Shown piece by piece: positions 1 to 64,000 of a DNA stretch of 64,000 nt (position 1 is the stretch's first letter; each line of letters starts with the position of its first letter). Origin of the DNA: Chloroflexia bacterium (GTDB taxonomy: Bacteria; Chloroflexota; Chloroflexia; QHBQ01; JADMIH01). The position numbers and the translations under genes were made by a program. The stretch is taken from positions 3,866 through 67,865 of the forward strand of contig DASWMJ010000009.1 of the NCBI GenBank assembly GCA_036399775.1. Reading direction: 5' to 3'. The notes below the pieces were generated by a model. The model made no database searches, was not told where the DNA came from, and worked only from the letters and a program-made list of their open reading frames with translations.

Positions 1-174
1 GGCTGCATCGTGGAGTCGCAGCCCTGCCCGCCCACCGGCTACCCGATTGACTACCCGCTTACGCTCACCCTGACGCTAATATTGGTGGTAGTTGTGGCCT
101 TCTCCAACCTGCTTGCCGACATCCTCTACACGATAGTGGACCCCAGGATAAACTACAACGCCGCCCCGCAGTAA
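1..174 (+). CDS. ABC transporter permease, C-terminal fragment (DppB/OppB-like); 5' end lies outside the window
   Basis: In-frame translation from nt 1 gives ...GYPIDYPLTLTLTLILVVVVAFSNLLADILYTIVDPRINYNAAPQ*. This closely parallels the C-terminus of the full permease at 1575..2783 (GYPIDYPLALALTLIFVAIVAFSNLITDYLYTLADPRI). Confidence 0.6.
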   Translation, partial: GCIVESQPCPPTGYPIDYPLTLTLTLILVVVVAFSNLLADILYTIVDPRINYNAAPQ

Positions 175-421
175 CGCCCCAAAGCGCCCAAATGAACCTT
201 ATCAGGCGTAAATGTGTCAATATGATATAGGGGCGTAGTGCGTAGTACGTACTGCGTATCGCATAGTGCTTATCACGAAAATACGCATCACACGACAGTA
301 GTACAAATTACGACAGACATTCAGTTTTCCTGAGAGGCTTGGGGAAACTGGTTTTTATTGCACCCAACCGAGTAAACGTCACCCTACAACTACCATCTGT
401 CACTGAGACTAATATCAAACT

Positions 422-444
422 CTGACCCCTGACCCCTGACCCCT
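422..444. repeat. Tandem heptamer array (GACCCCT x3), member of the intergenic heptamer-repeat family
   Basis: Direct reading: ctgacccctgacccctgacccct. The same heptamer or its reverse complement recurs at 38133-38213, 38916-38951 and 40455-40480. Confidence 0.7.
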
Positions 445-483
445 ATTTTCGAGAGAAGAACATATGAAGGGAGCAAGTTCCAT

Positions 484-1458
484 ATGGCCGCGATAGCCCA
501 GGCGCATGACAGGCCCGCTTCTGCCGGTGTAGAGCGAAGCGAGGCCGCCGCGATATGGCGACGTTTTCGCAGGCACAAGCTAGGCGTTGCCGGGCTGATT
601 ATGCTGGCGATACTTGGACTGGCAGCGCTGATAATACCTGCCGTTTCACCTTATAGCTACCGCGACGTAAACCCCCTCATGCCGTTCGCGCCCGCCAACT
701 CTATGGATTCTGTTAGGGGTATCCCTCACTTATTTGGCACCGATTACCTCGGCAGGGATGTATTCACCCGCCTCTTTTACGGCGAGCGAACGTCTTTGTT
801 CGTTTCGATATTTGCCACCCTTTTCATAGTGGTCATCGGTGTGGTCACGGGCGCGATTGCGGGGTTCTACGGGGGTTGGGTCGATACGGTGCTGATGCGA
901 TTCACCGACTTCATGCTGGCCCTGCCCCTGCTGCCGGTATACTTGTTCGCCAACAAGCTATTCAGGCCGACGACCATCACGCCCGAAGACGCCTTCCCCG
1001 TAACCATGAACCTGGCCCTCATATTCGTGCTATTCGGCTGGATGGGCATGAGCCGCCTGGTCAGAGGCTCTTTCCTGTCGCTCCGCACGGAGTCTTACGT
1101 CGAAGCGTCAAAGGCGCTTGGGGCCAGCAATCGCAGGCTGATCTTCAGGCACCTGCTCCCCAATTCTATCGCGCCCGTGCTGGTGGCGGCCACCTTCTCC
1201 GTGGGGGACTTCATCATCTGGGAGTGCGTTCTTGCCTACTTCGGCCAGGGCGTAACCGATTTTATCGTGCCCTCGCTCGGCAATATGGTGGTGACGGCGC
1301 AGGTCTTCGTCTGGAACATGGACGTGCTCAATCCCTTCGAGGGAATTAAAGCATATCTGCTGATAATCCCCGGCGCTATGATATTTTTGACGGTCCTTTC
1401 CATCAACTATGTAGGCGACGCTCTCCGCAACGCCCTCGATCCCCACCAAACCAATTGA
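484..1458 (+). CDS. ABC transporter permease, DppC/OppC-like
   Basis: 324 aa with multiple TM segments. Carries the classic BPD-transporter motif region LGRDVFTRLFYGERTSLFVSIF...AGFYGGWVDTVLMRFTDFMLALP typical of OppC/DppC. Confidence 0.85.
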   Translation: MAAIAQAHDRPASAGVERSEAAAIWRRFRRHKLGVAGLIMLAILGLAALIIPAVSPYSYRDVNPLMPFAPANSMDSVRGIPHLFGTDYLGRDVFTRLFYGERTSLFVSIFATLFIVVIGVVTGAIAGFYGGWVDTVLMRFTDFMLALPLLPVYLFANKLFRPTTITPEDAFPVTMNLALIFVLFGWMGMSRLVRGSFLSLRTESYVEASKALGASNRRLIFRHLLPNSIAPVLVAATFSVGDFIIWECVLAYFGQGVTDFIVPSLGNMVVTAQVFVWNMDVLNPFEGIKAYLLIIPGAMIFLTVLSINYVGDALRNALDPHQTN

Positions 1459-1460
1459 CG

Positions 1461-1552
1461 AATTTTGAATTCTAAATTCTAAATTTTGAGTTATCCGCCT
1501 ATTTCAGAGGTTGTCTGAATTTAGAATTCAAAATTCAAAACTCAAAATTCAG
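1461..1552. repeat. Inverted pair of AT-rich tandem-heptamer arrays (AATTCTA/AACTCAA type) flanking a ~25-bp centre
   Basis: aattttgaattctaaattctaaattttgag ... aatttagaattcaaaattcaaaactcaaaattc. The arms are approximately reverse-complementary and the element sits between two permease genes. Confidence 0.7.
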
Positions 1553-1574
1553 AGAAGGGTTGGAGTGACAAACT

Positions 1575-2783
1575 ATGGCAACGTACATGTTGCGGCGGTT
1601 TTTGCAGAGTATCGGTTTTATTGCTATTGCCTGGCTCATTGTGTACTCGGTAGTTGTGCTATTGATACCCAACGGGCCGAAGCAGAGTTATGATCGCCAG
1701 ATACAGGCATTTCGAGAGATGAGCGGGCTGACTGACGTGAGCAGCCCGGAAACCGACCTGCTGGCACAGCGCTACAAGGTTGACAAGCCCTGGCCGCTCA
1801 ACTTCTTCTATTGGCTATTCGACCCCGACGTCAGGCCGGTAGAAGGTGCGACTGGAGGGCCTTTCGGGCAGCCAGTAGAGCACAAGCCGGTCATAGTAGA
1901 CATACAGATTGGGGGCCTGACCCTTCACGGAGCGGGCATTCTTACGGGGGACTTCGGCCAATCGGTCCGAGTGTACAGGGGCCGCCTAGTCGCAGATCTG
2001 GTGAGAGAAGCATGGCTGCATACCGCTATTCTAGTGGGTCTGTCGCTGGTGATCGCGGTAGCGCTCGCGGTGCCGGTTGGGATAGTTGGCGCTGTGCGGC
2101 AACGCTCTAAGCTAGACCACGCGTTGACCTTCTTCTCGTTTGCGGGGTTCTCGATGCCCCTCTTCCAGATCGGCCTGGTACTTATGATCTGGCTGGCCGT
2201 GTTCCCATACTTCTGGCACACCAGGGACGGTTGGACGTGGATGCCTTACTTGCCCGCAATCGGCGTGTCGGATCCCGACCAGTACGATAACTGGATAAAT
2301 CGTATCTACCATCTCATATTGCCTACGCTCACGTTGGCGCTCCCGCAGATAGTGCTGCTGTCGCGTTATATCCGCTCGTCCCTGGCAGAAGTGTTGAAGC
2401 AGGACTATATACGTACGGCCCGCGCTAAAGGACTATCCACGCGGCGCGTGGTGTGGAAGCACGGTTTGCGTAACGCCCTGATACCGCTCATCACGGTCGT
2501 AGGCGTGATGCTGCCCAGCCTGGTTTCCGGCGCGATTATCGTTGAGACCCTATTCGGCTATCCCGGCGTGGGCCAGATGTTTTACAAAGGGCTGGGCGGC
2601 TGCCTGCCGACCCTGATAGCCGGCGATACCTGTCCTGAGGGTGGATATCCAATAGACTATCCCCTGGCCCTCGCTCTGACCCTCATATTCGTGGCGATAG
2701 TGGCTTTCTCCAATCTCATCACCGACTATCTCTACACCCTGGCCGACCCCAGGATAAGTCTCACGGCGCGGCAACAGGGTTGA
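1575..2783 (+). CDS. ABC transporter permease, DppB/OppB-like, with an internal insertion
   Basis: 402 aa with TM segments. Motif region ...YIRTARAKGLSTRRVVWKHGLRNALIPLITVVG... is the characteristic permease signature. It is ~90 aa longer than typical DppB. Confidence 0.85.
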   Translation: MATYMLRRFLQSIGFIAIAWLIVYSVVVLLIPNGPKQSYDRQIQAFREMSGLTDVSSPETDLLAQRYKVDKPWPLNFFYWLFDPDVRPVEGATGGPFGQPVEHKPVIVDIQIGGLTLHGAGILTGDFGQSVRVYRGRLVADLVREAWLHTAILVGLSLVIAVALAVPVGIVGAVRQRSKLDHALTFFSFAGFSMPLFQIGLVLMIWLAVFPYFWHTRDGWTWMPYLPAIGVSDPDQYDNWINRIYHLILPTLTLALPQIVLLSRYIRSSLAEVLKQDYIRTARAKGLSTRRVVWKHGLRNALIPLITVVGVMLPSLVSGAIIVETLFGYPGVGQMFYKGLGGCLPTLIAGDTCPEGGYPIDYPLALALTLIFVAIVAFSNLITDYLYTLADPRISLTARQQG

Positions 2784-2813
2784 TGATGTAGCATATCCCT
2801 CTCAGGTTTAGGC

Positions 2814-2857
2814 AAAGGGTAGGGTTGAATCAAGTAGCAACCCTACCCTTTGTTTGT
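2814..2857 (+). terminator. Rho-independent terminator-like hairpin
   Basis: Perfect 15-bp stem caaagggtagggttg / caaccctaccctttg with a 10-nt loop, followed by a tttgtttg T-tract. Lies immediately after the permease stop. Confidence 0.6.
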
Positions 2858-2926
2858 CGTAACACTGACGCTACACCGCACAACACTGTTGCAGCGCCGT
2901 AAAATACAGGAACGCCATCTTACCAT

Positions 2927-3054
2927 CCTTGTCATTCTGAGCGTAGCGAAGAATCTCGTCCCTCGCGTATGCTCTTGCCCTTGCATTCCCCGTCTACGCT
3001 CCCCGGCTTTGTACGCGAGGGACGAGATTCTTCGCTGCGCTCAGAATGACAAGG
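2927..3054. repeat. MITE-like palindromic element A, copy 1 (~43-bp inverted arms, GTCATTCTGAGCG-AGCGAAGAATCTCG core)
   Basis: Left arm ccttgtcattctgagcgtagcgaagaatctcgtccctcgcgta and its reverse complement tacgcgagggacgagattcttcgctgcgctcagaatgacaagg. A second copy is at 58691-58859. Confidence 0.65.
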
Positions 3055-3201
3055 GGAAGGGGGTTCGTTACCCTCTACATTATGCCCCACTTCACAGCCG
3101 CCTTACTAACTTCTGTATAAGTTTTCCCCAACTCCGCATCCCCGTGCTATAATAGTCGCACACTAAAACATACGTGCTAATATCCACCGTAACGGCACCT
3201 C

Positions 3202-5928
3202 ATGAAGTGCCTGCCAAGACGAGAAAAGGTCAGCCCTATGCCATCAGCCCCCGCAAAGAAATCAACCAGGCCCGCCGCGCCTACTTGGTCGAAGGTGAGC
3301 GGTAGCAGCAACACTCCTCGGACGTCCGCTTCAAAGTCCACCGGCGCAAAGAACAGTTCTCGACCTGCATCTTCTTCCGCGCGCAACGCTGCCGGTAAAG
3401 TGAAGGCGCGCAGTACGGCGCGTGCGTCTCGTGCCGCTTCGTCTCCGCCATTTGAGATACCCGCGCATCTACGGCGGGAGATAATGGCGCTGGCTATGCT
3501 GGCGGTGGCGGGGCTGTTCGTGGTGGGGCTGCTTAGCTGGTCGAGTGGCGGCCAGGGTATCGTAGGCGTCATGGGTGGCGTGGTGGCGCAGTTGTTCGGA
3601 GTGCTGGCGTGGGTGGTGCCGGTTGCGCTGGCTGCCGGGGCCGTCGTGCTCCTGCTGGGTGCGCGCTCTGATGCTCGGTGGCTTTCCCCGTTGATGCCGT
3701 TGGGCCTCTCCATAATGCTGCTTGGGCTGATGGGTTTCGCCCATCTCTTCACTAACGGGCAGGGGGCGGCTGATAGCGGGCAGGGTGGCGGCTATGTCGG
3801 TCTCGCCATCTCTACATTCCTGTCAGACTTCCTCACCAGCGCGGGCGCGGGGGTAGTGCTTGCCGCGCTCATCCTGATCGGCTTCATGCTGGCCTTCGGG
3901 GTATCTCTGGCGCAGGTGGTACGCGGTATAGGCCGCCCCACCGTCGCCGCCGGACGCCTCACAGGTAAAGCTATAGGCGAAGCAAGCACCCAGGTATCGC
4001 GCATTCTTGATGAGAGGCAGACAAAATCTAAAATCCGGGTGCCCTCTGGGCGACCAAAATCCAATATCAACACAGAGCCTGTGCGAATAAACGGGCTGGA
4101 TACTTCTCTTGAAGCAAGTGATACCTCCGCGCTACCTACTTTTGACGTGTTGTCGGAGGTCGGTGGGGAGGCGATTGACCCGGCCTCTGCACCCACAGAG
4201 GTTGTGAATCTCCTGGGCGATAAGAGTGCGACGCCGGAAAACGGCAAGGCCAAGCCCGACCCGGTGATAAACATCCGCAAGTCGGATAAGAAGGCGGGGA
4301 CTACCGAACCGACGCTCGGCCCGCAAGAGCCTATCCAGTCGCCGTTGGGCTACATCTGGAACCTGCCTCCCATGAATTTGCTTGAAACGACCAGCGAATT
4401 GAAGGTGAGCCAGGCCGACATCAAGGCCAAGATAAAGGTGATAGAGGACGCCCTGCAATCGTTCAACGTGGAGGCGACGGTGCGCGAGGTCAACACAGGC
4501 CCCGCCGTCACGCAGTTCGCCATCGAGCCGGGCACGGGGGTGCGCGTCAACCGCATAACCGCGCTGGACAAAGACCTGGCATTGGCCCTCGCCGCCCCTG
4601 ACATACGCATCGAAGCGCCAATACCGGGGCAGTCCCGCGTTGGTATAGAGGTGCCCAACGTGTCTCTACAGGTGGTGGGCCTGCGGAGTATCCTGGAGGC
4701 TGACGCCTTCCAGGTCAGCAAGGGCCGGCTGAAGATCGCGCTGGGGCGGGACACGCACGGCCAGCCTGTGGTGACGGACCTCGCCAAGCTGCCTCACATA
4801 CTGGTGGCCGGGGCGACTGGTAGCGGCAAGTCGGTCTTCCTCAACTCGATGGTGATAGGCTTCCTGACGCAGTTTACGCCCGACGACCTTCGCATGCTGA
4901 TGATAGACCCCAAGCGGGTAGAGTTGACCGGCTTCAACGGCATCCCCCACCTCCTGCGTCCTGTGGTCACGGATGTGCGCCTCGAAAAAGACCAGTCCCG
5001 GCCTCAGAATCCGAAGTCTAAGGGAGAAGCCGACCGGGAGCGCCCCCTGACGGCTGTGGAGGCGTTGAAGTGGGCGTTGTGGGAGATGGAGAGGCGTTAT
5101 AAACTCTTCGCGAATGGAAAGCGCGGGAAGGACGGCATCAGCAAGGTATTCCGCAACATAGAGCAGTATCGCACTTTCCTGAAGGAAAACCCCGAAACCA
5201 ACATGGAATACCTGCCGTATATAGTCATCATCATAGACGAGCTTGCCGACCTGATGCTTACCGCGCCAGAGGAGGTAGAGACATCGCTGTGCCGCCTGGC
5301 GCAGCTTGCCCGCGCAACCGGCATACATTTAGTGGTCGCCACCCAGCGCCCCTCGGTGGACGTGGTGACGGGCCTCATCAAGGCCAACTTCCCTGCGCGT
5401 GCTGCATTCGCTGTCACGTCGCAAGTGGACAGCAAGGTTATCCTGGATGGGGGTGGTGCCGAGAAGCTATTGGGACGCGGCGACATGCTCTACACGGCTT
5501 CCGACGAGAGCAAGCCTGTGCGTATCCAGGGTACGTTCGTATCGGATGCCGAGTCGGATAAGGTAGTGCATTTCTGGCGCAAGCAGTTGCCGTCGGAGAA
5601 AGAGCTAGCCGAGACGGGCGTGGAGGCCCCGGTACAGCCGATGCCGATGCCCGATTGGCTGGGCACGGGCGACGCCAACGAAGAGAGCGAGCTTCTTGAG
5701 CAGGCGATAGAGCTTGTGAAGAAGAGCCAGTACGTATCGGTCTCTATGCTGCAACGCAAGCTACGTATCGGCTACAACCGCGCAGCCCGCATCGTGGAGC
5801 AGATGGAGGAGCTAGGGCTGATCTCGCCCGCGAATGGCGACAGCCGGGGCAAGCCACGCGAAGTGTTGCTGGGCGCGCCCGACCCCCGCGCCGACGATAT
5901 GCGAGAACTGGTAGGTGACGAGGACTAG
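3202..5928 (+). CDS. ftsK: DNA translocase FtsK/SpoIIIE
   Basis: N-terminal TM region, long low-complexity linker, then motor domain with Walker A LVAGATGSGKSVFLNSM, Walker B IIIDELADLM, and the LVVATQRPSVDVVTGLIKANFPARAAFAVTSQVDS motif. C-terminal gamma-like winged helix (VSMLQRKLRIGYNRAARIVEQMEELGLI). The true start may be the Met at 3238. Confidence 0.9.
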   Translation: MKCLPRREKVSPMPSAPAKKSTRPAAPTWSKVSGSSNTPRTSASKSTGAKNSSRPASSSARNAAGKVKARSTARASRAASSPPFEIPAHLRREIMALAMLAVAGLFVVGLLSWSSGGQGIVGVMGGVVAQLFGVLAWVVPVALAAGAVVLLLGARSDARWLSPLMPLGLSIMLLGLMGFAHLFTNGQGAADSGQGGGYVGLAISTFLSDFLTSAGAGVVLAALILIGFMLAFGVSLAQVVRGIGRPTVAAGRLTGKAIGEASTQVSRILDERQTKSKIRVPSGRPKSNINTEPVRINGLDTSLEASDTSALPTFDVLSEVGGEAIDPASAPTEVVNLLGDKSATPENGKAKPDPVINIRKSDKKAGTTEPTLGPQEPIQSPLGYIWNLPPMNLLETTSELKVSQADIKAKIKVIEDALQSFNVEATVREVNTGPAVTQFAIEPGTGVRVNRITALDKDLALALAAPDIRIEAPIPGQSRVGIEVPNVSLQVVGLRSILEADAFQVSKGRLKIALGRDTHGQPVVTDLAKLPHILVAGATGSGKSVFLNSMVIGFLTQFTPDDLRMLMIDPKRVELTGFNGIPHLLRPVVTDVRLEKDQSRPQNPKSKGEADRERPLTAVEALKWALWEMERRYKLFANGKRGKDGISKVFRNIEQYRTFLKENPETNMEYLPYIVIIIDELADLMLTAPEEVETSLCRLAQLARATGIHLVVATQRPSVDVVTGLIKANFPARAAFAVTSQVDSKVILDGGGAEKLLGRGDMLYTASDESKPVRIQGTFVSDAESDKVVHFWRKQLPSEKELAETGVEAPVQPMPMPDWLGTGDANEESELLEQAIELVKKSQYVSVSMLQRKLRIGYNRAARIVEQMEELGLISPANGDSRGKPREVLLGAPDPRADDMRELVGDED

Positions 5929-6487
5929 AAGCATTGACGTAACCGGAAGGAGGCGGAAGGTGGACGTAAGACCTTACAACAACGGCAACTTGATTGCGGG
6001 TGTGGCTCTTATCCTGCTTGGCTTGATCTTTTTCGTCGCCACGCAGGGCGCGTTCAACCTCAACTGGGGCACCATATGGCCCGTCTTTCCCATGCTGGCG
6101 GGCGCTCTCGTTCTATTCCAGGCACTTACTATCGGTGACGCCAATCGCCGCGTCGGAATGGTGTTCGCCGGTACCATACCTTTTTTAGTAGGCGCGTTTT
6201 TCTTCACGGTTACTCTAGGTCTCTTTTCGTGGGGCGACATGGCGACCCTCTGGCCCATGTTTCCTCTGATAGTGGGCGTGGCCTTTTTCGCCGCGTACAT
6301 GGCTTCGGGCCGGCAAGAGAATAACCTTCTTATGTCCGCCATCGTGATGACGGGCGTGGGCGTGGTACTCCTGGCTGTGTTGCAGATAGGCGGATCGTAC
6401 GCGGCCCTCGGTAAGCTGTGGCCGATCATCCTGATAATCGCGGGCGTATTGATGCTCGTGCCGGGGCTGCGCAGGGCCAGGGGTTGA
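5915..6487 (+). CDS. Hypothetical small membrane protein (4-5 predicted TM helices)
   Basis: ORF with hydrophobic stretches LIAGVALILLGLIFFVAT, LAGALVLFQALTIG, FLVGAFFFTVTLGLF and VVLLAVLQIGG. Overlaps the ftsK stop by 14 nt; start uncertain. Confidence 0.5.
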   Translation: MTRTRSIDVTGRRRKVDVRPYNNGNLIAGVALILLGLIFFVATQGAFNLNWGTIWPVFPMLAGALVLFQALTIGDANRRVGMVFAGTIPFLVGAFFFTVTLGLFSWGDMATLWPMFPLIVGVAFFAAYMASGRQENNLLMSAIVMTGVGVVLLAVLQIGGSYAALGKLWPIILIIAGVLMLVPGLRRARG

Positions 6488-6594
6488 ACACTCCTGCGTG
6501 TCAGGCACACGCCTCTAACGACAAGAGTCCAGGGTGAGCAATTAGCGCTCACCCTGAACTGTTGTTATTTGACGTAGAAGCAGAGCGCTAGCGT

Positions 6595-7221
6595 TCAGCG
6601 ATTCCCACTCGAAATGACAGCGATCACGATGACCGTTATGATCACCGATATGATCACTGAAATGAGCACAATGAGCAAGATGGTCAAGAGAATGCTGAGT
6701 AGTACGGCCGCGACGGCTTTGCCGGTGGATATCTTGCCATCCTCACGAATACCAATTACGTTGCCTATGATTTGAAGGATGGATCCGAGCAACTGCCCAA
6801 CAATAGGCACGGGAATGGCACCAAGCAGATGGAACAAATAGGTATGGCCTACGATGCGCAAGACATTGGCTCGCGTCGTTTGCGCGCCAAAGAAGCGCCT
6901 GGCAGCCAGGGTGAGCATCCGCGAGCTTGCGCTCCAGAAGATCAGCTCAAAAAGCATCCCCACAACGACGCGCCCCACCAGCACCAGCGTAGGGTCGGTC
7001 CCGGCGGCTAGCTCCATCCTGTAACCCTCCGGGATACCGTAGCCCTCCGGGAGCAGAGCGGTGGAGCCGCTTTGTGCCCTTATCAACGCACCCACCAGGC
7101 CCCGGACCAGGCCCACAACCAGCACGATGAGTAGCGCTATCCGTGTGGCCTCGCGGTCTTGTGCAACCTCACGATACGCAGCAGGTCTGAAAGTCACGAT
7201 ACCGAGCAAGCGTTCAATCAT
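6595..7221 (-). CDS. Yip1-family membrane protein (start trimmed to internal Met preceded by GGAGG)
   Basis: From MIERLLGIVTFRPAAYREVAQDREATRIALLIVLVVGLVRG..., multi-TM. The minus-strand sequence reads ggaggccaaagATGattgaacgc, giving a good RBS. The longer ORF to 7371 has an implausible Cys-rich N-terminus. Confidence 0.55.
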   Translation of the reverse strand: MIERLLGIVTFRPAAYREVAQDREATRIALLIVLVVGLVRGLVGALIRAQSGSTALLPEGYGIPEGYRMELAAGTDPTLVLVGRVVVGMLFELIFWSASSRMLTLAARRFFGAQTTRANVLRIVGHTYLFHLLGAIPVPIVGQLLGSILQIIGNVIGIREDGKISTGKAVAAVLLSILLTILLIVLISVIISVIITVIVIAVISSGNR

Positions 7222-7694
7222 CTTTGGCCTCCAGCAAAGTTGATACGTCGAAATAGCTGCCTGTTCATAATAGGAACGGGCACATGCAACGCTGTTGCCG
7301 CCACCAAACGGCTCAACGAACGGCACGCAAGCACATAGCGTTGTCGCACATAGTATCACACAGTTGACCAAAAAGCAATAGGTTAGCCCACTGTTTACTC
7401 GATTCTAAGTACAGCATATACAGAGGGAGCGTCAACCGGACAGCAACGACTTGTCTCCGCATCCGTACCTTTTCTCTCCTGTCTCACAGCACTCATGGCT
7501 GATCTCGAGTAGCCCGTTCTTCGTTTGCGTAGCTGCTCCAAAGGGCTAACATGCGCTGGCAACTCCCCTCCTCTATGCCGTCGCCATTATCTCCTATTTA
7601 GATGCGGTTGCCCTGGCGGGGGCCTTACTATTCTATTGCGCGCTATGCACGCTTGTGTTATCTTAGGTGTAACTCGGCTGATGGAGGTCACACG

Positions 7695-7916
7695 ATGCAG
7701 AGCGAACTTACCAGGGCCATTTACGACTCGGCGGGCATGGACTGGCAGACCGCCGAAAAGGTCGTCTACACATTCCTTACATACATGGAGCGCAAGATGC
7801 CGCCGGAGGACTACGCGGTGCTCAAGCGGTACATGCTCGGCGACGTAGAATACAAGCTGCCCGACAGGTCGGCCTATCCCGGCTATGCGGGGGAGATACC
7901 GGACCAGGCGCGATAA
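7695..7916 (+). CDS. Small hypothetical protein (73 aa)
   Basis: MQSELTRAIYDSAGMDWQTAEKVVYTFLTYMERKMPPEDYAVLKRYMLGDVEYKL... preceded by ggaggtcacacgATG. Family not recognised. Confidence 0.4.
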   Translation: MQSELTRAIYDSAGMDWQTAEKVVYTFLTYMERKMPPEDYAVLKRYMLGDVEYKLPDRSAYPGYAGEIPDQAR

Positions 7917-8028
7917 ACTTAGCACAGAGCATGGCCGCGATGCCCGGTTCGCATATCTGACGGAAAGTGGGGGCACGAGATAATCGTGCCCCTACGCGCA
8001 TCTTTGGGGTTGAGCAGGGGGTTTTGCG

Positions 8029-9180
8029 ATGAAAAGTGGCGTGTTCAAGATCGTGACCATAGGGGGCGTGGACATCAAGGCCCATTGGAGTTGGCTGCTG
8101 ATCCTGCTCCTCTTCACCTACCAACTGGCTACCCTCTACTTCCCAAACGCGCTGCCCGGCGAGAGCGAGATTGTTTACCTGGCGCTGGGCCTGGTGGCCG
8201 CGCTCCTCCTGTTCGTGTCGGTGCTGGTACACGAGTTGAGCCATGCGTTCATGGCTCGCGCTCGCGGGTTGAAGGTGCGCGATATAGTGCTCTTTATCTT
8301 CGGCGGCGCGGCCAACATCGAACAGGAGCCCGAGAAGCCGGGGGACGAGTTCCTCATAGCGGTGGTCGGGCCGTTGACCAGTATAGCCCTTGCTGCCCTC
8401 TTCTACGGCCTGGCGCTCATTGTTGACCCACCCATGAGGCGGGCGGGAGCATTCGCGGCCTCCGTCCTACAATACCTGGCCTTTATCAACTTCATGCTGG
8501 CACTGTTTAACATGATACCCGGCTTCCCCCTGGACGGCGGGCGCGTGCTGCGCTCCATAATCTGGGGCGTGACCCGAAACTTCCAGTCAGCCACGCGCAT
8601 TGCGGGCTTCTTCGGCCAAATGGTAGCTTATGGCTTTATCTTCCTGGGCCTTTACCAAACCTTCTTCCAGGGTGGCTTCGACGTGAGTGGGCTGTGGCTG
8701 GCCTTTATCGGCTGGTTCCTCCTGAACGCCACCCAGCAGAGCGTGGCAGGCTCTACCATACGCAATATCACACGCGGTATCACCGTAGCCCAGGTTATGC
8801 AGCAAGCCCCAACTATGGTTGCGCCCCACTATACGCTGGCGCATCTGCTTACACAATTTATGCTCCCCTACAACCTCCGCGCGATGCCCGTAGGCCAGGA
8901 AGGCAGGCTTGAGGGCATAGTCACCCAGAGCGACATCAAGGACGTGCCGCAAGACCAGTGGGGCATCGTCACGGTGGGCAATGTGATGACGGCAGGCGAC
9001 AATCTGCGCACGGTAAGCCCTCAGGACGGCCTGGAACGCGCCATGCAGCTACTAAGCGAAGGTGATTTCGACCAATTGCCGGTGGTAGACAATCTCGGCA
9101 AGCTGGTAGGCATGCTCTCCCGCGCCCACGTCCTGCGCTGGCTCCAAATCAGGGACGAGTTGAAGATGCGTGAAACGTAA
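8029..9180 (+). CDS. Site-2 protease family (M50) zinc metallopeptidase with C-terminal CBS domain pair
   Basis: HExxH in VLVHELSHAFMARARG; multi-TM core. C-terminal region ...PVGQEGRLEGIVTQSDI...LPVVDNLGKLVGMLSRAHVLRWL is typical of CBS pairs. Confidence 0.85.
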   Translation: MKSGVFKIVTIGGVDIKAHWSWLLILLLFTYQLATLYFPNALPGESEIVYLALGLVAALLLFVSVLVHELSHAFMARARGLKVRDIVLFIFGGAANIEQEPEKPGDEFLIAVVGPLTSIALAALFYGLALIVDPPMRRAGAFAASVLQYLAFINFMLALFNMIPGFPLDGGRVLRSIIWGVTRNFQSATRIAGFFGQMVAYGFIFLGLYQTFFQGGFDVSGLWLAFIGWFLLNATQQSVAGSTIRNITRGITVAQVMQQAPTMVAPHYTLAHLLTQFMLPYNLRAMPVGQEGRLEGIVTQSDIKDVPQDQWGIVTVGNVMTAGDNLRTVSPQDGLERAMQLLSEGDFDQLPVVDNLGKLVGMLSRAHVLRWLQIRDELKMRET

Positions 9181-9181
9181 A

Positions 9182-9236
9182 ACGTCAAGATGGCATGTGC
9201 TCCGGTAGGGTAAGCCAGACTTCGCCTGCGGGGAGG
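9182..9236. repeat. Direct repeat DR1-left: displaced copy of the 3' end of gene 10564..11487
   Basis: acgtcaagatggcatgtgctccggtagggtaagccagacttcgcctgcggggagg aligns with 10561-10616 (6 substitutions plus 1 indel). On the minus strand it still encodes PAGEVWLTLPEHMPS-stop. Confidence 0.8.
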
Positions 9237-9335
9237 ACTTGGCAGTTGTAGGCTCGTCATGTGAAATTACAGCGGAGTATGCCACTTGAATAAACGCCAA
9301 GTTGCAGTTTTTCTGGCCGTTTCCGATGAGAATAG

Positions 9336-10388
9336 CTATGAGCCGAGTTTGCCGTAGGCCTTAAGAATACGATATGTATCTTTACCGTCTATAAAGCAGT
9401 AGTAACGTGGCTGATAGGCATATCGAGCCAATGCCGCAAGTACATGTCTAACCTTATGATCAATATCATGGGCATGTTGGACGATCAACAAATCCGCTTG
9501 CACAGTTGCTAATCTATAGAGCTGGTCATTGGCCTTACCCTGATTGCTACTCAATGTCATAGGGCTAAAACGGGCAGGACCCTTCAGTAAGAACGCTGCT
9601 GTAACTCTCTTGCCTCCAATATGCAAAGCAGGAGTGAAGTGATCCATTTGTTCGCCTCCCCAGTCTTTACCAGTTGTATCTCCAAGCAAATCAGCTAATC
9701 TCGCCTTTATAACCTTCTCTGGCAGGTTCTTCATTTGAGATTGCCAAACAGCTAATGCAGGCGGCATTATCTTTCGACACTCACTAAACTCATCTATATT
9801 TTCTGCATGGATCTCGAATGTTTCGTAGCCAGGCCATATAACTGAATAGTCTAAATCGTGATGAGCAGAGTTATGGGTAACGACAGGCAAGCCGATCACT
9901 AAAGGCTGGATGACCACTTGCTTCTCATCAAAACTGTGTATCCGTCCTATGATTGAAACAGGTGCGCCTTCAGTCAACAAGACTCTCATGGTGGTTGATA
10001 CAAAATGCTCTGGACTGAAATCTAGAATTATAGTACGTGCATCGTATACCTGTCCAATGACCTTTTGTATGCGCTCGTTATCTGATCTGAGTTTTCCAGG
10101 TGCCACACGCTCCAAACTTGCGAATACCGTCCCCTCCCGCAGGTCATGAAGAACGGCAGCTAGTGTGGGAATACGCTTATTACGACACTTGGCAAGAACA
10201 CGATCAGACAAGAACACGCTTCTGCTCTTTACACCGAAAGGGTCGGTAAGTAGGAGCAACGCAGGGAACCGAAGAGTAATCTCAGCAATTATAGAAGGTC
10301 CAATGAACGACATACACATCCGCTCATTAAGAAATCCAGGATCAACATTTACCTCATATCCATCTGAACCAAAGAGCACTCTTATCAC
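9336..10388 (-). CDS. Hypothetical protein, cargo of low-GC islet 1 (no family recognised; C-terminal region with clustered D/E/H/K residues, possibly nuclease-like)
   Basis: 350-aa ORF in clearly AT-richer DNA, GTG start (alternative GTG at 10379 has a GAGGTG RBS). Its own ~170-bp AT-rich upstream region is 10389-10560. C-terminus ...GKDWGGEQMDHFTPALHIGGKRVTAAFLLKG...LLIVQHAHDIDHKVRH.... Confidence 0.65.
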   Translation of the reverse strand: MIRVLFGSDGYEVNVDPGFLNERMCMSFIGPSIIAEITLRFPALLLLTDPFGVKSRSVFLSDRVLAKCRNKRIPTLAAVLHDLREGTVFASLERVAPGKLRSDNERIQKVIGQVYDARTIILDFSPEHFVSTTMRVLLTEGAPVSIIGRIHSFDEKQVVIQPLVIGLPVVTHNSAHHDLDYSVIWPGYETFEIHAENIDEFSECRKIMPPALAVWQSQMKNLPEKVIKARLADLLGDTTGKDWGGEQMDHFTPALHIGGKRVTAAFLLKGPARFSPMTLSSNQGKANDQLYRLATVQADLLIVQHAHDIDHKVRHVLAALARYAYQPRYYCFIDGKDTYRILKAYGKLGS

Positions 10389-10560
10389 CTCACAGTTGCA
10401 GAACTGCGACTAAAACACAGATGGGTGCATTTAAGGCTCCCATACCACAAGTAGAATCAGAATATCCTATATGGTTGTGCCGAAGATGGGATGCGAACTC
10501 ACAGTTATGCTAGATATAAGCAATCGACAAGACACCCTTCCATGATGAGGTGTCTGCCCC

Positions 10561-10616
10561 ACGTCAAGACGGCATATGCTCCGGCAGGGTGAGCCACACC
10601 TCGCCTGCGGGGGAGG
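10561..10616. repeat. Direct repeat DR1-right: functional 3' end of gene 10564..11487
   Basis: acgtcaagacggcatatgctccggcagggtgagccacacctcgcctgcgggggagg; partner of 9182-9236. Confidence 0.8.
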
Positions 10617-11487
10617 GCTTGCTGCGAGGAGTGAGGCCGGGGCCGCCTAGCACTCTAATGGCTAGTAGAGTGCCGTCCTGGAGCATTTCTTCCACTACCC
10701 TCTCGGTCACGCCTGGGTCCCAGCCGAATAGGCGCGGGAAGATGTGGGAGGGCGCGCCCACCGAGGTATGGAGGTATCGCTCTATCAGGTAGCGCATGGC
10801 GGCGCGGCTGTTGTACTGGCGGGCCTGCTCCGCCAGGTTGGGCGCCCACCTGAGCAGCAGGTCGTAGATGTAGCAGTATTTCCACCTGTTCGAGTCGGAG
10901 ATGCCCGCCTTCACTATCTTGAGGTCGCCCTGTAGCTCCACTATGGCGCGCTCGAAGCGGCGAGCGTTATCTCCCCCACCTCCCATGCCGCAAGCCTTCC
11001 TCATCGCGCTGGTGGGCATAGGCCCTTCCCTCAGCAGCGTTTCGTAGACCAGTTTGGCCTCCACGCTCATCATTCCGTCCGCGTAGGCTTCCAGGTAGTC
11101 GTCAATCTCCCCGTAGTTGGAGGAGAGAGCGTAGACCGCAGGCAGATCGCGCATCGAGATGAAGGCGGGCTTTCCCCGGATTATCTTGCCGTACCATGCC
11201 TCCTTGCGCTCCGGTATCTTGTCTTTCCAGTCCCAGGTCTTGTGGAGGGCGTAGTCGTGGTGGTGCTTGGGCAGCTTGCGCTCGCAGCCGTTGATGGCGC
11301 TCCACAGGTCGGGGAGGGGCAGCCTATCGCCCGGAAAGAGGAGGGCGATACCTACGTCGTTGATGAATTTCACCGCTTCACCCTGCGTCTTCACCTTGAA
11401 ATCGGGGTGCATGCGGTAGCGCGGCAGGCGCACGTCGAGTATATGCGTGTAATGGAAGACAGGTAGGGAAACAGGTTCAGCTAGCAT
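10564..11487 (-). CDS. Conserved hypothetical protein (307 aa)
   Basis: Long ORF with typical high-GC codon usage. Overlaps the downstream EamA gene start by 11 nt, so operonic. No family recognised with confidence. Confidence 0.6.
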   Translation of the reverse strand: MLAEPVSLPVFHYTHILDVRLPRYRMHPDFKVKTQGEAVKFINDVGIALLFPGDRLPLPDLWSAINGCERKLPKHHHDYALHKTWDWKDKIPERKEAWYGKIIRGKPAFISMRDLPAVYALSSNYGEIDDYLEAYADGMMSVEAKLVYETLLREGPMPTSAMRKACGMGGGGDNARRFERAIVELQGDLKIVKAGISDSNRWKYCYIYDLLLRWAPNLAEQARQYNSRAAMRYLIERYLHTSVGAPSHIFPRLFGWDPGVTERVVEEMLQDGTLLAIRVLGGPGLTPRSKPSPAGEVWLTLPEHMPS

Positions 11488-12499
11488 CTGAGTGTGGTAA
11501 GTCCGTTCTAGCCTCTATGGCAGGGATAAGTTGTTTAGTAGCAAGGGTGCGCGTGCGCCTGGACCTTACGGAGCGCAACTGCGGGCCTAGCTCGGCAATA
11601 ATCATGCCCGCCAGGATGAGCGCCCCGCCCGACAAGGCGATTGGTCCGAAGCGGTCGCCGTGCAGCGCGATGCCGAACATAGCGGCGAATACCGGCTCTA
11701 ACGTGAAGATAAGGGCTGTATGTACGGCGGTCGTGTATCGCTGCACGGTCGTCTGTATCGTGAAGGCCAAGCCTGTGGCAACGATGCCCATGAAGGCTAT
11801 CCCGGCCCATACCTCCGCGCCGATGCCGCGCACGGGCGTTTCGAACAGCAGCGTGCACGCGCCACTCAGCACGCCCGCTACCATCACCTCTATCGCGGTC
11901 ACGCGCATGGCGTCGGCCCATTTTGCCACGCGAGATACGAGCACAATCTGTAGGGCGAACGCGAAGGCGCACCCCAGCACGATCGGGTCGCCTGGATTGA
12001 GGCGCAACAACTCAGCGAAGTTGCCTTGAGCAAATGCCTCATCGAAGCGCAGGCTAAGCATCCCCAGGCCCGCAGCAGCGAGCGCCACCCCCGTCCACGC
12101 CCATGCCCCAGGCTTGTAGCGCAGGACAAAGAGGCCGAACACGGGCACCAGCACGACGGAGAGGCCCGTTATGAAGCCCGCGTTGCTGGCGGTGGTCTCC
12201 TTCAGGCCGATGGTCTGGAAGGCATACCCGGCCCACAGCGCTACACCTATCAGCGAACCCCATGCAACCTCACGCATGGACAGCCCACGCCATTTGCCCA
12301 GGAATAAGATCACGAGCGCGAGGGCCAGCGCACCGAGGGCAAAGCGGGCGGCAAGGAAGATGAGTGGGGATAACTGCTCGGTGATGTCTTTGATGAGCAC
12401 AAAGGTCGCGCCCCAAACGAAGGTAACGCCCAGCAGAGCAAGGTCTGAGAGCGCCTGCTTTCTGGTGGAAACCGTATCCTGGAGAAGGGTCGCGGCCAT
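11477..12499 (-). CDS. EamA/DMT-family transporter
   Basis: ~10 TM helices, duplicated EamA-like halves; LLGVTFVWGATFVLIKD at the N-terminus. Confidence 0.8.
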   Translation of the reverse strand: MAATLLQDTVSTRKQALSDLALLGVTFVWGATFVLIKDITEQLSPLIFLAARFALGALALALVILFLGKWRGLSMREVAWGSLIGVALWAGYAFQTIGLKETTASNAGFITGLSVVLVPVFGLFVLRYKPGAWAWTGVALAAAGLGMLSLRFDEAFAQGNFAELLRLNPGDPIVLGCAFAFALQIVLVSRVAKWADAMRVTAIEVMVAGVLSGACTLLFETPVRGIGAEVWAGIAFMGIVATGLAFTIQTTVQRYTTAVHTALIFTLEPVFAAMFGIALHGDRFGPIALSGGALILAGMIIAELGPQLRSVRSRRTRTLATKQLIPAIEARTDLPHSDAS

Positions 12500-12619
12500 G
12501 AGCCAATTATAACTGAGAACACATGGGCTAATCCAGGGGACATATCGCTTGCAAAGTGGGATGTTGTGGAATATAATCAGCCTGTGGGACTGTTATGGTT
12601 CCGGCCAGGAGGCATCATT

Positions 12620-13618
12620 ATGAAAACGACGAAAGTCAGAGAGAAGGTTGCCGAGCAGCCGCCGGTGGCTGAGGAGGATGAGCCACGAAAGGAGAGGGCG
12701 GTGCAGGCGGCGCTCTTCACGCTCAACGGGAGGGGGGAGCTTACCGACCCCGTAGCCGACATCCCGGCGCTCGGCCCATCTTCCAGCCTGGACGTGGCGC
12801 GCTGGTGGTACAAGCGCCACCTAGAGCAGCAGAAGCGGCCCATCAACACGATAGACTCCTATATGTACGACCTTGCGCTCTTCCAGGAGTCGCTTGGCAA
12901 CAAGACGCTCGACCGGGTGAACAACACCGACATAGCGAACTTCCTGGGGCAGGCGAACAACAAGTCTACCCGCAAGCGGCGGCTTACCTCCTTGCAGGGC
13001 ATGTACCGCTACCTGGTGAACAAAGAGAAGATACTGCCCAAGAACCCCTGCGACAGCTTCTTCCCCGACTACATCCCCCTCAAGACGCCGCGCACCCTCT
13101 TCCCGCAAGAGCAGGACGCTATGCTTGAGGCCGCCCGCGACGAGAACTCGCGCACTTACCTGATCGTGTACCTGCTGCTGAAGCTGGGGCTGACGCGCAC
13201 CGAACTGCTCGCGCTGAAGGTAGACCACATAGACGTGAGCAACCCCGACCAGCCCATCGTCTACATTTACTATGACGAGATACGCTGGCAGCCGAAGGAG
13301 CGCAAGCTGGCGGCGGATGCCGAGTTCACCGATGCCTTCCTGCGGTACGTGGAGGAATACAGCCCGGTAGCGCGCATGTTCAATCTGCTGCCCCAGTCCA
13401 TCAACAAGATAGTGGACCGTATAGCCGAGGCCGCAGGGATAGGCAAGACGGTGACGCCCCAATCCCTGCGCGATACCTTCGCCGTTGAGCAGGCGAAGAT
13501 CGGGGCCGACGAAAAGAAGCTGCTGCTAATACTGGGCCTCGCGCCCGACAGCCGCAACCGCAAGAGCGTGCAGAGGTACATGAAGCTGGCCGCCCCGCCC
13601 GTCGCTGGCGTGGTGTGA
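12620..13618 (+). CDS. Tyrosine-type site-specific recombinase/integrase (divergent active-site residues)
   Basis: GGAGG RBS then ATG at 12620. N-terminal SAM-like core-binding region (WWYKRHLEQQKRPINTIDSYMYDLALFQESL). Catalytic-domain motifs LTRTELLALKVDHIDV (Arg-I), QSLRDTFAV (HxLRH box with H->Q and H->D), LGLAPDSRNRKSVQRYMKL (Tyr). Confidence 0.75.
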   Translation: MKTTKVREKVAEQPPVAEEDEPRKERAVQAALFTLNGRGELTDPVADIPALGPSSSLDVARWWYKRHLEQQKRPINTIDSYMYDLALFQESLGNKTLDRVNNTDIANFLGQANNKSTRKRRLTSLQGMYRYLVNKEKILPKNPCDSFFPDYIPLKTPRTLFPQEQDAMLEAARDENSRTYLIVYLLLKLGLTRTELLALKVDHIDVSNPDQPIVYIYYDEIRWQPKERKLAADAEFTDAFLRYVEEYSPVARMFNLLPQSINKIVDRIAEAAGIGKTVTPQSLRDTFAVEQAKIGADEKKLLLILGLAPDSRNRKSVQRYMKLAAPPVAGVV

Positions 13619-13704
13619 TTTTCGGTTTCAGCAGCTTCTTTCAAGCATGCGGAGTAGTGTAGAATATAGCTTGGTCATAAATCGCCACAATACAGGGGGC
13701 AACC

Positions 13705-14112
13705 ATGCACTGGCTAGCGATTGTACTCGTCTTAACTCCGGTGATTCTGTTGTGCGCACACTGCATCCTGGCCAATAGAATCGGAAGAAATAGAAGTTTC
13801 TTTTCGATCTTGGCAGGGTTGTTAGGATTGACGGTTGTTACTACTTTAACTTGGGTAGGCTCATCTTACGCGGCTGCGTACTTTGTTTTTCAAACTCGTG
13901 AACCCAAACAACAAACTCTGCTTGATGTGTTTGATAAGACATTATCATTGCCCTTCTATCTGTTCCCTCAGGCTCCGATTCTACAATCCTTCTTAGGTCT
14001 GCCGCCAATGAACGTAGCGAGTGTTCTGCTATTGCCTTCTGTTCTGTTAATACTGGGTTTAGTTTTTGCTACCATTCGAGTTCCAAGGCGCATAGCGAGA
14101 GTGCAGGCATAG
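13705..14112 (+). CDS. Small hypothetical membrane protein in a low-GC patch
   Basis: 135 aa, 3-4 hydrophobic helices. Surrounding DNA 13640-14180 is AT-richer than the flanks. Confidence 0.45.
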   Translation: MHWLAIVLVLTPVILLCAHCILANRIGRNRSFFSILAGLLGLTVVTTLTWVGSSYAAAYFVFQTREPKQQTLLDVFDKTLSLPFYLFPQAPILQSFLGLPPMNVASVLLLPSVLLILGLVFATIRVPRRIARVQA

Positions 14113-14187
14113 CGTCTTGCATGAAATTTGAAATGAAATTGTTGCTTGGGTGTCTGTATTTGGATGTTGGAGCTGTGAGTTAGCCAT

Positions 14188-14643
14188 ATGAGTAACGTTA
14201 CCGGGGAGGATAAGCGCGAAATCTCGCATACCTTTCGTGTTCGCTATGCGGAGACCGACGCTATGGGGATCGTGCATCACAGCAGCTACGTCATATGGCT
14301 GGAGATGGGGCGCACCGAGTTCATGCGCGCTTTCGGTTTCACATACAGGGAGCTTGAGGAGATGGGGGTGGTGATGCCTGTGCTTGAGATAGGCGTCCGC
14401 TACAGGCAGCCCGCCTACTACGACGACGAGCTACGCATCTCTACCTGGGTTGACGAGTTGAGCCGCACCAAAATCAAGCTGGCCTATAAGATAGTCCGCA
14501 CCTCCGACGGTAAGCTGCTGACCGAGGGCTTCTCCCTGCACACCTTCACCGGGCACGATGGCAGGCTCATCAGGATAACCCACCACCTCGAAGCCTGGTC
14601 GCGCCTGCGGGCGATGTCCCCACACCTGGATGTCAAGGAATAG
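14188..14643 (+). CDS. Acyl-CoA thioesterase, 4HBT/YbgC family
   Basis: ISHTFRVRYAETDAMGIVHHSSYVIWLEMGRTEFMRAFGF is the hotdog-fold thioesterase N-terminal signature. Confidence 0.8.
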   Translation: MSNVTGEDKREISHTFRVRYAETDAMGIVHHSSYVIWLEMGRTEFMRAFGFTYRELEEMGVVMPVLEIGVRYRQPAYYDDELRISTWVDELSRTKIKLAYKIVRTSDGKLLTEGFSLHTFTGHDGRLIRITHHLEAWSRLRAMSPHLDVKE

Positions 14644-14702
14644 GCTTTCGCGGCAGGGTCACATAAGACAGAAAAGACGGAACCACAAAGACACAAGCTA
14701 CA

Positions 14703-14752
14703 AACATGATGCAAGCCCGAAATATAGAATTCGGGCTTGCATCATGTTTACG
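14703..14752 (+). terminator. Terminator-like hairpin
   Basis: 19-bp perfect stem aacatgatgcaagcccgaa / ttcgggcttgcatcatgtt with an 8-nt loop, then tta. Confidence 0.55.
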
Positions 14753-14999
14753 CTCACCCAACTACATCTCCCCTATTCGAGAGGAATGTTCAAGAGAAGA
14801 AAACAGGCGGCGCAGTAGCCTGTTTTCTTCTTTAACTAATGATTTTACACTTGCCAACAGAGAAATATAAACATTTGAAATTTCACCTTGCCTAAATTGT
14901 GTATTGACAATATAAGAAATGGGATATATAATGAGGTATAATTTAGACTAGCCTAAAAATCACTACCGATTATGTACCGGGGTGTTGGAGATCATCAGA

Positions 15000-16052
15000 A
15001 TGGCGAAAGATACTTTATCACGGAGAGGATTCCTGCGGATGGGCGCAATAGGTATGGCTAGCATCGCCAGCCTGCCCGTGTTGGACAGATTAGCGCCTGG
15101 CAAGGCCCAGGCCCATCTCGCGACGCCTGTAGTTGAAAACGCGCATAAACCTGCCCATGCAGGGCGCTTCCAGCAGGATGCTCACGGCAACCACAACCAA
15201 TCTACCGTCGGGGACGTTGACACATCTCGTTTCGATCCGATGGAGTTCCTCACCAATTTCGATTATGGCACGACCAGCACCTTACCGAACGGGCAGACCC
15301 TGCGGGAATGGACGGTAATCGCCGGTGATGTTGAGATCGAGGTAGCGCCCGGCGTGTACTTCGCGGCCTGGGCGTATAACGGGCAGGTGCCCGGCCCCAC
15401 TTTCCGGTGCGTAGAGGGAGATCGCCTGCGCTTTACCTTCCTCAATGGATCGGTCCACCCTCACACCATACACTTCCATGGGATACACCCGCCCAGCATG
15501 GACGGCGTAGACCCACAGGTTATGCCGGGGGGCACATTCGTATACGAGTTCGACGCCGACCCTTTCGGTATGCACCTGTATCATTGCCACTCTGTACCGC
15601 TAGCCCGGCACATCCACAAGGGGCTGTACGGAAACTTCATCATTGATCCTCCCGGTGGCCGTCCTCCGGCGAAGGAGTTCTCGATGGTGATAAACGCGTT
15701 CGACACCAACTTTGATGGCGGGAACGAAGTGTACGCTGTCAATACGGTAGCATTTCACTATATGAAGCACCCTATCAAAGTGAAGGTGGGTGAGTTGGTC
15801 CGTATCTACGTATCCAACGTCACCGAGTTTGACCTTGTAAACTCGTTCCACTTGCATTCCGGCATGTACAAGCTCTACCGCACAGGCACCAGCCTTACAC
15901 AGTACGAATATACCGACAACGTGCTGATGAGCCAGGGTGACCGGCATATTATAGAGTTCACGCTGAAGTACCCCGGCAAATATATGTTCCACGCTCACCA
16001 AACAGAGTTCACCGAGCTTGGGTGGATGGGCTTCTTTGAAGCGGAAGCGTAA
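15000..16052 (+). CDS. Tat-secreted multicopper oxidase / cupredoxin-domain protein (NirK-like two-domain type)
   Basis: Twin-arginine signal SRRGFLRMGAIGMASIASL. Copper-ligand motifs HTIHFHGIH, HCHSV..H and MFHAHQTEF. Confidence 0.8.
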   Translation: MAKDTLSRRGFLRMGAIGMASIASLPVLDRLAPGKAQAHLATPVVENAHKPAHAGRFQQDAHGNHNQSTVGDVDTSRFDPMEFLTNFDYGTTSTLPNGQTLREWTVIAGDVEIEVAPGVYFAAWAYNGQVPGPTFRCVEGDRLRFTFLNGSVHPHTIHFHGIHPPSMDGVDPQVMPGGTFVYEFDADPFGMHLYHCHSVPLARHIHKGLYGNFIIDPPGGRPPAKEFSMVINAFDTNFDGGNEVYAVNTVAFHYMKHPIKVKVGELVRIYVSNVTEFDLVNSFHLHSGMYKLYRTGTSLTQYEYTDNVLMSQGDRHIIEFTLKYPGKYMFHAHQTEFTELGWMGFFEAEA

Positions 16053-16076
16053 TCCAGAGACAAGAGGAGTCCCGAA

Positions 16077-17342
16077 ATGTCAGTAAATAGTGAGGTCCTC
16101 GCCCGGCTACCCGGTGAGTCCTCGCACTCCATCGAACCGGCAAAACCTGCTGAGCCTAAAGCGCGCGGCGGAGGCTTGTTTATCCTGCTTGCTTCGCTCA
16201 TTCCACTCGGACTGCTGGCTGGTATGCTCGCGGTCTTCAACTTTATCAATCCCCTGGCGCTCTTTACGGCGGAGCTGCCACCGATAGAGAGCTTGAGCAT
16301 TCAACGCATAAACGTGACGGAAACAGGGTTCAAGTTCACCGTAATCAATGGCGGCCCGGAGCCGGTAACGATAGCCCAGGTGCTGGTGGACGACGCCTAC
16401 TGGAACTTCACCATTGAACCGTCTGCTGCTATACCACGATTGGGAGAGGCGACTATCAACGTGCCTTACCCCTGGGTGGAAGGGGAGCCAAACGCCCTGG
16501 TGCTGCTAACCTCTACGGGCGCTACCTTCGAGGGCGTGGTGCCTGTGGCTACGGAGACCCCAAGCCCAGGTTCTAAAGAGTTCCTGGCGTATGGGTTGTT
16601 GGGAGTTTACGTCGGCATCATCCCCGTGTTGCTCGGTATGCTCTGGTTCCCGGCGATGAAGCGGCTGGGGAGGCGCTGGCTGGCTGTGATCCTCGCGCTA
16701 ACGATTGGCCTGCTCTTTTTCTTACTCGTTGATACCTTGCTTGAGGCGTTCGAGGTCAGCGCCACGCTGCCGGAAGTCTACCAGGGCGTGCCCCTGACCC
16801 TTTTCGCCGCCTTACTCACATGGTTAGGGATAGCTGCGGTAAGCGCACGAGGCACAAAGCGAAATGCCGATCCTGTGAAGCAGAGGCTATTCGTAGCGAC
16901 GCTGATAGCGGTAAGCATCGGCCTGCACAACCTGGGAGAAGGGCTGGCGATAGGGGCAGCCTTCGCGCTGGGAGAAGCGGCCCTCGGCTCCTTCCTGGTG
17001 ATTGGGTTTACGTTGCACAATGTCACGGAAGGCGTAGGTATAGCTACCCCACTTACTAAAGATAGCCCCAAACTATGGCTGTTCGCGCTATTGGCGTTGG
17101 TGGCAGGCTTACCCGCCAGCATAGGCGCATGGATCGGCGGCTTCGCCTACTCTCCCCTGCTGGCGGTAATTTTCCTGGGTATCGGTGTCGGGGCTATAGT
17201 GCAGGTGATAGTTGAGGTCGGAAGGCTCCTCCTCCAGGACGCGCAGAAGGAAGGCAGACCCGCCGTGAGTTGGGCCAACGTGGGTGGGCTGGCGATGGGT
17301 ATCGGGTTGATGTACTTCACAGCGTTCTTCGTGAAGTTCTAA
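16077..17342 (+). CDS. ZIP-family (ZupT-like) metal cation transporter with N-terminal extracytoplasmic domain
   Basis: ZIP signatures GLHNLGEGLAIGAAF and HNVTEGVGIA; multi-TM C-terminal half. Confidence 0.8.
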   Translation: MSVNSEVLARLPGESSHSIEPAKPAEPKARGGGLFILLASLIPLGLLAGMLAVFNFINPLALFTAELPPIESLSIQRINVTETGFKFTVINGGPEPVTIAQVLVDDAYWNFTIEPSAAIPRLGEATINVPYPWVEGEPNALVLLTSTGATFEGVVPVATETPSPGSKEFLAYGLLGVYVGIIPVLLGMLWFPAMKRLGRRWLAVILALTIGLLFFLLVDTLLEAFEVSATLPEVYQGVPLTLFAALLTWLGIAAVSARGTKRNADPVKQRLFVATLIAVSIGLHNLGEGLAIGAAFALGEAALGSFLVIGFTLHNVTEGVGIATPLTKDSPKLWLFALLALVAGLPASIGAWIGGFAYSPLLAVIFLGIGVGAIVQVIVEVGRLLLQDAQKEGRPAVSWANVGGLAMGIGLMYFTAFFVKF

Positions 17343-17358
17343 AGAAAAAGAGATTATC

Positions 17359-17403
17359 AATAAGCGGAAAATGGGCGGCGCAGCCGCCCATTTTCCGCTT
17401 ATT
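17359..17403. terminator. Bidirectional terminator-like palindrome (AAAATGGGCGGC-GCA-GCCGCCCATTTT family)
   Basis: 21-bp perfect arms aataagcggaaaatgggcggc / gccgcccattttccgcttatt between convergent genes. A related palindrome is at 23487-23536. Confidence 0.65.
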
Positions 17404-17444
17404 GACAAAAAACATCTCTCTGTCCAGGCCAGTCACCCAGGTCC

Positions 17445-18731
17445 CTAGCACTCCTCTTTACAACGTATGACTTCCAGTCCACCCATGTATGGCCGCAAAG
17501 CGCCGGGGATGACTACCGAGCCATCTTCTTGCTGGAAATTCTCCAGGATCGCGGCCCAGGTGCGGCCTATCGCGAGACCTGAGCCGTTGAGGGTGTGGGC
17601 GAAGCGGGGGCGCTCCTCCGGGGCGGGGCGGTAGCGGATATTGGCGCGGCGGGCCTGGAAGTCCTCGAAGTTGCTGCACGACGAAATCTCGCGGTAAGTG
17701 TCCTGCGCGGGAAGCCATACTTCCAGGTCGTAGCTCTTGGCGGCGCTGAAGCCCAGGTCGGCGGTGCAGTGCTCGCTCACCTGGTAGGGGATATTCAGAC
17801 GCTGCAGTACGGCCTCTGCGTCGGCGGTCAGCGTCTCAAGCTCCTCGTAGCTGGTCTCGGCGGTGGTGAACTTTACCATCTCGACCTTGTTGAACTGGTG
17901 TACCCTGATTACCCCGCGCACGTCCTTGCCCGCCGACCCCGCCTCGCGGCGGAAGCAGGCTGTATAGGCGGTGTAGTAGATGGGCAGTTGGTTCGCGCTA
18001 AGTATCTCTTCGCGGTGCAGGTTGGTGACGGGCACCTCTGCCGTTGGGATGAGGTAGAGATCGTCGTTCGCCAGCTTATACATGTCTTCCTCGAACTTGG
18101 GAAGCTGGCCGGTGCCTACCATGCTGGCCTCGTTCACCAGCACGGGCGGGAATACCTCCGTGTAGCCGTGCTCCGTTATGTGCATGTCGAGCATGAAGTT
18201 GAAGAGCGCTCTCTCAAGGCGAGCGCCCAGGCCTGTGAGCACGTAGAAGCGCGCCCCGCTTATCTTGACGCCGCGCTCGAAGTCTACCATGCCGAGGCGC
18301 ACGCCTACGTCCCAGTGGGCGAGCGGCTCGAACTCGAACTGGCGCGGCTCGCCCCACCGCCGCACTACCACGTTATCCTCTTCGCCCTCGCCGACGGGCA
18401 CCGACTCGTGCGGGAGGTTGGGGAGGCTCAACAGCACCTTCCTCAGCGCCTGCTCTACCTCGTCTGTCTGCCTGTCTAGCTCGGCTATGCGCGGGCCTAT
18501 GGCTTTCGACTCCTCGATGAGAGGTGCGCGCTCCTGTGGGTCCTTCGCCCTGGGCACCTGCTTCGACAATTCGTTGCGGCGGGCTTGCAGGGTCTCTTTC
18601 TCTACCAGCAAGGCGCGGCGCTGCTCGTCAAGTTCTAAGATGCGGCCAACGTGCGCGGGGTCTTCGTTGCGATTTTGCAGCCCGGCTCGCACCTTGTCGG
18701 GCGCTTCGCGTACCAGTCGGATGTCTAACAT
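17445..18731 (-). CDS. serS: Seryl-tRNA synthetase
   Basis: 428 aa. N-terminal coiled-coil MLDIRLVRE..., class II core with ...[26 protein letters not shown]... and the C-terminal [15 protein letters not shown] motif. Confidence 0.92.
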
Positions 18732-18826
18732 TTATGGCCTCCTGATGTAAATAGGACATACAAGTATAAAGCAAAACCCCCGCAACTGTGTGCAGGGGTG
18801 TACGCTGAAGTCCGCGACGTGCGGCT

Positions 18827-19372
18827 TCAGCTGGGGCTGCTGGAGGAGACGGCGGGTTGCATGCCCGGCAGGTAGATGAGCCATTCATCGAGCGGGCCGG
18901 TCTCCATGTAGCGATAGACCATGTGGTAGATATTGGCGCGCGGCTCGCGGGGCGCGCGGGCCAGGTGCATGCGTGCTTCGGCCAGGCTCTTGCCGCCCTT
19001 GCGATGGTTGCAGCCCCGGCACGCGCTGACCAGGTTCTCCCAGGTGTGGGGACCGCTCTTGCTGCGCGGGATAACGTGGTCGAGGGTGAGGTCGCGCGTC
19101 TTCACGCCGCAGTACTGGCAGGTGTAGCTGTCGCGGATGAAGATCTCCTTGCGGCTGAGGCGGGCGCGTACGCGGGGACGCCTGATGAGGTAGGCCAGGC
19201 GGATGACCGAAGGGCAATGGATGCTGAGGGTGGGCGTATGTATTACCTGGTGGTTTAGTTCCAGCACCTCGGCTTTTCCGCCCAGCACCAGCACAAGGGC
19301 GCGCTTGACGTTGCAGACGTTCAGCGGCTCGTAATTCTGGTTCAGCACCAATACTGGAGCGTTGTACATCAT
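18827..19372 (-). CDS. HNH endonuclease
   Basis: CQYCG...LTLDHVIPRSKSGPHTWENLVSACRGCNHRKG is the canonical HNH motif. N-terminus MMYNAPVLVLNQNYEPLNVCN is typical of small standalone HNH proteins. Confidence 0.85.
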   Translation of the reverse strand: MMYNAPVLVLNQNYEPLNVCNVKRALVLVLGGKAEVLELNHQVIHTPTLSIHCPSVIRLAYLIRRPRVRARLSRKEIFIRDSYTCQYCGVKTRDLTLDHVIPRSKSGPHTWENLVSACRGCNHRKGGKSLAEARMHLARAPREPRANIYHMVYRYMETGPLDEWLIYLPGMQPAVSSSSPS

Positions 19373-19595
19373 GTTTCCCTTGCCCGTTCTAGCTCTTTCT
19401 CCTCGATGTCTACTTTAATCGGTGGTCTAACCATAAGCGTTTATGGCTACCTATGAGGATATTGTACCATGTTATATTATCGCTAGCAATCATTCCACAG
19501 AAGGACATTTCCGGCATTTCTCTCCCCCGTTACGCGCCCGCGTTAGCCCATTCTAAGATACACCAAGAATCTAGGATAGTAAGCACATCTTCTAA

Positions 19596-19710
19596 TCGCC
19601 AAGACGCCAAGACGCCAAGAATCCGCTAAGCGTCTTATTGTTTGGTTTCTCGCAGGCAGTACTATAAGCCAGATCGGATACCCCTACACAGTCTTTGCGT
19701 CTTGGCGGTT
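19596..19710. repeat. Inverted pair of heptamer arrays (CGCCAAGA type) around a ~60-bp centre
   Basis: cgccaagacgccaagacgccaaga ... tttgcgtcttggcgg. Confidence 0.6.
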
Positions 19711-19810
19711 AGTATCTATTCGACGTGCCAGCCCTGGACGTGTAGTATATAATAGTCTGTACGGCCCTTTTACCGGCCAAAGAGATATACTCGCCCAACA
19801 CGCGAACAAA

Positions 19811-19850
19811 CTGACTTCTGATTTCTAACTTCTAACTTCTAACTTCTAGC
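19811..19850. repeat. Tandem heptamer array (AACTTCT x4) immediately upstream of metG
   Basis: ctgacttctgatttctaacttctaacttctaacttctagc. Confidence 0.7.
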
Positions 19851-19855
19851 AAAAC

Positions 19856-21691
19856 ATGACAGATCACACGAACCACACCCCTGAGAAGATATTTGTAGCG
19901 GTAGCGTGGCCCTACGCAAGCGGGCCTCGACACGTGGGACACGTCGCGGGCGCGTACCTGCCTGCCGACATATTCGCGCGCTACCACCGCATGAAGGGCA
20001 ACCGCGTGCTTATGGTGTCGGGCAGCGACATGAACGGCACACCCATCACCGTCAACGCGGAGGCTGCGGGGGTCTCGCCCGCTACCCTGGCGCGGCGCAT
20101 CCACCGGCTCAACACCGAGCTATGGCACAAGATGGGCTTTACCTACGACCTCTTCACCGACACCACTACGCCCATACACCGGGAAGTGGTACAGGACTTC
20201 TTCCTCAAGCTGCACGAGAAGGGGTATATCTTCAAGGACAGCACCATCGCGCCCTTCTGTCCGGTTGACCAGCGCTTCCTCCCCGACCGCTACGTGGAGG
20301 GCACCTGCCCGCATTGCGGCTACACCAACGCGCGCGGCGACCAGTGCGACAACTGCGGGCGGCCTCTCGACCCCATAGACTTAATAGACGCGCGCTGCCG
20401 CCTCTGCGGCACCAAGCCTGAGTTTCGCTCCACCGAGCACTTCTTCCTGGACCTCCCCAAGCTGGAGAAGCCCCTCCTCGAATGGCTACAGCAGGGTAAC
20501 GAACACTGGCGGCAAAACGTCATCACTTACACCCTCAACTGGATACGCGAGGGCCTGCGTCCGCGCTCCTACACCCGCGACATCGAGTGGGGCGTGCCTA
20601 TACCGATGGAGGGGTACGAGAACAGCGGCAAGCGCATATACGTTTGGTTCGACGCGGTGAAGGGCTATGTGTCGGCTGCCGTAGAGTGGGCGCGACTTAA
20701 AGGCGACCCCGACGCATGGAAAGAGTGGTGGCTGCAAGAGAAGGGGGAGCCTCGCCCCAGCAAGTCTTACTACTTCATAGGCAAGGACAATATTACCTTC
20801 CACACTATCCTCTGGCCGAGCATGCTGATAGGCTACGGCGGCCTGATGCTGCCATACGACGTGCCCGCCAACGAGTTCCTGACGGGCGAATCGGGTGAGA
20901 AAGCCAGCACCAGCCGGGGCGGGGGCGGGGTGCCCTGGCTGCCCGACTACCTGGACCGCTACGAGCCTGACCCCATACGTTACTTCATGACGATCAAGGC
21001 CCCGGAAACGCGCGACGCTACCTTTTCGTGGGCCGAGTTCTACAGCCGCAACAACGACGAACTGGTAGCCACCTATGGCAACCTTGTCCACCGCATGCTC
21101 ACCTTCACCTCGCGCAACTTCGAGGGCGCGGTGCCCCAACCCGGCCAACTGACCCCCCAGGACGAGGCTATCCTGGCGATTGCCAGGGGCGCGTTCGAGC
21201 GCGTTGGCGAGCTGATAGCAGCGTGCCGCTTCAAGGAAGCGTTGCGGGAGGTCATGGCCGTCGCCACCGAGGCCAACCGCTACCTGGACGAAGCTGCCCC
21301 CTGGAAGGCGCTCAAGACCGACCGGGAGCGTGCGGGTACGTCCACATACGTCACCCTGTCGGTCATCAACATGCTGAAGATACTGACCGCGCCGTTCCTT
21401 CCCTTCTCGTCGCAGAAGCTCCACGAGATGCTTGGCTTCACGGGCGATGTCCACAAAGAGCGTTGGGCCGCGCCCGATCTCCCCGCAGGACAGAAGCTGG
21501 GCACGCCCGCGCCTCTCTTCATCAAGCTGGACGAGGCATTGCTTGAAGAGGAGAACGCCCGCCTCGGCCTACCCTGGCAGGACCCTGAAGGCGCGCTATC
21601 CGAAGATAAGCCCCAGGAGCGCGTAGTCATATTCGAGGGAGAGATAAGGAATCGCGAAGAACTGGGCGAGGCAGGAGAGGGCTGGAGTTGA
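19856..21691 (+). CDS. metG: Methionyl-tRNA synthetase
   Basis: HIGH-type motif PRHVGHVAG and KMSKS-like KASTSRGG. Zinc knuckles CPHCG...CDNCG...CRLCG are characteristic of MetRS; C-terminal anticodon-binding region. Confidence 0.88.
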   Translation: MTDHTNHTPEKIFVAVAWPYASGPRHVGHVAGAYLPADIFARYHRMKGNRVLMVSGSDMNGTPITVNAEAAGVSPATLARRIHRLNTELWHKMGFTYDLFTDTTTPIHREVVQDFFLKLHEKGYIFKDSTIAPFCPVDQRFLPDRYVEGTCPHCGYTNARGDQCDNCGRPLDPIDLIDARCRLCGTKPEFRSTEHFFLDLPKLEKPLLEWLQQGNEHWRQNVITYTLNWIREGLRPRSYTRDIEWGVPIPMEGYENSGKRIYVWFDAVKGYVSAAVEWARLKGDPDAWKEWWLQEKGEPRPSKSYYFIGKDNITFHTILWPSMLIGYGGLMLPYDVPANEFLTGESGEKASTSRGGGGVPWLPDYLDRYEPDPIRYFMTIKAPETRDATFSWAEFYSRNNDELVATYGNLVHRMLTFTSRNFEGAVPQPGQLTPQDEAILAIARGAFERVGELIAACRFKEALREVMAVATEANRYLDEAAPWKALKTDRERAGTSTYVTLSVINMLKILTAPFLPFSSQKLHEMLGFTGDVHKERWAAPDLPAGQKLGTPAPLFIKLDEALLEEENARLGLPWQDPEGALSEDKPQERVVIFEGEIRNREELGEAGEGWS

Positions 21692-21734
21692 ACATTGCTC
21701 TCGCGGCCAACTATTTAGCCTAGCCGCAAATCCC

Positions 21735-22100
21735 ATGTCAGAACCAAATTGGGTTGTTCGCTCCGGTATAGCGACACCAGAGCGGCTGAAGGATGGTACG
21801 AGCGAGCATAAGGCAATAGCGGGCCTATATGGTTTCTCTGTGCAATACCAACCAGGACGTAGTATCCAGGAACTTGCTGTCGCGGGCTGGTTTCCAAATA
21901 GGCACATTAGCGTTGCAACAACTGAGGACCTGATTGCTGCTGGTGAAAATGCTGGTTACAATGTGAGTGTGGTTAAGAGTCTAGGTAGAGGTTATCATCA
22001 CACAATCGAAGTACCTTACCCGATGCCGGATGATTTGGCGAGGGCGTTGAGCAGCGTATTCACTCAGATGCTCAATCCTGCACCTTTCCCGAGGCCGTGA
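21735..22100 (+). CDS. Hypothetical protein (121 aa) in an AT-richer patch
   Basis: ORF with lower GC than neighbours; no family recognised. Its stop overlaps the start region of the next small ORF. Confidence 0.4.
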   Translation: MSEPNWVVRSGIATPERLKDGTSEHKAIAGLYGFSVQYQPGRSIQELAVAGWFPNRHISVATTEDLIAAGENAGYNVSVVKSLGRGYHHTIEVPYPMPDDLARALSSVFTQMLNPAPFPRP

Positions 22101-22120
22101 CCCAAAAGGAGGCGATACCA

Positions 22121-22369
22121 ATGTGCCGAATTTCGGTTGATTTTAATACCATGATGATGGATGAGGATGAGCGGGTTCTCATCAATCTCAGCACGCACGA
22201 GGGTCTGGCCGAGCACCTATCCCCAGGATTGCGAGTCATGCTTTACGACGAAGAGCTTGAAGTAGAAGCCAACCTGGAGTTCGATGGAAAAGGTGGCATG
22301 TGGTGGGGTAGGCCCGATTGGTCCACCCGCCGCGACATATCTTACCTGGCAGACAACGTAGCTTCCTAA
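22121..22369 (+). CDS. Hypothetical small protein (82 aa), probable partner of 21735..22100
   Basis: aaaaggaggcgataccaATG gives a strong RBS. MCRISVDFNTMMMDEDERVLINLSTHEGLAEHL.... Confidence 0.4.
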   Translation: MCRISVDFNTMMMDEDERVLINLSTHEGLAEHLSPGLRVMLYDEELEVEANLEFDGKGGMWWGRPDWSTRRDISYLADNVAS

Positions 22370-22389
22370 GTGGAGGGATTTAGCGCTTT

Positions 22390-23436
22390 ATGGCTCAAGA
22401 GAAGGTTCTAATCACCGGCGGGGCGGGCTTCCTGGGTATCAACCTGATACGCTACCTGGATGCGCGCGGGTACAGTCTCGTATCGCTCGACATAGCCGAC
22501 TTCGACTACCCCGATATGAAGGACAAGATAACTATCGTCAAGGGCGACATCCGCAACGAGAAGGACGTTGAGCGGGCGATGGAGGGAGTTGACATGGTGG
22601 TGCATTGCGCCGCCGCCCTGCCGCTCTACACACCCAAAGACATCTATACGACCGACGTAGAGGGCACGCGCATGGTGCTCAAGGTAGCCCATCGCCTGAA
22701 GGTCAAGCGGGTGGTGCATATCTCCTCGACGGCGGTATACGGCATCCCCGACCACCACCCTCTATATGAGGACGACAAGCTGGAAGGGGTTGGCCCCTAC
22801 GGGCAGGCGAAGATACAGGCCGAGATGGTATGCCTCGAATACAGAGGGAAGGGGATGGTAGTGCCTATCATCCGCCCCAAGTCGTTCATCGGGCCGGAGC
22901 GCCTGGGCGTGTTCGCGCTCCTCTACGACTGGGCGCTGGATGGCCGCAACTTCCCCATGATAGGGAACGGGCGCAACCGCTACCAGCTGCTCGACGTGGA
23001 AGACCTGTGCCAGGCCATCCATCTCTGCATGACCCTGCCCGATGAGGTGGTCAATGACACCTTCAACATCGGCGCGAAGCACTTCACCACGATGAAGCGA
23101 GACTACCAAGCCGTGCTCGATTACGCGGGCAAAGGCAAGAAAATAGTTGGATTCCCGGCGGAGCCTGCCATCTGGGGCCTGCGCTTCCTGGAGATGCTGC
23201 ACGTCTCGCCCCTCTACAAGTGGGTGTACGAGACCGCCTCGAAGGACTCCTTCGTCTCGATAGAGAAGGCCGAGCGCGTGCTTGGCTATAAGCCTAAGTA
23301 CTCCAACAAGGACGCGCTGATACGCAACTTCAAGTGGTACATTGAGAGCCGCCACAAGTTCGAGTCGCAGTCGGGCATCTCCCACCGCGTACCCTGGAAG
23401 CAAGGCGCGCTTGGCCTCCTCAAGAAGGTATTCTAG
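22390..23436 (+). CDS. NAD-dependent epimerase/dehydratase (SDR superfamily)
   Basis: Rossmann motif VLITGGAGFLGINLIRYL. YxxxK within ...GPYGQAKIQAE.... Confidence 0.85.
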   Translation: MAQEKVLITGGAGFLGINLIRYLDARGYSLVSLDIADFDYPDMKDKITIVKGDIRNEKDVERAMEGVDMVVHCAAALPLYTPKDIYTTDVEGTRMVLKVAHRLKVKRVVHISSTAVYGIPDHHPLYEDDKLEGVGPYGQAKIQAEMVCLEYRGKGMVVPIIRPKSFIGPERLGVFALLYDWALDGRNFPMIGNGRNRYQLLDVEDLCQAIHLCMTLPDEVVNDTFNIGAKHFTTMKRDYQAVLDYAGKGKKIVGFPAEPAIWGLRFLEMLHVSPLYKWVYETASKDSFVSIEKAERVLGYKPKYSNKDALIRNFKWYIESRHKFESQSGISHRVPWKQGALGLLKKVF

Positions 23437-23486
23437 CTCGCCTGGCATACTGAACGGCGTTTGCCGACAAGCGTAAAATTCTTAGT

Positions 23487-23536
23487 TCAAAAATAATAAA
23501 ATGGGCGGCGCAGCTGCCCATTTTATTATTTTTGAA
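23487..23536. terminator. Terminator-like palindrome (same core as 17359-17403)
   Basis: ttcaaaaataataaaatgggcggc gca gctgcccattttattatttttgaa. Confidence 0.6.
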
Positions 23537-23597
23537 CATCCCTCTTTAACACGGAGGGCTGTAGTGGAGCGCTCGTAAGCATGAGGCGAGCACGAAG

Positions 23598-26243
23598 CTA
23601 TTTGGTAGGGCTTGCAGCCTCACAGGTTGGGAAGAAGGTATTTGTTACGATCTTCGACACCTGGCCCCTGGTGGCATTGTTGTTTACGCGGAAGTAGGGT
23701 TTGTTGTCTGAGCCGCATGGCTCTCCCTCCCCGCCACAGTTGTAGCCGCCCATGATGCCGCGAATAGCCAGCCTCTGCACCCAATCGTAGAAGCTGCTGC
23801 CGGGCGGTACATCCTCGAATATCTGCGTGCCAGCCGGTTCGTTGTAACCCGCCGCGTTGGAGACTATCTTGGAGATTTGCCCCCTGGTGGCGTTGTTGTT
23901 CGTGCGGAAGTAAGGCTTGTCGTCCGAGCCGCACGGCTCGCCCTCTCCACCGCAAGCGTACCCGCCCATGATGCCGAGGTTGGACAGCCTATTTATCCAG
24001 GTGTAGAAGGTGCTGCTGAGCGGCACGTCCTCGAATATCTGTGGGCCGGGGTCCGCGTCGAAGCCCGCCGAGTTGGACACTATCTTGGCTAACTGGCCCC
24101 TGGTTATCGAGTTGTTGGGGCGGAAGGTGTTGTCGCCATACCCACTGATGACATCCTGGGTTGCCATGCACTCGATGAAGGAGTAGAAGGTATTGGTGGT
24201 GGGCACGTCATAGTAGCGTTGGCCCGGCCCCAGCGGGTCATATCTTATGATAGTGCTTCTACTCCCTACAATCCAGCCTCCACGTCCCGGTACGAGAGAT
24301 ATACCATTTAATTCAGACTGGGTAGGCGGATAACCTTCTGAGCGCCATTCCCCGCCTACGTTGTGGTATGCCCAGCCTCCAATGCCCCATGCTTCACCGA
24401 GAGCTTCCGCCGATAGGCTGTAGATGCTGCTACCCCCCTCGATGTTGGTATCTACCGTCCATACTCCGCCGCTTAATCGTAGCACCCCGCCCCCGCCATT
24501 CGAACTTGTGCCGGCTGCCCAGCCCGCCGTTCCATCTGGTGCCAGCAAAATATCGCGCAGGTGCGGAGCGTTTGCAGGCAGGCTTGAGCTGCGGTCTACC
24601 CAGTTGCCTCCGGTATACTCCAACAAGACCGGAACATAGTTCTCAGGTAAAGGTACGAAATCATACCCCACTGCCCAGCCGTGGGATGGGGAGTCCATCG
24701 CCACCGCGTAGAGGTCTCGTGTGGTTGGGCTAGCCACAGTGCTCCATGTTCCACCGGAGGCGTGCCAGATAGCTCCGTTCTCCCCCACAACCCAGCCCTC
24801 TCCACTGCCTAGCATGTACACCCCATGTAAAGGTGCAGGGGAACTTATTACTTTCGTCCAATAGGTGCCGTCCCATTTCAGGACCCCATCAACCCCTACC
24901 GCGTAACCATCAGTGGGAGAAATCATTTGTACGTCATATAGTGCGTTGATAGACAGGGACGTAACGGGTTGCCACGTGCCACCCGTATAATGCAAGATGC
25001 TGCCAAGCTCACCGACTGCCCAGGCATCATCTGTGCTGAGAGTAAAAACAGAATAGAGATCGCTGGTGACTGGGCTGCCGCGCTCCCGTGGCCAAAATCC
25101 AGTGCCGTGGCGGCTCAGGATGATGTCCGCCTCGCCGACGGCCCAGACCTGCCCCGCTACGCCTGACACATCGAAGATACGCGTTCCGCCGATGTCGTCG
25201 TCAAGGCTCCAACTCGTACCGTCCCAGCGCAATATCGTATAGGGCGTCACCACCCAACCCTGCGAGGAGTCAAGCATGAACAGGGAGGTCGGGTCTGTGC
25301 CGTGCTCGGGTATCGCGAAGGAACTCCATGTGCCGCCACTATAACGATACAGTTTATCCGTGTTGTCCGTGTCATAGCCTGTGAACCATATATCCGTCGG
25401 TGAGGCTACTGAAAGTTCAATTAATCTACCTACGTCAGCCAGCACGGCTACGGAAGACCACGTTCCCGCGTTGTAGTGGTACAAGACAGGTGTGGTTGGC
25501 GCGCCCCCACCTGGGTAGTCGAAGCCGACCGCCCAGCCGTCGGTGGCACTTGCCATCTTGATATCGGTGAAGTGAGTAGTAAAGGGGATCGCCGGCCCTG
25601 CTGCCGTCCAGCTACTGCCATCCCAATGTGCTATCCTACCGCAACAGTTTGTGCGTGGGTTGTAAAGATACCCCAGGCCCCACACGTCATCTGCGGATAC
25701 TGCGGAGACGTAATTGACATAGAGAGCGTCAGGACCGAGACCCTGGCTCTTCTCCTGCCATACGCTGCCGTTGTACTGGAAGGCCTTGTACCCGGTCACG
25801 AGCCACCCGCTGCTCGATGACACCATATCAATGTCTTTTATAAACTCGCCGCGCATATCAGTTGGGTCAACTTCGATCCAGGAGCCGCCCGTGTAATGCA
25901 GCAGATGACCATATTCACCGCCAGCCCATGCGTCTGTGCTTGACACTGCGCTGACTGTGTTCAGATCAGGATAGAGGTTAGTCCAGTTGCCTACGGTGAC
26001 GGCCTCCGGCCCGTTCCTGTTGTCCGCGCCCGGCTGGCAAGACGTGGGCATGGCTGGCGGGGTAGAAGGCTTTTGTCCTACCCCTTTATCCGTCCTAGGA
26101 GCGGACCACGCGCTGGTGCTCGCGGTCAGCATAGCCAACAGCAAAATCAGCGTAAACCCGATACCAGCCGTAAGCCATCTACTCTCACGTCGCATACCAG
26201 GGTGGTGCCTGTCGGACCGCCGCATGAAGAAATATGCAAACAC
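23598..26243 (-). CDS. Cell-surface beta-propeller repeat protein with three C-terminal SLH-like domains
   Basis: Signal peptide (true start probably MRRESRWLTAGIGFTLILLLAMLTAS, ~26195). A GGTW/DGTSW-type motif recurs every ~45 aa. Three C-terminal repeats F.DVP....FY.WI.RL...GIMGGY.CGGEGEPCGSD.KPYFR.NNN.TRGQ.SKIV match the SLH consensus with a Cys-containing loop insertion. Confidence 0.75.
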   Translation of the reverse strand: MFAYFFMRRSDRHHPGMRRESRWLTAGIGFTLILLLAMLTASTSAWSAPRTDKGVGQKPSTPPAMPTSCQPGADNRNGPEAVTVGNWTNLYPDLNTVSAVSSTDAWAGGEYGHLLHYTGGSWIEVDPTDMRGEFIKDIDMVSSSSGWLVTGYKAFQYNGSVWQEKSQGLGPDALYVNYVSAVSADDVWGLGYLYNPRTNCCGRIAHWDGSSWTAAGPAIPFTTHFTDIKMASATDGWAVGFDYPGGGAPTTPVLYHYNAGTWSSVAVLADVGRLIELSVASPTDIWFTGYDTDNTDKLYRYSGGTWSSFAIPEHGTDPTSLFMLDSSQGWVVTPYTILRWDGTSWSLDDDIGGTRIFDVSGVAGQVWAVGEADIILSRHGTGFWPRERGSPVTSDLYSVFTLSTDDAWAVGELGSILHYTGGTWQPVTSLSINALYDVQMISPTDGYAVGVDGVLKWDGTYWTKVISSPAPLHGVYMLGSGEGWVVGENGAIWHASGGTWSTVASPTTRDLYAVAMDSPSHGWAVGYDFVPLPENYVPVLLEYTGGNWVDRSSSLPANAPHLRDILLAPDGTAGWAAGTSSNGGGGVLRLSGGVWTVDTNIEGGSSIYSLSAEALGEAWGIGGWAYHNVGGEWRSEGYPPTQSELNGISLVPGRGGWIVGSRSTIIRYDPLGPGQRYYDVPTTNTFYSFIECMATQDVISGYGDNTFRPNNSITRGQLAKIVSNSAGFDADPGPQIFEDVPLSSTFYTWINRLSNLGIMGGYACGGEGEPCGSDDKPYFRTNNNATRGQISKIVSNAAGYNEPAGTQIFEDVPPGSSFYDWVQRLAIRGIMGGYNCGGEGEPCGSDNKPYFRVNNNATRGQVSKIVTNTFFPTCEAASPTK

Positions 26244-26357
26244 GCTATGCCTTCATCTTTCTTTAGATGCCGAGATCGTACACGTTCATATATACTGCGT
26301 TGCAGCAGATATGCGCTAATTCCGGCCAGGTGCGTTGATAATGCCGTGCTGATCCCA

Positions 26358-26398
26358 AGCGGGCGCTAATCAGATTTACTATCTGATTAGCGCCCGCT
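26358..26398. terminator. Terminator-like hairpin downstream of 26482..28536
   Basis: agcgggcgctaatcagat / atctgattagcgcccgct, an 18-bp stem. Confidence 0.5.
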
Positions 26399-26481
26399 GA
26401 AGTCTGAATAGCACTAAGAATTGTACCAATAAGAAGCCGGACGTTGCAAGTCGTTTCCTTATTGATAGCGAATAGTTGCGT

Positions 26482-28536
26482 CTATGGTTCTGTAGCTAAG
26501 ACACACGCCGGGAAGAAGGTAGCTGCCGCTATCTTGGCGGTCTGGCCTCGCGTCACGTCGGCGTTGGGGCGGAAATATGGGCGGTTGGCGGGTGGCACGC
26601 ACGGCTCGTCCTGCGTGCCGCAACGGTAGCCCCCGATGCTGCCATGCGCAGACAAGCGCTCTATCCAGACGAAGAAAGCGTGAGAAGCAGGCACATCCTG
26701 GAAAGTCTGCTCGGTATGCGGCTCGTTGTACCCGGCGGCGTTGGAGATGATCTTGGCAAGCTGGCCCCTGGTGGTGTCGTTGTATGGCCGGAAGTATGGC
26801 TTGTTGTCAGGGGCTATGCACGGCTCCCAGTAAAGCCTGCCGCATGGGTAGCCACCCAGGATGCCTCTGCGAGCCAGCCTGTTTATCCAGGGATAGAAGC
26901 CATCATATACGCCTACATCCTGGAAAATAGCCGGCCCCGGATCGTCGTTCAGCCCGGCGGCGCTTGCAACTATCTTGGCGATCTGGCCCCGCGTGATGTC
27001 GGTGTTGGGTCGGAAATAGGGGTCGTTGTTGATATTGCAAGGCTCATTCGGGTACCCGCATTGGTACCCGCCTACGATGTTTCTGCATGCAAGATAATGT
27101 ATGTAGGGATAGAAGACATTGCTGGGCGGCACGTCGGTGAAGCGCGTCTGACAGTCGTTCGTTGTGCTGGTGTAGTGCTGGATGAGGGTCCGAGGCTCGT
27201 AGTCATAGCTGTAGCCGCTGGCCCGCCCTACCGCCCATACGTCGCCGGGGGCGATTACTACGACTGAAGAAAGGTAGTTGTAGGTCACAGGCCCGAAGTC
27301 CGGAGTGGGCACGATGCTCCACGCCTGCCCATCCCAATGTGCGGAGATAGAGCGCGGCCAGTAGTAATAGCCACCTGCGCGTCCCACGGCCCATATATCG
27401 TCCGCCGAGCGTGCATCTACCCATAGGAACTGGTAGTCCTCTTCGGTGGGCACCGGCACGGGCACCGCCTCAAAGGCGCTCCCGTCCCAATGGAGAGACA
27501 ATGGCCTGTACACTCCCCTGTTGTCTATATAATATCCTACAGCCCACACGTTATCGGCGGAGACTGCATCAATGGAGAGCGCCAGGTTGTCCGTCGATCC
27601 CACGTTGGGGCTTGGCACGACGCTCCATGCCAGGCCATCCCAATGCATCGCCAGAGTCCTGAGCAGATCGTCCGTGCTGATGGAGAAGCCCACCGCCCAG
27701 ATGTCGCTTGCTGAAATGATAGCCAGGTCGTGCAGCGCGTTGCCTTCCGGCCCAGTGTTGGGGCTGGGCACTACAGTCCACGCCTTCCCCTGCCAGCGCA
27801 TCGTCAAGGTCTGCCCAACGCCCACGTCATCTATGTAATACCCAACCGCCCACACGTCGTCCGCCGTTACGGCTTGCACGGAAAGCAATTCGTTATCCCG
27901 CAGTGGGGTGGTGTTCGGGCTAGACAAGATCTCCCACTGCGTACCATTCCAATGCTCAACAAGCGTCTGGGCCACGCCAAAGTCGTTGAGGTAATAGCCT
28001 ACCGCCCACACGTCATCCTCAGCGACGACATCCACAGACAGCAGGTGATTATCATCAAGTCCAACATTTGGGCTGGGCACGATGGTCCACTGGGTGCCGT
28101 CCCACCGCTCAACTAACGTGCGGAGCACGAAGGTGCTGTCTTCACGGTCCGCGTGCCCGCGCTTCAACGATTGCCACTTCTCCAGCTCGGTCTGCCGTTC
28201 GTGATGCGAGCCGTTGCTCCCCATGTAGTAGCCAACCGCCCACAACTCGTCTGCTGATACGGCGTCCACGCTATAAAGCTCGTTCGGCCCCTCCTCAGCG
28301 TTGGGGCTGCTGACCACGTACCAAACGGATGGGCAGGTAGCGGTTCCGATCGTGGTCGCAGGCGCACCGCCTGGCGCGTCGCTCTTGATTGGCTCAGTGT
28401 ATGGTTGGGGTTGCGGCCCCTTGCCTTTGGCCGCGACCTTCCCGCCATCCCCTGCGGAATAGCTATTGCTGGCCGTGAGCATTGCCCCTGCCGCCAACAA
28501 CATAAATGTCCCTACCAGTATGATGAGACTCTTCAT
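26482..28536 (-). CDS. Paralogous cell-surface beta-propeller protein with three C-terminal SLH-like domains
   Basis: Signal peptide MKSLIILVGTFMLLAAGAMLTAS. Repeats D.VWAVGYY...W.G..W; the same Cys-loop SLH-like C-terminal triplet as 23598..26243. Confidence 0.8.
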   Translation of the reverse strand: MKSLIILVGTFMLLAAGAMLTASNSYSAGDGGKVAAKGKGPQPQPYTEPIKSDAPGGAPATTIGTATCPSVWYVVSSPNAEEGPNELYSVDAVSADELWAVGYYMGSNGSHHERQTELEKWQSLKRGHADREDSTFVLRTLVERWDGTQWTIVPSPNVGLDDNHLLSVDVVAEDDVWAVGYYLNDFGVAQTLVEHWNGTQWEILSSPNTTPLRDNELLSVQAVTADDVWAVGYYIDDVGVGQTLTMRWQGKAWTVVPSPNTGPEGNALHDLAIISASDIWAVGFSISTDDLLRTLAMHWDGLAWSVVPSPNVGSTDNLALSIDAVSADNVWAVGYYIDNRGVYRPLSLHWDGSAFEAVPVPVPTEEDYQFLWVDARSADDIWAVGRAGGYYYWPRSISAHWDGQAWSIVPTPDFGPVTYNYLSSVVVIAPGDVWAVGRASGYSYDYEPRTLIQHYTSTTNDCQTRFTDVPPSNVFYPYIHYLACRNIVGGYQCGYPNEPCNINNDPYFRPNTDITRGQIAKIVASAAGLNDDPGPAIFQDVGVYDGFYPWINRLARRGILGGYPCGRLYWEPCIAPDNKPYFRPYNDTTRGQLAKIISNAAGYNEPHTEQTFQDVPASHAFFVWIERLSAHGSIGGYRCGTQDEPCVPPANRPYFRPNADVTRGQTAKIAAATFFPACVLATEP

Positions 28537-29009
28537 GGCACAGCACTCCTTCGCTATTCCTTTGTCATGTGTGTAGTTTATGCCTTCGGAAGGCCGGTTG
28601 TAAAGTTATGCACGGTCGGAATGTTCACAGCTAATAACGAACTGCTCTACATGGAGTTGCGCATCCTGCCGTTGTGAAGTTATGCCTTCCTGATCTACTC
28701 TGAAAGTAGCCACTCGGACACTCACCGAGCCGCTCAGGAGTAAGCGCTCACGTTTGAGGTAGGGGCGACCCGGTGGGTCGCCCTGGCGGGGTTAGCGTAC
28801 CATGCTTATGTGCTACCCCAACTAGGGCGACCCGGCGGGTCGCCCCTACGGAAACATTCCTTTATCCCTATTCTAAACAGTTACGCTTAGGAAAGTTATT
28901 CACATACAACAGAGTAAAATTACTATTGGCACAGGCCACGCGTTGTGGTATGATTGCAAGACCTGACTTTCGTTTCCTCTTGAGTCACTAACCACAGGTT
29001 GATTATTGC

Positions 29010-30290
29010 ATGGGCGCGAATTTCCAAGACAATGCACCCGACTCTTCGGGCGATGATCCGGCCTCAGAGCAGAGTTTACAAGCGCGGGAGGAAGAACTTC
29101 GCTCACGCTTCAGCTACGCTCGTACGCTGATCCAGTATGGCCGCGTGCCTGAAGCTTTGACTGTCATCACTGAAACTGAAGCAAGTGCCCAAAGGTTTTG
29201 GGAGAAACTGCCTGCGGATGTGCGCTACCTTCCGCACTTCCTTCGAGGGCGCGCGTATCTCCAGCAGGTTGAGCCCGCCCTGGCGCAACCTCACTTGGAA
29301 GCAGCCCTGGAGATTGTCAGGGAGGATCAGGAGGCTGCGGCCCGCGTGCGTAACCTGTTAGGCGTGGTCTACTTAGAGCAGCAGCGACCCGATCTGGCGC
29401 TCAAACAACATCTAGAATGCCTGGATGTTGCTCTTGCCAAGGGCTTCAAGGATCAAGATCGTAGTTTCCGTTTGAGCGTCTACCGCAATCTTGCCAACGA
29501 CTATCTGGCTACCAACAATATTTTGCAAGCCATTGACGTATATAAACAGGCATTGGTAATTATGGAAGATCACCATGACCTTGAACGACAGGCTGGAACG
29601 CATTGGGGTTTAGCTATGGCCTATCAGGCTCGAAATGATTGGACACGAGCTATGGCGCATGGCATTCGTAGCGTAGATATCTATGAGAGTATCGGCAAGA
29701 AAGCTGATGCTGCTTCTGTTGGTTTAAACCTAGCGGAGATGCTGACTGACATTGGTCGTTATGGTGATGCAGAGCGCTTACTGAACCGTGTTAAAGTCCT
29801 GTTAGACGCTATAGATAACCTTGAACTGCTGGGTTACTTCTATATCTATCGGGCGGATCTAGCCCGTAAGCAGAAGGTGATGGACAATGCCAAGGAATAC
29901 TCCACCAAGGCTCTAGAATTAGCAGAGGCTCTTATAGGCGAAATATCCACCTCAGAGGAAATCTATGTAGAGGGTCTGGTGCAGGCTGCTTCAGGCGGTG
30001 GCAGTAAGGTAGGCAATGGAACGTCGGGCAAGCTTTGGATAGCACCCGTCCACGTTTACATTGAGGCTCTAGGTGTGACCGCGATGGTCGAAGAAGATCT
30101 CGGTCACGAAGATGCTGCTGACAGGCTCTTCAAGCATGCCGTTATCTTGATCCAACAGATTGGATTTCGCGATATGTTACGTACTATGAGTTGGAAATAT
30201 GCGAAGGTGCTCAGCTCACGTGGGGCGCACGGAAAAGCCGTGGAATATTATAGTATGGCTGTCGATCCCAACCGATATACACCATCCTAA
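29010..30290 (+). CDS. Tetratricopeptide-repeat protein
   Basis: Multiple TPR-like helical repeats (…ALKQHLECLDVALAKGFKDQDRSFRLSVYRNLANDYL…). Lower-GC region. Confidence 0.65.
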   Translation: MGANFQDNAPDSSGDDPASEQSLQAREEELRSRFSYARTLIQYGRVPEALTVITETEASAQRFWEKLPADVRYLPHFLRGRAYLQQVEPALAQPHLEAALEIVREDQEAAARVRNLLGVVYLEQQRPDLALKQHLECLDVALAKGFKDQDRSFRLSVYRNLANDYLATNNILQAIDVYKQALVIMEDHHDLERQAGTHWGLAMAYQARNDWTRAMAHGIRSVDIYESIGKKADAASVGLNLAEMLTDIGRYGDAERLLNRVKVLLDAIDNLELLGYFYIYRADLARKQKVMDNAKEYSTKALELAEALIGEISTSEEIYVEGLVQAASGGGSKVGNGTSGKLWIAPVHVYIEALGVTAMVEEDLGHEDAADRLFKHAVILIQQIGFRDMLRTMSWKYAKVLSSRGAHGKAVEYYSMAVDPNRYTPS

Positions 30291-30396
30291 TGATGCGACC
30301 ATTAAATAACAGGCGCAGGTGCTCAATACTCCCAGGCCTTTGCAAGGGCGATACAATCAAGGTCGTTTCGCCCTTGCAGTTGGATTTGTGTGACTC

Positions 30397-30621
30397 TTAT
30401 TCTCCGTCTGGGGTCGCAGTGGGCGTAGGAGTAGGCGGGCACAAACCATCTAGGTCCGGCGGTGGACGCACACCATCGCACCCATCAGCATAAGCCACCG
30501 TCGCTCCCCCCTGCGTTCCCAGCGACGGTATGACTGCGCTGCCAAAGATGCCAAGTGCCAGGGCCAGTATCGCCACCCCGGAAGCCACTATGCGTTTGCG
30601 ATTCTTGTTTATATCAGACAT
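30397..30621 (-). CDS. Small secreted/membrane-anchored Cys- and Pro/Thr-rich peptide (74 aa)
   Basis: MSDINKNRKRIVASGVAILALALGIFGSAV... then ...GCDGVRPPPDLDGLCPPTPTPTATPDGE. Confidence 0.4.
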   Translation of the reverse strand: MSDINKNRKRIVASGVAILALALGIFGSAVIPSLGTQGGATVAYADGCDGVRPPPDLDGLCPPTPTPTATPDGE

Positions 30622-30848
30622 TTCTCTTCCTCTCCTTCCAACTAAGTGATATTGCGGTACTTTCCACACTGAGACCTCAAAGGCCACAGGAAAGAACCTC
30701 TTATCTACCTAATAGGGAGAGGGCATAGAAATCGGGACATTTCCGAAACGAATTACTATAGAACTTATGGGTGATTGACAACTTCGCGCGTATAAGTTTA
30801 TGATATACTCAGGTTGTTTGCTCTGTACTTAATAGATTTGGAAACAGA

Positions 30849-31505
30849 ATGGCTGAAACCTTGAAAGATGTACAGGTCTTTGGGTTTGAAGATGCAGAAC
30901 TGGCGCGGTGGCCGGAGGATTACGGCCTGCGACCAAACAATCTGACGTTGGAAGAGATGCTGCATCTGCCTGATGATGAGCCTCTCATAATACACGTCCG
31001 ACTAGGGGTCGAAGCTACCCGGACACTCGAAACTGCGGGCAGTGAGAACGACGTAATCCTCTATGTGCCCCAGGGCCAGGACGTACCGCGAGGCGCATAT
31101 TACGAAGCACGAATCACCGACGCCGGGCTACCTGCTTTGCGCGGTATGCTCGCCCACCCTGAGCAGTTCCGCATGCGAGAGCTTGCCGAGGATGTGCCGC
31201 TAGGCCTACTCGCAAGGGCCATCGAGACAATAGATTTAGGCGAGTTGGGCCTACCTGAGCAGGCTTCCAGGCACCTGTCGGGTTGCCGTATCTGCCAGAG
31301 GGCGCTCCGAGAGGCCCTGCAAGACAAAGTGCTCCTCTACCAGAAGATGTTCTGCCCAAGCCCCGGCATGCTGATTGTCTATTCGCTTGAGGGAAGCGAT
31401 GGGGAAGGGTCATTACGCACCCACATTGACAGTTGTCCTCTTTGTGGCCCCCAGTTAAGTGCCTTGCGCGATGCATTCACCGGCCCCAAGCAGCGAATAG
31501 GATAG
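30849..31505 (+). CDS. Hypothetical protein with C-terminal zf-HC2-like motif (possible anti-sigma-like regulator)
   Basis: C-terminus CRICQ...(about 45 aa)...HIDSCPLCG matches the H-x3-C-x2-C arrangement seen in zf-HC2 anti-sigma domains. Confidence 0.4.
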   Translation: MAETLKDVQVFGFEDAELARWPEDYGLRPNNLTLEEMLHLPDDEPLIIHVRLGVEATRTLETAGSENDVILYVPQGQDVPRGAYYEARITDAGLPALRGMLAHPEQFRMRELAEDVPLGLLARAIETIDLGELGLPEQASRHLSGCRICQRALREALQDKVLLYQKMFCPSPGMLIVYSLEGSDGEGSLRTHIDSCPLCGPQLSALRDAFTGPKQRIG

Positions 31506-31591
31506 ACAGCGCCCACCAGGCATAATATCGTCGCAGTCCACACCGATATCAGGAAAAATTAATAAGTACCTGGCATCGCTGTGGAGGTAAG

Positions 31592-32821
31592 ATGTTAGCT
31601 CTTGACGATATAGCGCATGGGCTATTTGACGTGGCGCGAACGGGCGATAACGCTTACGTGCAGGTTATAGCCTCGCGCGTCGGCACATGGCACCAAGATC
31701 GCCCACTCATCATTCAAAGCCGATCTAACCATATAAAGAGGCGTAAATCCGCGCAGGCTGCTTTACATAAGCATCGAATTCGCCTGCTCATCAACCCTGG
31801 ATGGAGATGCCCATATCTCGTAGCTGAGAACCTGTATAAAAAGGGTTGCCCTCTGCTGGATGAGTTGCAGGCGCGAGTAGACATCTATGGAAATGGCATA
31901 GATTGGGCCTGCGGTTTGCTGGAAATCGGACAGAAGCTCGAAGCGCAATACAACGACTGGCTATGGGACTGGAGCCATATCCTGCTCATGCGTAATGGCC
32001 GGGTGGAGGCAGCGTCACGCCTGCTGGACAAGTACATCGGCCACATCGAGAAGCTGGCCCGGCGCTTTGAGGGTATGTGCCCGGCGCTGGCAGACGACCT
32101 GTTCCAGGAAGCCTGGATCCACTTCCATTACCGTGTGCTGCCCAGCTACGACCCGACGCATGGTGCCACTTTGTGGGAATACGCGTCAGTCGCGCTCCAA
32201 CGCAAGTTACGCGATGTATGTCTGAAATGGTCCCACGCCTCCCGCTGGGATAGAACGCCTTACAAGTTGGTGCAGGATACCTTGCAGGACCTGCGCGGCA
32301 GACTGGAGCGTGAGCCTGCCGATACAGAAGTGGCGCAGGAGTGCAGGCTGGCCCTGGCGGAAGTTCAGGAAATCCTGGATAGGGACCGGCTGCCTCGAAC
32401 CGTGTCGCTCGACCTGGCAGCCGGCGGGAGCAGCATCCGGCCCCCCAAAGAATCGGACGTGCCGAGCGCGCTGATAGAGTTCATGGGCCGCCAGTCGCAG
32501 CTTGATGAGATCGTCAGGTTCCTCAACGAGGACAACGGCGGGTCTGATGGGGTGAAATGGTTGAGTATCTACGCCCTGAAACTTTATGAAAAGCATACCT
32601 GGGCTGATATTCTCCTGGTGCTGGATGACGCTCAACCCATCGAGTGGGCAACCGTACACGCACGCTACAGACTGCCTTCGTCGGTGCCTACCCACTGGCC
32701 TACAATCCGCGCTTTGTTCGATAAGCGGCCTCCGACGCTGAACGTGGAAAGCATGAAAAAGTGGTTCAGGCGGCGCACGGACAGGCTGCTCAGCGAGTTC
32801 AAACCTGCGCCCCGATCCTGA
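31592..32821 (+). CDS. Sigma-70-family-like protein with long N-terminal extension
   Basis: Region ADDLFQEAWIHFHYRVLPSYDPTHGATLWEYASVALQRKLRD resembles sigma-70 region 2 (DLxQEtfl...W.......). The remainder is not recognised. Confidence 0.45.
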   Translation: MLALDDIAHGLFDVARTGDNAYVQVIASRVGTWHQDRPLIIQSRSNHIKRRKSAQAALHKHRIRLLINPGWRCPYLVAENLYKKGCPLLDELQARVDIYGNGIDWACGLLEIGQKLEAQYNDWLWDWSHILLMRNGRVEAASRLLDKYIGHIEKLARRFEGMCPALADDLFQEAWIHFHYRVLPSYDPTHGATLWEYASVALQRKLRDVCLKWSHASRWDRTPYKLVQDTLQDLRGRLEREPADTEVAQECRLALAEVQEILDRDRLPRTVSLDLAAGGSSIRPPKESDVPSALIEFMGRQSQLDEIVRFLNEDNGGSDGVKWLSIYALKLYEKHTWADILLVLDDAQPIEWATVHARYRLPSSVPTHWPTIRALFDKRPPTLNVESMKKWFRRRTDRLLSEFKPAPRS

Positions 32822-32859
32822 CAGGTCTTGATCGTTCTCGGAGGCTTAATGCAACCACA

Positions 32860-32985
32860 CCGCCCGGCGACTAAAGTCGCGGGCAACAACAACAAAGTCG
32901 CCCTTCGGCGACTACTTTCATGGCATAGTCCGCGTAGGCGGACTTCGTAACCGTAGCCCGCGAATTCATTCGCCGGGCGGTGTCC
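32860..32985. repeat. REP-like structured palindrome, solo copy (family also flanking the IS200-like tnpA)
   Basis: ccgcccggcgactaaagtcgcgggcaac...gtcgcccttcggcgac...agtccgcgtaggcggact...cgccgggcgg. Nested hairpins. About 85-90% identical to 44149-44275 and 44738-44870. Confidence 0.7.
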
Positions 32986-33020
32986 AGGGATAATGATCAG
33001 ACTCTTGCAGCCCTGATAGT

Positions 33021-34028
33021 TCAGGTATTCACTTCAACCCTGCGGCCCGTGCGTGCTGATTCTAGCAACGCGCCCATCGTCTGCATATTAGCCAGGCTCT
33101 CTCCGAGGGTGTAACTCAATTCGGTATTTGACAGCACGGCATCGGCAAAGTGTTCGACCATCAGGTGGTATTCGTGGGCACCCTCGATGGTTATAGATTC
33201 TATTGGGCTTGTGGCCTCGCATCTGTCGATTACTATAGCCGTATCTTCCTCGCGTATGCGAAACGGCTCCGCTACCTTGATCAACCCGTCGGTGCCGGAG
33301 ATTTCGACCCACTGCTGCATGGTACGACCTACGTTGAAGCTGCAATCAATGAGCGCAAGCACGCCGTTCGGAAACTCCAACGTGCCCACCAGCGACATAT
33401 CGACGCCTGTATCGGCCCATACCGCGCTGGCCGTTACCCGGTGCGGTGGCATGCCCGCCAGCAAGGTCGCGATATTCACGCAGTAGCAGCCGACATCCAT
33501 GAGCGCGCCCCCTCCCAGGTCTTTGCTCCACCGCACGTCGTGGGGACGCCTCAGGTAGAAGTCGAAGGTTGCCCTGATTATTCGTGTTTCGCCTATCGCC
33601 TGGTCCGCCACCAACTGCCTGACGCGCTCCGTCTGGGGGTGGAAGCGGAACATGAACGCCTCCATAATCTTGACCCCGTTCTCTTGAGCGGCGGCTATCA
33701 TCCTCTCCACGTCTTGCGGGTTGGTAGCGGCGGGCTTCTCGCAGAGGACGTGTTTATGGTGTTCGGCAGCGCGTATGCTCCACTCGGCATGCAGGGCGTT
33801 GGGGAGCGGCACGTACACCGCGTCAATCAGGTCAGATGCTAGCATTTCGTCGTAGCTACCGAAGTAGTGGGGGACGTCGCGCTCCTGCGCCCAGGCGCGG
33901 GCCTTCTCTATATCCCGGCTCGCTATCGCCACCAATTCCCCGTTCTTCGACTTTCTGATCCCGGCTACATTCGCGTCTGCGATACGTGCAGTACCGAGCA
34001 CGCCCCACCGCAATTTTGTCTTTTGCAT
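33021..34028 (-). CDS. Gfo/Idh/MocA-family NAD(P)-dependent oxidoreductase
   Basis: N-terminal Rossmann LRWGVLGTARIADANV...; EKP motif in HVLCEKPAA. Confidence 0.85.
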   Translation of the reverse strand: MQKTKLRWGVLGTARIADANVAGIRKSKNGELVAIASRDIEKARAWAQERDVPHYFGSYDEMLASDLIDAVYVPLPNALHAEWSIRAAEHHKHVLCEKPAATNPQDVERMIAAAQENGVKIMEAFMFRFHPQTERVRQLVADQAIGETRIIRATFDFYLRRPHDVRWSKDLGGGALMDVGCYCVNIATLLAGMPPHRVTASAVWADTGVDMSLVGTLEFPNGVLALIDCSFNVGRTMQQWVEISGTDGLIKVAEPFRIREEDTAIVIDRCEATSPIESITIEGAHEYHLMVEHFADAVLSNTELSYTLGESLANMQTMGALLESARTGRRVEVNT

Positions 34029-34043
34029 ACTTGCTCCCTCTGA

Positions 34044-35690
34044 TTACTTGGCAATGTCACGCTTCTTCAGCCCCACGAGGCTGCCGGCGGCCAATAGCAG
34101 CGTTGCCGCCACCAACGCCAACGTCCCGCCCCACTGGATGCCCTGTATCATCGGCTTGCCGTAGAGGTGGAAGATGGAGAGGTTGAGCACGGCGTCGGGC
34201 AGACCCAGGAGCGGGGCGAATAGCTCCAGGAAGAACATAGCGACAACGATGCCTATCGTTACCGGCATGGCGACTCCCGGCCTCTTCAGCCACGCTGCCA
34301 CGCACAGCCCGAACGCCGCCACAACCATGCCAAGCGGCAGGCTCGCGCCCAGGGCACCCCACATACGGCTTGTGTCGAGCGTTACTCCACTGGCCGCCGC
34401 GCCAAGCAGGAGGGCCGCGCCTAGCGCCCCCAGGATGACCAGCAGCGACAGCAAGATGGCAGCATAGCGCGCCGCGATTAGCTGCCACCTCGGCAGGGGC
34501 ATGGCCGCGAGCACTTCCAGACGCCCCTCTTCCTCGTCGCTTGCCCAGCCCTCGACCTGGGTTATCGCGAAGGCCGACAGGAGCGCGGGCAGGTAGGTGA
34601 AGAGGCTGTACGATACATATGCCTCAGGGGTTGACATGTTGCCAATGATAGCCCCGATCAAGCCCATATCTCCGTTGCTTAGCATCTGGCGTAACGGCCC
34701 CAGGACCTCGTTTACTGTTGAGACGAGCATCAGGGCGTATAGCCCCAGGCCGAGAGACCAGAAGAAGGTCGGCCACAGGAGGTCTCGTATGCTCTTGCCG
34801 AAGACCGACCCCAGCAGCGTGCTCGCCCCCTCTTTGGCGCGCGTCCCTGCCCTTGATGGGAAGATACGGAAGGTCGAGCCAATATCGCGCCGCACGAAGA
34901 GCAGCCCCGCCATCAGCAACGCTCCTGCGGTGAACGCCATGAGCGCCAGCCACGCTCCCCATTCCATGACCCGCCCCGGCACGAGCGGCTTGCTGACCGA
35001 ATAGTAATGGAACGGCATGAGCCACCCCAGCCATTTGAGGTTGGGCAAGCCTTCGAGCAGGTTGTTCAGCAGGAACGTGCCGAAGATGATCCCGCCCGTG
35101 ATGGACGATGCCGTGCGCCTGACGAGCACCAACTGTCCGACAAGTAGGCCCACCGCCGCCCAGAACGCCATTATGGCGGCTATGTTGAGCATCGCCAGGG
35201 CTAGCTCGATGGCGGGTAGAGGCTCGCCCGAAGCGAGGATGCCTACGAACAGGCCCAGGCTCAAGAAGGCTATGGCTGCCACTATCACTACCAGGAGAGC
35301 CGCTACTTTCTCCCGCAGCACGGAGAGGCGGCTGTGCGGCGTTGACAGGAGCATATCGAGCGCGCCCTGCTGCTCCTCGCCTCTTATCAACCCGATAGCA
35401 ACCACCGCTATCCATAAGGCAAGCATCACAGGCACGAAGCCAAGTATGCGAGTAGTCAGGAAGCCCCCGATAGTATCGAGCGCGGTGATTTCGCCCAACA
35501 TGAAGCTGAAAGCCTGGAACGCCTTGGCCATCTCCGCAGCCATGCGAGCGCGCATCTCGCCAGCCCCGCCTATCACCTGTGGGTACTGCGCCGCCCCTAC
35601 CAGCATAATGAACCCAAACCCCGCCCCCCAACCAAGCACCCCCGCCCGGTTGTCGCGCAAGCTCTTCAAGAATATGCTTCTGAGCATCAT
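34044..35690 (-). CDS. ABC-2-type exporter permease (large, ~12 TM)
   Basis: 548-aa highly hydrophobic protein immediately downstream of, and co-directional with, the ABC ATPase gene. Confidence 0.75.
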   Translation of the reverse strand: MMLRSIFLKSLRDNRAGVLGWGAGFGFIMLVGAAQYPQVIGGAGEMRARMAAEMAKAFQAFSFMLGEITALDTIGGFLTTRILGFVPVMLALWIAVVAIGLIRGEEQQGALDMLLSTPHSRLSVLREKVAALLVVIVAAIAFLSLGLFVGILASGEPLPAIELALAMLNIAAIMAFWAAVGLLVGQLVLVRRTASSITGGIIFGTFLLNNLLEGLPNLKWLGWLMPFHYYSVSKPLVPGRVMEWGAWLALMAFTAGALLMAGLLFVRRDIGSTFRIFPSRAGTRAKEGASTLLGSVFGKSIRDLLWPTFFWSLGLGLYALMLVSTVNEVLGPLRQMLSNGDMGLIGAIIGNMSTPEAYVSYSLFTYLPALLSAFAITQVEGWASDEEEGRLEVLAAMPLPRWQLIAARYAAILLSLLVILGALGAALLLGAAASGVTLDTSRMWGALGASLPLGMVVAAFGLCVAAWLKRPGVAMPVTIGIVVAMFFLELFAPLLGLPDAVLNLSIFHLYGKPMIQGIQWGGTLALVAATLLLAAGSLVGLKKRDIAK

Positions 35691-35700
35691 AATCTTACCC

Positions 35701-35812
35701 TACTGCGTAGTGCGTAGTGCGTAATTGTTGAACCGCAAAATCGCAAAGGAACGCAGAGTTCGCAAAGGTTATTATAGGTTCTACGCAATACGCAATACGT
35801 TTACGTTTCACG
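35701..35812. repeat. Inverted pair of heptamer arrays (GCGTAGT / CGCAATA type) between the two ABC genes
   Basis: ctgcgtagtgcgtagtgcgtaa ... ctacgcaatacgcaatacgtttacgtttcacg. Confidence 0.65.
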
Positions 35813-36705
35813 ATAGTACGTCAGGAACGCTTCTTCCAGGGTCGGTTCGTGGCTGGTCATGGAAACGATGGGGTACGACACTGCCTGCTTTAGCACCTGG
35901 TCCATCTCTCCGTGGACTACGAACTGTAGCGAGTGGTCGGTGGCGGTTACGCCGCTTACGTTGGGGAGGGATGAGAACGCTTGCTGCATGTCGTCGGTGG
36001 CAGGCACGCCCAGCGTCAGGGTCATGTGGTAGAGGCGCTCGGCTACCACCTCGCGCACCGAGCCTACGCGCACCAGGCGGCCTTCGCGTATGATGCCCAC
36101 GCGGTCGCAGCTATGCTCGACCTCGCTCAGTACGTGCGACGACAGGAAGACGCTCGCCCCGCGCTCTCGCGCTTCGACCACCATGCGGAAGAACTCCTGC
36201 TGGTTCAGGGGGTCTAGGCCGCTGGTCGGCTCGTCCAGTATGAGCAGGCGCGGCTGGTGCATCAACGCCTGTACCAGCCCCACCTTCTGCTTGTTTCCTT
36301 TGGAGTATTCGCGGAACTTCTTACTCAGGTCCAACTGAAGCCGCTCGGCGTAACCTTCTATCACGCTCGGCTCGACCCCGCCGCGCAGGTTGCCCAGGTA
36401 AGTGAGCGTCTGCCGTCCCGTCAGGTTATTCCACAGGGATAGCTCGCCCGGCAGGTAGCCCACCATGCGCTTTATCGCTACCGGGTCGGCCTGGCAGTCT
36501 TTACCGAAGATAGCAGCCTTACCCTGGGTGGGGCGTATCAGGTCCATCAGCACGCGTATAGTGGTCGTCTTGCCCGCGCCGTTGGGCCCCAGGAAGCCGA
36601 ATATCTCCCCGTCCTCCACCCGCAAATCGAGGTCAATAACACCCCGCGCCTGGCCGTAGCTCTTGGTCAGGCTCTCTATTTCAATGGCAGGCACATTCGC
36701 GGCCA
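35801..36705 (-). CDS. ABC transporter ATP-binding protein
   Basis: Walker A GPNGAGKTT, signature YSKGNKQK, Walker B LILDEPTSGLD. Start set at MAANVP preceded by AGGAGGG. Confidence 0.88.
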
Positions 36706-36978
36706 TGTACAGCCCTCCTGCTGCTGTACCGGGTCTCCCAATTACTTCGGGTCGCCCGGCAATATCACTCACAAAAAGGATAGCACTGCGCGGGAAATGT
36801 GTCAACGGCTTTGACACCGCCCGGCCCGTGTGCTATTATCCTCTCATAATCGGTTATCTTGTCCATCTTTCCAGGGAAAACTAACGGCATACTTATTGCG
36901 GCGCGGTGTACCAATCGGTACACTTTTTTGTCCGTTATCATCATTTTGTTCTGCAATCATTCGTAACTTAGAGCTTAT

Positions 36979-38133
36979 ATGTCGTTCAACATAACGATCC
37001 GCGTAATCGGGATGTTGCTGTTCGCGGCGGCGGGCCTTCTCCTGGGGCTGGACCTCTCTCCCAGGCTCTACGGCGATAGCCCTAACGGCTTCAACGAGGT
37101 CGTTCTGCCCCTCACCATCGGTGGCGCGCTCGTCGGCTTCTTCCTGCTGCCATACCTGACCATCTACCCGTTGCGGTGGGTGCGCAACAGGCTCAGGATG
37201 ATGCCCGCGCTGGACCTTATCTCGGCTGCGGTGGGCCTCTTCGTGGGCTTGCTGCTGGGTGCGCTGCTGGCGTGGCCCCTCAGCACGCTGCCGGGGTGGT
37301 TGGGCCAGGCAGCGCCTACCGTCTCAACGCTCCTTTTCGGATACCTCGGCATATACGCGAGTGTGCTACGCAAGCGTGACGTGCTTGATGCGTTGCGCCT
37401 CGAACGTAAGAAGGAATCCACTAACGGCTCCGGGAATGGGAACAGACACCCGCGCGTTGAGAGCTTGCGCCTGGCGACGGGCCAGCTACACCCTGATACG
37501 GTTACGGCTCCGGACGATAGGATACAGACCGAAAAGTACCTGCTGGTAGATACGAGCGCCATCATTGACGGGCGCATAGCCGACATCAGCAAAACAGGCT
37601 TCCTGGACGGCGTGCTTCTAGTGCCGCGCTTCATACTCAACGAATTGCAGCACATCGCGGACTCGGCGGACGGCCTGCGCCGGGCCAGGGGCCGCCGGGG
37701 ATTGGATATGCTCAACCGTTTGCAAAAGGAGTCGGTGGTGCCTATCCAAATAAGTGAAGTGGACGCGGAGGATATACCGGAGGTAGACGGCAAGCTGGTG
37801 AAGATCGCCCGCGTCTACCACTGTCCCATAATCACCAACGACTTCAACCTGAACCGCGTAGCCGAGATACAGGGTGTGAAGGTGCTCAACATCAACGAAT
37901 TGGCGAACGCGGTAAAGCCTGTGGTGCTGCCGGGCGAGGAGATGAACGTCCACGTAATCCAGGAAGGCAAGGAATTGGGTCAGGGCGTAGCCTACCTGGA
38001 CGACGGCACGATGGTGGTAGTGGAGAACGGCAAGAAGTACATGCACAACGACGTAGACGTAGTCGTGACGCGCGTCCTGCAAACGGTAGCCGGGCGCATG
38101 ATATTCGCGCAAATGAAGAACGGGCGAGTTTAG
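36979..38133 (+). CDS. PIN/TRAM-domain membrane protein (YacL-like)
   Basis: N-terminal TM helices; PIN core KYLLVDTSAIIDGRI; C-terminal TRAM-like beta-barrel (...VVVENGKKYMHNDVDVVVTRVLQTVAGRMIFAQ). Synteny yacL-ispD-ispF as in Firmicutes. Confidence 0.8.
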   Translation: MSFNITIRVIGMLLFAAAGLLLGLDLSPRLYGDSPNGFNEVVLPLTIGGALVGFFLLPYLTIYPLRWVRNRLRMMPALDLISAAVGLFVGLLLGALLAWPLSTLPGWLGQAAPTVSTLLFGYLGIYASVLRKRDVLDALRLERKKESTNGSGNGNRHPRVESLRLATGQLHPDTVTAPDDRIQTEKYLLVDTSAIIDGRIADISKTGFLDGVLLVPRFILNELQHIADSADGLRRARGRRGLDMLNRLQKESVVPIQISEVDAEDIPEVDGKLVKIARVYHCPIITNDFNLNRVAEIQGVKVLNINELANAVKPVVLPGEEMNVHVIQEGKELGQGVAYLDDGTMVVVENGKKYMHNDVDVVVTRVLQTVAGRMIFAQMKNGRV

Positions 38134-38213
38134 GGATCAGGGGCCAGGGGCTAGGGGTCAGGGATTTGTACCTGGCGGATCCTGATCCCTGATCCCTAAC
38201 CCCTGGCCCCTGG
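38133..38213. repeat. Inverted pair of heptamer arrays (GGGGTCA/GGGGCCA type)
   Basis: gggatcaggggccaggggctaggggtcaggg ... cctgatccctgatccctaacccctggcccctgg. Confidence 0.7.
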
Positions 38214-38222
38214 AGGAACGAA

Positions 38223-38951
38223 ATGAGTGTTATGGTAGCGATAATCGTAGCGGCGGGGCGGAGCCAGAGGATGGGCGGGGCTGATAAGCAGTTGCGGACC
38301 ATCGCGGGGGTGCCCGTGCTGGCTCGCACGGTCGAGGCTTTCAGCGCGTGCCCCGACGTGGGCGCTATCGTGCTCGTGCTCAACCCCGACAATATGGTGG
38401 GCGCTGCCGAGATGAAGATGGAGTACGGCTGGGACAAGGTGCAGGCGATGGTGCCGGGTGGGGAGCGTCGCCAGGACTCGGTGGCTGCCGGGCTGGCGGC
38501 TGTGAAGTCAATGGGCCGGGGAGGCTCAGGCTATGAGTGGGTGGCGGTCCATGATGGGGCGCGTCCCCTCGTCACGCCTGACGTGATAAGTCGCGGGCTG
38601 GAAGCGGCGCGTGAGGTTGGCGCGGCTATCGCAGCCGTGCCCGCTACCGATACGGTAAAGGTGGTGGACGCCTCTCGTATTATTACCGCCACACCTGAGC
38701 GAAGCAACCTGTGGCTGGCGCAGACCCCGCAGGTCTTCCGAACGTCGCTGCTCGCGGGCGCTTACGAAGCCCTGGCGAGCGACGATGCGCTGCTGGATGT
38801 GACAGATTGCGCGCGCCTGCTTGAACTGACGGGCCACGCCGTGAAGATATTCGAAGGCGAGCGCACGAATATCAAAATAACTACCCCACTCGACCTCTGG
38901 ATAGCTGAGGCTATCGTGAGGGGCCAGGGGCCAGGGGCGAGGGGCCAGTAG
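38223..38951 (+). CDS. ispD: 2-C-methyl-D-erythritol 4-phosphate cytidylyltransferase
   Basis: VAIIVAAGRSQRMGGADKQ...GVPVL is the IspD N-terminal signature. The last ~11 codons (VRGQGPGARGQ) are encoded by a GGGGCCA heptamer array. Confidence 0.88.
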   Translation: MSVMVAIIVAAGRSQRMGGADKQLRTIAGVPVLARTVEAFSACPDVGAIVLVLNPDNMVGAAEMKMEYGWDKVQAMVPGGERRQDSVAAGLAAVKSMGRGGSGYEWVAVHDGARPLVTPDVISRGLEAAREVGAAIAAVPATDTVKVVDASRIITATPERSNLWLAQTPQVFRTSLLAGAYEALASDDALLDVTDCARLLELTGHAVKIFEGERTNIKITTPLDLWIAEAIVRGQGPGARGQ

Positions 38952-39488
38952 TTGGGAGAAGATCGGCAGTATCATGGCTACCGTGCCGGTTTTGGTTACG
39001 ACGCGCACAGGCTGGTAGAGGGTCGCCCTCTTATCCTGGGGGGTATCGAGGTGCCCTTCGAGAAGGGATTAGACGGGCACTCGGACGCCGACGTGCTGCT
39101 GCACGCTCTTATAGACGCCATCCTGGGCGCGGCGGGCATGGGCGATATAGGCACCCACTTCCCCTCGTCCGACCCGGCGTTAGAGGGCATATCCAGCGTT
39201 GACATGCTCGCAAGGGTTATGGAGAAAGTGAGTGAGGAAGGCTGGCGGGTGGAGAACGTAGACGGCACGATTGTCGCTCAACGTCCGCGCCTCTCTTCCC
39301 ACACGCCTCGCATGAAGGCAAAGATAGCCGCGATAGTGGGTATCGAAGAAAGCCATGTCAACATCAAGAGCAAGACCACCGACGGGATGGGCTTCACAGG
39401 CACGGGAGAAGGCATGGAGGCCTATTGTACCGTGATGATGGTTAGATATAAGTATGACCTAGAGCCTGTGACGAACTACAGGGAATAA
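38952..39488 (+). CDS. ispF: 2-C-methyl-D-erythritol 2,4-cyclodiphosphate synthase
   Basis: RAGFGYDAHRL...GHSDADVLLHALIDAILGA are the metal-binding motifs of IspF. Non-ATG start immediately after the ispD stop. Confidence 0.88.
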   Translation: MGEDRQYHGYRAGFGYDAHRLVEGRPLILGGIEVPFEKGLDGHSDADVLLHALIDAILGAAGMGDIGTHFPSSDPALEGISSVDMLARVMEKVSEEGWRVENVDGTIVAQRPRLSSHTPRMKAKIAAIVGIEESHVNIKSKTTDGMGFTGTGEGMEAYCTVMMVRYKYDLEPVTNYRE

Positions 39489-39628
39489 AGTTGATACAAT
39501 CGGGGATGGAAGACAAAGAACGATACCCCGGTGATGTAAGTGGTGATGACTGGCTCTCACAACCTTCTCGCCCAATCCTTACGCGCCTGCCAACGATTTA
39601 CAAAGTAGCTTACTAGGAGGTTCCACTG

Positions 39629-40294
39629 ATGGAGCCCAGTCGGACCCCAAAAAAGAGCGTGCTCGCTATTCTCCTCTTCTATATCGGCCTGTTCGACGCT
39701 CTATTCCCCAGAACCTGGACGCTGTATCAGAAGTTGCGAAACTCCTTAGTGAGGTTCCTTTACTTAGTGGCAGGGGTTCTTGGAGTGCCGATTATTGCCT
39801 GGTGGCTTACATATCTTGCCGCTGGGCAACTCGACCCGATGCACCAAGTTCAAGTTTCAAAGGGCTTCCTGTATTTGTATCTGGTCCTCGACCTGGTTTG
39901 TTTCACTTTCCTCGGGCGAATATTGATAACTAGACTTGATGCAATTTACGAGAAATCAATAGGGAGGTATGAGTTTGTACGACGCTATATAGTAGTACCG
40001 ATACCACTTCCCGGTGTTATTGACAACGTTACATACAGGGGCCTGATTCGTAGTCTTGCTCCTGAGTTCGTAACGATATTGATATACGGCCTACTCGTAG
40101 TAGCGGCAATGATTGCTAAATTCGAGGACTTCTCCGGGGTAGAAATCATTACAGTGAGTCTTTGGAAAGATTACCGCTCGGTCTTCGTTGAAGTTCTGCT
40201 CACATACATTATCATTATTGAAGGCTATAAGCGACTGGATGAGTGGTTTCAAAAAGCTAATGTCGCTCACGATATAGCCAGTAAATCCGAGTAG
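39629..40294 (+). CDS. Hypothetical membrane protein in a low-GC patch
   Basis: 221 aa, 5-6 hydrophobic helices, AT-richer than the flanks, followed by MITE-like element B. Confidence 0.5.
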   Translation: MEPSRTPKKSVLAILLFYIGLFDALFPRTWTLYQKLRNSLVRFLYLVAGVLGVPIIAWWLTYLAAGQLDPMHQVQVSKGFLYLYLVLDLVCFTFLGRILITRLDAIYEKSIGRYEFVRRYIVVPIPLPGVIDNVTYRGLIRSLAPEFVTILIYGLLVVAAMIAKFEDFSGVEIITVSLWKDYRSVFVEVLLTYIIIIEGYKRLDEWFQKANVAHDIASKSE

Positions 40295-40321
40295 GAACTA
40301 TTCCAGAGAAGTCTAACGTCT

Positions 40322-40385
40322 TATAGCCCCGGAGGGGCGTAAAACATAGACAGGGGCTATTTAAGACTTACGCCCTTCCGGGGCT
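40322..40385. repeat. MITE-like palindromic element B, copy 1 (TATAGCCCCGGAGGGGCGTAA arms)
   Basis: tatagccccggaggggcgtaa ... ttacgcccttccggggct. Second copy at 62231-62316. Confidence 0.65.
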
Positions 40386-40476
40386 TGGTTTGGCTGCTGC
40401 CCCCTACATTGATAATTATGGGGCTGCTCGATAGCTTTCGCTGCGATAGCCTCCTCTCACCCCTGACCCCTGATCT

Positions 40477-40964
40477 CTACCTCGTCCATCGCCCCTCTAT
40501 GGCTACCAGCAACTCCTCGAAATAGGCCGACACCTCCGGGTAATTGCATTTTGCCTGAACGGCTATCCGGCCGTCCGCAAGCGGAAAAACCATGAATACT
40601 ATCGCCTGGTAGTGCATTATGATGCCGCCTTCTTTCTCGCAAAAGAGGGCATTCATGGTGAGCAGGGTGTTATCCTCGGCCTCGTTCTCGTCCGTTCGCC
40701 TGGGCGCGTGGGCCTGCTCGATAGTGTAGTAGCCGTCGGGCGTGTGGTATTTTTGCCTGGGGGTTGTGCGCGCGGCTGCATTGAGCCAGCGTGCAAAGTG
40801 GTCCGCGTTTGTGTCGAGCAGCAGCGTCCGAGCCGCGCCGGATCGAGGTTTGTCCTGCCCAGCAGCGTCCGGGTAAAGGGCATCCAGGCGCGCAATCAGG
40901 CTCTTCATACGCGCCTGGCGAGCTTCTTTGCTCTCTTCATTTCCCTGGTTGTTATTTACATCGG
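40477..40964 (-). CDS. Hypothetical protein (trimmed from the over-extended ORF 40477..41265)
   Basis: From MSDVNNNQGNEESKEARQARMKSLIARLDALYP.... The upstream 100 codons of the longer ORF are Arg/Cys/Pro-rich and overlap the dtd promoter. Weak RBS. Confidence 0.35.
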
Positions 40965-41069
40965 ACATAGCTTTCGCCCCGTCAGGGTAGTTGATAATAG
41001 TATGGCACACGCGTAAAATGCATAATATCATATCGCAGTAACATTCTCTGACCCCAACATCCAACACCC

Positions 41070-41519
41070 ATGAGAGCAGTAGTACAGCGAGTAACGCACG
41101 CGAGCGTCGAAGTTGAGGGTGAGACTGTGGGCAGTATCGGCCCCGGCTTTCTCGTGCTGCTCGGCGCGGGGCGCGACGACACAGAGGAGGACGTGCGCTA
41201 CATCGCCCGCAAGATAGCCGAGATGCGCATCTTCCAGGACGCGGATGGCAAGACGAACCTTTCACTGGCAGACGTGGGTGGCGCTATCCTGCTGGTGTCG
41301 CAGTTCACCCTCTACGCCGATACGCGCAAGGGGAGGCGGCCTTCCTTCACCGACGCCGCCCCGCCCGATCTCGCGAATGCGCTGGTAGACAGGTGCGCCC
41401 AACTCTTCCGAGAGGCGGGCCTCCACGTAGAGACAGGCCGGTTCGGCGCGCACATGCACGTGTCTCTACTCAACGACGGCCCGGTAACGATCCTGCTAGA
41501 CACGGCAGGCCATGTATGA
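41070..41519 (+). CDS. dtd: D-aminoacyl-tRNA deacylase
   Basis: MRAVVQRV...GPGFLVLLG...SQFTLY...NDGPVT; the SQFTLY motif is diagnostic. Confidence 0.88.
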
Positions 41520-41520
41520 A

Positions 41521-41634
41521 CCGTATTGCGTAAAGCTATATAGAGTTTGTACAATCCCACAAATCGCTTAGTGTTCTTTGTGTCTTTGTGGTTCGATAAT
41601 CACGCAATACGCAATACGAACTACGCAATACGAG
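41521..41634. repeat. Composite repeat: GAACCACAAAGACACAAAGAACACTAAG unit (reverse orientation) joined to a CGCAATACG heptamer array
   Basis: cttagtgttctttgtgtctttgtggttcgat aatcacgcaatacgcaatacgaactacgcaatacg. The same unit in opposite orientation is at 61326-61460; a partial is at 14676-14697. Confidence 0.7.
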
Positions 41635-41648
41635 TCCAGGAGCACTCC

Positions 41649-42836
41649 ATGATACAGACACCACCGGCTTCGATTGACCCTATCATTTCGCGGTTGCGGC
41701 CACGCTCTGTGGGCGAGGTGGTTGACCACTCATTCAGGCTTTATCGCAGGCACTTCCTGACGTTCCTGGCGATAACGGCCATCATCTTTGTGCCTGTGCA
41801 ACTGGCTATCCAGGCATTGACCCTCTGGATACAGGGTAGCACCGGGATGTTAAATAACGCGTCGGACCCGCTAACCTCCAGCGATTTTCAGGGCGGCGCT
41901 GCCAATGAGGTATTTATAGGCCTGATGATAGCGCTAATCGCGCTGCTGGTGCTGGCAGTACTGGGTAGCCTCTTGATGTATCTGAGCCAGGGCGCGCTCA
42001 CCGCCGCCGTAGCCGACAGCCATCTCGATAAGCCCGTCAGCTTCGGAGAGGCATACCGCAGTATGCTCAAACACGTCGGCCCGTTGCTGGGTATCATGGC
42101 CTTGCAGGTACTGGTTGGTATAGGGGTCTTCATACCTGTGTTCTTGCTTTTCTTTGTGGCTATACTCATGGTTGCCGGCTCGGGGGACGGCGCTGGCGCA
42201 GCCTTCGGGCTGATATGTTTTGCCTTCCTGGCTATGATACCGGCGTTCGTCTTCTACATATATATTAGCGTGCGCTGGTCGCTGGTCGTGCCCGCTATCA
42301 TGGTTGAGAACCTCGGCCCGGTGCAAGCTATCCGCAGAAGCTGGGGACTTGTTCAGGACTACTGGTGGCGCACGGCAGGCATAGGCTTCCTCCTCTACGT
42401 AATCGAAGCCATAATTTCGGCGGGGCCTGTATACGTAATTACGGCGCTGGCGTTGGTCCTGTTCAGAAATATGGACCCGGTGGCGCTTGGTGCCATAACA
42501 GGAGGGATAACGGTACTCACCACACTCTTGTACGTGCCGCTCGAACTGACGGCCTGGACCCTCTATTATTTCGACCAGAGAGTGCGCAAGGAAGGCTTCG
42601 ACATAGAGACCGCCCTGGCGCAGAGGTACCCCCAGGCACCGCCCCCCGGCTATAATGTCGGGCAACCTGGTCAACCGCAGCAATACGGCCCGGCGCAAAG
42701 CGGCGCTGTGGCCCCGCCTGTGCTTGGCTACGAGTCGCAGGGGGCGGGCTATGGGTCAGGCTATGGTCAAAGTTACAAGCAACCTGAGCAGCCCCGCCAA
42801 ACTCCGCAAGACGATGATACACCGCCCCAGGGTTGA
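41649..42836 (+). CDS. Hypothetical polytopic membrane protein with Pro/Gln/Gly-rich C-terminal tail
   Basis: MIQTPPASIDPIISRLRPRSVGEVVDHSFRLYRRHFLTFLAITAIIFVPVQLAIQAL..., 6+ TM helices. Tail ...PPPGYNVGQPGQPQQYGPAQSG.... Confidence 0.55.
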   Translation: MIQTPPASIDPIISRLRPRSVGEVVDHSFRLYRRHFLTFLAITAIIFVPVQLAIQALTLWIQGSTGMLNNASDPLTSSDFQGGAANEVFIGLMIALIALLVLAVLGSLLMYLSQGALTAAVADSHLDKPVSFGEAYRSMLKHVGPLLGIMALQVLVGIGVFIPVFLLFFVAILMVAGSGDGAGAAFGLICFAFLAMIPAFVFYIYISVRWSLVVPAIMVENLGPVQAIRRSWGLVQDYWWRTAGIGFLLYVIEAIISAGPVYVITALALVLFRNMDPVALGAITGGITVLTTLLYVPLELTAWTLYYFDQRVRKEGFDIETALAQRYPQAPPPGYNVGQPGQPQQYGPAQSGAVAPPVLGYESQGAGYGSGYGQSYKQPEQPRQTPQDDDTPPQG

Positions 42837-42921
42837 GGACCGCAAGCACGATGCTCACCGAATCGCCCGAACTCTCCACTGGACTTGCACGCTACAACGC
42901 CGGAAAAGGTGGTAGCGGGCA

Positions 42922-44136
42922 GTGAGTGCCCTTGTTCAGCAATTTGGCAGCATCCCCGCACGCATGAAGTGGGGCGGCCTGGCCGCTGTTGTGCTTATGG
43001 CGGCGCTCCTGGGGTGGTACTTCTTCCGCAGCGCGCCGGGGCAGGGCCAGCTAGCCGCGCCACCCCCGCCGCGCCCCGCTATCGGCAAGACGATCACATA
43101 TAGGGAATATACCGCCGCCATACTCAGCGCGCTCTCCGATGTCCGCAAGGCCAAACCGGCTGCGTTGGGTGACGAGCGGGAAGAGTTGCTCAAGAAAGCG
43201 GCAGGTACCCTCGAAGGAGTAGAGGGCGCGGGCACGCCCGCGCGAGATGGTGGTCTGTCGGAGATAGACAACACCGCTATCATTGACGCGCTCAGGGCTA
43301 AAGACCCGGATGTCGAGGATATAGAGTCCAGCCTGTCGGCGCTTGCCCAGGGCTTACAGGGAGGCGCGTTAGACCCGGTGGCGGGCACGCTCGATGGCGC
43401 GCAGGCCACCGGCGCGATGCATGAGGTGTTGAACGACCCCATCTTCGACTACGAGCAGCAGATATCACCCCTGCAAAGGTTGGCGCGCTGGCTTGCCGGT
43501 TTCACGGGAGATGGCGACCCTGACGACGTGCTCTGGCGGTGGTTCTCAGCCCTGGTGGCAGCCATAGCTGCGGGCGCGCTCACGTTTCTGGCGAGTGACA
43601 AGTTGGGCAATCGCTGGGCGCGGCTGGGGCTTGCGGTGTTAGTAGGTTTGCTCGTCGGGGCGCTCTTCTTTGCTGGGTTGGGCGCGATTGACGACACAAT
43701 ACTGCTTTTGGGTGCCGTGGGGCTGGTGGTAGCGGCTATAGTGGTCGGCCTACTCGTGGCGGGACTGGGTCGCGGGTCCGCGCCGAGCGCGAGGCCGCCC
43801 GCTATATCGGAGCTGGCTGCGGCCCTGGGCATGAACGCCGCCGAAGCGCGCAGGAGATCGGCGGAGGCTGCGGGAGAGGGCGATTACCGTGGAGCGATAA
43901 GATACAGGTGCCTGGCCGTGCTCCTCGCGCTTGACGAGGTGGGCAGGCTCACGTTCGACCGGGCCGCCACCAACCGTGAATACCTGTACCGCGCCCCCGG
44001 CACCCTCCAGGAAGAGCTACAGCCCCTGCTCACCCGCTTCGATGCTATCTGGTACGGCGGCTCCCCCACCGATGGAGAGGAATGGGCCGAGTATTCGGAG
44101 CGCGCTGCTCGAATAGAAGCGCAGGTGGCTGTGTGA
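42922..44136 (+). CDS. DUF4129-like protein (first gene of the MoxR/DUF58 cluster)
   Basis: C-terminus LTFDRAATNREYLYRAPGTLQEELQPLLTRFDAIWYGG is typical of DUF4129. N-terminal TM helices. GTG start (alternative ATG at 42964). Confidence 0.6.
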   Translation: MSALVQQFGSIPARMKWGGLAAVVLMAALLGWYFFRSAPGQGQLAAPPPPRPAIGKTITYREYTAAILSALSDVRKAKPAALGDEREELLKKAAGTLEGVEGAGTPARDGGLSEIDNTAIIDALRAKDPDVEDIESSLSALAQGLQGGALDPVAGTLDGAQATGAMHEVLNDPIFDYEQQISPLQRLARWLAGFTGDGDPDDVLWRWFSALVAAIAAGALTFLASDKLGNRWARLGLAVLVGLLVGALFFAGLGAIDDTILLLGAVGLVVAAIVVGLLVAGLGRGSAPSARPPAISELAAALGMNAAEARRRSAEAAGEGDYRGAIRYRCLAVLLALDEVGRLTFDRAATNREYLYRAPGTLQEELQPLLTRFDAIWYGGSPTDGEEWAEYSERAARIEAQVAV

Positions 44137-44148
44137 AAATAGACAGAA

Positions 44149-44275
44149 TTGCCCTTGCGACTGAAGTCGCGGGCAACAAAAACAAAGTCGCCCTTCGGCG
44201 ACTACTCTATCCAATATAGTCCGCGCAGGCGGACTTCGTAATCGTTGCCCGCGACTTCAGTCGCAAGGGCAATTT
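44149..44275. repeat. REP-like palindrome, copy flanking tnpA on the 5' side
   Basis: attgcccttgcgactgaagtcgcgggcaac...gtcgcccttcggcgac...agtccgcgcaggcggact...gttgcccgcgacttcagtcgcaagggcaat. Confidence 0.75.
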
Positions 44276-44299
44276 TGACAATAGCAAAGGGGCAGGCGT

Positions 44300-44728
44300 A
44301 TGCGCGCACCTTACACGCAACTTTATCTGCATTGCGTTTGGGCAACATGGGATCGCTTGCCATTGATTACCCCTACCGTTGAGCCGCACGTTTATGCTTG
44401 TATAGCTACCAAGTGTGAGGAGCATAGTTGTGAAACGCTTGCCGTTGGTGGAATTGAGGACCATATTCACCTACTGGTACGCTTTCCTCCTACGCTTGAA
44501 ATAGCAAGAATTATGAAAGAGGTAAAAGGCGCATCGTCGCACTTGATGACACATGTGCTTACGCCGGATGTCTTCTTCAAGTGGCAAGGCGGGTATGGAG
44601 CATTCACGGTTACTAAATTTGGAGTGGATAAAGCCAGAGCCTATGTAGAGAAGCAAAAGGAGCATCACTCCGCGAACCGGTTGTTTTCAGAATGGGAACG
44701 ATACGAATTCGATGATAAAGATGCGTGA
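44300..44728 (+). mobile_element. tnpA: IS200/IS605-family Y1 transposase (TnpA; REP-associated tyrosine transposase-like)
   Basis: 142 aa. HxH motif in GIEDHIHLLVRF; N-terminus MRAPYTQLYLHCVWATWDRLPLI and ...GGYGAFTV... are typical of IS200-like TnpA. Flanked on both sides by REP-like palindromes. Confidence 0.8.
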
Positions 44729-44737
44729 TCCCCGACA

Positions 44738-44870
44738 TTGCCCAGCGACTGAAGTCGCGGGCAACAAAAACAAAGTCGCCCTTCGGCGACTACTCTCTCC
44801 TAGAGAGTCCGCCTGCGCGGACTTCGTTTCCGTTGCCCGCGACTTCAGTCGCCGGGCAATCCTCCGGCGC
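44738..44870. repeat. REP-like palindrome, copy flanking tnpA on the 3' side
   Basis: attgcccagcgactgaagtcgcgggcaac...gtcgcccttcggcgac...agtccgcctgcgcggact...gttgcccgcgacttcagtcgccgggcaat. Confidence 0.75.
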
Positions 44871-44881
44871 GAGGCAAGCAT

Positions 44882-46138
44882 ATGAGCATAGAGCCTGTAC
44901 GCCAGGGCAACAGCAGGCTCGGCGAGCTTGCGGTGCTCGGCGTGTCTGTGGTGGCGGTCTTCGCCGGCATGATATGGCTGGTCGGCCTGCAAGGTACGTC
45001 AGACACGCCCGAAAGCGCGGGTTCTTCCCAGAGCGCGGGGCGCAGGGGTACGCTGGCTCTCTACAGGTGGTTGGAGAGATCGGGGTTTGAGGTATCACGT
45101 GTGGCGGGCGGGGAGCAGTTCCCGCCGCGCGTAGATACTCTTATCATGGTCAACCCCAACGGGGACTTCCCTCAGGGGCAGGCGGGCAGCGTGCGCCGGT
45201 GGGTAGAGGAGGGGCACACCCTCATCCTCGCGCTGGGCAGCAGGAACGGCGATCTGAGCACAGGCATAGGAGGCAGACACCCTATGCTACGCGAGCTTGG
45301 CATTGACCTCGACCTGTCACCCGGTTATTCCTCGACGGTGCCTCTTTCCCAGCCTCTTTTCAGCCGCCCGCCGGTATCGAAAGTCAAGTTGCCAGGGGTA
45401 TTCAGGTTGGAGTTGCCTGTGCGCGACACCGTTGTGCTCGCATCTTCCGGCAACGAGGATGGCAGCCGCGCACACCTGGCCGCTTTGCTCAAGCTGGGCG
45501 AGGGGCGCGTTTTCGTGCTCGCCAGCGATTACCCTCTCAACAACGAGGGTCTGCGCGACGAAGACAACGGCGCATTCATCTATAACATGGCGCAGGCGGC
45601 AGGCGGCAGGCGTGTAGCCTTTGACGAAGCGCATCACGGCCAGAGCGTCGGCGGCGACCTCATCGCCCTCTTGACGGACAATCCCTGGGGTTGGGCGCTA
45701 CTCTATGGCGTGCTGCTCACGGGCGTATATATCTTTTGGAGCGCGCGCCGCCTCGGCCCTCCACTGCCGGTAAGGTCGCCCGACCAGCGTAGGCCCACTT
45801 CCGATTACGTTACTTCGGTGGCGGGCCTCTTCAGGCGAGCACGCAAGCCGGGTTACGTTGCGGAGCGCTATCTACAGTTTTTCAAGCGCACCCTCTCACG
45901 CCACGCCGAGCTAGACCCGACCCTCACCGACTCGCGCTTCGTGCAGGCGCTCTCTGAACGAGGTCGCCATACCTTTGACCCGGAAAGTATGCTGCGTGCC
46001 GTAGAGCGTCTGCGTCGCCTGGAAGGTGAGGCTACGGCTGGTGAAGGCATAGAGTTAGAGACGCTAAAGGCGATACGAGAGGCGGAAAGAGTTAGGCGGG
46101 AGGCCTTGGGGCTGCGGAGTGATTCTGAAAACGGCTGA
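44882..46138 (+). CDS. DUF4350-like protein (MoxR cluster)
   Basis: N-terminal TM; GTLALYRWLERSGFEV...LIMVNP resembles the DUF4350 signature. It sits between DUF4129 and MoxR as in the canonical cluster. Confidence 0.6.
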   Translation: MSIEPVRQGNSRLGELAVLGVSVVAVFAGMIWLVGLQGTSDTPESAGSSQSAGRRGTLALYRWLERSGFEVSRVAGGEQFPPRVDTLIMVNPNGDFPQGQAGSVRRWVEEGHTLILALGSRNGDLSTGIGGRHPMLRELGIDLDLSPGYSSTVPLSQPLFSRPPVSKVKLPGVFRLELPVRDTVVLASSGNEDGSRAHLAALLKLGEGRVFVLASDYPLNNEGLRDEDNGAFIYNMAQAAGGRRVAFDEAHHGQSVGGDLIALLTDNPWGWALLYGVLLTGVYIFWSARRLGPPLPVRSPDQRRPTSDYVTSVAGLFRRARKPGYVAERYLQFFKRTLSRHAELDPTLTDSRFVQALSERGRHTFDPESMLRAVERLRRLEGEATAGEGIELETLKAIREAERVRREALGLRSDSENG

Positions 46139-46228
46139 AATTTGCTATTCACCGCTTGTACGAAATCATAGAATATAGTAGGATAAAGATAGCGCAGTTT
46201 GCGCTATTTACACAAAAGGGGGTATATC

Positions 46229-46501
46229 ATGGAGAAGGCAATAAGTGCGTTCGAGGCAAGACGTAACTTTGGAAAGTTGCTACAGGACGTTGCAGCAAAG
46301 GGAGACAAGATAGTTGTAGAGCGTCACGGAGAGCCGGTGGCTGTGCTGGTGCCCATGTCAGTTTATAAGCAATGGCAATGCAACAGGGAGAGGGCATATA
46401 ACACTCTGCGGGAGATATCTGAACGGGTGAACATGTCTGAGGAAGAGGCCAATATACTCATTGAGGAGGCCATAAGCGCGGTTCGCAGAGGCGAAGATTG
46501 A
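46229..46501 (+). CDS. Type II antitoxin, Phd/YefM family
   Basis: MEKAISAFEARRNFGKLLQDVAAKGDKIVVERHGEPVAVLVPMSVYKQW; AAGGGGG RBS. Confidence 0.75.
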   Translation: MEKAISAFEARRNFGKLLQDVAAKGDKIVVERHGEPVAVLVPMSVYKQWQCNRERAYNTLREISERVNMSEEEANILIEEAISAVRRGED

Positions 46502-46920
46502 TGAAGGTGGTGGTAGACGCTAACATTATTATTAGTCGTATACTCGTGCCCACAGGCGTACCAGCACAGGTTATAGAATACCATAAGAAAACGATTGAAC
46601 TTCTGACTTCCGAGCCTATTCTTGCGGAATGTCGCAGGGTGATGCGCTACAAACGCCTTCGCGCACGTCATCATTTGACTGACGATGAGATAGATTTGGC
46701 TATTGATTCGTTTAGGGAGATTGCCGATGTGGTGGAAGGAATCATGAATCTTGATGTCATCACAAAAGACCCGGACGACAATAAGATTATTGAATGCGCG
46801 GTGGTAGGCGGGGCTGATTACATAGTAAGTGGTGACGCCCACCTACTCAATGTCGGAGAGTATAAAGGCATCAGGATTCTCTCCCCCGCAAGTTTCCTAC
46901 TCCTATTAAAACGGGCCTAG
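46498..46920 (+). CDS. PIN-domain toxin (VapC-like), overlaps antitoxin stop by 4 nt
   Basis: MMKVVVDANIIISRIL... with acidic residues at typical PIN positions (DAN, ...SGD). ATGA overlap with the upstream antitoxin. AT-richer DNA. Confidence 0.6.
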   Translation: MMKVVVDANIIISRILVPTGVPAQVIEYHKKTIELLTSEPILAECRRVMRYKRLRARHHLTDDEIDLAIDSFREIADVVEGIMNLDVITKDPDDNKIIECAVVGGADYIVSGDAHLLNVGEYKGIRILSPASFLLLLKRA

Positions 46921-47020
46921 TTCATCTTACACCGTTGCCCCACCCCACCACCCTCTGCTATACTAAGCCCTCGACAGGGGCCGATAATACACACCTTTTA
47001 TCCATCATGGAGGTGCGCGC

Positions 47021-47779
47021 ATGACGGTGACCATTCAGCAAGAGGACTGGCAGAAGGTGCTCGCCGAGGTGGTCGGCACGTTCTTTTTCTTTTTCATCGG
47101 CATAGGCAGCGTGGCGTGGGTGCAGACCGGCGGCGTGGTTTACGTGGCGCTGGCTCACGGCCTGGCGCTGGCGATAGCTATCTCGGCGTTGGGGCACATA
47201 TCGGGCGGGCACTTCAACCCCGCCGTGACGCTGGGCCTCATGGTAGCCCGCAAGATTAGCCCTATGCTGGCTCTGCTTTATATCGTAGGGCAGATAGTAG
47301 GAGGCGTGCTGGCCTGCCTCGCGGTGGCTTTTGTGCTCCCCCCAGGCACAGTCCAGAGTGCCACTCCCCATCTCGCGGGCGGCATAGGTATGCTAGAGGC
47401 GATAATCCTTGAGGCAATACTTACTTTCTTCCTGGTCATCGCCGTCTTCGGCACGGCAGTAGACCCACGCGCCACTCGCATCGGCGGCTTTGGCATCGGT
47501 CTCACCGTGTTCGCTGACATCCTGGTGGGCGGGCCAGTGACGGGCGGAGTGATGAACCCGGCCAGGGCCATTACCCCCGCCATCATCGCCCGCGACTTCC
47601 AGCCGGATATGCTAGTGTACTGGGTAGGCCCCATCGTAGGAGGCATAATAGCAGCCCTCCTATACTCAATGGTCTTCCTGCCGAAGGGTGACGAGCCGAT
47701 AATCAAAGCCCCCGACGCCACCGATAGACTCGTAGAGCCGCCTCTGAGCGAGCCTGGGCTGGTGACAAACAGAAAGTAA
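47021..47779 (+). CDS. Aquaporin / MIP-family channel
   Basis: Two NPA boxes: [14 protein letters not shown] and [12 protein letters not shown]. Confidence 0.88.
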
Positions 47780-47789
47780 GGAGTATTAC

Positions 47790-48731
47790 TTGCCACTCGT
47801 AGACATGTATCGCGCCCTTGATAGCGAGCGGCGCAAAGTTATCGTTGGGCAGCGTTGGACGTTCGATTTGCTGCTCGTGGCCCTGCTCACCGACGGGCAC
47901 GTCTTGTTGGAGGGAGTGCCGGGGGTGGCTAAGACCCTCATGGCGCGCACCCTTGCTACTACCCTGCGAGCCGACTTCAAGCGCGTGCAGTTCACACCTG
48001 ACCTCATGCCCTCCGACGTTATCGGCACCAACGTATTTGACCTGGCGAGCAGCACTTTCTCTCTGAGGCGGGGACCCGTATTTACCAGCATCATGCTAGG
48101 CGACGAGATAAACCGCGCCCCGGCCAAGACCCAATCGGCACTCCTGGAAGCGATGGAGGAGCGTCAGGTGACTATTGACGGCGTGAGCCACCCCCTGCCC
48201 GATCTCTTCATGGTCATCGCCACCCAGAACCCAATCGAGTACGAGGGCACCTACCCCTTGCCGGAGGCGCAACTCGACCGCTTCCTCTTCAAAGTGCTGG
48301 TGGACTACCCTACGCACGAAGAAGGTCTGCAAGTATTGAGGAATTACCAGGCGGGGTTCAGTCCGCGCAGGCTAACGGGTATAGAGCCGGTGGCGGGGCC
48401 GGACGACCTGCGCTCGGCGCGCCACGAGATAGCCGCCATCAAAGTAGCCGACCCGCTGATCGACTACATCCAGCGCATCGTGGACGAGAGCCGCCGCTCA
48501 CCCGATTTGTCGCTGGGTGGCTCCCCACGCGCCGCGATAGCCCTTCTCAACGCGAGCAAAACCCTCGCCGCGCTCCAGGGCCGCGAGTACGTTGTGCCCG
48601 ACGACATCAAGCTCCTGGTGCCGCCCGTTATGCGCCACCGCGTCATCCTCAAACCCGAAGCTGAGATAGAGGGGCTGAACGCCGATCGTGCCCTTGAGCG
48701 CATCATGGCGCGGGTCGAAGTACCCAGGTAA
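47790..48731 (+). CDS. MoxR-family AAA+ ATPase
   Basis: Walker [13 protein letters not shown], Walker B region [24 protein letters not shown], then the ...[21 protein letters not shown] sensor motifs. Confidence 0.88.
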
Positions 48732-48784
48732 ATTGCGAATTTCGGATTGCGGATTGCGAATTTGATGACCTTAGATTTTACGGC

Positions 48785-50164
48785 ATGATAACGCGGCGTG
48801 CTCTTTATTTGCTGCTGCTCGCGGCACCTATACTCGCGCTGGCGACTATAGTGCCCGTCGCTGTATGGGCGGCTGCTCTTTACCTGGCGGGTATGCTGGC
48901 GCTGCTGGCCGCCGACTTTTGGCTGTCGCCCAAGCCTTCCGACTTCAGGCTTGCACGGGAGAATGAAAGCAAGCTCTCCCTCGGTGCAGACAACATGGTG
49001 CGTATCGCTATCAGGCGGCTGGGCGCGCCCGGCGGCCAGGGCCTGAGAGATGCCCCCGTGCCCTTCCTGGTGCGCGACGAGCCTCCGGTCGAGTACATCG
49101 CCAGCGACGTATTTCTCCCACGCAGCAACGAGGCAAATAACTCAAAACTCAAAACTCAAAACTCAAAACTCGAAATCGGTCCAGGGGAGACGGCGGAAGT
49201 CAGCTATACCGTCAAGCCGTTGCGGCGCGGGGACTATGCGTTCGGTGGGTGCCACCTGCGCTATGGCGGCGTGCTGGGCCTCATCCTCCGCCAGCATCGC
49301 TACCCCATCGGTGCGCCCGTGAAGGTCTACCCTAACCTACTGGAAGTGCGTAAATATGAATTGCTGGCGCGGCGGGACCAGCTATTCGAGATAGGGCTGA
49401 AGAATGCTCGGCGCATAGGGCAGGGCACCGAGTTCGAGCGGCTGCGTGACTATGAGCGCGACGACGACTACCGCCGCATCAACTGGCCCGCCACCGCCCG
49501 CCTGCACAAGCCCATCACTACGGATTACCAGCCCGAAAGGAGCCAGAGCGTTATCGTCATGCTCGACGCGGGGCGATTGATGACCGCGCCCCTCGGCCCG
49601 CTCTCCAAGCTCGATTATGCTATCAACACGACGCTACTGCTGGCATACGTAGCTATAATTCGGGGGGACCGGGTCGGCCTCCTTACCTTCGCCGATAGAG
49701 TGACGGGCTACTGGGAGCCGGACAAGGGCCGCAAGCAGTTCCTCGCGCTGCTGGATGCCCTCTACAAGGTGCAGCCCCAGCAAGTTGAGGCCGATTATAT
49801 GCGGGCGAGCGCGTTCCTCTCTACGAGGCGCAGCAAGCGCAGCCTGGTGGTGCTCTTCACCGACATTATAGACAGGCAGCAGGCCGACGTGATGGTGCGC
49901 GGCTTCGGGCGGCTGGCCCCACGCCACCTGCCTGTGGCCGTGACTATGGCCGACAACGAAGTGCTGACTATGGCCCACCGCGAACCGTCCGATGCCCAGC
50001 AGATGTACGAGAAGGTAATCGCCCAGCAACTCCTGGACGACCGCGTGAAGGCTCTGGACGCCCTCCAACGCCGGGGCGCGCTCACCATAGACGTGCCCGC
50101 CGACAAGCTGACGCCTGCGGTAGTGAACAAGTACCTTGAGCTAAAGGCGCGAGGGAGGTTGTAA
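48785..50164 (+). CDS. DUF58-domain protein (vWA-like, MoxR partner)
   Basis: DYERDDDYRRINWPATARLHKPITTDYQPERSQSVIVMLDAGRLM is the DUF58 core. Contains an in-frame AACTCAA heptamer array (49139-49177) encoding NSKLKTQNSKLEI. Confidence 0.8.
   Translation: MITRRALYLLLLAAPILALATIVPVAVWAAALYLAGMLALLAADFWLSPKPSDFRLARENESKLSLGADNMVRIAIRRLGAPGGQGLRDAPVPFLVRDEPPVEYIASDVFLPRSNEANNSKLKTQNSKLEIGPGETAEVSYTVKPLRRGDYAFGGCHLRYGGVLGLILRQHRYPIGAPVKVYPNLLEVRKYELLARRDQLFEIGLKNARRIGQGTEFERLRDYERDDDYRRINWPATARLHKPITTDYQPERSQSVIVMLDAGRLMTAPLGPLSKLDYAINTTLLLAYVAIIRGDRVGLLTFADRVTGYWEPDKGRKQFLALLDALYKVQPQQVEADYMRASAFLSTRRSKRSLVVLFTDIIDRQQADVMVRGFGRLAPRHLPVAVTMADNEVLTMAHREPSDAQQMYEKVIAQQLLDDRVKALDALQRRGALTIDVPADKLTPAVVNKYLELKARGRL
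50081..50164. repeat. Direct repeat DR2-left: native 3' end of the DUF58 gene (84 bp)
   Basis: ctcaccatagacgtgcccgccgacaagctgacgcctgcggtagtgaacaagtaccttgagctaaaggcgcgagggaggttgtaa. Partner at 52063-52146 has 5 differences. Confidence 0.85.
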
Positions 50165-50538
50165 AATCGGTTTCAGATCCCCACTCTTCGTATCGTCTTC
50201 AGCCATTGCAATCATTCCATTAGGTTATCAGCCTCGAGTAGGTTGCAGAGGACTTTGAGATGCTTAGGCGAGGGTGATAATTGTGCTGGCTAGCTGTGCT
50301 CAATAATATCTTGGGAAAGTTGAGCTTTGCGTAACGAAAGCCACATAGTATGAATATTCTTCAAAATAGACGTGTAAAATGTGGGAAACTGTGGTACAAT
50401 GAGGTGTACGGAGTGCATATGTTTATGTAATGCCTCGTTTTTCCGCCCTCAGTATAGAGTTCTGGCACCAAGCTATTCAAGAGAAATCAGCATTTTGGGG
50501 TAGGGTGCTAAGAGCTAAAGGAATAAGGGACGAGTGTT

Positions 50539-50862
50539 GTGCCATTCACTAAGGGATTCGTATCTGAATCAGAACTACTCGACCACTTTGATAGGCATAA
50601 TAAACTGATTGGCGCGCATGATGAGCAGCATTACTTACAGCTTGCTGACACGTTTTTAGGCGGTCCCAAAGGCCCCACAACGCTGGAGTGCCCCGAAAGA
50701 GCGCGAGATGGGTGTTTGACTAGATTTGATTATGTTACAAATGAATTTGGTGTGCTGACCCCTGATAGCTATATTCTGTCGTATTATATACCGGAGCCGA
50801 AACGTCATAAACAGCGTACCAATACAAAGTATTTTCAGGCTGATTGCAGGAGCAAAGAATGA
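50539..50862 (+). CDS. Hypothetical protein (107 aa), islet 2 gene A
   Basis: ORF in AT-rich islet, GTG start, overlaps the next ORF by 19 nt. No family recognised. Confidence 0.45.
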   Translation: MPFTKGFVSESELLDHFDRHNKLIGAHDEQHYLQLADTFLGGPKGPTTLECPERARDGCLTRFDYVTNEFGVLTPDSYILSYYIPEPKRHKQRTNTKYFQADCRSKE

Positions 50863-51248
50863 ACTATACATGTCCAGTTTGCGGATACGACAAATTGATT
50901 AGCCCGCCAGCGAACTATCATATTTGCCCATCCTGTGGCACCGAGTTTGAATACGATGACTTTGCCACGAGCCATGATCTGTTGCTTAAGCAGTGGATAC
51001 GAGAAGGGATGCCCTGGCATAAGACGCGAACTGGCCCGCCGCCCGGATGGGATCCGGTCGTGCAGATCTTCCAAGCCGGACTTGGTGCTGCTCTAATCGA
51101 ATTTATGGCAAGGGAAGCCCGGCAGAGCTACGAGGCTATTACACTGGGTACGGTGCAGCCCTACGTTTCAGGTAGCATCAAGCTTACTACTAACGCGCCT
51201 GCACACCAATTGAGCACTCAGAACTGTTTTGCCTTCGCCTCTAGTTAA
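50844..51248 (+). CDS. Hypothetical zinc-ribbon protein (134 aa), islet 2 gene B
   Basis: N-terminal CPVCGYDKLISPPANYHICPSCGTEF (two CxxC pairs). Confidence 0.5.
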   Translation: MQEQRMNYTCPVCGYDKLISPPANYHICPSCGTEFEYDDFATSHDLLLKQWIREGMPWHKTRTGPPPGWDPVVQIFQAGLGAALIEFMAREARQSYEAITLGTVQPYVSGSIKLTTNAPAHQLSTQNCFAFASS

Positions 51249-51266
51249 GTACATGAGAGAAAAGCA

Positions 51267-51725
51267 ATGCCCAAGCTTGTCGTCTTCGCGCCATGCCTAA
51301 AGGTGATTATCAGCGAGAGAGATGACTCACTCTCGCTGATAGCGCTAATGGATGCTATAAAAGTAAGTGTTGCTGAGGGTGCGGAAGTGCCTGCTGATGC
51401 CAAAGTACCTAATGCCTGGGACATCCTCGCTTTTTGGCGTAACTCAGCGGATGATGCAGGAAAGGAATACGAGCAACGTACGCGGCTTTTACTACCTAAT
51501 GGCGAAACGAGTGTAGAAGCAACAATGTCCTTTTCAGGTAATAATCGTTCGCATCGGAATGTGATCAATATTACCGGAGTTCCGGTTGGACAGGCAGGTG
51601 AATGCTCCCTTCAATTATGGCTTCGCGAAGCGGGTGCGGATGATTGGGGAGATCCTGTAGCAGATTATTCTTTGATGGTCATCCATGATACTGTACCAGT
51701 AGAGACGGAGCAACCCGAAGAATAG
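51267..51725 (+). CDS. Hypothetical protein (152 aa), islet 2 gene C
   Basis: ORF 19 nt after gene B, same strand. No family recognised. Confidence 0.45.
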   Translation: MPKLVVFAPCLKVIISERDDSLSLIALMDAIKVSVAEGAEVPADAKVPNAWDILAFWRNSADDAGKEYEQRTRLLLPNGETSVEATMSFSGNNRSHRNVINITGVPVGQAGECSLQLWLREAGADDWGDPVADYSLMVIHDTVPVETEQPEE

Positions 51726-51878
51726 ATAGTAGGAGCAGCCCACGTCATGCTTCCTGTGTGAGACCAAGAAATCCGGCGGGTTACCCGGCAGTGCTTAGGG
51801 TATCGGCGGAGGCACTGAATGGAGAGGTGCTCATAAGATCCTCCTGACTAAAGAGCTCAGTCTTATCATGACTGAGCT

Positions 51879-52046
51879 CTAATCTTCGGCTTCCTCGTCA
51901 AAATCCTCATAGCCCCAATCAACATCGTCCAGTTCATATATGCTCAAAAGTTCGTTCTTTAGATCCTTCCCTTCTACCTCGTTGGAGAAAACCTCTTCTG
52001 AATACACCTGTAGCATACCTTTTTCATCCCTTTCAATCTCAGTCAT
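51879..52046 (-). CDS. Small acidic hypothetical protein (55 aa), islet 2 gene D (start trimmed)
   Basis: MTEIERDEKGMLQVYSEEVFSNEVEGKDLKNELLSIYELDDVDWGYEDFDEEAED. The longer ORF to 52184 is antisense to the duplicated DUF58 3' end. Confidence 0.35.
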   Translation of the reverse strand: MTEIERDEKGMLQVYSEEVFSNEVEGKDLKNELLSIYELDDVDWGYEDFDEEAED

Positions 52047-52062
52047 TTTCCATAAGCCCGTC

Positions 52063-52146
52063 CTCACCATAGATGTGCCTGTCGACAAGCTCACGCCTGC
52101 GGTGGTGAACAAGTACCTTGAGCTAAAGGCGCGAGGGAGGTTGTAA
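52063..52146. repeat. Direct repeat DR2-right: second copy of the DUF58 3' end
   Basis: ctcaccatagatgtgcctgtcgacaagctcacgcctgcggtggtgaacaagtaccttgagctaaaggcgcgagggaggttgtaa. Encodes LTIDVPVDKLTPAVVNKYLELKARGRL-stop, versus native ...PADKL... (4 synonymous and 1 A->V change). Confidence 0.85.
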
Positions 52147-52329
52147 CGTAAGTGTCCAGTACGAATAACATTCCTTCCTGGCATCTAAGCATTTACGTTG
52201 TACGATAGGCGTGAGAAGGGTGGGATTGTAATAGAGGGCCAATCTTCGGAATAGTCTTGTAACTTTTGTGAGATACAATGCTAGGGGATGAACGTATAAT
52301 AGTTATAGGCATATTAAGGAGACATACCA

Positions 52330-52728
52330 ATGAAAAGTAAAGTAATCAAGTCTGATGCGGAGTGGAAGCAACAACTTACCCCGGATCAGTACCGGGTCGC
52401 CCGCCAGAAGGGTACGGAGCGCGCCTTCACAGGCGAATACGCTCACACCCACGACGAGGGCGTGTATAAGTGCGTGTGCTGTGGGGCGGAACTATTCAGC
52501 TCGGACACCAAATTCGAGTCGGGCACCGGCTGGCCCAGCTTCTACGCGCCCATCTCGGAGGAGAATGTCAGCACGGAGACCGACGACAGCTTCTGGATGC
52601 GGCGCACAGAAGTGATGTGTAGCGCCTGCGACGCCCACCTGGGCCACGTCTTCGATGACGGCCCCCAGCCGACGGGCCTGCGCTATTGCATCAACTCGGC
52701 ATCTCTCAAGCTGGATAGGGAAGCGTAA
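52330..52728 (+). CDS. msrB: Peptide methionine sulfoxide reductase MsrB
   Basis: CxxC...CxxC zinc site and GTGWPSF...RYCINSASL catalytic motif. Confidence 0.88.
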
Positions 52729-52738
52729 AACGTAAAAC

Positions 52739-53248
52739 GTGAGAGGAAATAGGAGAAATAGAATGGAAAAGGCAACATTGGAGAAGGCGACGTTTGGAGC
52801 GGGGTGCTTCTGGGGTGTAGAGGCGGCGTTTCGACAGATAAAGGGGGTGGTCTCGACCTCGGTTGGATACAGTGGTGGAGCGTACAACAACCCATCCTAC
52901 CGGGATGTCTGCACGGGGAGGACCGGGCATGCTGAGGTGGTGGAGGTGGTATACGACCCGGCTAGAGTCTCATACGACGATCTCTTGCAGGTCTTCTGGG
53001 AGAACCACAACCCGACCACGATGAACCGGCAAGGCCCCGACGTAGGCACTCAGTACAGGTCCGCGATCTTCTTCCACAGCCCTGAACAGCAGGCAGCCGC
53101 GCTGGCCTCAAAAACGAAGCTGGATAGCAGTGGCAGGTATGGCAGGCCAATCGTGACGGAAATCACGCCCGCCTCGCAGTTCTACCCTGCGGAGGAGTAC
53201 CACCAGCAGTACCTGGAGAAGCGCGGGCTGTCTACCTGCCATATTTAG
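52739..53248 (+). CDS. msrA: Peptide methionine sulfoxide reductase MsrA
   Basis: [15 protein letters not shown] is the GCFWG active-site motif. Confidence 0.88.
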
Positions 53249-53358
53249 AGCGTCTGATAACGCACAGATGTGGATCAAGCAGGAGCTGTTCTTGGACTGC
53301 TTCTGCTTGAGATTTGTTAAGAGCGCTAACGGGTAGCTCGCTTCGCTTCTGTAAGACT

Positions 53359-53586
53359 TCAAGCAACCGAAGGAGATTGATCTGGTTGATACCGAAGGGC
53401 CATTAGCATGCTATCATGCAAAGCAAGCATTGCATAGGTCCGGCCCTCGTCGTCGCTGAATTCTACTTCAAAGGCGTCAGGCGCAAGTATCTCCACAACG
53501 GTGCCTACCTGTCCGCGACGAAGACCCCTTTCCGGTAAGTCCTCCGTCAGTGCTACCACACTAAGAAGGGTGATTTCGTTATTCAT
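53359..53586 (-). CDS. DUF4926-like small protein
   Basis: LLSVVALTEDLPERGLRRGQVGTVVEILAPDAFEVEFSDDEGRTYAMLAL matches my recollection of the DUF4926 pattern (recall only). Confidence 0.55.
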   Translation of the reverse strand: MNNEITLLSVVALTEDLPERGLRRGQVGTVVEILAPDAFEVEFSDDEGRTYAMLALHDSMLMALRYQPDQSPSVA

Positions 53587-53596
53587 TGATACCTCC

Positions 53597-53929
53597 TCAT
53601 GGTATATAGCAGCTTATGAGCCTCGGAAAATCCTCTCTGGCACGAACAATCCAGGCACTCCGCACCGTAGCCCTTCCACGAGGCCCAGTCATTACAAAGT
53701 CCAACACGTAGCGTTGCCCGTATTCATCCCCTTGACCAATAGTTGCATCCTCATTCTCAGCCGCATTACGAAGGGCGAAATACAACTCGCTTACATGAAT
53801 AGCTGTTAATCCAAGTACTGATAGGAACACCCTGGCTTTGTGACGCCCTCGTAGATGCTCGAAGCTCAAGCAGTAGTCACGAAGTTTCTCAATATCTACA
53901 ACAGCACGCTCCGGGTTCGGTAGCTTCAC
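53597..53929 (-). CDS. DUF6883-like protein, upstream partner of the DUF4926 gene
   Basis: IEKLRDYCLSFEHLRGRHKARVFLSVLGLT resembles the DUF6883 signature (KLTDYLLS..HP.GRHKARFF; recall only). 10-nt gap to the next gene, same strand. Confidence 0.5.
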   Translation of the reverse strand: MKLPNPERAVVDIEKLRDYCLSFEHLRGRHKARVFLSVLGLTAIHVSELYFALRNAAENEDATIGQGDEYGQRYVLDFVMTGPRGRATVRSAWIVRAREDFPRLISCYIP

Positions 53930-54089
53930 TGCGCCAACTCCTTGCCCTTTCTGCCCCTCGCCATCAGAATTTCCGTCCTGAACTTTACCGCGTCAGTATT
54001 TCGATACGCTTTCTCCTCTTATAGCCCCCTGGGGGCATAAGATTGTAAAATAGTGTCTCCACTTGCTCCCGCCTTACGCTTCGAGTGGG

Positions 54090-55202
54090 CTATAGCCACT
54101 TGCGAACCCTGAAAAACGCGAGCATGCTAACGGCCACCACGATCATCATGAAGATAACAATAGGGAAGGCGTAAGGACTCTCCTCGCCGGGTAGCTTGAC
54201 GTTCATGCCCAGGATGCCTGAGATGAGGGTGAGAGGCAGCAGGATAACCGAGATGAGCGTGAGCACCTTGATTATCTCGTTGATGCGGTTGGAGGTGAGG
54301 GAGTTGATGGTGTCGCTCAGCCCCTCGATTACCTCCTTGAAGTCTTCCAGCGTATCCCATATCTTGCTCAGGTGGTCGGAAATGTCACCGAAGTATTCCT
54401 CCATGTCTTCATTGAGGTAAGGGCGGTGCTTGCGCTCAAGGCTGTTGACCACCGGGATAAGCGGCTTGACTATACGGCGGAAGGCGATAATGTCGCGCCT
54501 GATGACGGATATATCCTGGATGGTCCGGCGCACTTTCTCCTCGAATATCTCATCCTCCGCACGCTCGATGTTGGCGTCTATCTTATTGAGGATGGGGAAG
54601 CAGTAGTCTACCAGCTTATCTACTATGAGATAGAGCAAGTAGCCGGTGGAGCGGCTCATAGCGGCGGCGCGCACGGCGGGGTCCTCAAGGCACTGGTTGA
54701 ACAGGCGAGTGAGAGGCTTGAGCTTGCCATCGTGGACGGTAATCACGTAGTTCTGCCCCACGAATATATCTACTTCGCTGGGCGTGGTGACGCGCACCAG
54801 CTTGGAGTAGACGGGGATATGCATGACGATAAAGGAGTAGTCATCGTCGTCGTCTATTTTGGGGCGCTGGACCTTCGAGAGAGTGTCGTCGAGGTACAAG
54901 GGGTGGAACTGGTAATGAGCGCGCAGCCACTCGATCTCAGCGTCTCCTGGGTGGACAATATCTACCCAGGTTATATCGCCGTGCGTGATGGTGCGAACGG
55001 AGAGTGGGCGCGGCGTATCAGACACGGGCGCGGTCCCACGAGGGCGCGTGCGCATGTCCGAAGGCGCGGGCATAGAGACCACAGGCTGCATAGCCCCCTG
55101 TCCCTGGACCTGCGGTTGGGTCTGCAAGTTTACCTGGGTAGCCGGGATGCCACCCTTGATTTCCGGCTTCGGCTGCTGCACGTTCACACCTCCTCTCAAC
55201 AT
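54090..55202 (-). CDS. corA: Magnesium/cobalt transporter CorA
   Basis: C-terminal two TM helices with the GMN motif (ILGMNVKLPG). The real start may be the GTG at ~55181 preceded by GAGGAGG. Confidence 0.85.
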   Translation of the reverse strand: MLRGGVNVQQPKPEIKGGIPATQVNLQTQPQVQGQGAMQPVVSMPAPSDMRTRPRGTAPVSDTPRPLSVRTITHGDITWVDIVHPGDAEIEWLRAHYQFHPLYLDDTLSKVQRPKIDDDDDYSFIVMHIPVYSKLVRVTTPSEVDIFVGQNYVITVHDGKLKPLTRLFNQCLEDPAVRAAAMSRSTGYLLYLIVDKLVDYCFPILNKIDANIERAEDEIFEEKVRRTIQDISVIRRDIIAFRRIVKPLIPVVNSLERKHRPYLNEDMEEYFGDISDHLSKIWDTLEDFKEVIEGLSDTINSLTSNRINEIIKVLTLISVILLPLTLISGILGMNVKLPGEESPYAFPIVIFMMIVVAVSMLAFFRVRKWL

Positions 55203-55252
55203 AAGGCTTATGTACCACTATAAGTATAAGCCTGTAGAGGAAGAGTGGCAAA

Positions 55253-55413
55253 TGCGGAGTGCGGAGTGCGGAGTGCGGAAGGCGGAGTGCGGAGTGCGGA
55301 GTGCGGAGTGCGGAATATAGCCGAGCACTAACGCCAACATTACCGATTACCCAAATTGGCCTATCTTAATTCCGCATTCCGCACTCCGCATTCCGCACTC
55401 CGCATTCCGCATT
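55253..55413. repeat. Inverted pair of heptamer arrays (GCGGAGT x9 / TTCCGCA x6) around a 53-bp centre
   Basis: gcggagtgcggagtgcggagtgcggaaggcggagt... atagccgagcactaacgccaacattaccgattacccaaattggcctatcttaa ...ttccgcattccgcactccgcattccgc. Confidence 0.8.
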
Positions 55414-55787
55414 CAGGAGGCTGCTCGCTCTTGAAGGTCGGTGTACTTCGTGTTGCGGCCTCTTGACAGGTCGGCGGGGTAGTGGCCTGCGGAGATCGCC
55501 ATCTTGTCGCGGAAGACGGCAGAGAGGTCGAAGTCTACCGAGGAAGCGAGCGCCAGGACGTGATAGAGCAGATCGGCTATCTCGTGGGCGACGGCCAGCC
55601 GCTTGCCTGGCTGCTTGAGGAGGGCTTCTATCTCATCATCTGTGCGGAAGCGGAAATGCTCCATCAACTCGCCCAGCTCTATCGCCATGCTGAGGGTGAG
55701 GTCCTTCGGGGACTCATGCCACTGGCGCTCCTCGCAAAACTTATCTACCAGGCTGCGCAGGTAGGCTACCGATGTCTGCTCGTCCAT
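55413..55787 (-). CDS. MazG-like nucleotide pyrophosphohydrolase
   Basis: ELGELMEHFRF...EIADLLYHVLALA is the EExxE/D MazG core. Confidence 0.8.
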   Translation of the reverse strand: MDEQTSVAYLRSLVDKFCEERQWHESPKDLTLSMAIELGELMEHFRFRTDDEIEALLKQPGKRLAVAHEIADLLYHVLALASSVDFDLSAVFRDKMAISAGHYPADLSRGRNTKYTDLQERAAS

Positions 55788-56002
55788 CTCTGTAGATGCT
55801 CCTGTGGCTCTATTGGGTGATGGGTGATAGGTTTTGGGTGGTAGGCAGTCGAAGTGCCGCTATCCGGTTAACGGATTATAGCCCGCATGGTTCCCGCGCG
55901 CCGACATTTCCACTAATCGGGATACCTGTTTCATGAGAAATCCCGATTTTCCTTATCCTTGCGCAAATCGGCACTCTCATCTGCCAGGCACAAACCTCTT
56001 AT

Positions 56003-56057
56003 AAAATCAACAGTAAAAATCACGCCGCGCAGCGGCGTGATTTTTACTGTTGATTTT
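56003..56057. terminator. Long perfect palindrome, terminator-like
   Basis: aaaatcaacagtaaaaatcacgccgc gcag cggcgtgatttttactgttgatttt (26-bp arms). It is followed by a second hairpin cccctccccacgctgggggtgggg. Confidence 0.55.
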
Positions 56058-56151
56058 AATCTCCCCTCCCCACGCTGGGGGTGGGGTGTTAGGGTTCCGA
56101 ATCTAAATTTCGGGATGTGTCCTGTGTCTGAAAGAAGTGGAGGCAGGCGGG

Positions 56152-56820
56152 CTAGCCTGCTACCAGGCTGAACTCCAGGAGGCGGGTCAGGCGGGAGGCT
56201 TTTTCGGACGGCAGCACGTCCAGGGCGGAGCGCAGCAGGTCCGTGCTGTAGCCGCAGGAGCGCATGGCGTGGAGTATGCGGCGGGTGAACTGCGCGTCGT
56301 TGGTCGCCGCGCTCTCAGCCAGCAAGAACTCTATGGGCACCACCGCCACGTCCAGGTTGCCCTCAAAGGAGGCGCGGCGCACTTCCGCTTCGGGGCGCAC
56401 GGCCTGGGCAACCGGGTCGGAGTAGACGCTGCGGACGTAGGAGACCTGCACCGTAGCGCCGTCTACCAGCCACCGGCCAAACCAGCAGGCCCGCCCGGCA
56501 TGGCTCCACGCGACGATGCGCTGGTGGACGTTGGAGTGCCAGCTTTCGGAAGGGGGAACGTTGCCGCCCCGCCTGTAGATGATGGTGGCTTTGTTCGCGG
56601 GGACCTCGTAGGGCTTCATAAACTGCGCGAAATAGGCAGCCGCGAAGGGCGAGATGGCCCGGAACTCTATCACGTCGGGTTCTACGTCAACGCCCTGTAG
56701 GGCGAGCGCCGCGTCCCCGGACAGAAGCCACGGGACGGGGGTTCGGGTGGTTGGGTCATAGACCCTTCGGAGGGTATGCCGCAAGGACTCGGCCCAGCGG
56801 CCCGTTCTGGTTACACACAT
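56152..56820 (-). CDS. Hypothetical protein (222 aa), last gene of the FtsK-like/DinB operon
   Basis: Long ORF with good codon usage, co-directional and closely spaced with 56924..57388. Family not recognised. Confidence 0.5.
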   Translation of the reverse strand: MCVTRTGRWAESLRHTLRRVYDPTTRTPVPWLLSGDAALALQGVDVEPDVIEFRAISPFAAAYFAQFMKPYEVPANKATIIYRRGGNVPPSESWHSNVHQRIVAWSHAGRACWFGRWLVDGATVQVSYVRSVYSDPVAQAVRPEAEVRRASFEGNLDVAVVPIEFLLAESAATNDAQFTRRILHAMRSCGYSTDLLRSALDVLPSEKASRLTRLLEFSLVAG

Positions 56821-56923
56821 AGCTCTATCACCTCTCTAATCTAACTCTCTAAAACTCTGCTCAAACTCTCTTGGCTGATTTTCTGCATATTTTCCTGGTT
56901 AGCTGGCAGGTAGCGGAGTGTCG

Positions 56924-57388
56924 CTACCTTGTTCCCCATTCCCACATGCCATAAGCCGTCTTCTTGTCGAGGGCATGTCCTGATTGGTTGAGTATCATGC
57001 CAATCTCGCCCTGGTGGTACGACTCGTGGGCAATCAGGTAGGCCATGAAGGCCACCGCATGGGGCTTGAAGCCCTTTATCTTGCCGCCCGCCTCTATGCC
57101 CCTCCCCAGCAAGGCATCTATGGCGCTGCCCGACCCTTCCAGCGCCCGCCGCAGCAACTCTTTATCGCCCGCGCTCCCCTTGTCTATCTTCGCCAGCCCC
57201 TCTATCAGATCGGGCGCTGCCGCCTCAAGCCACGCGATGCGGTTGTTGTGCATGTGGGCGAACTCTGCTCCGACTGTGCGCCCTTTGGAGGCTGAAACGC
57301 CGCCCAATGCTTCGGGCGAGATGGCATCCAGCACGTAAAGGGTGATGCGGTTGTGGATGCGCCAGGTATCCAGCACATGCTCGTCCAT
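56924..57388 (-). CDS. DinB/YfiT-family (DinB_2-like) metal-dependent protein
   Basis: Histidine pattern H...(about 100 aa)...HESYHQGEI typical of the DinB_2 helical bundle. Confidence 0.7.
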   Translation of the reverse strand: MDEHVLDTWRIHNRITLYVLDAISPEALGGVSASKGRTVGAEFAHMHNNRIAWLEAAAPDLIEGLAKIDKGSAGDKELLRRALEGSGSAIDALLGRGIEAGGKIKGFKPHAVAFMAYLIAHESYHQGEIGMILNQSGHALDKKTAYGMWEWGTR

Positions 57389-57391
57389 GCC

Positions 57392-58603
57392 TTACTCGCC
57401 GCTCCAATTGCGCCTCAACTGGATCGGTTCCTCCACGTGGCGCTCAGGCTTGCCTGCGCGGTGGCGCGTGGCAGGCATCAGGTCTTCTTCGCCGTAAGCC
57501 TGGGAAGGGGTCTGCGTATGGGATACCAGGTAATCAACGGCTTTGCGGACCTCGGCTTCGCTAGCGCCTGCGGCCTGGAAGCGTATTAGCTCTGCGTTGA
57601 GCGTGATGAGGAAGTCGCCCGCGCCCAACAGGCCATGCGCGCCTGAGCCTTTGATGCCTGTCGCCAGGCGCGCGGCCTCCTGCGATGAGACCCAGCCGCT
57701 GATGCGCGCACTCCACCGCACGTCACCCAGGCGTTCAGGCTGCTGGGCCGACACTACCATGTGGATGTTGTGCCTGCGCCCCTCCATGAGAAGGCGGCTG
57801 AGCGCGTCTAGGGCTTCGGCGTCCGCCCGTCGGTTGCCGGTCGAGCATAGCTCGTCGGCCCCATCAACCATGACCACGAGAACAGGTTCCTCTGCATGGC
57901 CTGAGTACTCAAAGAGCCGTTCATCCTCTCTCGTGTCGTCATCATCGAAGCTTAGCTCGTCGCGCTCGGAGAGGTGGAGACGGCGGGTCAGGGTGCGTAA
58001 AGCCCAGCGCAGGCTGACCAGCGAATTGACGGGGCCGCGCGCCACCGGGCAGGCGAGGTGGGGCAGGCCGTCCAACCCTCTGAACGCGCTGCCGTCCGCC
58101 GCGCCACTCAACAGCAGGAGGCCCATCCTTTGGGGCGAATTGTGCAGGGCAAGGGAGAGGGCCATACCCCTGAGCAGGCTGCTTTTGCCCGCGCCCGGGT
58201 TGCCCGCGACAATCACCGGGTCTACGTCGGGTGAGTTGAGCCTCAGGAGGAGGGGAGTGCTGTCCGTGTCGAGGCCCAGCGTAGCGGTGAAGGGCGGGAC
58301 CACGTCAGCGACGCGCTGTACCAGGGGCAGCAAGCGCACGGGCACGGGGTCGGGTCGGGGCACTTCCAGGTAAACGCCCTCGTCGGTGGGCGCGAGCCTG
58401 CACGATACCACGCCAAGCGCGTCGGCTATTTCAGGTACGAGGGAGGTTAGTTGAGCAGGCCGCACGCCCGGCGGCAGCATAATGTGGAAATGCGTGAGCC
58501 GGGGCGACATTTTACCGCCGTCTACCTGCCCTTTGATGCCGTGTATGTGCAGCACGTATTCGATGCTGTTGGCCTGCCGGTCCAGTATGTCTCGTAGTGC
58601 CAT
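57392..58603 (-). CDS. Soluble FtsK/SpoIIIE-family ATPase paralogue (alpha+beta motor domains only)
   Basis: N-terminal ...LDRQANSIEYVLHIHGIKGQV...VSCRLAPTDEGVYLEVP parallels the FtsK alpha domain. Walker A VIVAGNPGAGKSSLL, Walker B VLVVMVDGADEL, ...MVVSAQQP.... No TM helices or gamma domain. Stop overlaps the DinB-family gene start. Confidence 0.75.
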   Translation of the reverse strand: MALRDILDRQANSIEYVLHIHGIKGQVDGGKMSPRLTHFHIMLPPGVRPAQLTSLVPEIADALGVVSCRLAPTDEGVYLEVPRPDPVPVRLLPLVQRVADVVPPFTATLGLDTDSTPLLLRLNSPDVDPVIVAGNPGAGKSSLLRGMALSLALHNSPQRMGLLLLSGAADGSAFRGLDGLPHLACPVARGPVNSLVSLRWALRTLTRRLHLSERDELSFDDDDTREDERLFEYSGHAEEPVLVVMVDGADELCSTGNRRADAEALDALSRLLMEGRRHNIHMVVSAQQPERLGDVRWSARISGWVSSQEAARLATGIKGSGAHGLLGAGDFLITLNAELIRFQAAGASEAEVRKAVDYLVSHTQTPSQAYGEEDLMPATRHRAGKPERHVEEPIQLRRNWSGE

Positions 58604-58690
58604 GGTAGTGACCTCGGATAATCTTAGGTAGTCTTATTTGCTCTCTGGTGGCGTATCAAAAAAGTAGCGAGGGAACGCCACCCTACTATT

Positions 58691-58859
58691 CCTGTCATTC
58701 TGAGCGAAGCGAAGAATCTCGATCCTCGCGTAGATGCTTATGGTACGCCTTGTATGCTTACCCGACACGATCTCTGAGAGCGAGATTCTTCTTTCTTACG
58801 AATAATCCCGGCATTGTTCGCGAGGATCGAGATTCTTCGCTTCGCTCAGAATGACAAGG
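58691..58859. repeat. MITE-like palindromic element A, copy 2
   Basis: cctgtcattctgagcgaagcgaagaatctcgatcctcgcgta ... cgcgaggatcgagattcttcgcttcgctcagaatgacaagg. Confidence 0.65.
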
Positions 58860-58929
58860 CTTACTTTATTCGCTTACTCCTCACAATCTGCTTGCCCATG
58901 TGAAGTAACTGCTCAGATACGGGTTGACA

Positions 58930-59463
58930 TTATGCCTGCTGTAGCTGCTCCTCCGATTCTGGCTTTTCCAGCCAGGCGCTTATCGGCCCGAGGTGCTCTG
59001 GATAGTGCTCGAAGGTGTTCTCAGCGATGAGCCGCCAGGGCTTCCAGTCGGGAGGCATATCTTCGTAAAGGGAGGCGTCGTTCAGGTCTTCATCAGATAG
59101 CTTCTCGATTTCTGCGACAAGCTGCGCGTATACCTGTTGCGCTTCCGACAAGACTTCATCCAGTGATAGATGCTTGCCCTCCTCCACCATCGCGGTATTA
59201 CGCTCGGTTTGGGGCAGATCCCAGAGGTCGGAGCCTGTCAGCTTGTGCTGCCGGAATACCTCTATAATCTCGCGTTCGCCCCACAACACATGGTATATGA
59301 CATCCTTGACCGTCCACTCCGACCCATCTCCCATCACCCCAGGCTCCGTCATGCGCGCCGACGGTATCCGCGAAATGAGCGCGTCCCACTCCTGGCGGGC
59401 GCTACGCATCGCCTCCAACACCTCTGCCTTGCTCATTTCTTCACCCATTCTCGACCCTCTCAA
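58930..59463 (-). CDS. DfsB/ClbS-family (DUF1706-like) four-helix-bundle protein
   Basis: WTVKDVIYHVLWGEREII... and C-terminal ...FEHYPEH... resemble the ClbS/DfsB pattern (recall only). Confidence 0.55.
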   Translation of the reverse strand: MRGSRMGEEMSKAEVLEAMRSARQEWDALISRIPSARMTEPGVMGDGSEWTVKDVIYHVLWGEREIIEVFRQHKLTGSDLWDLPQTERNTAMVEEGKHLSLDEVLSEAQQVYAQLVAEIEKLSDEDLNDASLYEDMPPDWKPWRLIAENTFEHYPEHLGPISAWLEKPESEEQLQQA

Positions 59464-59514
59464 ATGCGGAATGCCGAATATGACCTTCGCAAATCACGTT
59501 TTACGTTTCACGTT

Positions 59515-60234
59515 TCACGCATCACACTTGAGTACCATCGTCACCACGCCCTGCACGCGTACCGGGTCGCGGTCGCCTTCGCGGCGGCCTGGGAAGATGC
59601 GGATGGGGTCGGTGGAGGCATTGGCTGATTGTAGGAAGATGTGGTCGCGGCGCTTGTAGAACCGCTTGAGGGTGGCGAGACCTTCCGCGCCTGCCGCGTC
59701 CCCGGCGGTGAAGCCTGCTACCACGAAATCGCCGTCTTCGGCCCAGTTCTGCGGGCGCACTATCACAACGTCGCCCGGCTCGATGCCGACGTGGGTCATG
59801 GAGGTGCCGCGCACGCGCAGAGCGTAAGAGCCGCCACGCGCCAGGGCTTTCTCCACCAGCACGCCGCCTTCGTAGTCGAGGCAGTCGTACTCCTGGTAGG
59901 CCACCGTCACATCGTACTGCCCCGCCGCGATCTCGCCTATGACGGGCAGGCGGGACACGCTGGCTGCGGGCTTGCGGCGCTGCCTCTCCACATTGGAGAC
60001 GTAGACGCTGCTGTTGTGCTTGTTGCGCTCCGGCCTGCTCTGCTGTTCGTCCGAAAGGGTAGGCTCTCCACCGAGCACGCGGTATGCCTCAGCTTCAGGC
60101 TTGAACGCCTTGAGGCTGACGCTGCTCACCCAATCGGGCGGCGCTGCTACCGTGCGGGTGAAGCGCGCCCAGGCCGGGTTAGGCCCCGCCTGCGGCCCGC
60201 GATGTGGTGAAAATCCCGGCAATCGAATTACCAT
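59515..60234 (-). CDS. S24-family peptidase (LexA/UmuD-like C-terminal domain) with non-canonical N-terminus
   Basis: C-terminus GTSMTHVGIEPGDVVIVRPQNWAEDGDFVVAGFTAGDAAGAEGLATLKRFYKR is the S24 catalytic domain (Ser in GTSM, Lys in LKRF). The N-terminal ~110 aa lack an obvious wHTH. Start uncertain. Confidence 0.6.
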   Translation of the reverse strand: MVIRLPGFSPHRGPQAGPNPAWARFTRTVAAPPDWVSSVSLKAFKPEAEAYRVLGGEPTLSDEQQSRPERNKHNSSVYVSNVERQRRKPAASVSRLPVIGEIAAGQYDVTVAYQEYDCLDYEGGVLVEKALARGGSYALRVRGTSMTHVGIEPGDVVIVRPQNWAEDGDFVVAGFTAGDAAGAEGLATLKRFYKRRDHIFLQSANASTDPIRIFPGRREGDRDPVRVQGVVTMVLKCDA

Positions 60235-60250
60235 TGTGCCTACCTCCTAA

Positions 60251-60371
60251 CGTATTGCGTAGTGCGTATTTCGTATTGCAATGGAGTTAGTGAACTTGAG
60301 TTGTGGAAGCTAGCTATTACTAACCCTCTTTGATTGGGACCTTACGCAATACGAAATACGCACTACGTAAG
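60251..60371. repeat. Inverted pair of heptamer arrays (CGTATTG/CGTAGTG) around a ~75-bp centre
   Basis: cgtattgcgtagtgcgtatttcgtattgca ... ttacgcaatacgaaatacgcactacgtaa (exact reverse-complement arms). Confidence 0.8.
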
Positions 60372-60471
60372 GATGGATGGCGAACCGGCCAGGGATAAGC
60401 CCCAGGCCGGCGCACTCTATTTAGGGTATGCACCCGGCGCATACCTCTAATGACTCAGTTATCGCTTATTT

Positions 60472-61170
60472 TTAGTCCAGGCGGCGGATGACGCCCACTA
60501 CCCTGCCCTTGATCTCTACGTTGTCGGGCTGGGTGAAGATGGGGGACATGGTGCTGTTGGCGGGCTGCAAGCGAACGCGCCCCTCTTCGAGGTAGAACCT
60601 CTTGAGGGTAGCTTCCTGCTCGGCCTTGAGCCATGCCGCGACGGTCTGGCCGTTCTCGGCTGTCTCCCGCGCTTCGAGGATCACCAGATCGCCGTCGTTG
60701 ATGAGGGCGTCTATCATGGAGGTCCCCTTGACGCGCAGGGCGTACAGGCGGTCTATGTGCGTCGCGTGGCGGCCCAGGAAGTCACCTGTCACCTCCACCG
60801 TGTCGTCGGTCGCCGCGCCCATGCGGATGTCTTCCAGCACGGGGATGGGGGAACCGGCGGCGATGGGCGTTGGCGCGACGGGTATCATGTAGGCCGGCTG
60901 GCGGTTGCGGCTGCGCCCGTTGCTGTCCACAAGCTCTATCGCCCGTGACTTATTGCGGTCGCGCCTGATGTAGCCCGCCTCCTCCAATGCGCGCAGGTTG
61001 TAGTCTACAACCGACGTGGAGGTGTTGCCCGATGCCGTGCGCACGAGGCCTGCCTTCTCGACTTCGCCCTTGATCTCGCGGATAGAAGGCGCGTAGCCGT
61101 GTTCCCGGAGGTAGTCGCCGATGAAGGACAGGATAAAGCGTTGGCGTTCCGATAATCGCTTCTTTTTCAT
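60472..61170 (-). CDS. lexA: LexA repressor
   Basis: N-terminal wHTH LSERQRFILSFIGDYLREHGYAPSIREI. Cleavage/catalytic domain ...ALRVKGTSMIDALINDGDLVILEARETAENGQTVAAWLKAEQEATLKRFY. Confidence 0.88.
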   Translation of the reverse strand: MKKKRLSERQRFILSFIGDYLREHGYAPSIREIKGEVEKAGLVRTASGNTSTSVVDYNLRALEEAGYIRRDRNKSRAIELVDSNGRSRNRQPAYMIPVAPTPIAAGSPIPVLEDIRMGAATDDTVEVTGDFLGRHATHIDRLYALRVKGTSMIDALINDGDLVILEARETAENGQTVAAWLKAEQEATLKRFYLEEGRVRLQPANSTMSPIFTQPDNVEIKGRVVGVIRRLD

Positions 61171-61270
61171 GGTTCTATTTCCTCTCTAGTGCTCCCCCGG
61201 AGCTTTTGCATATAATGGGCATTCTGAATTTCTTGCGATACGCCCGATATGCCTAGGGCGACTATAGCAT

Positions 61271-61284
61271 AGAACCAATGTTCT
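61271..61284. promoter_or_regulatory. Candidate LexA operator (Cheo-box-like GAAC-N4-GTTC) between lexA and the divergent cvpA-like gene
   Basis: agaaccaatgttct, ~100 bp upstream of the lexA start codon. Palindromic GAAC/GTTC half-sites with a 4-nt spacer. Confidence 0.45.
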
Positions 61285-61325
61285 TGTCAATACCTTTTTG
61301 CACTAATTTGGAACAAATATGCTGA

Positions 61326-61460
61326 TTCGTATTGCGTAGTGCGTATTGCGTATTGCATGTGAACCACAAAGACACAAAGAACACTAAGGTTTCGGGATTG
61401 AACCATAGGAGCGCTGAGGCTATTAGAAGCTTTACGCAATACGTACTACGTAGTACGAGG
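61326..61460. repeat. Composite repeat: CGTATTG heptamer array + GAACCACAAAGACACAAAGAACACTAAG unit + inverted heptamer array
   Basis: cgtattgcgtagtgcgtattgcgtattg catgt gaaccacaaagacacaaagaacactaagg ... ctttacgcaatacgtactacgtagtacg. The unit matches 41555-41585 in opposite orientation. Confidence 0.75.
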
Positions 61461-61570
61461 CGCCTTTTACGTTTGGGCCATATGCCGGTGTGACTTATGT
61501 CCTATTCCTCGCTGGGGGTGGTGCCGTTAGAATGATGGGGTATGAGTGTGTGCAGTAGGGGGTTTAGTCT

Positions 61571-62182
61571 GTGCGTGAGCTAATCAATCTTATACCGTTC
61601 TTGGACATAGCCATTGGAGTGTTGGTGCTCTTTTTCCTGTACCTGGGGTGGAATCATGGCGTGCCGAAGCTGTTGATGGTCATAGGGGCTATCTACACGG
61701 GGTTTCTGCTGGCTTCGGTCTACTATCATCTTATTGGGGTGAAGCTTGCCACCGTGTTCAAGATAAAGAGCGCGTTCGTAGCCGACCTGATTACGTTCCT
61801 GGCGCTTGACGCGCTGGTTACCATATTTATGCTGGTTGTGCTGCTCAATGTTTTCAAGCACGTGCAGTTCAAAGGGCGGGTCGTGGTGTTCGATAAGATA
61901 GCGGGGTCGGTGGTGGGTCTCTTCGCGGCGGTGCTGGTCGCAGGCATCCTGATAGCTTTGTTGAGGGTGCCCTACGAGGCTGGCAAGAGCAAGATCAACC
62001 CGGCAACGGATGTGCCTGCGGTGCAGGTGTTCAATAACGCTTATGAGAAATCCGCGCTCGCACCCAATTTCCTGAAGGCCGCACCGCTATTTATACGTAC
62101 CGTAGCGCCGCTATTGCCAACGGAGACTAAGGAGAAGGGCGCAGTGCCTCTGCTTCAAAGTATAGTGGTGTCGCAGCAGTAG
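61571..62182 (+). CDS. CvpA-family membrane protein
   Basis: N-terminus LIPFLDIAIGVLVLFFLYLGWNHGVPKLL and 3-4 TM helices are typical of colicin V production protein CvpA. GTG start. Confidence 0.65.
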   Translation: MRELINLIPFLDIAIGVLVLFFLYLGWNHGVPKLLMVIGAIYTGFLLASVYYHLIGVKLATVFKIKSAFVADLITFLALDALVTIFMLVVLLNVFKHVQFKGRVVVFDKIAGSVVGLFAAVLVAGILIALLRVPYEAGKSKINPATDVPAVQVFNNAYEKSALAPNFLKAAPLFIRTVAPLLPTETKEKGAVPLLQSIVVSQQ

Positions 62183-62230
62183 TTCAGAGCTCCAGGGCGC
62201 AAGCCTGGGGAACGACAACACAATATAGTT

Positions 62231-62316
62231 TATAGCCCCGGAGGGGCGTAAGACGTTTAGCGCAGAGCCGATCACGACTCTATATCCGCTACATCTTACG
62301 CCCCTCCGGGGCTATT
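62231..62316. repeat. MITE-like palindromic element B, copy 2
   Basis: tatagccccggaggggcgtaag ... cttacgcccctccggggctat with a 43-bp spacer. Confidence 0.65.
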
Positions 62317-62475
62317 TTGGGAGAGAATAGCTTTCCCGGGCCAAAGCTTACCTCCTAGTCATCCTGAGTGCTGCACTAACAAAAGCGTTGCCAATAATCC
62401 AACTGTTGAAAATGACATATAGAGCAGCTGATCTCTCACAGACAGCAATTTATAACTCGCTTCGAGCATTTTCAC

Positions 62476-63177
62476 CTATCGAATACGTCGTCGGAACCGT
62501 CTCGGAAAGAAGAACAGAATAGGTCTAAGAAAGAATCCAACAATAGGGACTGCGATATCGGTGCCAATGTCTATTTCGATGAACTGATCGATACTTCTTA
62601 CTCCTTTGATATATCCTTCGACTCTGAATGGCCCTGATAACTGCGTACCTATTATCTGTAAGTGAAACCAATTATGATCATTGATGAGCGTCTTTTCCAG
62701 TGTCACGGTTCCACCATTGGCAGTTGCATTTAGCTGTAGGCTTGGTGGATGAGACTCAGTAGTATAGGCTTCATATATGTGGGCATTGCTATCTACGAAT
62801 GTCACTTGAATTGGCATCTCGTAGTCTGATGGCTCAATTGGAAGTTCACCAGTATTGGCAAACTTTAATATGACAACGTCAGGATTAGTTATCACCCGAC
62901 GTCCGAGTTTCAGTGATATGATCTTGGTACTGGCTGCTGGGCTTCTAAGACCCGGTAGTGGTCCCTGTGAGAGGATTTGATACATCAAAACCTTTCGTTT
63001 CGTTGCGACCCTAATCGTGACGATAATGGCTAATACGGAAAGGAGAATGGCAATGATTGTCCCTATGCCTTGAATGCCTGTCCATATTGGGTTGCTCAAA
63101 TCAGGGAACCGTGGAGGTATGTCTGTCTGACTGACCACCGTCTGTGTTATTGCTCGACTAGTAAACTCATCGCTCAT
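62476..63177 (-). CDS. Hypothetical membrane-anchored protein in a low-GC region
   Basis: 233 aa with one N-proximal TM (IGTIIAILLSVLAIIVTI). AT-rich DNA (about 42% GC by eye). Confidence 0.45.
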   Translation of the reverse strand: MSDEFTSRAITQTVVSQTDIPPRFPDLSNPIWTGIQGIGTIIAILLSVLAIIVTIRVATKRKVLMYQILSQGPLPGLRSPAASTKIISLKLGRRVITNPDVVILKFANTGELPIEPSDYEMPIQVTFVDSNAHIYEAYTTESHPPSLQLNATANGGTVTLEKTLINDHNWFHLQIIGTQLSGPFRVEGYIKGVRSIDQFIEIDIGTDIAVPIVGFFLRPILFFFPRRFRRRIR

Positions 63178-63784
63178 ATCAGAGTACTCCGTTGCAGCTA
63201 AACGTACGCAACAATCTCTTGCTATGGATCATCTAGATGATGCCAGCCCTTCTCCTATCGCCGTCTGGTTCGACCAACTCTCACGTTGTGCATAAAGATC
63301 ATGTCTAAGCAGCTAGGAAATTAGCACATTAGACTCATTTGATTGCTCATACCATCACAATATTTGGTAATGATAATTTCATTTGCTAGCATATATTGAC
63401 ATAATGGTAACCTATCGAGTATATTACGCTCATAGGTTCTAATTTTGTATTTGTTCGTGGTTATATCAGTAGGTAGGATGGTATAGAGGAAACTAATGGC
63501 CTTATGCAGGCGTCGTAGACATTGACAATTGTATGGCTCTCGTATATCTTCATAACTGCGGAAAGACAAACCAATCGGTTCTGATCTTTCCACCCCAATC
63601 CAAGGGGCGAGTTTGTCCTGCAATGCTTACCCGCCTCCTGTTTCCTCATCCCTTTTTCTTATGGTACTACCTCAGCAATAGAAGTATTGAGTTTTACACG
63701 AACTTTTCTAGAATTCTTCTACCAACTGCCTGAAAATATTCGGCAAATCAGGTAGACAATGGTTGGTCAAGGATGGGAGGATCC

Positions 63785-64000
63785 ATGCGTAAAGGTGTTA
63801 CGATAGATGATGCGGCACGAAAGCTCCGCCTGAGCACTAAGACAGTAAGGCGTTATGTCGAAATTGGGAAATTATCAGGGGAGAAAATAGATGGACGTTG
63901 GATAATCAACCTCCCTGAAGACGTAGAAGAGTACGTGGATCAAGAAGGTTTCAGCGTTTCAAGTCTTCAAGCTCAATTAGAAGCAATGAGGACAGAGCGT
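63785..64000 (+). CDS. Excisionase/AlpA-family helix-turn-helix DNA-binding protein, 3'-truncated by the window edge
   Basis: GGGAGG RBS then ATG at 63785. MRKGVTIDDAARKLRLSTKTVRRYVEIGKLSGEKIDGRWII matches the Xis/excisionase-family HTH pattern (ITI.EAA..LG.S..T.YR....G.L.A.K.G..WRI). Not in the ORF track because no stop falls within the window. Confidence 0.6.
   Translation, partial: MRKGVTIDDAARKLRLSTKTVRRYVEIGKLSGEKIDGRWIINLPEDVEEYVDQEGFSVSSLQAQLEAMRTER

Follow-up and report, generated by a model that had tools for sequence, protein, structure and literature searches.

Heptanucleotide repeats of the STRR type were reportedly described in the cyanobacteria Calothrix and Nostoc by Mazel et al. 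in 1990. Rehm et al. (2015) report G-rich heptamers, GGGAATC in Xanthomonas and GGGGA(T/C)T in Nostoc, with a preference for four units that permits G-quadruplex formation (PMC4692102). MacGregor (2015) reports direct TAACTGA repeats in marine Beggiatoaceae, cyanobacteria and Bacteroidetes, and the summary given there of Mrazek et al. (2007) mentions a general excess of heptanucleotide simple sequence repeats (SSRs) (PMC4679880). In Haemophilus influenzae, heptanucleotide repeats control HMW1A, a case of SSR-mediated phase variation (PMC8262952). The arrays described here, from an uncultured soil Chloroflexia lineage, are a further case of the heptanucleotide-repeat phenomenon known from cyanobacteria, Xanthomonas and Beggiatoaceae; our literature search found no paper joining heptamer repeats to Chloroflexi. 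The window is the whole 64-kb stretch of DNA that was analysed, and the features discussed are collected in Table 1.

As in Xanthomonas and Nostoc, the tandem 7-nt units are dispersed, under-represented in coding sequence and close to stop and start codons, and their position is conserved across related genomes while length differs. Many Xanthomonas repeats are convergent inverted pairs, as here, and our GGGRYCA family (422-444, 38133-38213 and 38919-38948 in the window) is very similar in sequence to the Xanthomonas and Nostoc units (PMC4692102). Unlike those systems, ours has no fewer than six unit families, unrelated to one another, across the window and the clade loci (GGGRYCA, AAYTCWA, TGCGKAN, AACGTGA and others), most of them incapable of forming a G-quadruplex (G4), with wholesale unit replacement between strains and an uncultured soil host. 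The TAACTGA arrays likewise lie just upstream of start codons, and that paper also argues that stop codons in the unit limit how far an ORF runs into an array; TAACTGA is, however, a single unit, almost always direct, with one inverted pair (PMC4679880), whereas here many different units occur, mostly in hairpins, and those free of stop codons are translated into stretches of 10-16 residues. Period-7 SSRs outnumber those of every other period, chiefly in intergenic DNA and in a lineage-specific manner, a trait shared with the STRR repeats and with the SSRs of Mrazek et al., as far as the summary in PMC4679880 conveys them. Concerted in-frame unit replacement inside genes is not described in PMC4692102 or PMC4679880. 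With HMW1A the present arrays share the association of a heptanucleotide SSR with a gene and slippage as the assumed mutational process; phase-variation tracts of that kind are long, control surface proteins and differ in number both among strains and inside a strain (PMC8262952), whereas here the tracts are short, invariant in length among the strains compared and located in non-contingency genes.

Table 1. Features of the window bearing on the heptamer arrays (all on the forward strand)
Feature	Coordinates	Strand	Basis
ispD (2-C-methyl-D-erythritol 4-phosphate cytidylyltransferase), 242 aa	38223..38951	+	Pfam PF01128 residues 4-233, E = 1.9e-60; homologues
AGGGGCC x4.3 array, IspD tail RGQGPGARGQ	38919..38948	+	TRF period 7, 91% matches; translation
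ispD TAG, then ispF (YgbB, 178 aa) with TTG start	38949..39488	+	Pfam PF02542 residues 11-163
DUF58-family gene (459 aa), partner of MoxR ATPase	48785..50164	+	Pfam PF01882 residues 220-393; VWA_2 match; homologues
48-nt insertion (16 residues, NEANNSKLKTQNSKLE) relative to 443-aa orthologues; core AACTCAA x5.3	49127..49174	+	Alignment; codon-level comparison with L083, L086, L088
DUF4350 gene, holds third coding array	44882..46138	+	Pfam PF14258; homologues
Perfect GCAGGCG x3 (21 nt, 7 codons)	45592..45612	+	TRF, strict detector, sequence, alignment
Hairpin in spacer between PIN/TRAM gene (stop at 38133) and ispD	38133..38213	+	RNA fold -62.1 kcal/mol, z = -6.9
Spacer array AATTGCG x4.6 between MoxR ATPase gene (47790-48731) and DUF58 gene	48731..48762	+	TRF
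Spacer hairpin, AATTCTA/AATTCAA family, one AAACTCA unit	1460..1552	+	RNA fold -28.7 kcal/mol, z = -5.3

The repeats in ispD and in the DUF58 gene are genuine members of a lineage-wide population of 7-bp tandem arrays. TRF reports 24 period-7 arrays in the window, where chance predicts none; a strict detector finds 8, whereas 20 shuffles contain 0 and each of the other periods between 4 and 12 gives only 0-1. Searches with 14-mers returned 7 and 10 matches (0.21 and 1.35 expected). Period-7 arrays number 67 in 140 kb of clade loci, compared with 44 in the 525 kb of 70 further IspD loci taken from diverse bacteria. Coding sequence makes up 78% of the window, yet just 3-4 of its 24 arrays lie in ORFs (P about 1e-10), as do 5 of 46 in the relatives; most spacer arrays are no more than about 100 nt from a gene end, and many no more than 25 nt. 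Head-to-tail 7-nt units at many loci, a period-7 excess, under-representation in coding DNA with concentration next to starts and stops, and a position kept across related genomes with variable copy number all agree with heptanucleotide SSRs as described elsewhere. The use of one or a few characteristic units per genome is not seen here, and unit identity varies at orthologous spacers.

Most arrays form inverted pairs in gene spacers with strong predicted hairpins (z = -4 to -7), whereas the coding arrays are single-armed and unstructured (z = +0.6 for ispD, +0.7 for DUF58). Upstream of ispD, the G-rich arm runs GGGATCA, GGGGCCA, GGGGCTA, GGGGTCA, GGGAT, followed by a 19-nt loop and a complementary C-rich arm that ends at the ispD Shine-Dalgarno motif GGAGGA. 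In two related strains (L084, L085) the arms are longer or shorter by whole units, and other lineages carry unrelated heptamers in this spacer. At the orthologous MoxR-DUF58 spacer the units are GATTTCA in L083, and L086 is one unit shorter. Orthologous spacer arrays vary between strains in unit number, unit sequence and loop, and entire hairpins, loops included, are swapped at the same spacer. One hairpin family shares a conserved core (CTTAGTGTTCTTTGTGTCTTTGTGGTTC) at 41567, at 61361 and, in L085, at a non-orthologous site; the inverted heptamer arrays on either side of it are built from a unit that varies among the copies. Arrays of AACTCAA type recur beside or within DUF58 genes in L087, L088 and L089.

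The original prediction, that the last ispD codons are GGGGCCA-type heptamers, describes the sequence correctly: VRGQGPGARGQ and the stop are encoded by gtg, the units aggggcc, aggggcc, aggggcg and aggggcc, then ag and tag. The hairpin upstream belongs to the same unit family, so ispD is indeed bracketed by it. Repeat-encoded residues 233-242 lie outside the Pfam domain, which ends at residue 233. That a stop-free array lengthened the ORF is borne out by relatives at 67-72% IspD identity, whose proteins end 3-5 residues past AEAILK and whose own arrays start at or just after the stop. The ispF TTG directly abuts the ispD TAG in the same frame, and no other in-frame ispF start codon was found upstream of the conserved GFGYDAH motif; in L084 the junction reads TAG TAG TTG. 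The final unit of the array supplies an AGGGG Shine-Dalgarno-like motif 7 nt 5' of the ispF start and is probably the Shine-Dalgarno element for ispF. Read-through to a bifunctional IspDF fusion is ruled out by the in-frame TAG, doubled in L084, and by the lack of fused homologues: the IspD homologues listed measure 182-252 aa, except for one of 317 aa that is extended N-terminally, and all are too short for such a fusion.

The IspD tail has 10 or 11 residues in the nine proteins compared, a length fixed down to about 75% IspD identity. Array length is identical in L084, L085, L098, L099, L003 and L004 despite sequence decay, and the junctions of three strains and two more distant relatives differ by substitutions only. 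Homogeneous units are confined to the window's strains, whose hairpin upstream of ispD is likewise of the GGGGCCA family. In relatives a similar Gly-rich tail persists while the nucleotide repeats encoding it have decayed, which argues that the ispD array is old and not recent; in part, then, these residues are kept at the protein level as the nucleotide repeats decay, an outcome that had been named as evidence against a lineage-specific repeat origin. The first three G's of all four units are invariant in three strains, against 6-7 changes in the other 16 positions. For these three strains a rough calculation puts such a pattern at about 2%, which hints at more constraint than tolerance alone would impose. 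The window, L085 and L098 share the same last unit and stop (AGGGGCC AG TAG), from which L084 departs by a single C-to-T change.

In the DUF58 gene, AACTCAA x5.3 at 49139-49175 (96% matches by TRF) occupies codons 119-131 of 459 and encodes NSKLKTQNSKLE. The 7-mer run had been placed at 49139-49177, where it is present as described, and was said to dominate the array at 1461-1552; that array consists mostly of AATTCAA and AATTCTA, with one exact AAACTCA unit. Alignment of orthologues upholds a lineage-specific insertion: it is restricted to alleles of at least 94% identity, and every orthologue at 85% or less lacks it (the 443-aa orthologues, at 75-85%). The term linker does not fit the site, which lies upstream of the Pfam DUF58/VWA region within the N-terminal beta domain, in a predicted low-confidence loop between beta strands (residues 115-126, AlphaFold2 pLDDT below 50). 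Among seven DUF58 sequences of the 90% cluster, with four distinct insertion versions, the sole length change is a 6-nt in-frame deletion. One strain carries AATCGAA x4 in place of AACTCAA x4 at equal length. The window and L083 are 100% identical over the four perfect AACTCAA units despite diverged insertion flanks, which could reflect homogenisation or selection. L087 shows a separate gain, of an ACTCAAA array in a different DUF58 loop. A metagenome scan for close DUF58 relatives gave 9 loci, none above 80% identity where they covered the array site, and no new strain-level alleles.

A third coding array, overlooked in the original observation, lies in the DUF4350 gene. GCAGGCG x3 spans the segment MAQAAGGRR, covering the codons of AGGR in full and two more in part, and length is unchanged relative to homologues.

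These observations are probably best explained if the coding arrays are tolerated, frame-constrained repeats and not demonstrated phase-variation switches. In this lineage arrays arise and turn over mainly in short gene spacers, usually as inverted pairs folding into long hairpins. Persistence within an ORF would need a site that tolerates extra residues and a unit stop-free on the sense strand, because a heptamer array in any frame runs through all seven triplets within seven codons. GGGGCCA, AACTCAA and GCAGGCG contain no stop triplet on the sense strand; in relatives, arrays after ispD whose unit contains TGA or TAG terminate the ORF immediately (TGAAACG in L005, L006 and L012; TAGATCT in L010), and so does the array at the msrB stop. 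The ispD array fills the ispD-ispF junction, the ORF reading through to the TAG that abuts the ispF TTG and gaining a 10-residue Gly/Arg/Gln tail beyond the IspD fold. It was present already in the ancestor of the relatives down to about 75% IspD identity, its length kept and its units decaying outside the window's strains. The 48-nt DUF58 array is a recent insertion in a disordered loop of the N-terminal beta domain, and the 21-nt DUF4350 array overlies an Ala/Gly-rich segment without altering its length. Whole-array replacement of AACTCAA by AATCGAA between strains indicates that the arrays are still mutationally active. Purifying selection would hold coding arrays in frame, which would make them tolerated passengers and not switches.

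The frame argument bears directly on the proposal that these are potential phase-variable frameshift sites, where slippage by one or two heptamers reversibly and selectively switches DUF58 off and alters the IspD tail or ispF coupling. The arithmetic behind it is correct, three heptamers equalling seven codons and the unit not being a multiple of 3. A frameshift at the DUF58 array would truncate the protein to about 180 aa (176-185 aa in simulated changes of 1 or 2 units), and the same changes make the ispD ORF run 20-86 residues further, over the ispF start. Whole-unit changes in spacer arrays of the same strains show that slippage does take place in this lineage. Yet neither coding array changes unit number among the strain sequences examined, which were retrieved largely through full-length proteins and would therefore under-sample out-of-frame alleles; the IspD tail is frozen in length, as noted, and the DUF58 changes in these limited comparisons amount to one in-frame deletion. 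The two assemblies carrying the window sequence (JGI and ENA), perhaps from one sample, are 100% identical where compared and so give no independent information on repeat length. The coding arrays have only 4-5 units, and the ispD array, in the last 10 codons and outside the domain, would leave IspD itself unswitched. The MEP isoprenoid pathway, to which IspD and IspF belong, is normally essential in bacteria dependent on it. These genes are unlike typical contingency genes (surface, host-interaction or restriction-modification functions), and DUF58 and DUF4350 lie near a MoxR ATPase gene. We consider phase variation very unlikely. Chance or assembly artefact has a negligible probability: its one argument is the general difficulty of assembling repeats, but shuffles yield no arrays, and the recurrence of the same arrays in independent samples and assemblies (L083, L084, L085 and L086) already refutes it.

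Two further readings give the arrays more than passenger status. The ispD array might be a functional RNA element in which a G4, alone or together with the Shine-Dalgarno-like motif, adjusts how ispF is translated or how stable the mRNA is, the tail being incidental. Its four tracts of four G's with 3-nt loops (GGGGCCAGGGGCCAGGGGCGAGGGG) satisfy the usual motif definition (four runs of at least 3 G, loops of 1-7 nt), and ViennaRNA, run with its G-quadruplex model, predicts a four-layer G4 in the window's minimum-free-energy fold (-45.5 versus -27.0 kcal/mol), again four-layered in L084 and three-layered in L085. The invariant GGG of each unit and the conserved last unit and stop point the same way, as does the preference of Xanthomonas and Nostoc G-rich heptamers for four units near stop codons on the sense strand (PMC4692102). 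This G4, however, is a prediction; the potential is gone in L098 and L099, which retain the junction architecture, and is weak in L003, and L004 has just two G tracts left. Since the DUF58 and DUF4350 arrays cannot form a G4, it could not explain coding arrays in general, and we regard the model as unlikely. That the coding arrays are single arms or footprints of mobile, MITE-like hairpins inserted in genes, instead of products of local slippage, seems more improbable still. The dispersed CTTAGTGTTCTTTGTGTCTTTGTGGTTC-core family with its variable flanking arrays, the replacement of whole hairpins at one spacer and the recurrence of AACTCAA-type arrays at or in DUF58 genes would fit such elements, but the coding arrays have no core, partner arm or recognisable target-site duplication, the DUF4350 array causes no length change and no transposase is linked to the elements. 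A search beside the coding arrays for a decayed inverted partner found none.

Whether the tolerated arrays are also actively rewritten in place in this lineage, templated by hairpins or through small mobile elements, is doubtful. We hold with little confidence that whole arrays, or both hairpin arms, receive a new unit while position and approximate unit number are kept, and it is a tentative suggestion at most that unit replacement within the DUF58 ORF proceeds in this way without frame loss. Arrays about 700 bp apart may exchange sequence; the IspD tail is homogeneous only in strains with a GGGGCCA-family upstream hairpin. Rewriting, if true, would make these arrays a self-renewing class of microsatellite hairpin elements, unlike simple slippage.

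On the reading of tolerated repeats, a genome-wide burst of 7-bp repeats spills into protein-coding sequence, where the survivors are stop-free units at permissive sites. Such repeats would yield lineage-specific peptide tails and loop insertions and can join a gene junction, supplying stop, likely ribosome-binding site and start. In annotation and comparative work, low-complexity insertions of this kind should be treated with caution as repeat-derived and not as functional motifs; a non-triplet repeat in a gene is by itself no evidence of phase variation. The coexistence of numerous unit families at stable positions, with quick concerted turnover, makes this little-studied soil lineage a possible system for asking why bacteria favour period 7.

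Two further candidate coding arrays were dropped, that at 42273-42288 (CGCTGGT x2.3) as too short and weak and that at 41602-41632 as lying upstream of the start used by the ENA gene call. Rfam gave no family match anywhere in the window. Uninformative on real proteins, a protein search with an artificial (NSKLKTQ)x6 query matched almost only spurious ORFs of 30-74 aa over spacer arrays in cyanobacteria, Candidatus Thiodiazotropha and others, which shows that the unit occurs elsewhere.

Tandem runs of heptamer units (period-7 arrays) characterize both the window and its clade. Tandem Repeats Finder (TRF) reported 24 of them in the 64 kb, and a strict detector found 8, against 0 in shuffles and 0-1 for each of the remaining periods between 4 and 12; 14-mer searches returned 7 and 10 matches where 0.21 and 1.35 were expected. 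The arrays in ispD and in the DUF58 gene are not chance events. A census of 140 kb from the clade, made up of the window and 12 loci of relatives, gave 67 period-7 arrays. In 525 kb covering another 70 IspD loci of diverse bacteria there were 44, and period 7 is unexceptional in that set. By source annotations and closest genomes the host is an uncultured Chloroflexia lineage represented by MAGs only; two metagenome contigs (JGI 3300034402 Ga0334960_000007 and ENA ERZ27253115 k141_175468) are identical to the window.

The arrays lie mostly in the spacers between genes, as at 48731-48762 and 55253-55414; most of them begin or end no more than ~100 nt from a start or stop codon, many no more than 25 nt. 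Only three clear arrays of the window fall within ORFs (ispD, DUF58 and DUF4350; a fourth candidate is weak), a depletion of P ~1e-10 given that ~78% of the window is coding. At 14 loci from relatives, where 80% of the DNA is coding, 5 of 46 arrays reach into an ORF. Many arrays form inverted pairs that give strong hairpins (RNA-fold z-scores of -4.2 to -6.9); those of ispD and DUF58 are single-armed, with no hairpin structure (z ~ +0.6). Octamer arrays are also present, among them three copies of CGCCAAGA with an inverted partner, a unit found again after ispD in the homologous locus L003.

The window arrays belong to a known kind of repeat system. The GGGAATC repeats of Xanthomonas and GGGGAYT repeats of Nostoc are heptanucleotide repeats in excess that avoid coding DNA and lie near gene ends; they include convergent inverted pairs and show conserved position, variable length and a preference for four units (PMC4692102). 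The TAACTGA arrays of Beggiatoaceae overlap ORF ends as far as the stop codons within their unit allow (PMC4679880). The window clade differs from these in that many unit families coexist, units are replaced wholesale between strains, and in-frame arrays are translated, over 10-16 residues. Our literature searches found no paper tying heptamer repeats to Chloroflexi.

Repeats and related features of the window and of homologous loci (L numbers)
Feature	Position	Strand	Remarks
ispD ORF	38223-38951	+	Last codons GTG AGG GGC CAG GGG CCA GGG GCG AGG GGC CAG TAG (VRGQGPGARGQ*)
ispD array, AGGGGCC x4.3	38919-38948	+	TRF, 91% matches
Array upstream of ispD	38133-38213		
Post-ispD arrays, L005, L006, L012			TGAAACG, stop codon within first unit
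Post-ispD array, L010			TAGATCT
Post-ispD array, L008			AATTAAG x6
Units in spacer upstream of ispD			L098 AATTACG; L099 GACGACA; L005/L006/L012 TAGTGGT; L003 GAATTAT
DUF58 array, AACTCAA x5.3	49139-49175	+	TRF, 96% matches; encodes NSKLKTQNSKLE; within DUF58 ORF 48785-50164
Array related to DUF58 unit	1461-1552		AATTCAA/AATTCTA-dominated; exactly one unit AAACTCA
DUF4350 array, perfect GCAGGCG x3	45592-45612	+	Across segment MAQAAGGRR
Low-GC segment	50165-52146		
84-bp direct repeat	50081-50164, 52063-52146		
msrB-msrA junction array, CGTAAAA	52724-52740		
Compared spacers	35698-35803, 41500-41660, 48725-48790		
CTTAGTGTTCTTTGTGTCTTTGTGGTTC hairpins	41567-41594	+	
	61361-61388	-	
	L085:146-173		
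Octamer array CGCCAAGA x3	19597-19620		Inverted partner near 19695-19706
Octamer arrays TCTTTGTG/CACAAAGA	41575-41590, 61365-61380		
TGTCATTCTGAGCGAAGCGAAGAATCTCG palindromes	2927-3054, 58693-58856		
GGCGACTGAAGTCGCGGGCAACAA...AAAGTC elements	32857-32983, 44139-44282, 44737-44860		
AGCCCCGGAGGGGCGTAAGAC hairpins	40325-40385, 62232-62315		
216-bp tandem repeat	23650-24104		2.1 copies, 76% matches
25-27-nt inverted repeats	17354-17408, 23485-23537, 56002-56058		

Sequence, translation and TRF agree with the original prediction that repeats encode the C-terminus of IspD and a stretch of the DUF58 protein, and the array upstream of ispD is, as described there, of the same GGGRYCA family as the one inside it. 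The ten array-encoded IspD residues lie beyond the Pfam IspD domain, which ends at residue 233. The ispD TAG directly abuts, in the same frame, a TTG, the only codon at which ispF can begin (YgbB domain, residues 11-163 of this ORF); the junction of the two genes is thus filled by the array. In the last unit, AGGGG stands 7 nt ahead of this TTG and probably acts as the ispF ribosome-binding site; the usual Shine-Dalgarno motifs of the host genome are GGAGG/AGGAG at similar spacing.

The lengthening of the ispD ORF by the array, also proposed originally, is borne out by the relatives. At 67-72% IspD identity the protein ends 3-5 residues past the last helix, and other arrays stand at or just past the stop in all but L007, which has none. 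Since 7 is not a multiple of 3, translation in whichever frame passes every one of a unit's seven triplets within seven codons, and read-through is therefore confined to stop-free units. The GGGGCCA, AACTCAA and GCAGGCG units are stop-free on the sense strand, which is why the ORF is longer here and not in these relatives. Relatives at 75-80% identity (L098, L099, L003 and L004) carry an equally long tail encoded by a decayed array, as in the L098 junction (AGGGCAC AGGAGCT AGGCGTC AGGGGCC AG TAG, then directly the GTG start of ispF), so the ispD array is old. Down to this identity the tail is held at 10-11 codons. In L084 and L085 (95-97% identity) the array has changed by substitutions alone, one of which makes TAG TAG at the ispD end of L084, unlike the hairpin upstream of ispD, which differs there by whole units. 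A repeat-like tail occurs only in strains with the same unit family in that hairpin.

The ispD array contains four G4 tracts, and the GGG of every unit is unchanged across three strains. An RNA quadruplex is predicted for the window and L084, more weakly for L085, and little or not at all for L003 and more distant relatives. The predicted structure could possibly have a regulatory role at the ispD-ispF junction.

For DUF58, the repeat-encoded residues are a lineage-specific insertion. Orthologues at 75-85% identity are all ~443 aa and lack 16 window residues (115-130; nt 49127-49174), and the insertion is restricted to the 90% cluster. The site had been called a linker; that label is wrong, since in an AlphaFold2 model (mean pLDDT 81) the inserted residues occupy a loop (pLDDT <50) that separates beta strands in the N-terminal domain, upstream of the Pfam DUF58/VWA region (residues 220-393). 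The array at 1461-1552, said to be dominated by the DUF58 heptamer, does have related units, but its dominant unit is another. L083 (96% protein identity) shares the four perfect AACTCAA units with the window, between diverged insertion flanks, and L086 (94%) has AATCGAA x4 in identical place, register and total length, all units having changed together; one allele is 2 residues shorter. In the separate lineage of L087 an ACTCAAA array adds 8 residues to another loop of the protein, and in L088 and L089 AACTCA-type arrays lie just 5' of the gene. The DUF4350 array, absent from the original prediction, is not an insertion, as the corresponding segment of homologues is equally long (VQMAGSR, AQLSEGN).

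Between the DUF58 gene and msrB lies a ~2-kb segment of low GC content (48.6%); of its four small ORFs, one has a faint Pfam match to a Zn-ribbon. The segment is missing from L086, and in the L083 contig the gene calls (as distinct from a DNA comparison) put msrB nearer DUF58. On either side stands a copy of the DUF58 3' end, the two forming an 84-bp direct repeat (94% identical), and the segment looks like an integrated element regenerating that end.

The original prediction also took the ispD and DUF58 arrays for potential phase-variable frameshift sites. Simulated gain or loss of one or two units truncates DUF58 to 176-185 aa; in ispD it merely alters the tail and lengthens it across the ispF start. 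No allele with gained or lost units at the coding arrays was present among the strain sequences compared, a small set biased to intact proteins, and the genes concerned do not belong to the contingency class. We therefore consider phase variation unlikely, though conceivable for DUF58; the switch proposal is not supported by the sequences compared.

Elsewhere the arrays are highly dynamic, whereas the coding arrays are constant in length. Ga0591232_000249 (L085/L086) shares ~89-92% nucleotide identity with the window in aligned blocks around DUF58 and 94-95% protein identity; in its orthologous spacers the arrays differ in unit, unit number and even loop, both arms shifting together. Against this turnover, the constant length of the coding arrays is most simply read as the result of purifying selection for an intact reading frame. 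Three spacers compared with L085, L086 and L083 differ in units, copy numbers and loops, the hairpin arms changing together, between coding DNA that is ~89-95% identical. At the msrB-msrA junction the msrB stop TAA lies inside the first CGTAAAA unit; L086 has CGTGAAA there and TGA as the stop. A hairpin family with the conserved core CTTAGTGTTCTTTGTGTCTTTGTGGTTC has arms of inverted heptamer arrays whose unit varies by copy (TACGCAA, TACGCTT, CACGTTT), and its L085 copy occupies a non-orthologous site; the family is a dispersed, MITE-like element.

Further repeats of the window include a long, almost perfect palindrome on TGTCATTCTGAGCGAAGCGAAGAATCTCG that occurs twice (arms of 38-43 nt, 98-100% complementary), a palindromic spacer element on GGCGACTGAAGTCGCGGGCAACAA...AAAGTC that occurs three times, and REP-like hairpins on AGCCCCGGAGGGGCGTAAGAC. 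The 216-bp tandem repeat lies within a long minus-strand ORF (23598-26243), whose protein is therefore internally repeated. Spacers adjoining predicted gene ends also hold near-perfect inverted repeats of 25-27 nt, with loops of 3 nt, that look like terminators.

Follow-up and report, generated by a model that had tools for sequence, protein, structure and literature searches.

Why does a transposase gene lie between two copies of a short, strongly folded repeat, when a third copy of the same repeat stands elsewhere without any gene? The question is raised by tnpA, which we studied in a 64-kb stretch of DNA (the window, meaning the whole stretch that was analysed) from an uncultured bacterium of the Chloroflexia (Chloroflexota). 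The gene is co-directional with the DUF4129-DUF4350 operon in which it sits. The original prediction took it for a REP-associated tyrosine transposase (RAYT) bracketed by the REP family that it disseminates. The features at issue are the following.

42922-44136: DUF4129 gene, neighbour of the tnpA unit
44137-44881, + strand: whole inserted unit (element, tnpA, element and short linkers, ~0.74 kb)
44148-44275, + strand: left four-hairpin element (122.7 bits, E 9e-31), with closing stem TTGCCC.../...GGGCAA, H1 44157-44170 (GCGACTgaAGTCGC), box GGGCAAC 44171-44177, H2 44186-44203, H3 44218-44235, box GTTGCCC 44244-44250 and H4 44251-44264
44300-44728, + strand: tnpA, 142-aa Y1/HUH transposase ORF (Pfam Y1_Tnp, 6e-23, full domain)
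44736-44861, + strand: right four-hairpin element (116.2 bits, E 5e-29), with H1 44745-44758, box 44759-44765, H2 44774-44791, H3 44806-44823, box 44832-44838 and H4 44839-44852
44882-46138: DUF4350 gene, neighbour of the tnpA unit
32858-32983, + strand: solo four-hairpin element, without tnpA (116.6 bits, E 4e-29)

Scores are those of a covariance model, R1, built from 22 related elements. Run on the window, it returns exactly these three elements (E 9e-31 to 5e-29), and the match that ranks next has E ~1. All three have the same orientation. The right copy is 90% identical to the left over 108 nt, and mean column identity in the alignment of the three is 83%. The 21-mer GCGACTGAAGTCGCGGGCAAC occurs in each element as two inverted matches 66 nt apart, which gives six matches at up to three mismatches where none is expected from 100 shuffles. 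As single-stranded DNA, the three copies fold at -52.9, -54.7 and -41.2 kcal/mol, and the z-scores of the three against shuffles are -12.1, -12.8 and -7.1. Two inverted units that jointly form a hairpin (-53 to -55 kcal/mol), as in a REPIN, are thus present. The solo copy, whose right outer arm is partly decayed (GCGAATTCATTCGC), occupies the gap between the convergent ORFs 31592-32821 (+) and 33021-34028 (-). An intact Y1 transposase ORF bracketed by its own ~125-nt repeat family is therefore what the window holds, as had been predicted; the sequence, too, is as described there, except that the right copy ends at about 44861 and not at 44870.

Class and copy number of the transposase

TnpA carries DHIH at residues 54-57, WQ at residues 95-96 and YVEKQKEHH at residues 115-123. 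The signature of a 16-member clade alignment is DHxH, WQ and Y---QK-HH, and H55, H57, W95, Q96, Y115, Q119, K120, H122 and H123 are invariant in 16 of 16 members. The tyrosine motif, Y---Q--HH, is not the Y---NP of RAYTs, which form class 2 (PMC6006769). An exhaustive search for relatives gave 6678 clusters at 50% identity with E <= 1e-3, and 78 at E <= 1e-30. Among the best 150 of the 6678 cluster representatives, 113 have Y...Q..HH, 137 have WQ and none has Y...NP. Nineteen of these best 150 are proteins of 272-299 aa with two tandem Y1 domains (P0189, P0190, P0195, P0196 and 15 others). Because IS200-type TnpA works as a dimer, these proteins could be single-chain dimers.

Profile and structure comparisons point the same way as the motifs. 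TnpA scores 69.4 bits against the NCBIfam IS200/IS605 model NF033573, above its cut-off of 55, and 21 bits against the RayT model NF047646, below its cut-off of 80. A PDB sequence search matched the Sulfolobus IS200, ISHp608 and ISDra2 transposases and gave no match to the E. coli RAYT. The AlphaFold model has moderate confidence (pLDDT 65.8) and was therefore used for ranking folds only; in Foldseek, ranks 1-29 are IS200/IS605 TnpAs and the E. coli RAYT, 4er8, comes at rank 36 (E 0.078). TnpAY1 subclass 1.2 has been defined by DH[IV]H, WQ and Y---Q--HH (YIKNQKEHH), with a median length of 148 aa (Quentin 2018, PMC6006769 Table 1). It is a low-copy group, at 1.7 copies per genome, found mostly in Cyanobacteria and Bacteroidetes and entered as 'REP: no' (PMC6006769). 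TnpA has the three motifs (DHIH, WQ, YVEKQKEHH), a length of 142 aa and one locus per variant, and its ends are composite elements, not IS200-type hairpins. Judged by its sequence, TnpA fits subclass 1.2, on the IS200-like branch, and the prediction of a RAYT proper does not stand. Literature searches found neither a later paper on the subclass nor one with the motif strings of the element, these strings giving primer coincidences only.

These matches raise the strongest alternative, namely that we are dealing with a plain, autonomous IS200-family insertion sequence of ~0.74 kb with structured ends, whose solo copies are deletion derivatives of MITE or PATE type, with no RAYT-like relationship. 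The IS200/IS605 model score and the closest PDB sequence and fold matches all favour it. However, the motifs of IS200 proper, W[TS] and Y[IV]ENQ, are absent from TnpA, which has WQ and YVEKQ..HH instead. Copy number also appears to speak against it. The exact protein was found at this locus only, in two assemblies (JGI 3300034402 Ga0334960_000007, 181 kb; ENA ERZ27253115 k141_175468, 237 kb), and its 90% cluster has one member. In line with the original interpretation, no second tnpA, identical or at least 90% identical, was found in the protein collection searched, and the 64-kb window has one copy. The contigs examined for three relatives, P0105 (13 contigs), P0050 (6) and P0062 (3), show the same single site per protein in different samples. 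IS200s of subclass 1.1, by contrast, average 4.8 copies at 99.4% identity (PMC6006769).

The four-hairpin element and its association with tnpA

In the ~125-nt element a short closing stem encloses two mirrored modules, and across subfamilies its parts keep the order closing stem, H1, NNCAAC box, H2, H3, GTTGNN box, H4, closing stem. Each module comprises an outer hairpin (GCNNNT-loop-ANNNGC, the pattern of H1 across subfamilies), next to it a CAAC/GTTG box, and then an inner hairpin, so that one module, read on either strand, is 5'-GTTG(N2-3)-hairpin, a form that can be compared with the 5'-GTAG-hairpin of classical REPs. The conserved tag is GTTG(N2-3) beside H4 and CAAC beside H1; a GTAG beside H2 occurs in the window's own copies only.

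Two alignments were used to ask which helices are conserved. In an unfitted MAFFT alignment of the 22 elements, a model of local hairpins pairs 95.3% of cells, with changes on both sides at 15 pairs, a result equalled by 0 of 500 shuffles. H1 is 100% and H4 99.2% paired in this alignment, and the closing stem is 76% paired with both-side changes at 8 of 8 pairs. In an alignment of 131 covariance-model matches, which was fitted to the model and in which each element was entered on both strands, pairing in the four hairpins is 96.6-99.2%, and both partners have changed at 25 of the 26 hairpin pairs (0 of 500 shuffles equal). The conserved feature is thus four local hairpins and a short closing stem, backed by compensatory changes. 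A long-range pairing of H1 with H4 was rejected as a conserved feature, having 0 compensatory pairs in the MAFFT alignment, where variation breaks the pairing. The extended palindrome of the original prediction is present in the window's copies, because H4 is the exact complement of H1 in the window's subfamily, but it is peculiar to that subfamily. A helix between GGGCAAC and GTTGCCC was also tried and found weakly supported (86.8% paired, one position broken in 48 rows), and the boxes are therefore better read as conserved sequence.

An Rfam search of the element returned no family at gathering threshold. The near match was CRISPR-DR28 (RF01356), to the inner hairpin with a GCAAA lead at 44217-44240 (-), at 30.3 against 35 bits. 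A CRISPR reading was rejected, the window having neither an array nor spacers.

Related elements flank tnpA in all six of the homologue lineages fetched (59-67% identical), or seven lineages with the window, in the following arrangements.

L058 (P0014): full element, tnpA, full element
L059 (P0105): H1H2 half, tnpA, full element
L069 (P0095): full element, tnpA, H3H4 half
L070 (P0062): H1H2, tnpA, H3H4, H1H2
L072 (P0114): three tandem copies, tnpA, four tandem copies
L073 (P0050): three tandem copies, tnpA, partial copy

Common to all is a module of outer and inner hairpin upstream of tnpA and its mirror image downstream, which is the layout of a REPtron, and the sequence of the element subfamily varies with the TnpA lineage. 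For an ordinary IS200 one can point to L070, where the order H1H2-tnpA-H3H4 resembles left end, gene and right end, and to the location of tnpA, which differs in every lineage examined. Against it, the ends of the unit are complete copies of the solo element and not distinct left and right ends, and some relatives have tandem arrays of three to four elements beside tnpA. In L072 the tandem array (9490-10984) has a period of 107-140 nt; such arrays could be mis-called as CRISPR arrays.

Two plasmids of Bacteroidota carry genes with the same signature. In Persicobacter sp. JZB09 (CP012861.1, 285352-288741; L079), mirrored hairpin pairs enclose tnpA (YIQNQKFHH). The 201-nt flank upstream of this gene is matched 12 times in the 632-kb replicon, tnpA itself once. 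In Bernardetia (NZ_CP147018.1; L080), a tnpA with Y---Q--HH has four GTTGCAGAGCAAC hairpins in inverted pairs upstream. These two genes hint that the association is general.

Copies without the gene, also predicted, are not confined to the solo element of the window. An exact-match scan of metagenome contigs with the 21-mer found at least 50 loci in many samples, at least 42 of them with distinct flanks, the source contig not being among those listed; matches chosen in this way are silent on abundance per genome. Nine of the listed loci come from one metagenome, JAABUN01, on contigs of 22-152 kb. No TnpA relative was found by tblastn in the 265 kb around the metagenomic loci. Among species-representative genomes, which do not include the source genome, a scan with the inner 21-mer, specific to the window's copies, found five loci in other MAGs. 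Full elements stand in Anaerolineae and Chloroflexota MAGs, two of them in 8 kb of L055. Viral contigs held neither a 21-mer match nor a TnpA relative. Overlap with stop-to-stop ORFs was tried as a way to class the metagenomic copies as intergenic and is uninformative in GC-rich DNA.

A gene flanked by copies of a dispersed repeat family, as in a REPtron, is therefore found in the window and in six homologue lineages, together with copies that lack tnpA. Two counts argue in the opposite direction. The 64-kb window has only three copies, two of them flanking tnpA, and further copies are rare in the 20-kb flanks of the relatives.

The unit at the DUF4129-DUF4350 junction

A close relative from another sample, L077, shows the site without the unit. 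It shares ~88% nucleotide identity with the window (86-93% in the main syntenic blocks, ~14 kb in total, by blastn), and its DUF4350 protein is 89% identical to that of the window. At its DUF4129-DUF4350 junction there is neither tnpA nor element, and the stop codon of DUF4129 overlaps the start codon of DUF4350 (GTGTGA; GCTGTGTGAGCC). Homology between the window and L077 ends at 44136 and restarts at 44887. The more distant L078 (69% aa) likewise lacks the unit. From the empty site it follows that the 0.74-kb unit, two elements and tnpA, arrived as one piece. The prediction that the unit interrupts the gene pair is borne out, and such inserted units split operons. Comparison of the filled and empty sites shows that the gene-bearing unit has been mobile, that the whole of it is a recent insertion at this locus and that tnpA here is not a long-fixed domesticated locus. 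Such behaviour is that of an insertion sequence and counts against a REPtron-like reading.

The last ~20 nt of the insert, the right linker, carry a GAGG ribosome-binding site, and the DUF4350 ATG (44882) follows 7 nt after it. The insert is bracketed by the junctions TGAAAATAGA (44134-44143, +) and TGAGCATAGA (44883-44892), identical at 8 of 10 positions. They may be an imperfect 10-bp target duplication, but this is uncertain and could be chance because it is based on a single event. A target duplication is not what Y1 transposition normally leaves, and a possible one, at odds with Y1 chemistry, is a further point against the REPtron-like reading. Farther along the operon, the window has genes for a PhdYeFM antitoxin and a PIN_3 toxin after DUF4350 (46199-46920); L077 has an antitoxin-like gene only (10073-10351), and nucleotide identity to the window falls to 71% there, from 87-93% in the main syntenic blocks.

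The unit is of IS200 size and is missing from the orthologous site of an ~88% identical relative, as expected of an ordinary IS200-family element. Set against the lack of a second copy in the sequences searched, the composite ends, the tandem arrays and the motifs, this leaves that explanation unlikely, though the best of the alternatives.

A second alternative is that the elements serve the host, for instance as terminators, as structures that stabilise mRNA or as binding sites for proteins, and that a transposase gene has merely targeted them, as some insertion sequences target REPs. The elements do stand between genes and are transcribed as part of operons, H2 with its T-run scores as terminator-like on the minus strand, and L070 looks like a gene inside one element. 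However, the empty site of L077 has overlapping genes and no element, and therefore the elements came with tnpA and were not a pre-existing target. The mirror symmetry of the element would be useless at the RNA level, no Rfam family was matched at gathering threshold, and the subfamily sequences differ with the TnpA lineage. We consider this alternative very improbable. Chance similarity or an assembly artefact, in favour of which nothing was seen, is hardly credible at all, given two independent assemblies (JGI and ENA) that agree on the locus, covariance-model E-values of ~1e-29 and a 21-mer with 0 matches expected in 100 shuffles.

Proposed mechanism, known systems and other repeats

Taken together, our results are probably best explained by a REPtron-like unit, that is, an apparently single-copy Y1/HUH transposase of subclass 1.2 type, flanked by two copies of a short non-autonomous element on whose movement it most likely acts in trans. 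By analogy with the TnpAs of IS608 and ISDra2 and with E. coli TnpA-REP, for which structures and biochemistry serve as reference cases (PMC6006769, PMC3479197), TnpA would bind the modules of hairpin plus box on transiently single-stranded DNA. It would cleave beside the hairpins through a 5'-phosphotyrosine at Y115, with a metal held by H55 and H57. Rejoining of the ends would then excise the 125-nt element, which could be reinserted elsewhere, in trans. Because tnpA lies between two elements, the 0.74-kb composite carrying its own gene could move too, presumably rarely, and at this locus it has done so. A GGGG stands ~8 nt upstream of the tnpA ATG, and no sigma-70-like promoter is predicted near the gene in 43800-45200; transcription would come by read-through from the DUF4129 operon.

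A close parallel is the REPtron or REPIN-RAYT system, reportedly described for E. coli TnpA-REP/YafM and the Pseudomonas RAYTs (Nunvar 2010, Bertels & Rainey 2011, Ton-Hoang 2012). As there, an apparently single-copy gene for a Y1/HUH protein has inverted or clustered copies of a short hairpin repeat on either side, and further copies of this repeat are spread over intergenic DNA where the gene is lacking. The hairpin foot bears a tetranucleotide tag, and inverted doublets form one larger hairpin. The differences lie in the enzyme, which belongs here to the IS200-like branch with Y---Q--HH and not to class 2 with Y---NP; in the tag, which is GTTG here and so departs from the classical REP tag 5'-GT[AG]G (e.g. 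GTAG-hairpin); in the unit, which has four hairpins (two per half) and a closing stem; and in the host, which is one of the Chloroflexota. RAYTs are also described as vertically inherited, whereas the gene-bearing unit here is a recent insertion.

REP/RAYT is the main example of a transposase that has ceased to make copies of itself and keeps up a population of short repeats in their place. To our knowledge, all well-studied cases involve class 2 enzymes, mostly in Proteobacteria. Here the REPtron arrangement is built on an IS200-like enzyme, in a different phylum and with a more elaborate, four-hairpin substrate. It offers a testable function for subclass 1.2, which had none known, and it may represent a step on the way from an insertion sequence to a domesticated enzyme.

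What links TnpA with subclass 1.2 as published is the set of motifs, a size close to 148 aa, a low copy number, a C-terminal tail that is short and conserved, and the absence of IS200-type ends; that subclass is listed without REPs, whereas the Chloroflexota members described here have a cognate dispersed repeat (PMC6006769). With IS200, IS608 and ISDra2 the unit shares the catalytic fold, the closest sequence and structure matches, a size of ~0.7 kb and tnpA as its only gene, and with the IS200/IS605 elements and their PATE or MITE derivatives it shares subterminal hairpins and short non-autonomous forms built of the ends. In IS200, however, the two ends form small hairpins that differ from each other and lie on one strand, and the element occurs in several near-identical copies; in the present unit each end is a whole, mirror-symmetric element, and tnpA is apparently single-copy. 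TIRtrons, with their TIRYT enzymes, are similar in that Y1 genes are flanked by longer, partly self-complementary inverted repeats in families of moderate size, but the TIRYT proteins belong to class 2.1, have HTH tails and go with GGGGWSAS repeats (Di Nocera 2013, PMC3733652). The GTAG-23 REPs of Thermomicrobium roseum are a precedent for REPs in Chloroflexi, although they differ from the present element in being GTAG-tagged and gathered in few large clusters (PMC3733652).

A bolder proposal, which we hold as tentative but worth serious consideration, is that subclass 1.2, described in 2018 as a sister of IS200 without an explained function, is as a whole the dedicated enzyme of unrecognised four-hairpin, mirror-symmetric mobile elements in several phyla. 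The case for the pairing comes from the seven Chloroflexota lineages, with hints from the Bacteroidota genes. If true, subclass 1.2 would be an evolutionary intermediate between selfish IS200s and domesticated RAYTs, an enzyme whose IS200-type active site already serves gene-less repeats and which can still take its own gene elsewhere.

The window also contains other repeats. At 28759-28849 there is an inverted doublet of a GTAG-tagged REP, GTAGGGGCGACCCGGTGGGTCGCCC ... GGGCGACCCGGCGGGTCGCCCCTAC, present once, which is a classical REPIN-like element of a family other than the four-hairpin element. Another inverted doublet, CCTTGTCATTCTGAGCG(T/A)AGCGAAGAATCTCG..CCTCGCGTA, is found at 2927-3054 and 58693-58856, with spacers of 42 and 88 nt. 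In L044 a related motif, GTCCTGAGC...GAAGGAC, is inserted into inner hairpins of the four-hairpin elements, and in L073 it lies downstream of tnpA. Tandem heptanucleotide repeats (GAGTGCG, CGTATTG/CGTAGTG, AACTCAA), which resemble the STRR repeats of cyanobacteria, are intergenic and often followed by their own inverted copy. They lie at the following positions of the window.

234-277, 1461-1550, 35699-35801, 41601-41636, 48726-48765: heptanucleotide repeats
49139-49171, 55238-55414, 60251-60369, 61328-61459: heptanucleotide repeats, continued

In L078, AATAGGC is repeated about five times in the DUF4129/DUF4350 gap (~9940-9990). Three long palindromes in the window, at 14789-14837, 17357-17405 and 23487-23535, have the common core AAAATGGGCGGCGCAGC(C/T)GCCCATTTT; they are possible bidirectional terminators, or else members of another repeat family.

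Follow-up and report, generated by a model that had tools for sequence, protein, structure and literature searches.

Elements that carry a tyrosine integrase and insert at gene 3' ends leave a recognizable signature, in which the target gene regains its 3' end and the displaced original end persists as an orphan. CIME/ICESt1 at fda in Streptococcus thermophilus and e14 and phage 21 at icd in Escherichia coli are reportedly named examples of such 3'-end att sites, and cargo-only tycheposon remnants represent further islets without an integrase. On the toxin side, the CdiA-CT/CdiI complex of E. coli O32:H37 (PDB 8EY4) pairs a toxin chain with an immunity chain that is itself a Cys_rich_CPCC zinc-ribbon protein, encoded directly 3' of the toxin in CDI loci of this type. 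In the tRNase domain of colicin D, a pair of helices precedes a four-stranded sheet. In type II toxin–antitoxin systems such as MqsR/MqsA and HigB/HigA, a gene for a small BECR-fold toxin precedes an overlapping partner gene; MqsA is a partner of roughly 130 aa with an N-terminal Cys4 zinc ribbon. Tripartite toxin–antitoxin–chaperone systems add a third co-transcribed gene.

The locus described here combines features of both groups. It lies in a stretch of 64 kb (hereafter the window), and its host is a soil Chloroflexia bacterium. On balance, the DNA at 50165-52062 is probably a horizontally acquired, integrase-less, att-flanked islet at the end of a DUF58 gene that carries a toxin–immunity module. 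It resembles CIMEs and other integrase-less islets in its 3'-end direct repeats, restored target gene, far-side orphan fragment, foreign composition, and lack of a recombinase. In contrast to CIMEs, it spans only 1.9 kb, and resides in a Chloroflexia host, and no related element with an integrase was found. The features are listed in Table 1.

Table 1. Features of the DUF58 locus and of a second islet in the window
Feature	Position	Strand	Remarks
Islet 1, of like architecture	9182..10612	-	Repeat is the 3' end of an AlkZ-related gene, around a low-GC ORF
DUF58/vWA gene of the MoxR operon, target gene	48785..50164	+	Pfam DUF58 E 6.6e-29, VWA_2
Proximal repeat copy A (attL-like)	50081..50164	+	Functional last 27 codons and stop of DUF58
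AT-rich non-coding islet leader, 374 nt	50165..50538	.	GC about 0.41-0.44
O1, 107 aa, stand-alone colicin-D-like (BECR-fold) predicted RNase toxin domain	50539..50862	+	
O2, 129 aa from ATG, predicted cognate immunity protein/antitoxin	50859..51248	+	
O3, 152 aa, conserved third gene, Ig-like beta-sandwich	51267..51725	+	
Hairpin, 11-bp stem, between convergent O3 and O4	51852..51880	.	-21.6 kcal/mol
O4, 55 aa, acidic ORF	51879..52046	-	
Distal repeat copy B (attR-like)	52063..52146	+	Orphaned DUF58 3' end with A->V; native high-GC3 DNA after
msrB, first native gene past the islet	52330..52728	+	Pfam SelR E 5.5e-54, GC3 0.77

A repeat-bounded islet behind DUF58

A direct repeat of the final 84 nt of DUF58 lies beyond the cargo genes, with 79 of 84 bases identical (E 2e-32 in a within-window BLAST). 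An initial sequence-only reading had described this duplication with five mismatches, four synonymous and one A->V, and it is confirmed in full; the translations of the two copies are LTIDVPADKLTPAVVNKYLELKARGRL and LTIDVPVDKLTPAVVNKYLELKARGRL, each closed by the stop codon. That reading had also considered whether the 84-mer might be dispersed, and a word-7 search of the 64-kb window found just the two copies and no third. All five mismatches fall within the first 42 nt, the final 42 nt being identical, and similarity is cut off sharply at either side, with the 3' limit directly past the TAA stop codon. Given that four of the five mismatches are synonymous, they would mostly have arisen between two functional alleles before integration. 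At the A->V site, alanine is kept in copy A and in all 16 relatives in which the DUF58 3' end was read.

In composition, the 1,898 bp enclosed by the two copies are foreign. Their GC content is 0.41-0.50, against 0.60-0.65 in the flanking genes, and the GC3 values of the four islet ORFs are 0.42, 0.55, 0.41 and 0.45 (range 0.41-0.55), compared with 0.77, 0.77 and 0.74 for DUF58, msrB and msrA and 0.74-0.80 for flanking genes overall. A Logan unitig and a 237-kb contig of an independent ENA assembly both show the same structure, which rules out an assembly artefact. The islet leader has no Rfam match and no similarity to the leader of a related cassette (L024). The hairpin downstream of O3 (z = -5.4 against shuffles) is a candidate bidirectional terminator. 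O4, the small acidic opposite-strand ORF noted earlier, has no homologues outside the source organism, and its status as a real coding gene is uncertain.

Orthologues of DUF58 with 75-88% amino acid identity occur in Chloroflexia MAGs. The DUF58 3' end was recovered in about 22 relatives (16 from GTDB and 6 from metagenomes), and neither the trio of cargo genes nor a duplicated DUF58 3' end was found in any of these. This supports the view that the trio-bearing DNA is foreign and does not belong to the conserved synteny of the MoxR/DUF58 locus, a possibility that the sequence-only reading had weighed against its own proposal. The same reading had predicted an empty site in which the DUF58 stop is followed directly by msrB. 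The nearest relatives (75-88% amino acid identity) instead carry a SpoIIM-like gene downstream of DUF58, msrB occupies this position in none of the 28 related loci retrieved, and neither an empty site nor an excised circle was seen among relatives of at most 88% identity. The lack of an empty site can be explained by the distance of the closest relative, which is only 88% identical; exact-protein look-ups returned matches from the source organism only. In the relatives, inserts of 0-5 kb precede the conserved SpoIIM-like gene, and the space after DUF58 is a variable hotspot among them.

Comparable architecture was observed elsewhere. Islet 1 in the same window is bounded by a 52-nt repeat of 88% identity (9182-9233 and 10561-10612) and encloses a 350-aa low-GC ORF (9336-10388). 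The acidobacterial locus L033 has a 61-nt copy of the icd 3' end at a distance of 5.3 kb, with the trio enclosed; its target is thus the same gene as that of e14 and phage 21. In these three cases the limit of the homology coincides with the stop codon to within 3 nt. Related cassettes are found behind differing genes, which indicates that no single att site is in use: one follows an ABC ATPase gene (L024), and another lies in a MazE/IS context without a flanking repeat (L030). O1-O2 cassettes in phage portal genes show a displaced-module pattern with duplicated gene segments of 141-870 nt. None of the four ORFs of the DUF58 islet matches a recombinase, and no integrase was called in the islet or within about 30 kb of it, across window positions 19-60 kb. 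The window's sole tyrosine recombinase, at about 12.6 kb, is Xer-like; it belongs to neither islet and is 37 kb distant from the DUF58 islet. The lack of an element-encoded recombinase is the defining trait of CIMEs, and the DUF58 islet shares their att-type direct repeats derived from the 3' end of an intact target gene. The recurring integration mechanism proposed earlier is suggested by the architecture, which returns in islet 1 and the acidobacterial locus; no integrase was found in or next to the DUF58 islet, and the two window islets share no end motifs.

Cargo genes of the islet

The three co-directional ORFs had been read as 107, 134 and 152 aa. The outer two lengths hold, whereas O2 measures 129 aa from its ATG and reaches 134 aa only when counted from an upstream TTG. 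The proteins had been thought to lack any recognizable family, and profile and structure searches corrected this. A profile of five O1 homologues matched the toxin chain of the solved CDI complex, 8ey4_A, at E 6e-4 over 73 aligned positions, and no Pfam model covers the O1 family. The AlphaFold2 model of O1 (pLDDT 96.3) comprises helices at residues 10-24 and 29-41 followed by four strands, an order that corresponds to the BECR core of N-terminal helices and a four-stranded antiparallel sheet. Foldseek searches with this model retrieved 8ey4_A (TM 0.64/0.76) and colicin D (5znm/1tfo/1v74, prob 1.0), with HigB among the weaker matches. Judged by profile and predicted fold, O1 is a stand-alone member of the polymorphic-toxin C-terminal domain family to which the 8EY4 CdiA-CT belongs.

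This family comprises 1819 cluster representatives (about 1,800 clusters when grouped at 50% identity). In about half of the representatives listed, the domain occupies the extreme C-terminus, and its carriers include RHS proteins, DUF637/CdiA proteins, phage portal proteins, and one Rhizobium CdiA. Unlike the 8EY4 toxin, O1 is a free ORF of 107 aa with its own start and has none of the VENN pretoxin, Rhs or CdiA portions used for delivery; it does not form the C-terminus of a delivery protein and is a stand-alone homologue rather than a polymorphic toxin. Residues H16, H20, R54, R62, E69, T/S81 and Y82 are conserved across 68 family sequences. The N-terminus MP(F/Y)T(K/R)GF is conserved in stand-alone forms only, fusions starting at profile position 7. 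Most likely, O1 has RNase activity, probably directed at tRNA, that would arrest translation.

The family alignment divides O2 into a CPCC-like zinc-ribbon domain of 70 aa and a tail that varies between members. Its start overlaps the end of O1 by ATGA (50859-50862), and this 4-nt overlap is kept across phyla (L024, L030, L033 and the P0126 contig). Most of the contexts examined have an O2-family gene after the toxin domain: in about 10 independent loci, such a gene lies directly 3' of O1 or of an O1-domain fusion (the ORF was found in the window, L024, L025, L030-35, L039, L041-43, L046 and the Rhizobium locus encoding the 2617-aa CdiA), and such a gene also follows the O1 domain in portal fusions and stand-alone modules. 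Against Pfam Cys_rich_CPCC (PF14206), O2 scores 21.8 bits (E 1.6e-4), under the 24.5 gathering cut-off, and about 11 O2-family members are among the precomputed PF14206 matches listed. The O2 profile matches 8ey4_I weakly (E 0.02-0.2), within the zinc ribbon only. On the strength of homology and gene order, O2 is predicted to be the cognate immunity protein or antitoxin of O1, which it would neutralize. O2 resembles the 8EY4 partner in both its apparent type and its position, but its long tail is variable and it has an additional WxxxGxxWWS segment that is helical. It is unrelated to the colicin D immunity protein ImmD.

The small, adjacent, co-directional, overlapping genes O1 and O2, with the toxin gene first, recall type II toxin–antitoxin systems, as does the mobile-type context, and O2 is comparable to MqsA in size and zinc ribbon. 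However, by sequence neither protein belongs to the RelE/HigB/MqsR or MqsA families, and no HTH, RHH or AbrB domain was detected in O2, in contrast to type II antitoxins, which bind their toxins and autoregulate by means of a DNA-binding domain. The cassette also resembles orphan Rhs/CDI modules and MuF-type phage polymorphic toxins, which are bracketed by a repeated 3' region of the upstream gene (PMC3482391, PMC5576092). It departs from these in following a housekeeping gene, DUF58, to which O1 is not joined, and in having no delivery function.

O3 starts 18 nt past the O2 stop and has no counterpart in 8EY4-type loci or in colicin D/ImmD. Co-occurrence of the trio, proposed earlier as a check, was borne out in at least five further independent loci. 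The protein is an Ig-like beta-sandwich; the match to DUF6941 (PF22091) reached 17.1 bits, under the 27 cut-off, and two of four O3 homologues match this model. A third co-transcribed gene is likewise found in tripartite toxin–antitoxin systems, although the O3 sandwich is not a SecB-like chaperone, and no functional analogue of O3 was found. Perhaps O3 is an accessory that serves as a second neutralizer, stabilizer or sensor. Given that O1 and O2 match a solved CDI complex and real CdiA/Rhs loci as a pair, this part of the cargo, its core, represents a type of module already described. The earlier suggestion of an undescribed multi-gene module is therefore narrowed to the addition of O3, and among the defence, toxin/immunity and regulatory roles left open at that stage, the evidence favours toxin/immunity.

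Integration route and action of the module

Under the favoured reading, an incoming circular DNA bearing its own final 84 nt of the DUF58 gene of a related strain would have recombined inside this stretch. Copy A would have rebuilt DUF58 to its stop codon, leaving the former 3' end displaced 2 kb downstream as the orphan copy B. Since the islet has no recombinase, it may be a remnant of a larger element or may have been mobilized in trans, as CIMEs are. A route through RecA, which we consider rather unlikely, would dispense with a site-specific recombinase altogether: a circularized fragment, or one-sided homology-facilitated illegitimate recombination, would bring in the cassette from a related Chloroflexia donor carrying it behind DUF58, integrating through 84 nt or more of homology that is thereby duplicated. 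New toxin/immunity cassettes in Rhs and CDI loci push old ones to 'orphan' positions by duplication of this type. Such a route fits the missing integrase, the 94% identity and mostly synonymous mismatches expected of two alleles of one gene, the displaced modules of the O1 family in phage portal genes, and the cassettes behind unrelated genes. However, in three independent cases the homology stops +0 to +3 nt from the stop codon, which would be expected of an att 'mimic' retained only for gene restoration; repeats of 52-84 nt with 88-94% identity make a poor RecA substrate, and a donor-like allele was not found. It is very improbable that copy B arose without integration, as what is left of a recent DUF58 duplicate or of a truncated, rearranged MoxR locus, with the low-GC DNA arriving separately. 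Although the absence of msrB after DUF58 in relatives does imply a rearranged locus in the source lineage, this explanation needs the same coincidence of stop-codon-bounded repeats exactly bracketing foreign DNA three times (islet 1, the DUF58 islet and L033), and the window holds no further DUF58 fragment.

As to function, the stand-alone O1 would act as a colicin-D-like RNase, most likely a tRNase, stopping translation, while the translationally coupled O2 would bind and block it; O3, which accompanies the pair in several phyla, would be accessory. Because O1 lacks a delivery domain, an intracellular action is most likely, with the module serving as a toxin–antitoxin system of the addiction or abortive-infection type. 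The cassette could instead be protective, O2 (with O3) guarding against incoming O1-type toxins from neighbours (CdiA, Rhs) or phage particles (portal fusions), and O1 being a silent reserve copy for recombination. The use of the O1 domain in CdiA, Rhs and portal-fused toxins is compatible with this, as are the O2-family genes that occur without O1 and the precedent of stand-alone toxin cassettes as recombination reservoirs (PMC3482391). Nevertheless, a protective role is unlikely, as O1 has its own start codon, a stand-alone-specific N-terminus and intact candidate catalytic residues, the overlap with O2 is kept across phyla, and Pfam annotation of the window from about 0.6 to 60 kb showed no homologous Rhs/CdiA recombination partner.

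Implications

None of these findings overturns current concepts. Three genes regarded as 'hypothetical' are now a testable toxin–immunity module, and a large toxin domain family without a Pfam model has been defined by sequence, fold and gene context, with members in CdiA, Rhs and phage portal proteins and as free genes. The att-like 3'-end repeats of the two window islets and of one Acidobacterium offer a simple signature by which small islets without an integrase can be recognized in the sequences of uncultured soil bacteria. A bolder reading, which we put forward as a doubtful possibility, is that the trio is an undescribed tripartite intracellular toxin system, in which a domesticated O1-O2 pair of polymorphic-toxin origin would be controlled by the Ig-like O3 (for example through phage sensing or control of degradation) and would spread across phyla on integrase-less islets that always rebuild the target gene to its stop codon. 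If true, this would imply a trans-acting recombination system for islet insertion. Should O3 turn out to be a regulator or a second immunity factor, it would bring a new layout to toxin–antitoxin biology.

The repeat-bracketed islet and its surroundings

The islet under study (islet 2) lies between two copies of the DUF58 gene 3' end, as proposed in the sequence-only reading. The 84-nt direct repeat was confirmed, with 79 of 84 positions identical (self-BLAST of the window, E 2e-32), and its similarity starts abruptly at 50081/52063 and ends directly after the TAA stop. A word-7 search of the window yielded no third copy, so the 84-mer does not behave as a dispersed repeat there. The five differences are indeed four synonymous changes and one Ala-to-Val, all within the first 42 nt. 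This Ala is invariant in 16 of 16 relatives in which the DUF58 3' end was read; therefore, the gene-attached copy A is the functional end and copy B an orphan. Given that the differences are mostly synonymous, they arose mostly between two functional alleles, before both copies shared one genome.

The low-GC character of the intervening DNA was also borne out, with GC falling from 0.60-0.65 outside to 0.41-0.50 inside. GC3 is 0.41-0.55 in the four islet ORFs (O1-O4) versus 0.74-0.80 in DUF58, MoxR, msrB, msrA, and the AlkZ-related gene. The identical repeat-islet structure was recovered in two independent assemblies, contig Ga0334960_000007 (181 kb) of JGI metagenome 3300034402 and a near-identical 237-kb contig of ENA ERZ27253115 entered in GenBank under a Chloroflexia MAG, and the islet interior is a Logan unitig; this agreement indicates that the structure is not an artefact. 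Logan unitig L023 (2,000 nt) stops within the repeat, as k-mer collapse predicts, and is uninformative on a circular form. Rfam gave no match over the whole window, and a promoter/terminator scan returned fewer sites than expected by chance.

Coordinates of the islets and associated features (window positions unless another contig is named)
Feature	Position	Strand	Description
DUF58 gene	48785-50164	+	MoxR operon
AAAACTC x5 array	49139-49175		in frame within DUF58 gene
Repeat copy A	50081-50164		attL-like
Islet 2	50165-52062		between repeat copies
O1	50539-50862		toxin domain
O2	50859-51248		zinc ribbon
O3	51267-51725		third protein of the trio
Hairpin	51852-51880		between convergent O3 and O4; -21.6 kcal/mol, z -5.4
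O4	51879-52046	-	55 aa, acidic; no homologue outside this organism
Repeat copy B	52063-52146		attR-like
msrB	52330-52728	+	first native gene past islet
DUF4926/DUF6883 pair	53359-53929	-	GC ~0.50 (lowered)
Phd/PIN pair and MIP channel gene	46199-47779		between DUF4350 and MoxR
Islet 1	9182-10612		52-nt direct repeat (88%) of minus-strand AlkZ-related glycosylase gene 3' end
Islet 1 ORF	9336-10388		350 aa, low GC, GC3 0.40
Xer-like recombinase gene	~12620-13618	+	Phage_int_SAM_1 and Phage_integrase
Y1 transposase gene	44157-44852		IS200/RAYT-type
Third REP-like copy	32857-32973		11 kb upstream of Y1 gene
Repeat D11	37-151 / 2643-2757		two paralogous ABC permease genes
L033 islet	1159-6557 (L033)		Pyrinomonadaceae-like contig; bounded by duplicated 3' end of dimeric-type icd
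L039	3386-6334 (L039)		portal-O1 fusion, O2, duplicated portal segment of 213 nt, 92%
L041	523-5640 (L041)		portal-O1 fusion, O2, three portal segment copies of 700-870 nt
L042	86-2559 (L042)		portal-O1 fusion, O2, duplicated portal segment of 141 nt, 97%
Rhizobium O2-family ORF	about 287,880-288,130 (NZ_CP071607.1)		locus L065; directly 3' of CdiA-like gene

Relatives reached through the DUF58 protein in the GTDB scan, at 70-85% amino acid identity, all derive from Chloroflexia/Chloroflexota MAGs. Among approximately 22 related loci including the DUF58 3' end (16 GTDB genomes and 6 metagenomes), none carries the trio O1-O3, which rules against the trio being a conserved syntenic part of the MoxR/DUF58 locus, and none has a duplicated DUF58 3' end. 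The conserved 3' neighbour of DUF58 is an oppositely oriented gene of SpoIIM type, and an RDD-family gene comes next. The interval between DUF58 and the SpoIIM-like gene holds 0 to 5.3 kb of variable DNA, in which a VOC-like gene and genes of PIN type occur, marking this site as a hotspot. The empty site expected under the earlier reading, in which msrB comes directly after the DUF58 stop, did not turn up in the GTDB scan, the metagenome scan, or exact look-ups of DUF58, msrB, and O2, the look-ups returning no organism beyond the source itself; the closest relative has a DUF58 only 88% identical, with SpoIIM downstream. Three features of the islet, its foreign composition, its flanking repeat, and the fact that relatives lack it, lead us to infer an insertion.

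Several further features of this region were observed. Between DUF4350 and MoxR, which belong to one operon, sit a low-GC Phd/PIN toxin-antitoxin pair and an MIP channel gene; relatives L010, L013, L014, and L019 likewise have Phd/PIN pairs here, and operon-gene spacing differs by 0.5-1.3 kb between relatives. Heptanucleotide tandem repeats occur at many intergenic sites of the window (e.g., 234-277, 1461-1550, 55238-55409, and 60251-60367). The AAAACTC array within DUF58 encodes NSKLKTQNSKLE, and a similar peptide is present in the RDD protein of L010. The DUF4926/DUF6883 pair just 3' of msrA is possibly a toxin-antitoxin-type two-gene module.

A predicted colicin-D-like toxin and its zinc-ribbon partner

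The view that the cargo proteins lack a recognisable family was not upheld, as they resolve into a predicted toxin of the colicin D type (O1), a putative immunity protein with a zinc ribbon (O2), and a third, conserved protein (O3). Scans of the four islet ORFs against Pfam, NCBIfam, PADLOC, and PHROGs gave nothing above threshold, and word-indexed protein searches yielded only three O1 and two O3 homologues. The O1 family became visible only when 1.84 billion representatives were searched exhaustively with a profile, which retrieved 1,819 proteins at E <= 1e-3. A five-homologue O1 profile matched 8ey4_A in the PDB (E 6e-4, 73 positions), the toxin subunit of an E. coli O32:H37 toxin-immunity complex of contact-dependent growth inhibition. 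The AlphaFold2 model of O1, based on a 68-sequence alignment (pLDDT 96.3), comprises two helices followed by a four-stranded sheet. Foldseek against the PDB ranked 8ey4_A at the top (TM 0.64/0.76), then the colicin D tRNase domain (5znm, 1tfo, and 1v74; probability 1.0, TM ~0.6), with HigB as a weaker match; as modelled, O1 is a BECR-fold protein. Colicin D and the CdiA-CTs that resemble it cut tRNA in the anticodon or the acceptor stem, using His, Arg, Thr, Tyr, and Lys residues (PMC9086364). The family-conserved H16, H20, R54, R62, E69, S81 (mostly Thr in the family), and Y82 are all kept in O1.

Among the best 150 of the 1,819 proteins, approximately half are free and about 100-120 aa long, and in the remainder, proteins of 160-750 aa, the domain forms the extreme C-terminus; the long members sampled are RHS-repeat proteins and one DUF637 (CdiA-type) protein. 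The domain also forms the C-terminus of a haemagglutinin-repeat protein of 2,617 aa encoded by plasmid p3 of Rhizobium binae and is fused to HK97-type portal proteins on IMG/VR contigs. When viral contigs were scanned with the alignments of O1 and O3, no match emerged, and plasmid/phage BLAST of the islet DNA, O3, and O1 returned only O1-domain matches on Rhizobium and Ochrobactrum plasmids. An N-terminal MP(F/Y)T(K/R)GF is common to free members and absent from fusions, which align from profile position 7. Thus, the stand-alone form is its own subfamily and not a broken fragment.

The O1/O2 overlap is ATGA and is kept in retrieved loci L024, L030, and L033 and on the contig of protein P0126. 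The O2 family, of at least 128 clusters, shares a 70-aa domain, CPVCGY..PP.DF.ICPSCGTEFGYDD..S..ELR..W...GA.WWS...P.P..WNP..QL; behind it comes a variable tail of low complexity. These tails often end in -AA or -AS and resemble protease degrons, which would fit a labile antitoxin. An O2-family ORF lies directly 3' of the O1 domain in stand-alone modules (L024, L025, and L030-35), in the portal fusions L039, L041, and L042, and in L043 and L046. The contig recovered for Rhs protein P0262 stops short of the gene 3' of it. Immunity genes of polymorphic toxin loci occupy this position directly 3' of the toxin domain (PMC3482391). At the Rhizobium CdiA locus, the zinc-ribbon ORF behind the CdiA-like gene belongs to the O2 family (E 8e-34); it carries no annotation on R. 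binae p3 and probably represents the cdiI that the record lacks. The 8EY4 entry names its immunity chain a "Cys_rich_CPCC domain-containing protein"; O2 gave a sub-threshold match to Pfam CPCC (E 1.6e-4), and precomputed PF14206 matches include approximately 11 O2-family members among those listed. Because the O2 profile matches 8ey4_I weakly (E 0.02-0.2) and over the zinc ribbon only, homology between O2 and this immunity partner is likely, not established. Members of the O2 family are also found unaccompanied by O1, as after ruvB in L026-29 and on several phage contigs.

Shared layout and proposed route of integration

The recurrence of 3'-end duplication proposed earlier was confirmed as to layout, which was found twice more, in islet 1 and on L033; the mechanism is plausible but unproven. 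The islet 1 repeat ends 3 nt past the AlkZ-related gene stop, and the single ORF described there has no Pfam or PADLOC match. A hairpin immediately follows the proximal repeat. On L033, the icd 3'-end copy (61 nt, 90%, with a frameshifting indel) begins exactly at the stop codon, 5.3 kb away, and the islet contains the trio, a monomeric isocitrate dehydrogenase gene, and IS1595 fragments. None of the three islets carries a recombinase gene. The only recombinase seen in the window, the Xer-like tyrosine recombinase, lies outside both islets, two genes from islet 1, and no end motifs common to the two were found. D11, considered as a third islet, was rejected because it consists of two ABC permease paralogues. 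Direct REP-like repeats of 108 nt (90%) lie on both sides of the Y1 transposase gene.

Islet 2 resembles elements that integrate into gene 3' ends with a replacement end, in that the repeat is the target gene 3' end and homology stops at the stop codon. Such elements include tRNA-targeting islands, ICESt1 at fda, and e14 and phage 21 at icd, their classical target in E. coli. We favour site-specific integration of an element bearing an att mimic as a plausible but unproven route; the integrase would since have been lost or never carried, as in a cis-mobilisable element (CIME). An integron attC site and a transposon target duplication were both discarded because of how long the repeat is and because inverted ends are missing. 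The chief competing route is Campbell or one-sided integration driven by RecA, with a related strain as the source. RecA-type displacement is the process that creates orphan modules in Rhs/CDI loci, and the same cassette displays displacement inside portal genes: HK97-type phage portal genes (IMG/VR) are fused in frame to the O1 domain, then O2, then duplicated portal segments of 141-870 nt. This arrangement in L039, L041, and L042 resembles an array of polymorphic toxins carried on portal genes, in which modules have been displaced.

The trio as a conserved cargo

O3 homologues (24-82% identity) lie directly 3' of O1-O2 in L025, L030/31, L033-35 (Pyrinomonadaceae), L043, and L046, so that O1-O3 make up a unit conserved across three or more lineages. 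The earlier suggestion of a three-gene module thus stood, and its description as unrecognisable did not, O1 being colicin-D-like and O2 a zinc-ribbon protein. The O3 model is an all-beta sandwich (pLDDT 88), and one toxin with two immunity proteins has a precedent (PMC11699363). A role of the trio as integration machinery was rejected, as O1 is a toxin domain and the trio in L033 is inverted and well removed from the repeats. The settings of related cassettes vary, from a place behind an ABC ATPase gene (L024) to one beside MazE and an IS (L030), and the trio is therefore cargo. We conclude that this cargo is a predicted TA-like module, derived from polymorphic toxins and carried on an att-flanked islet that lacks an integrase. 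Its main value lies in a toxin family that no Pfam model covers, together with O3.
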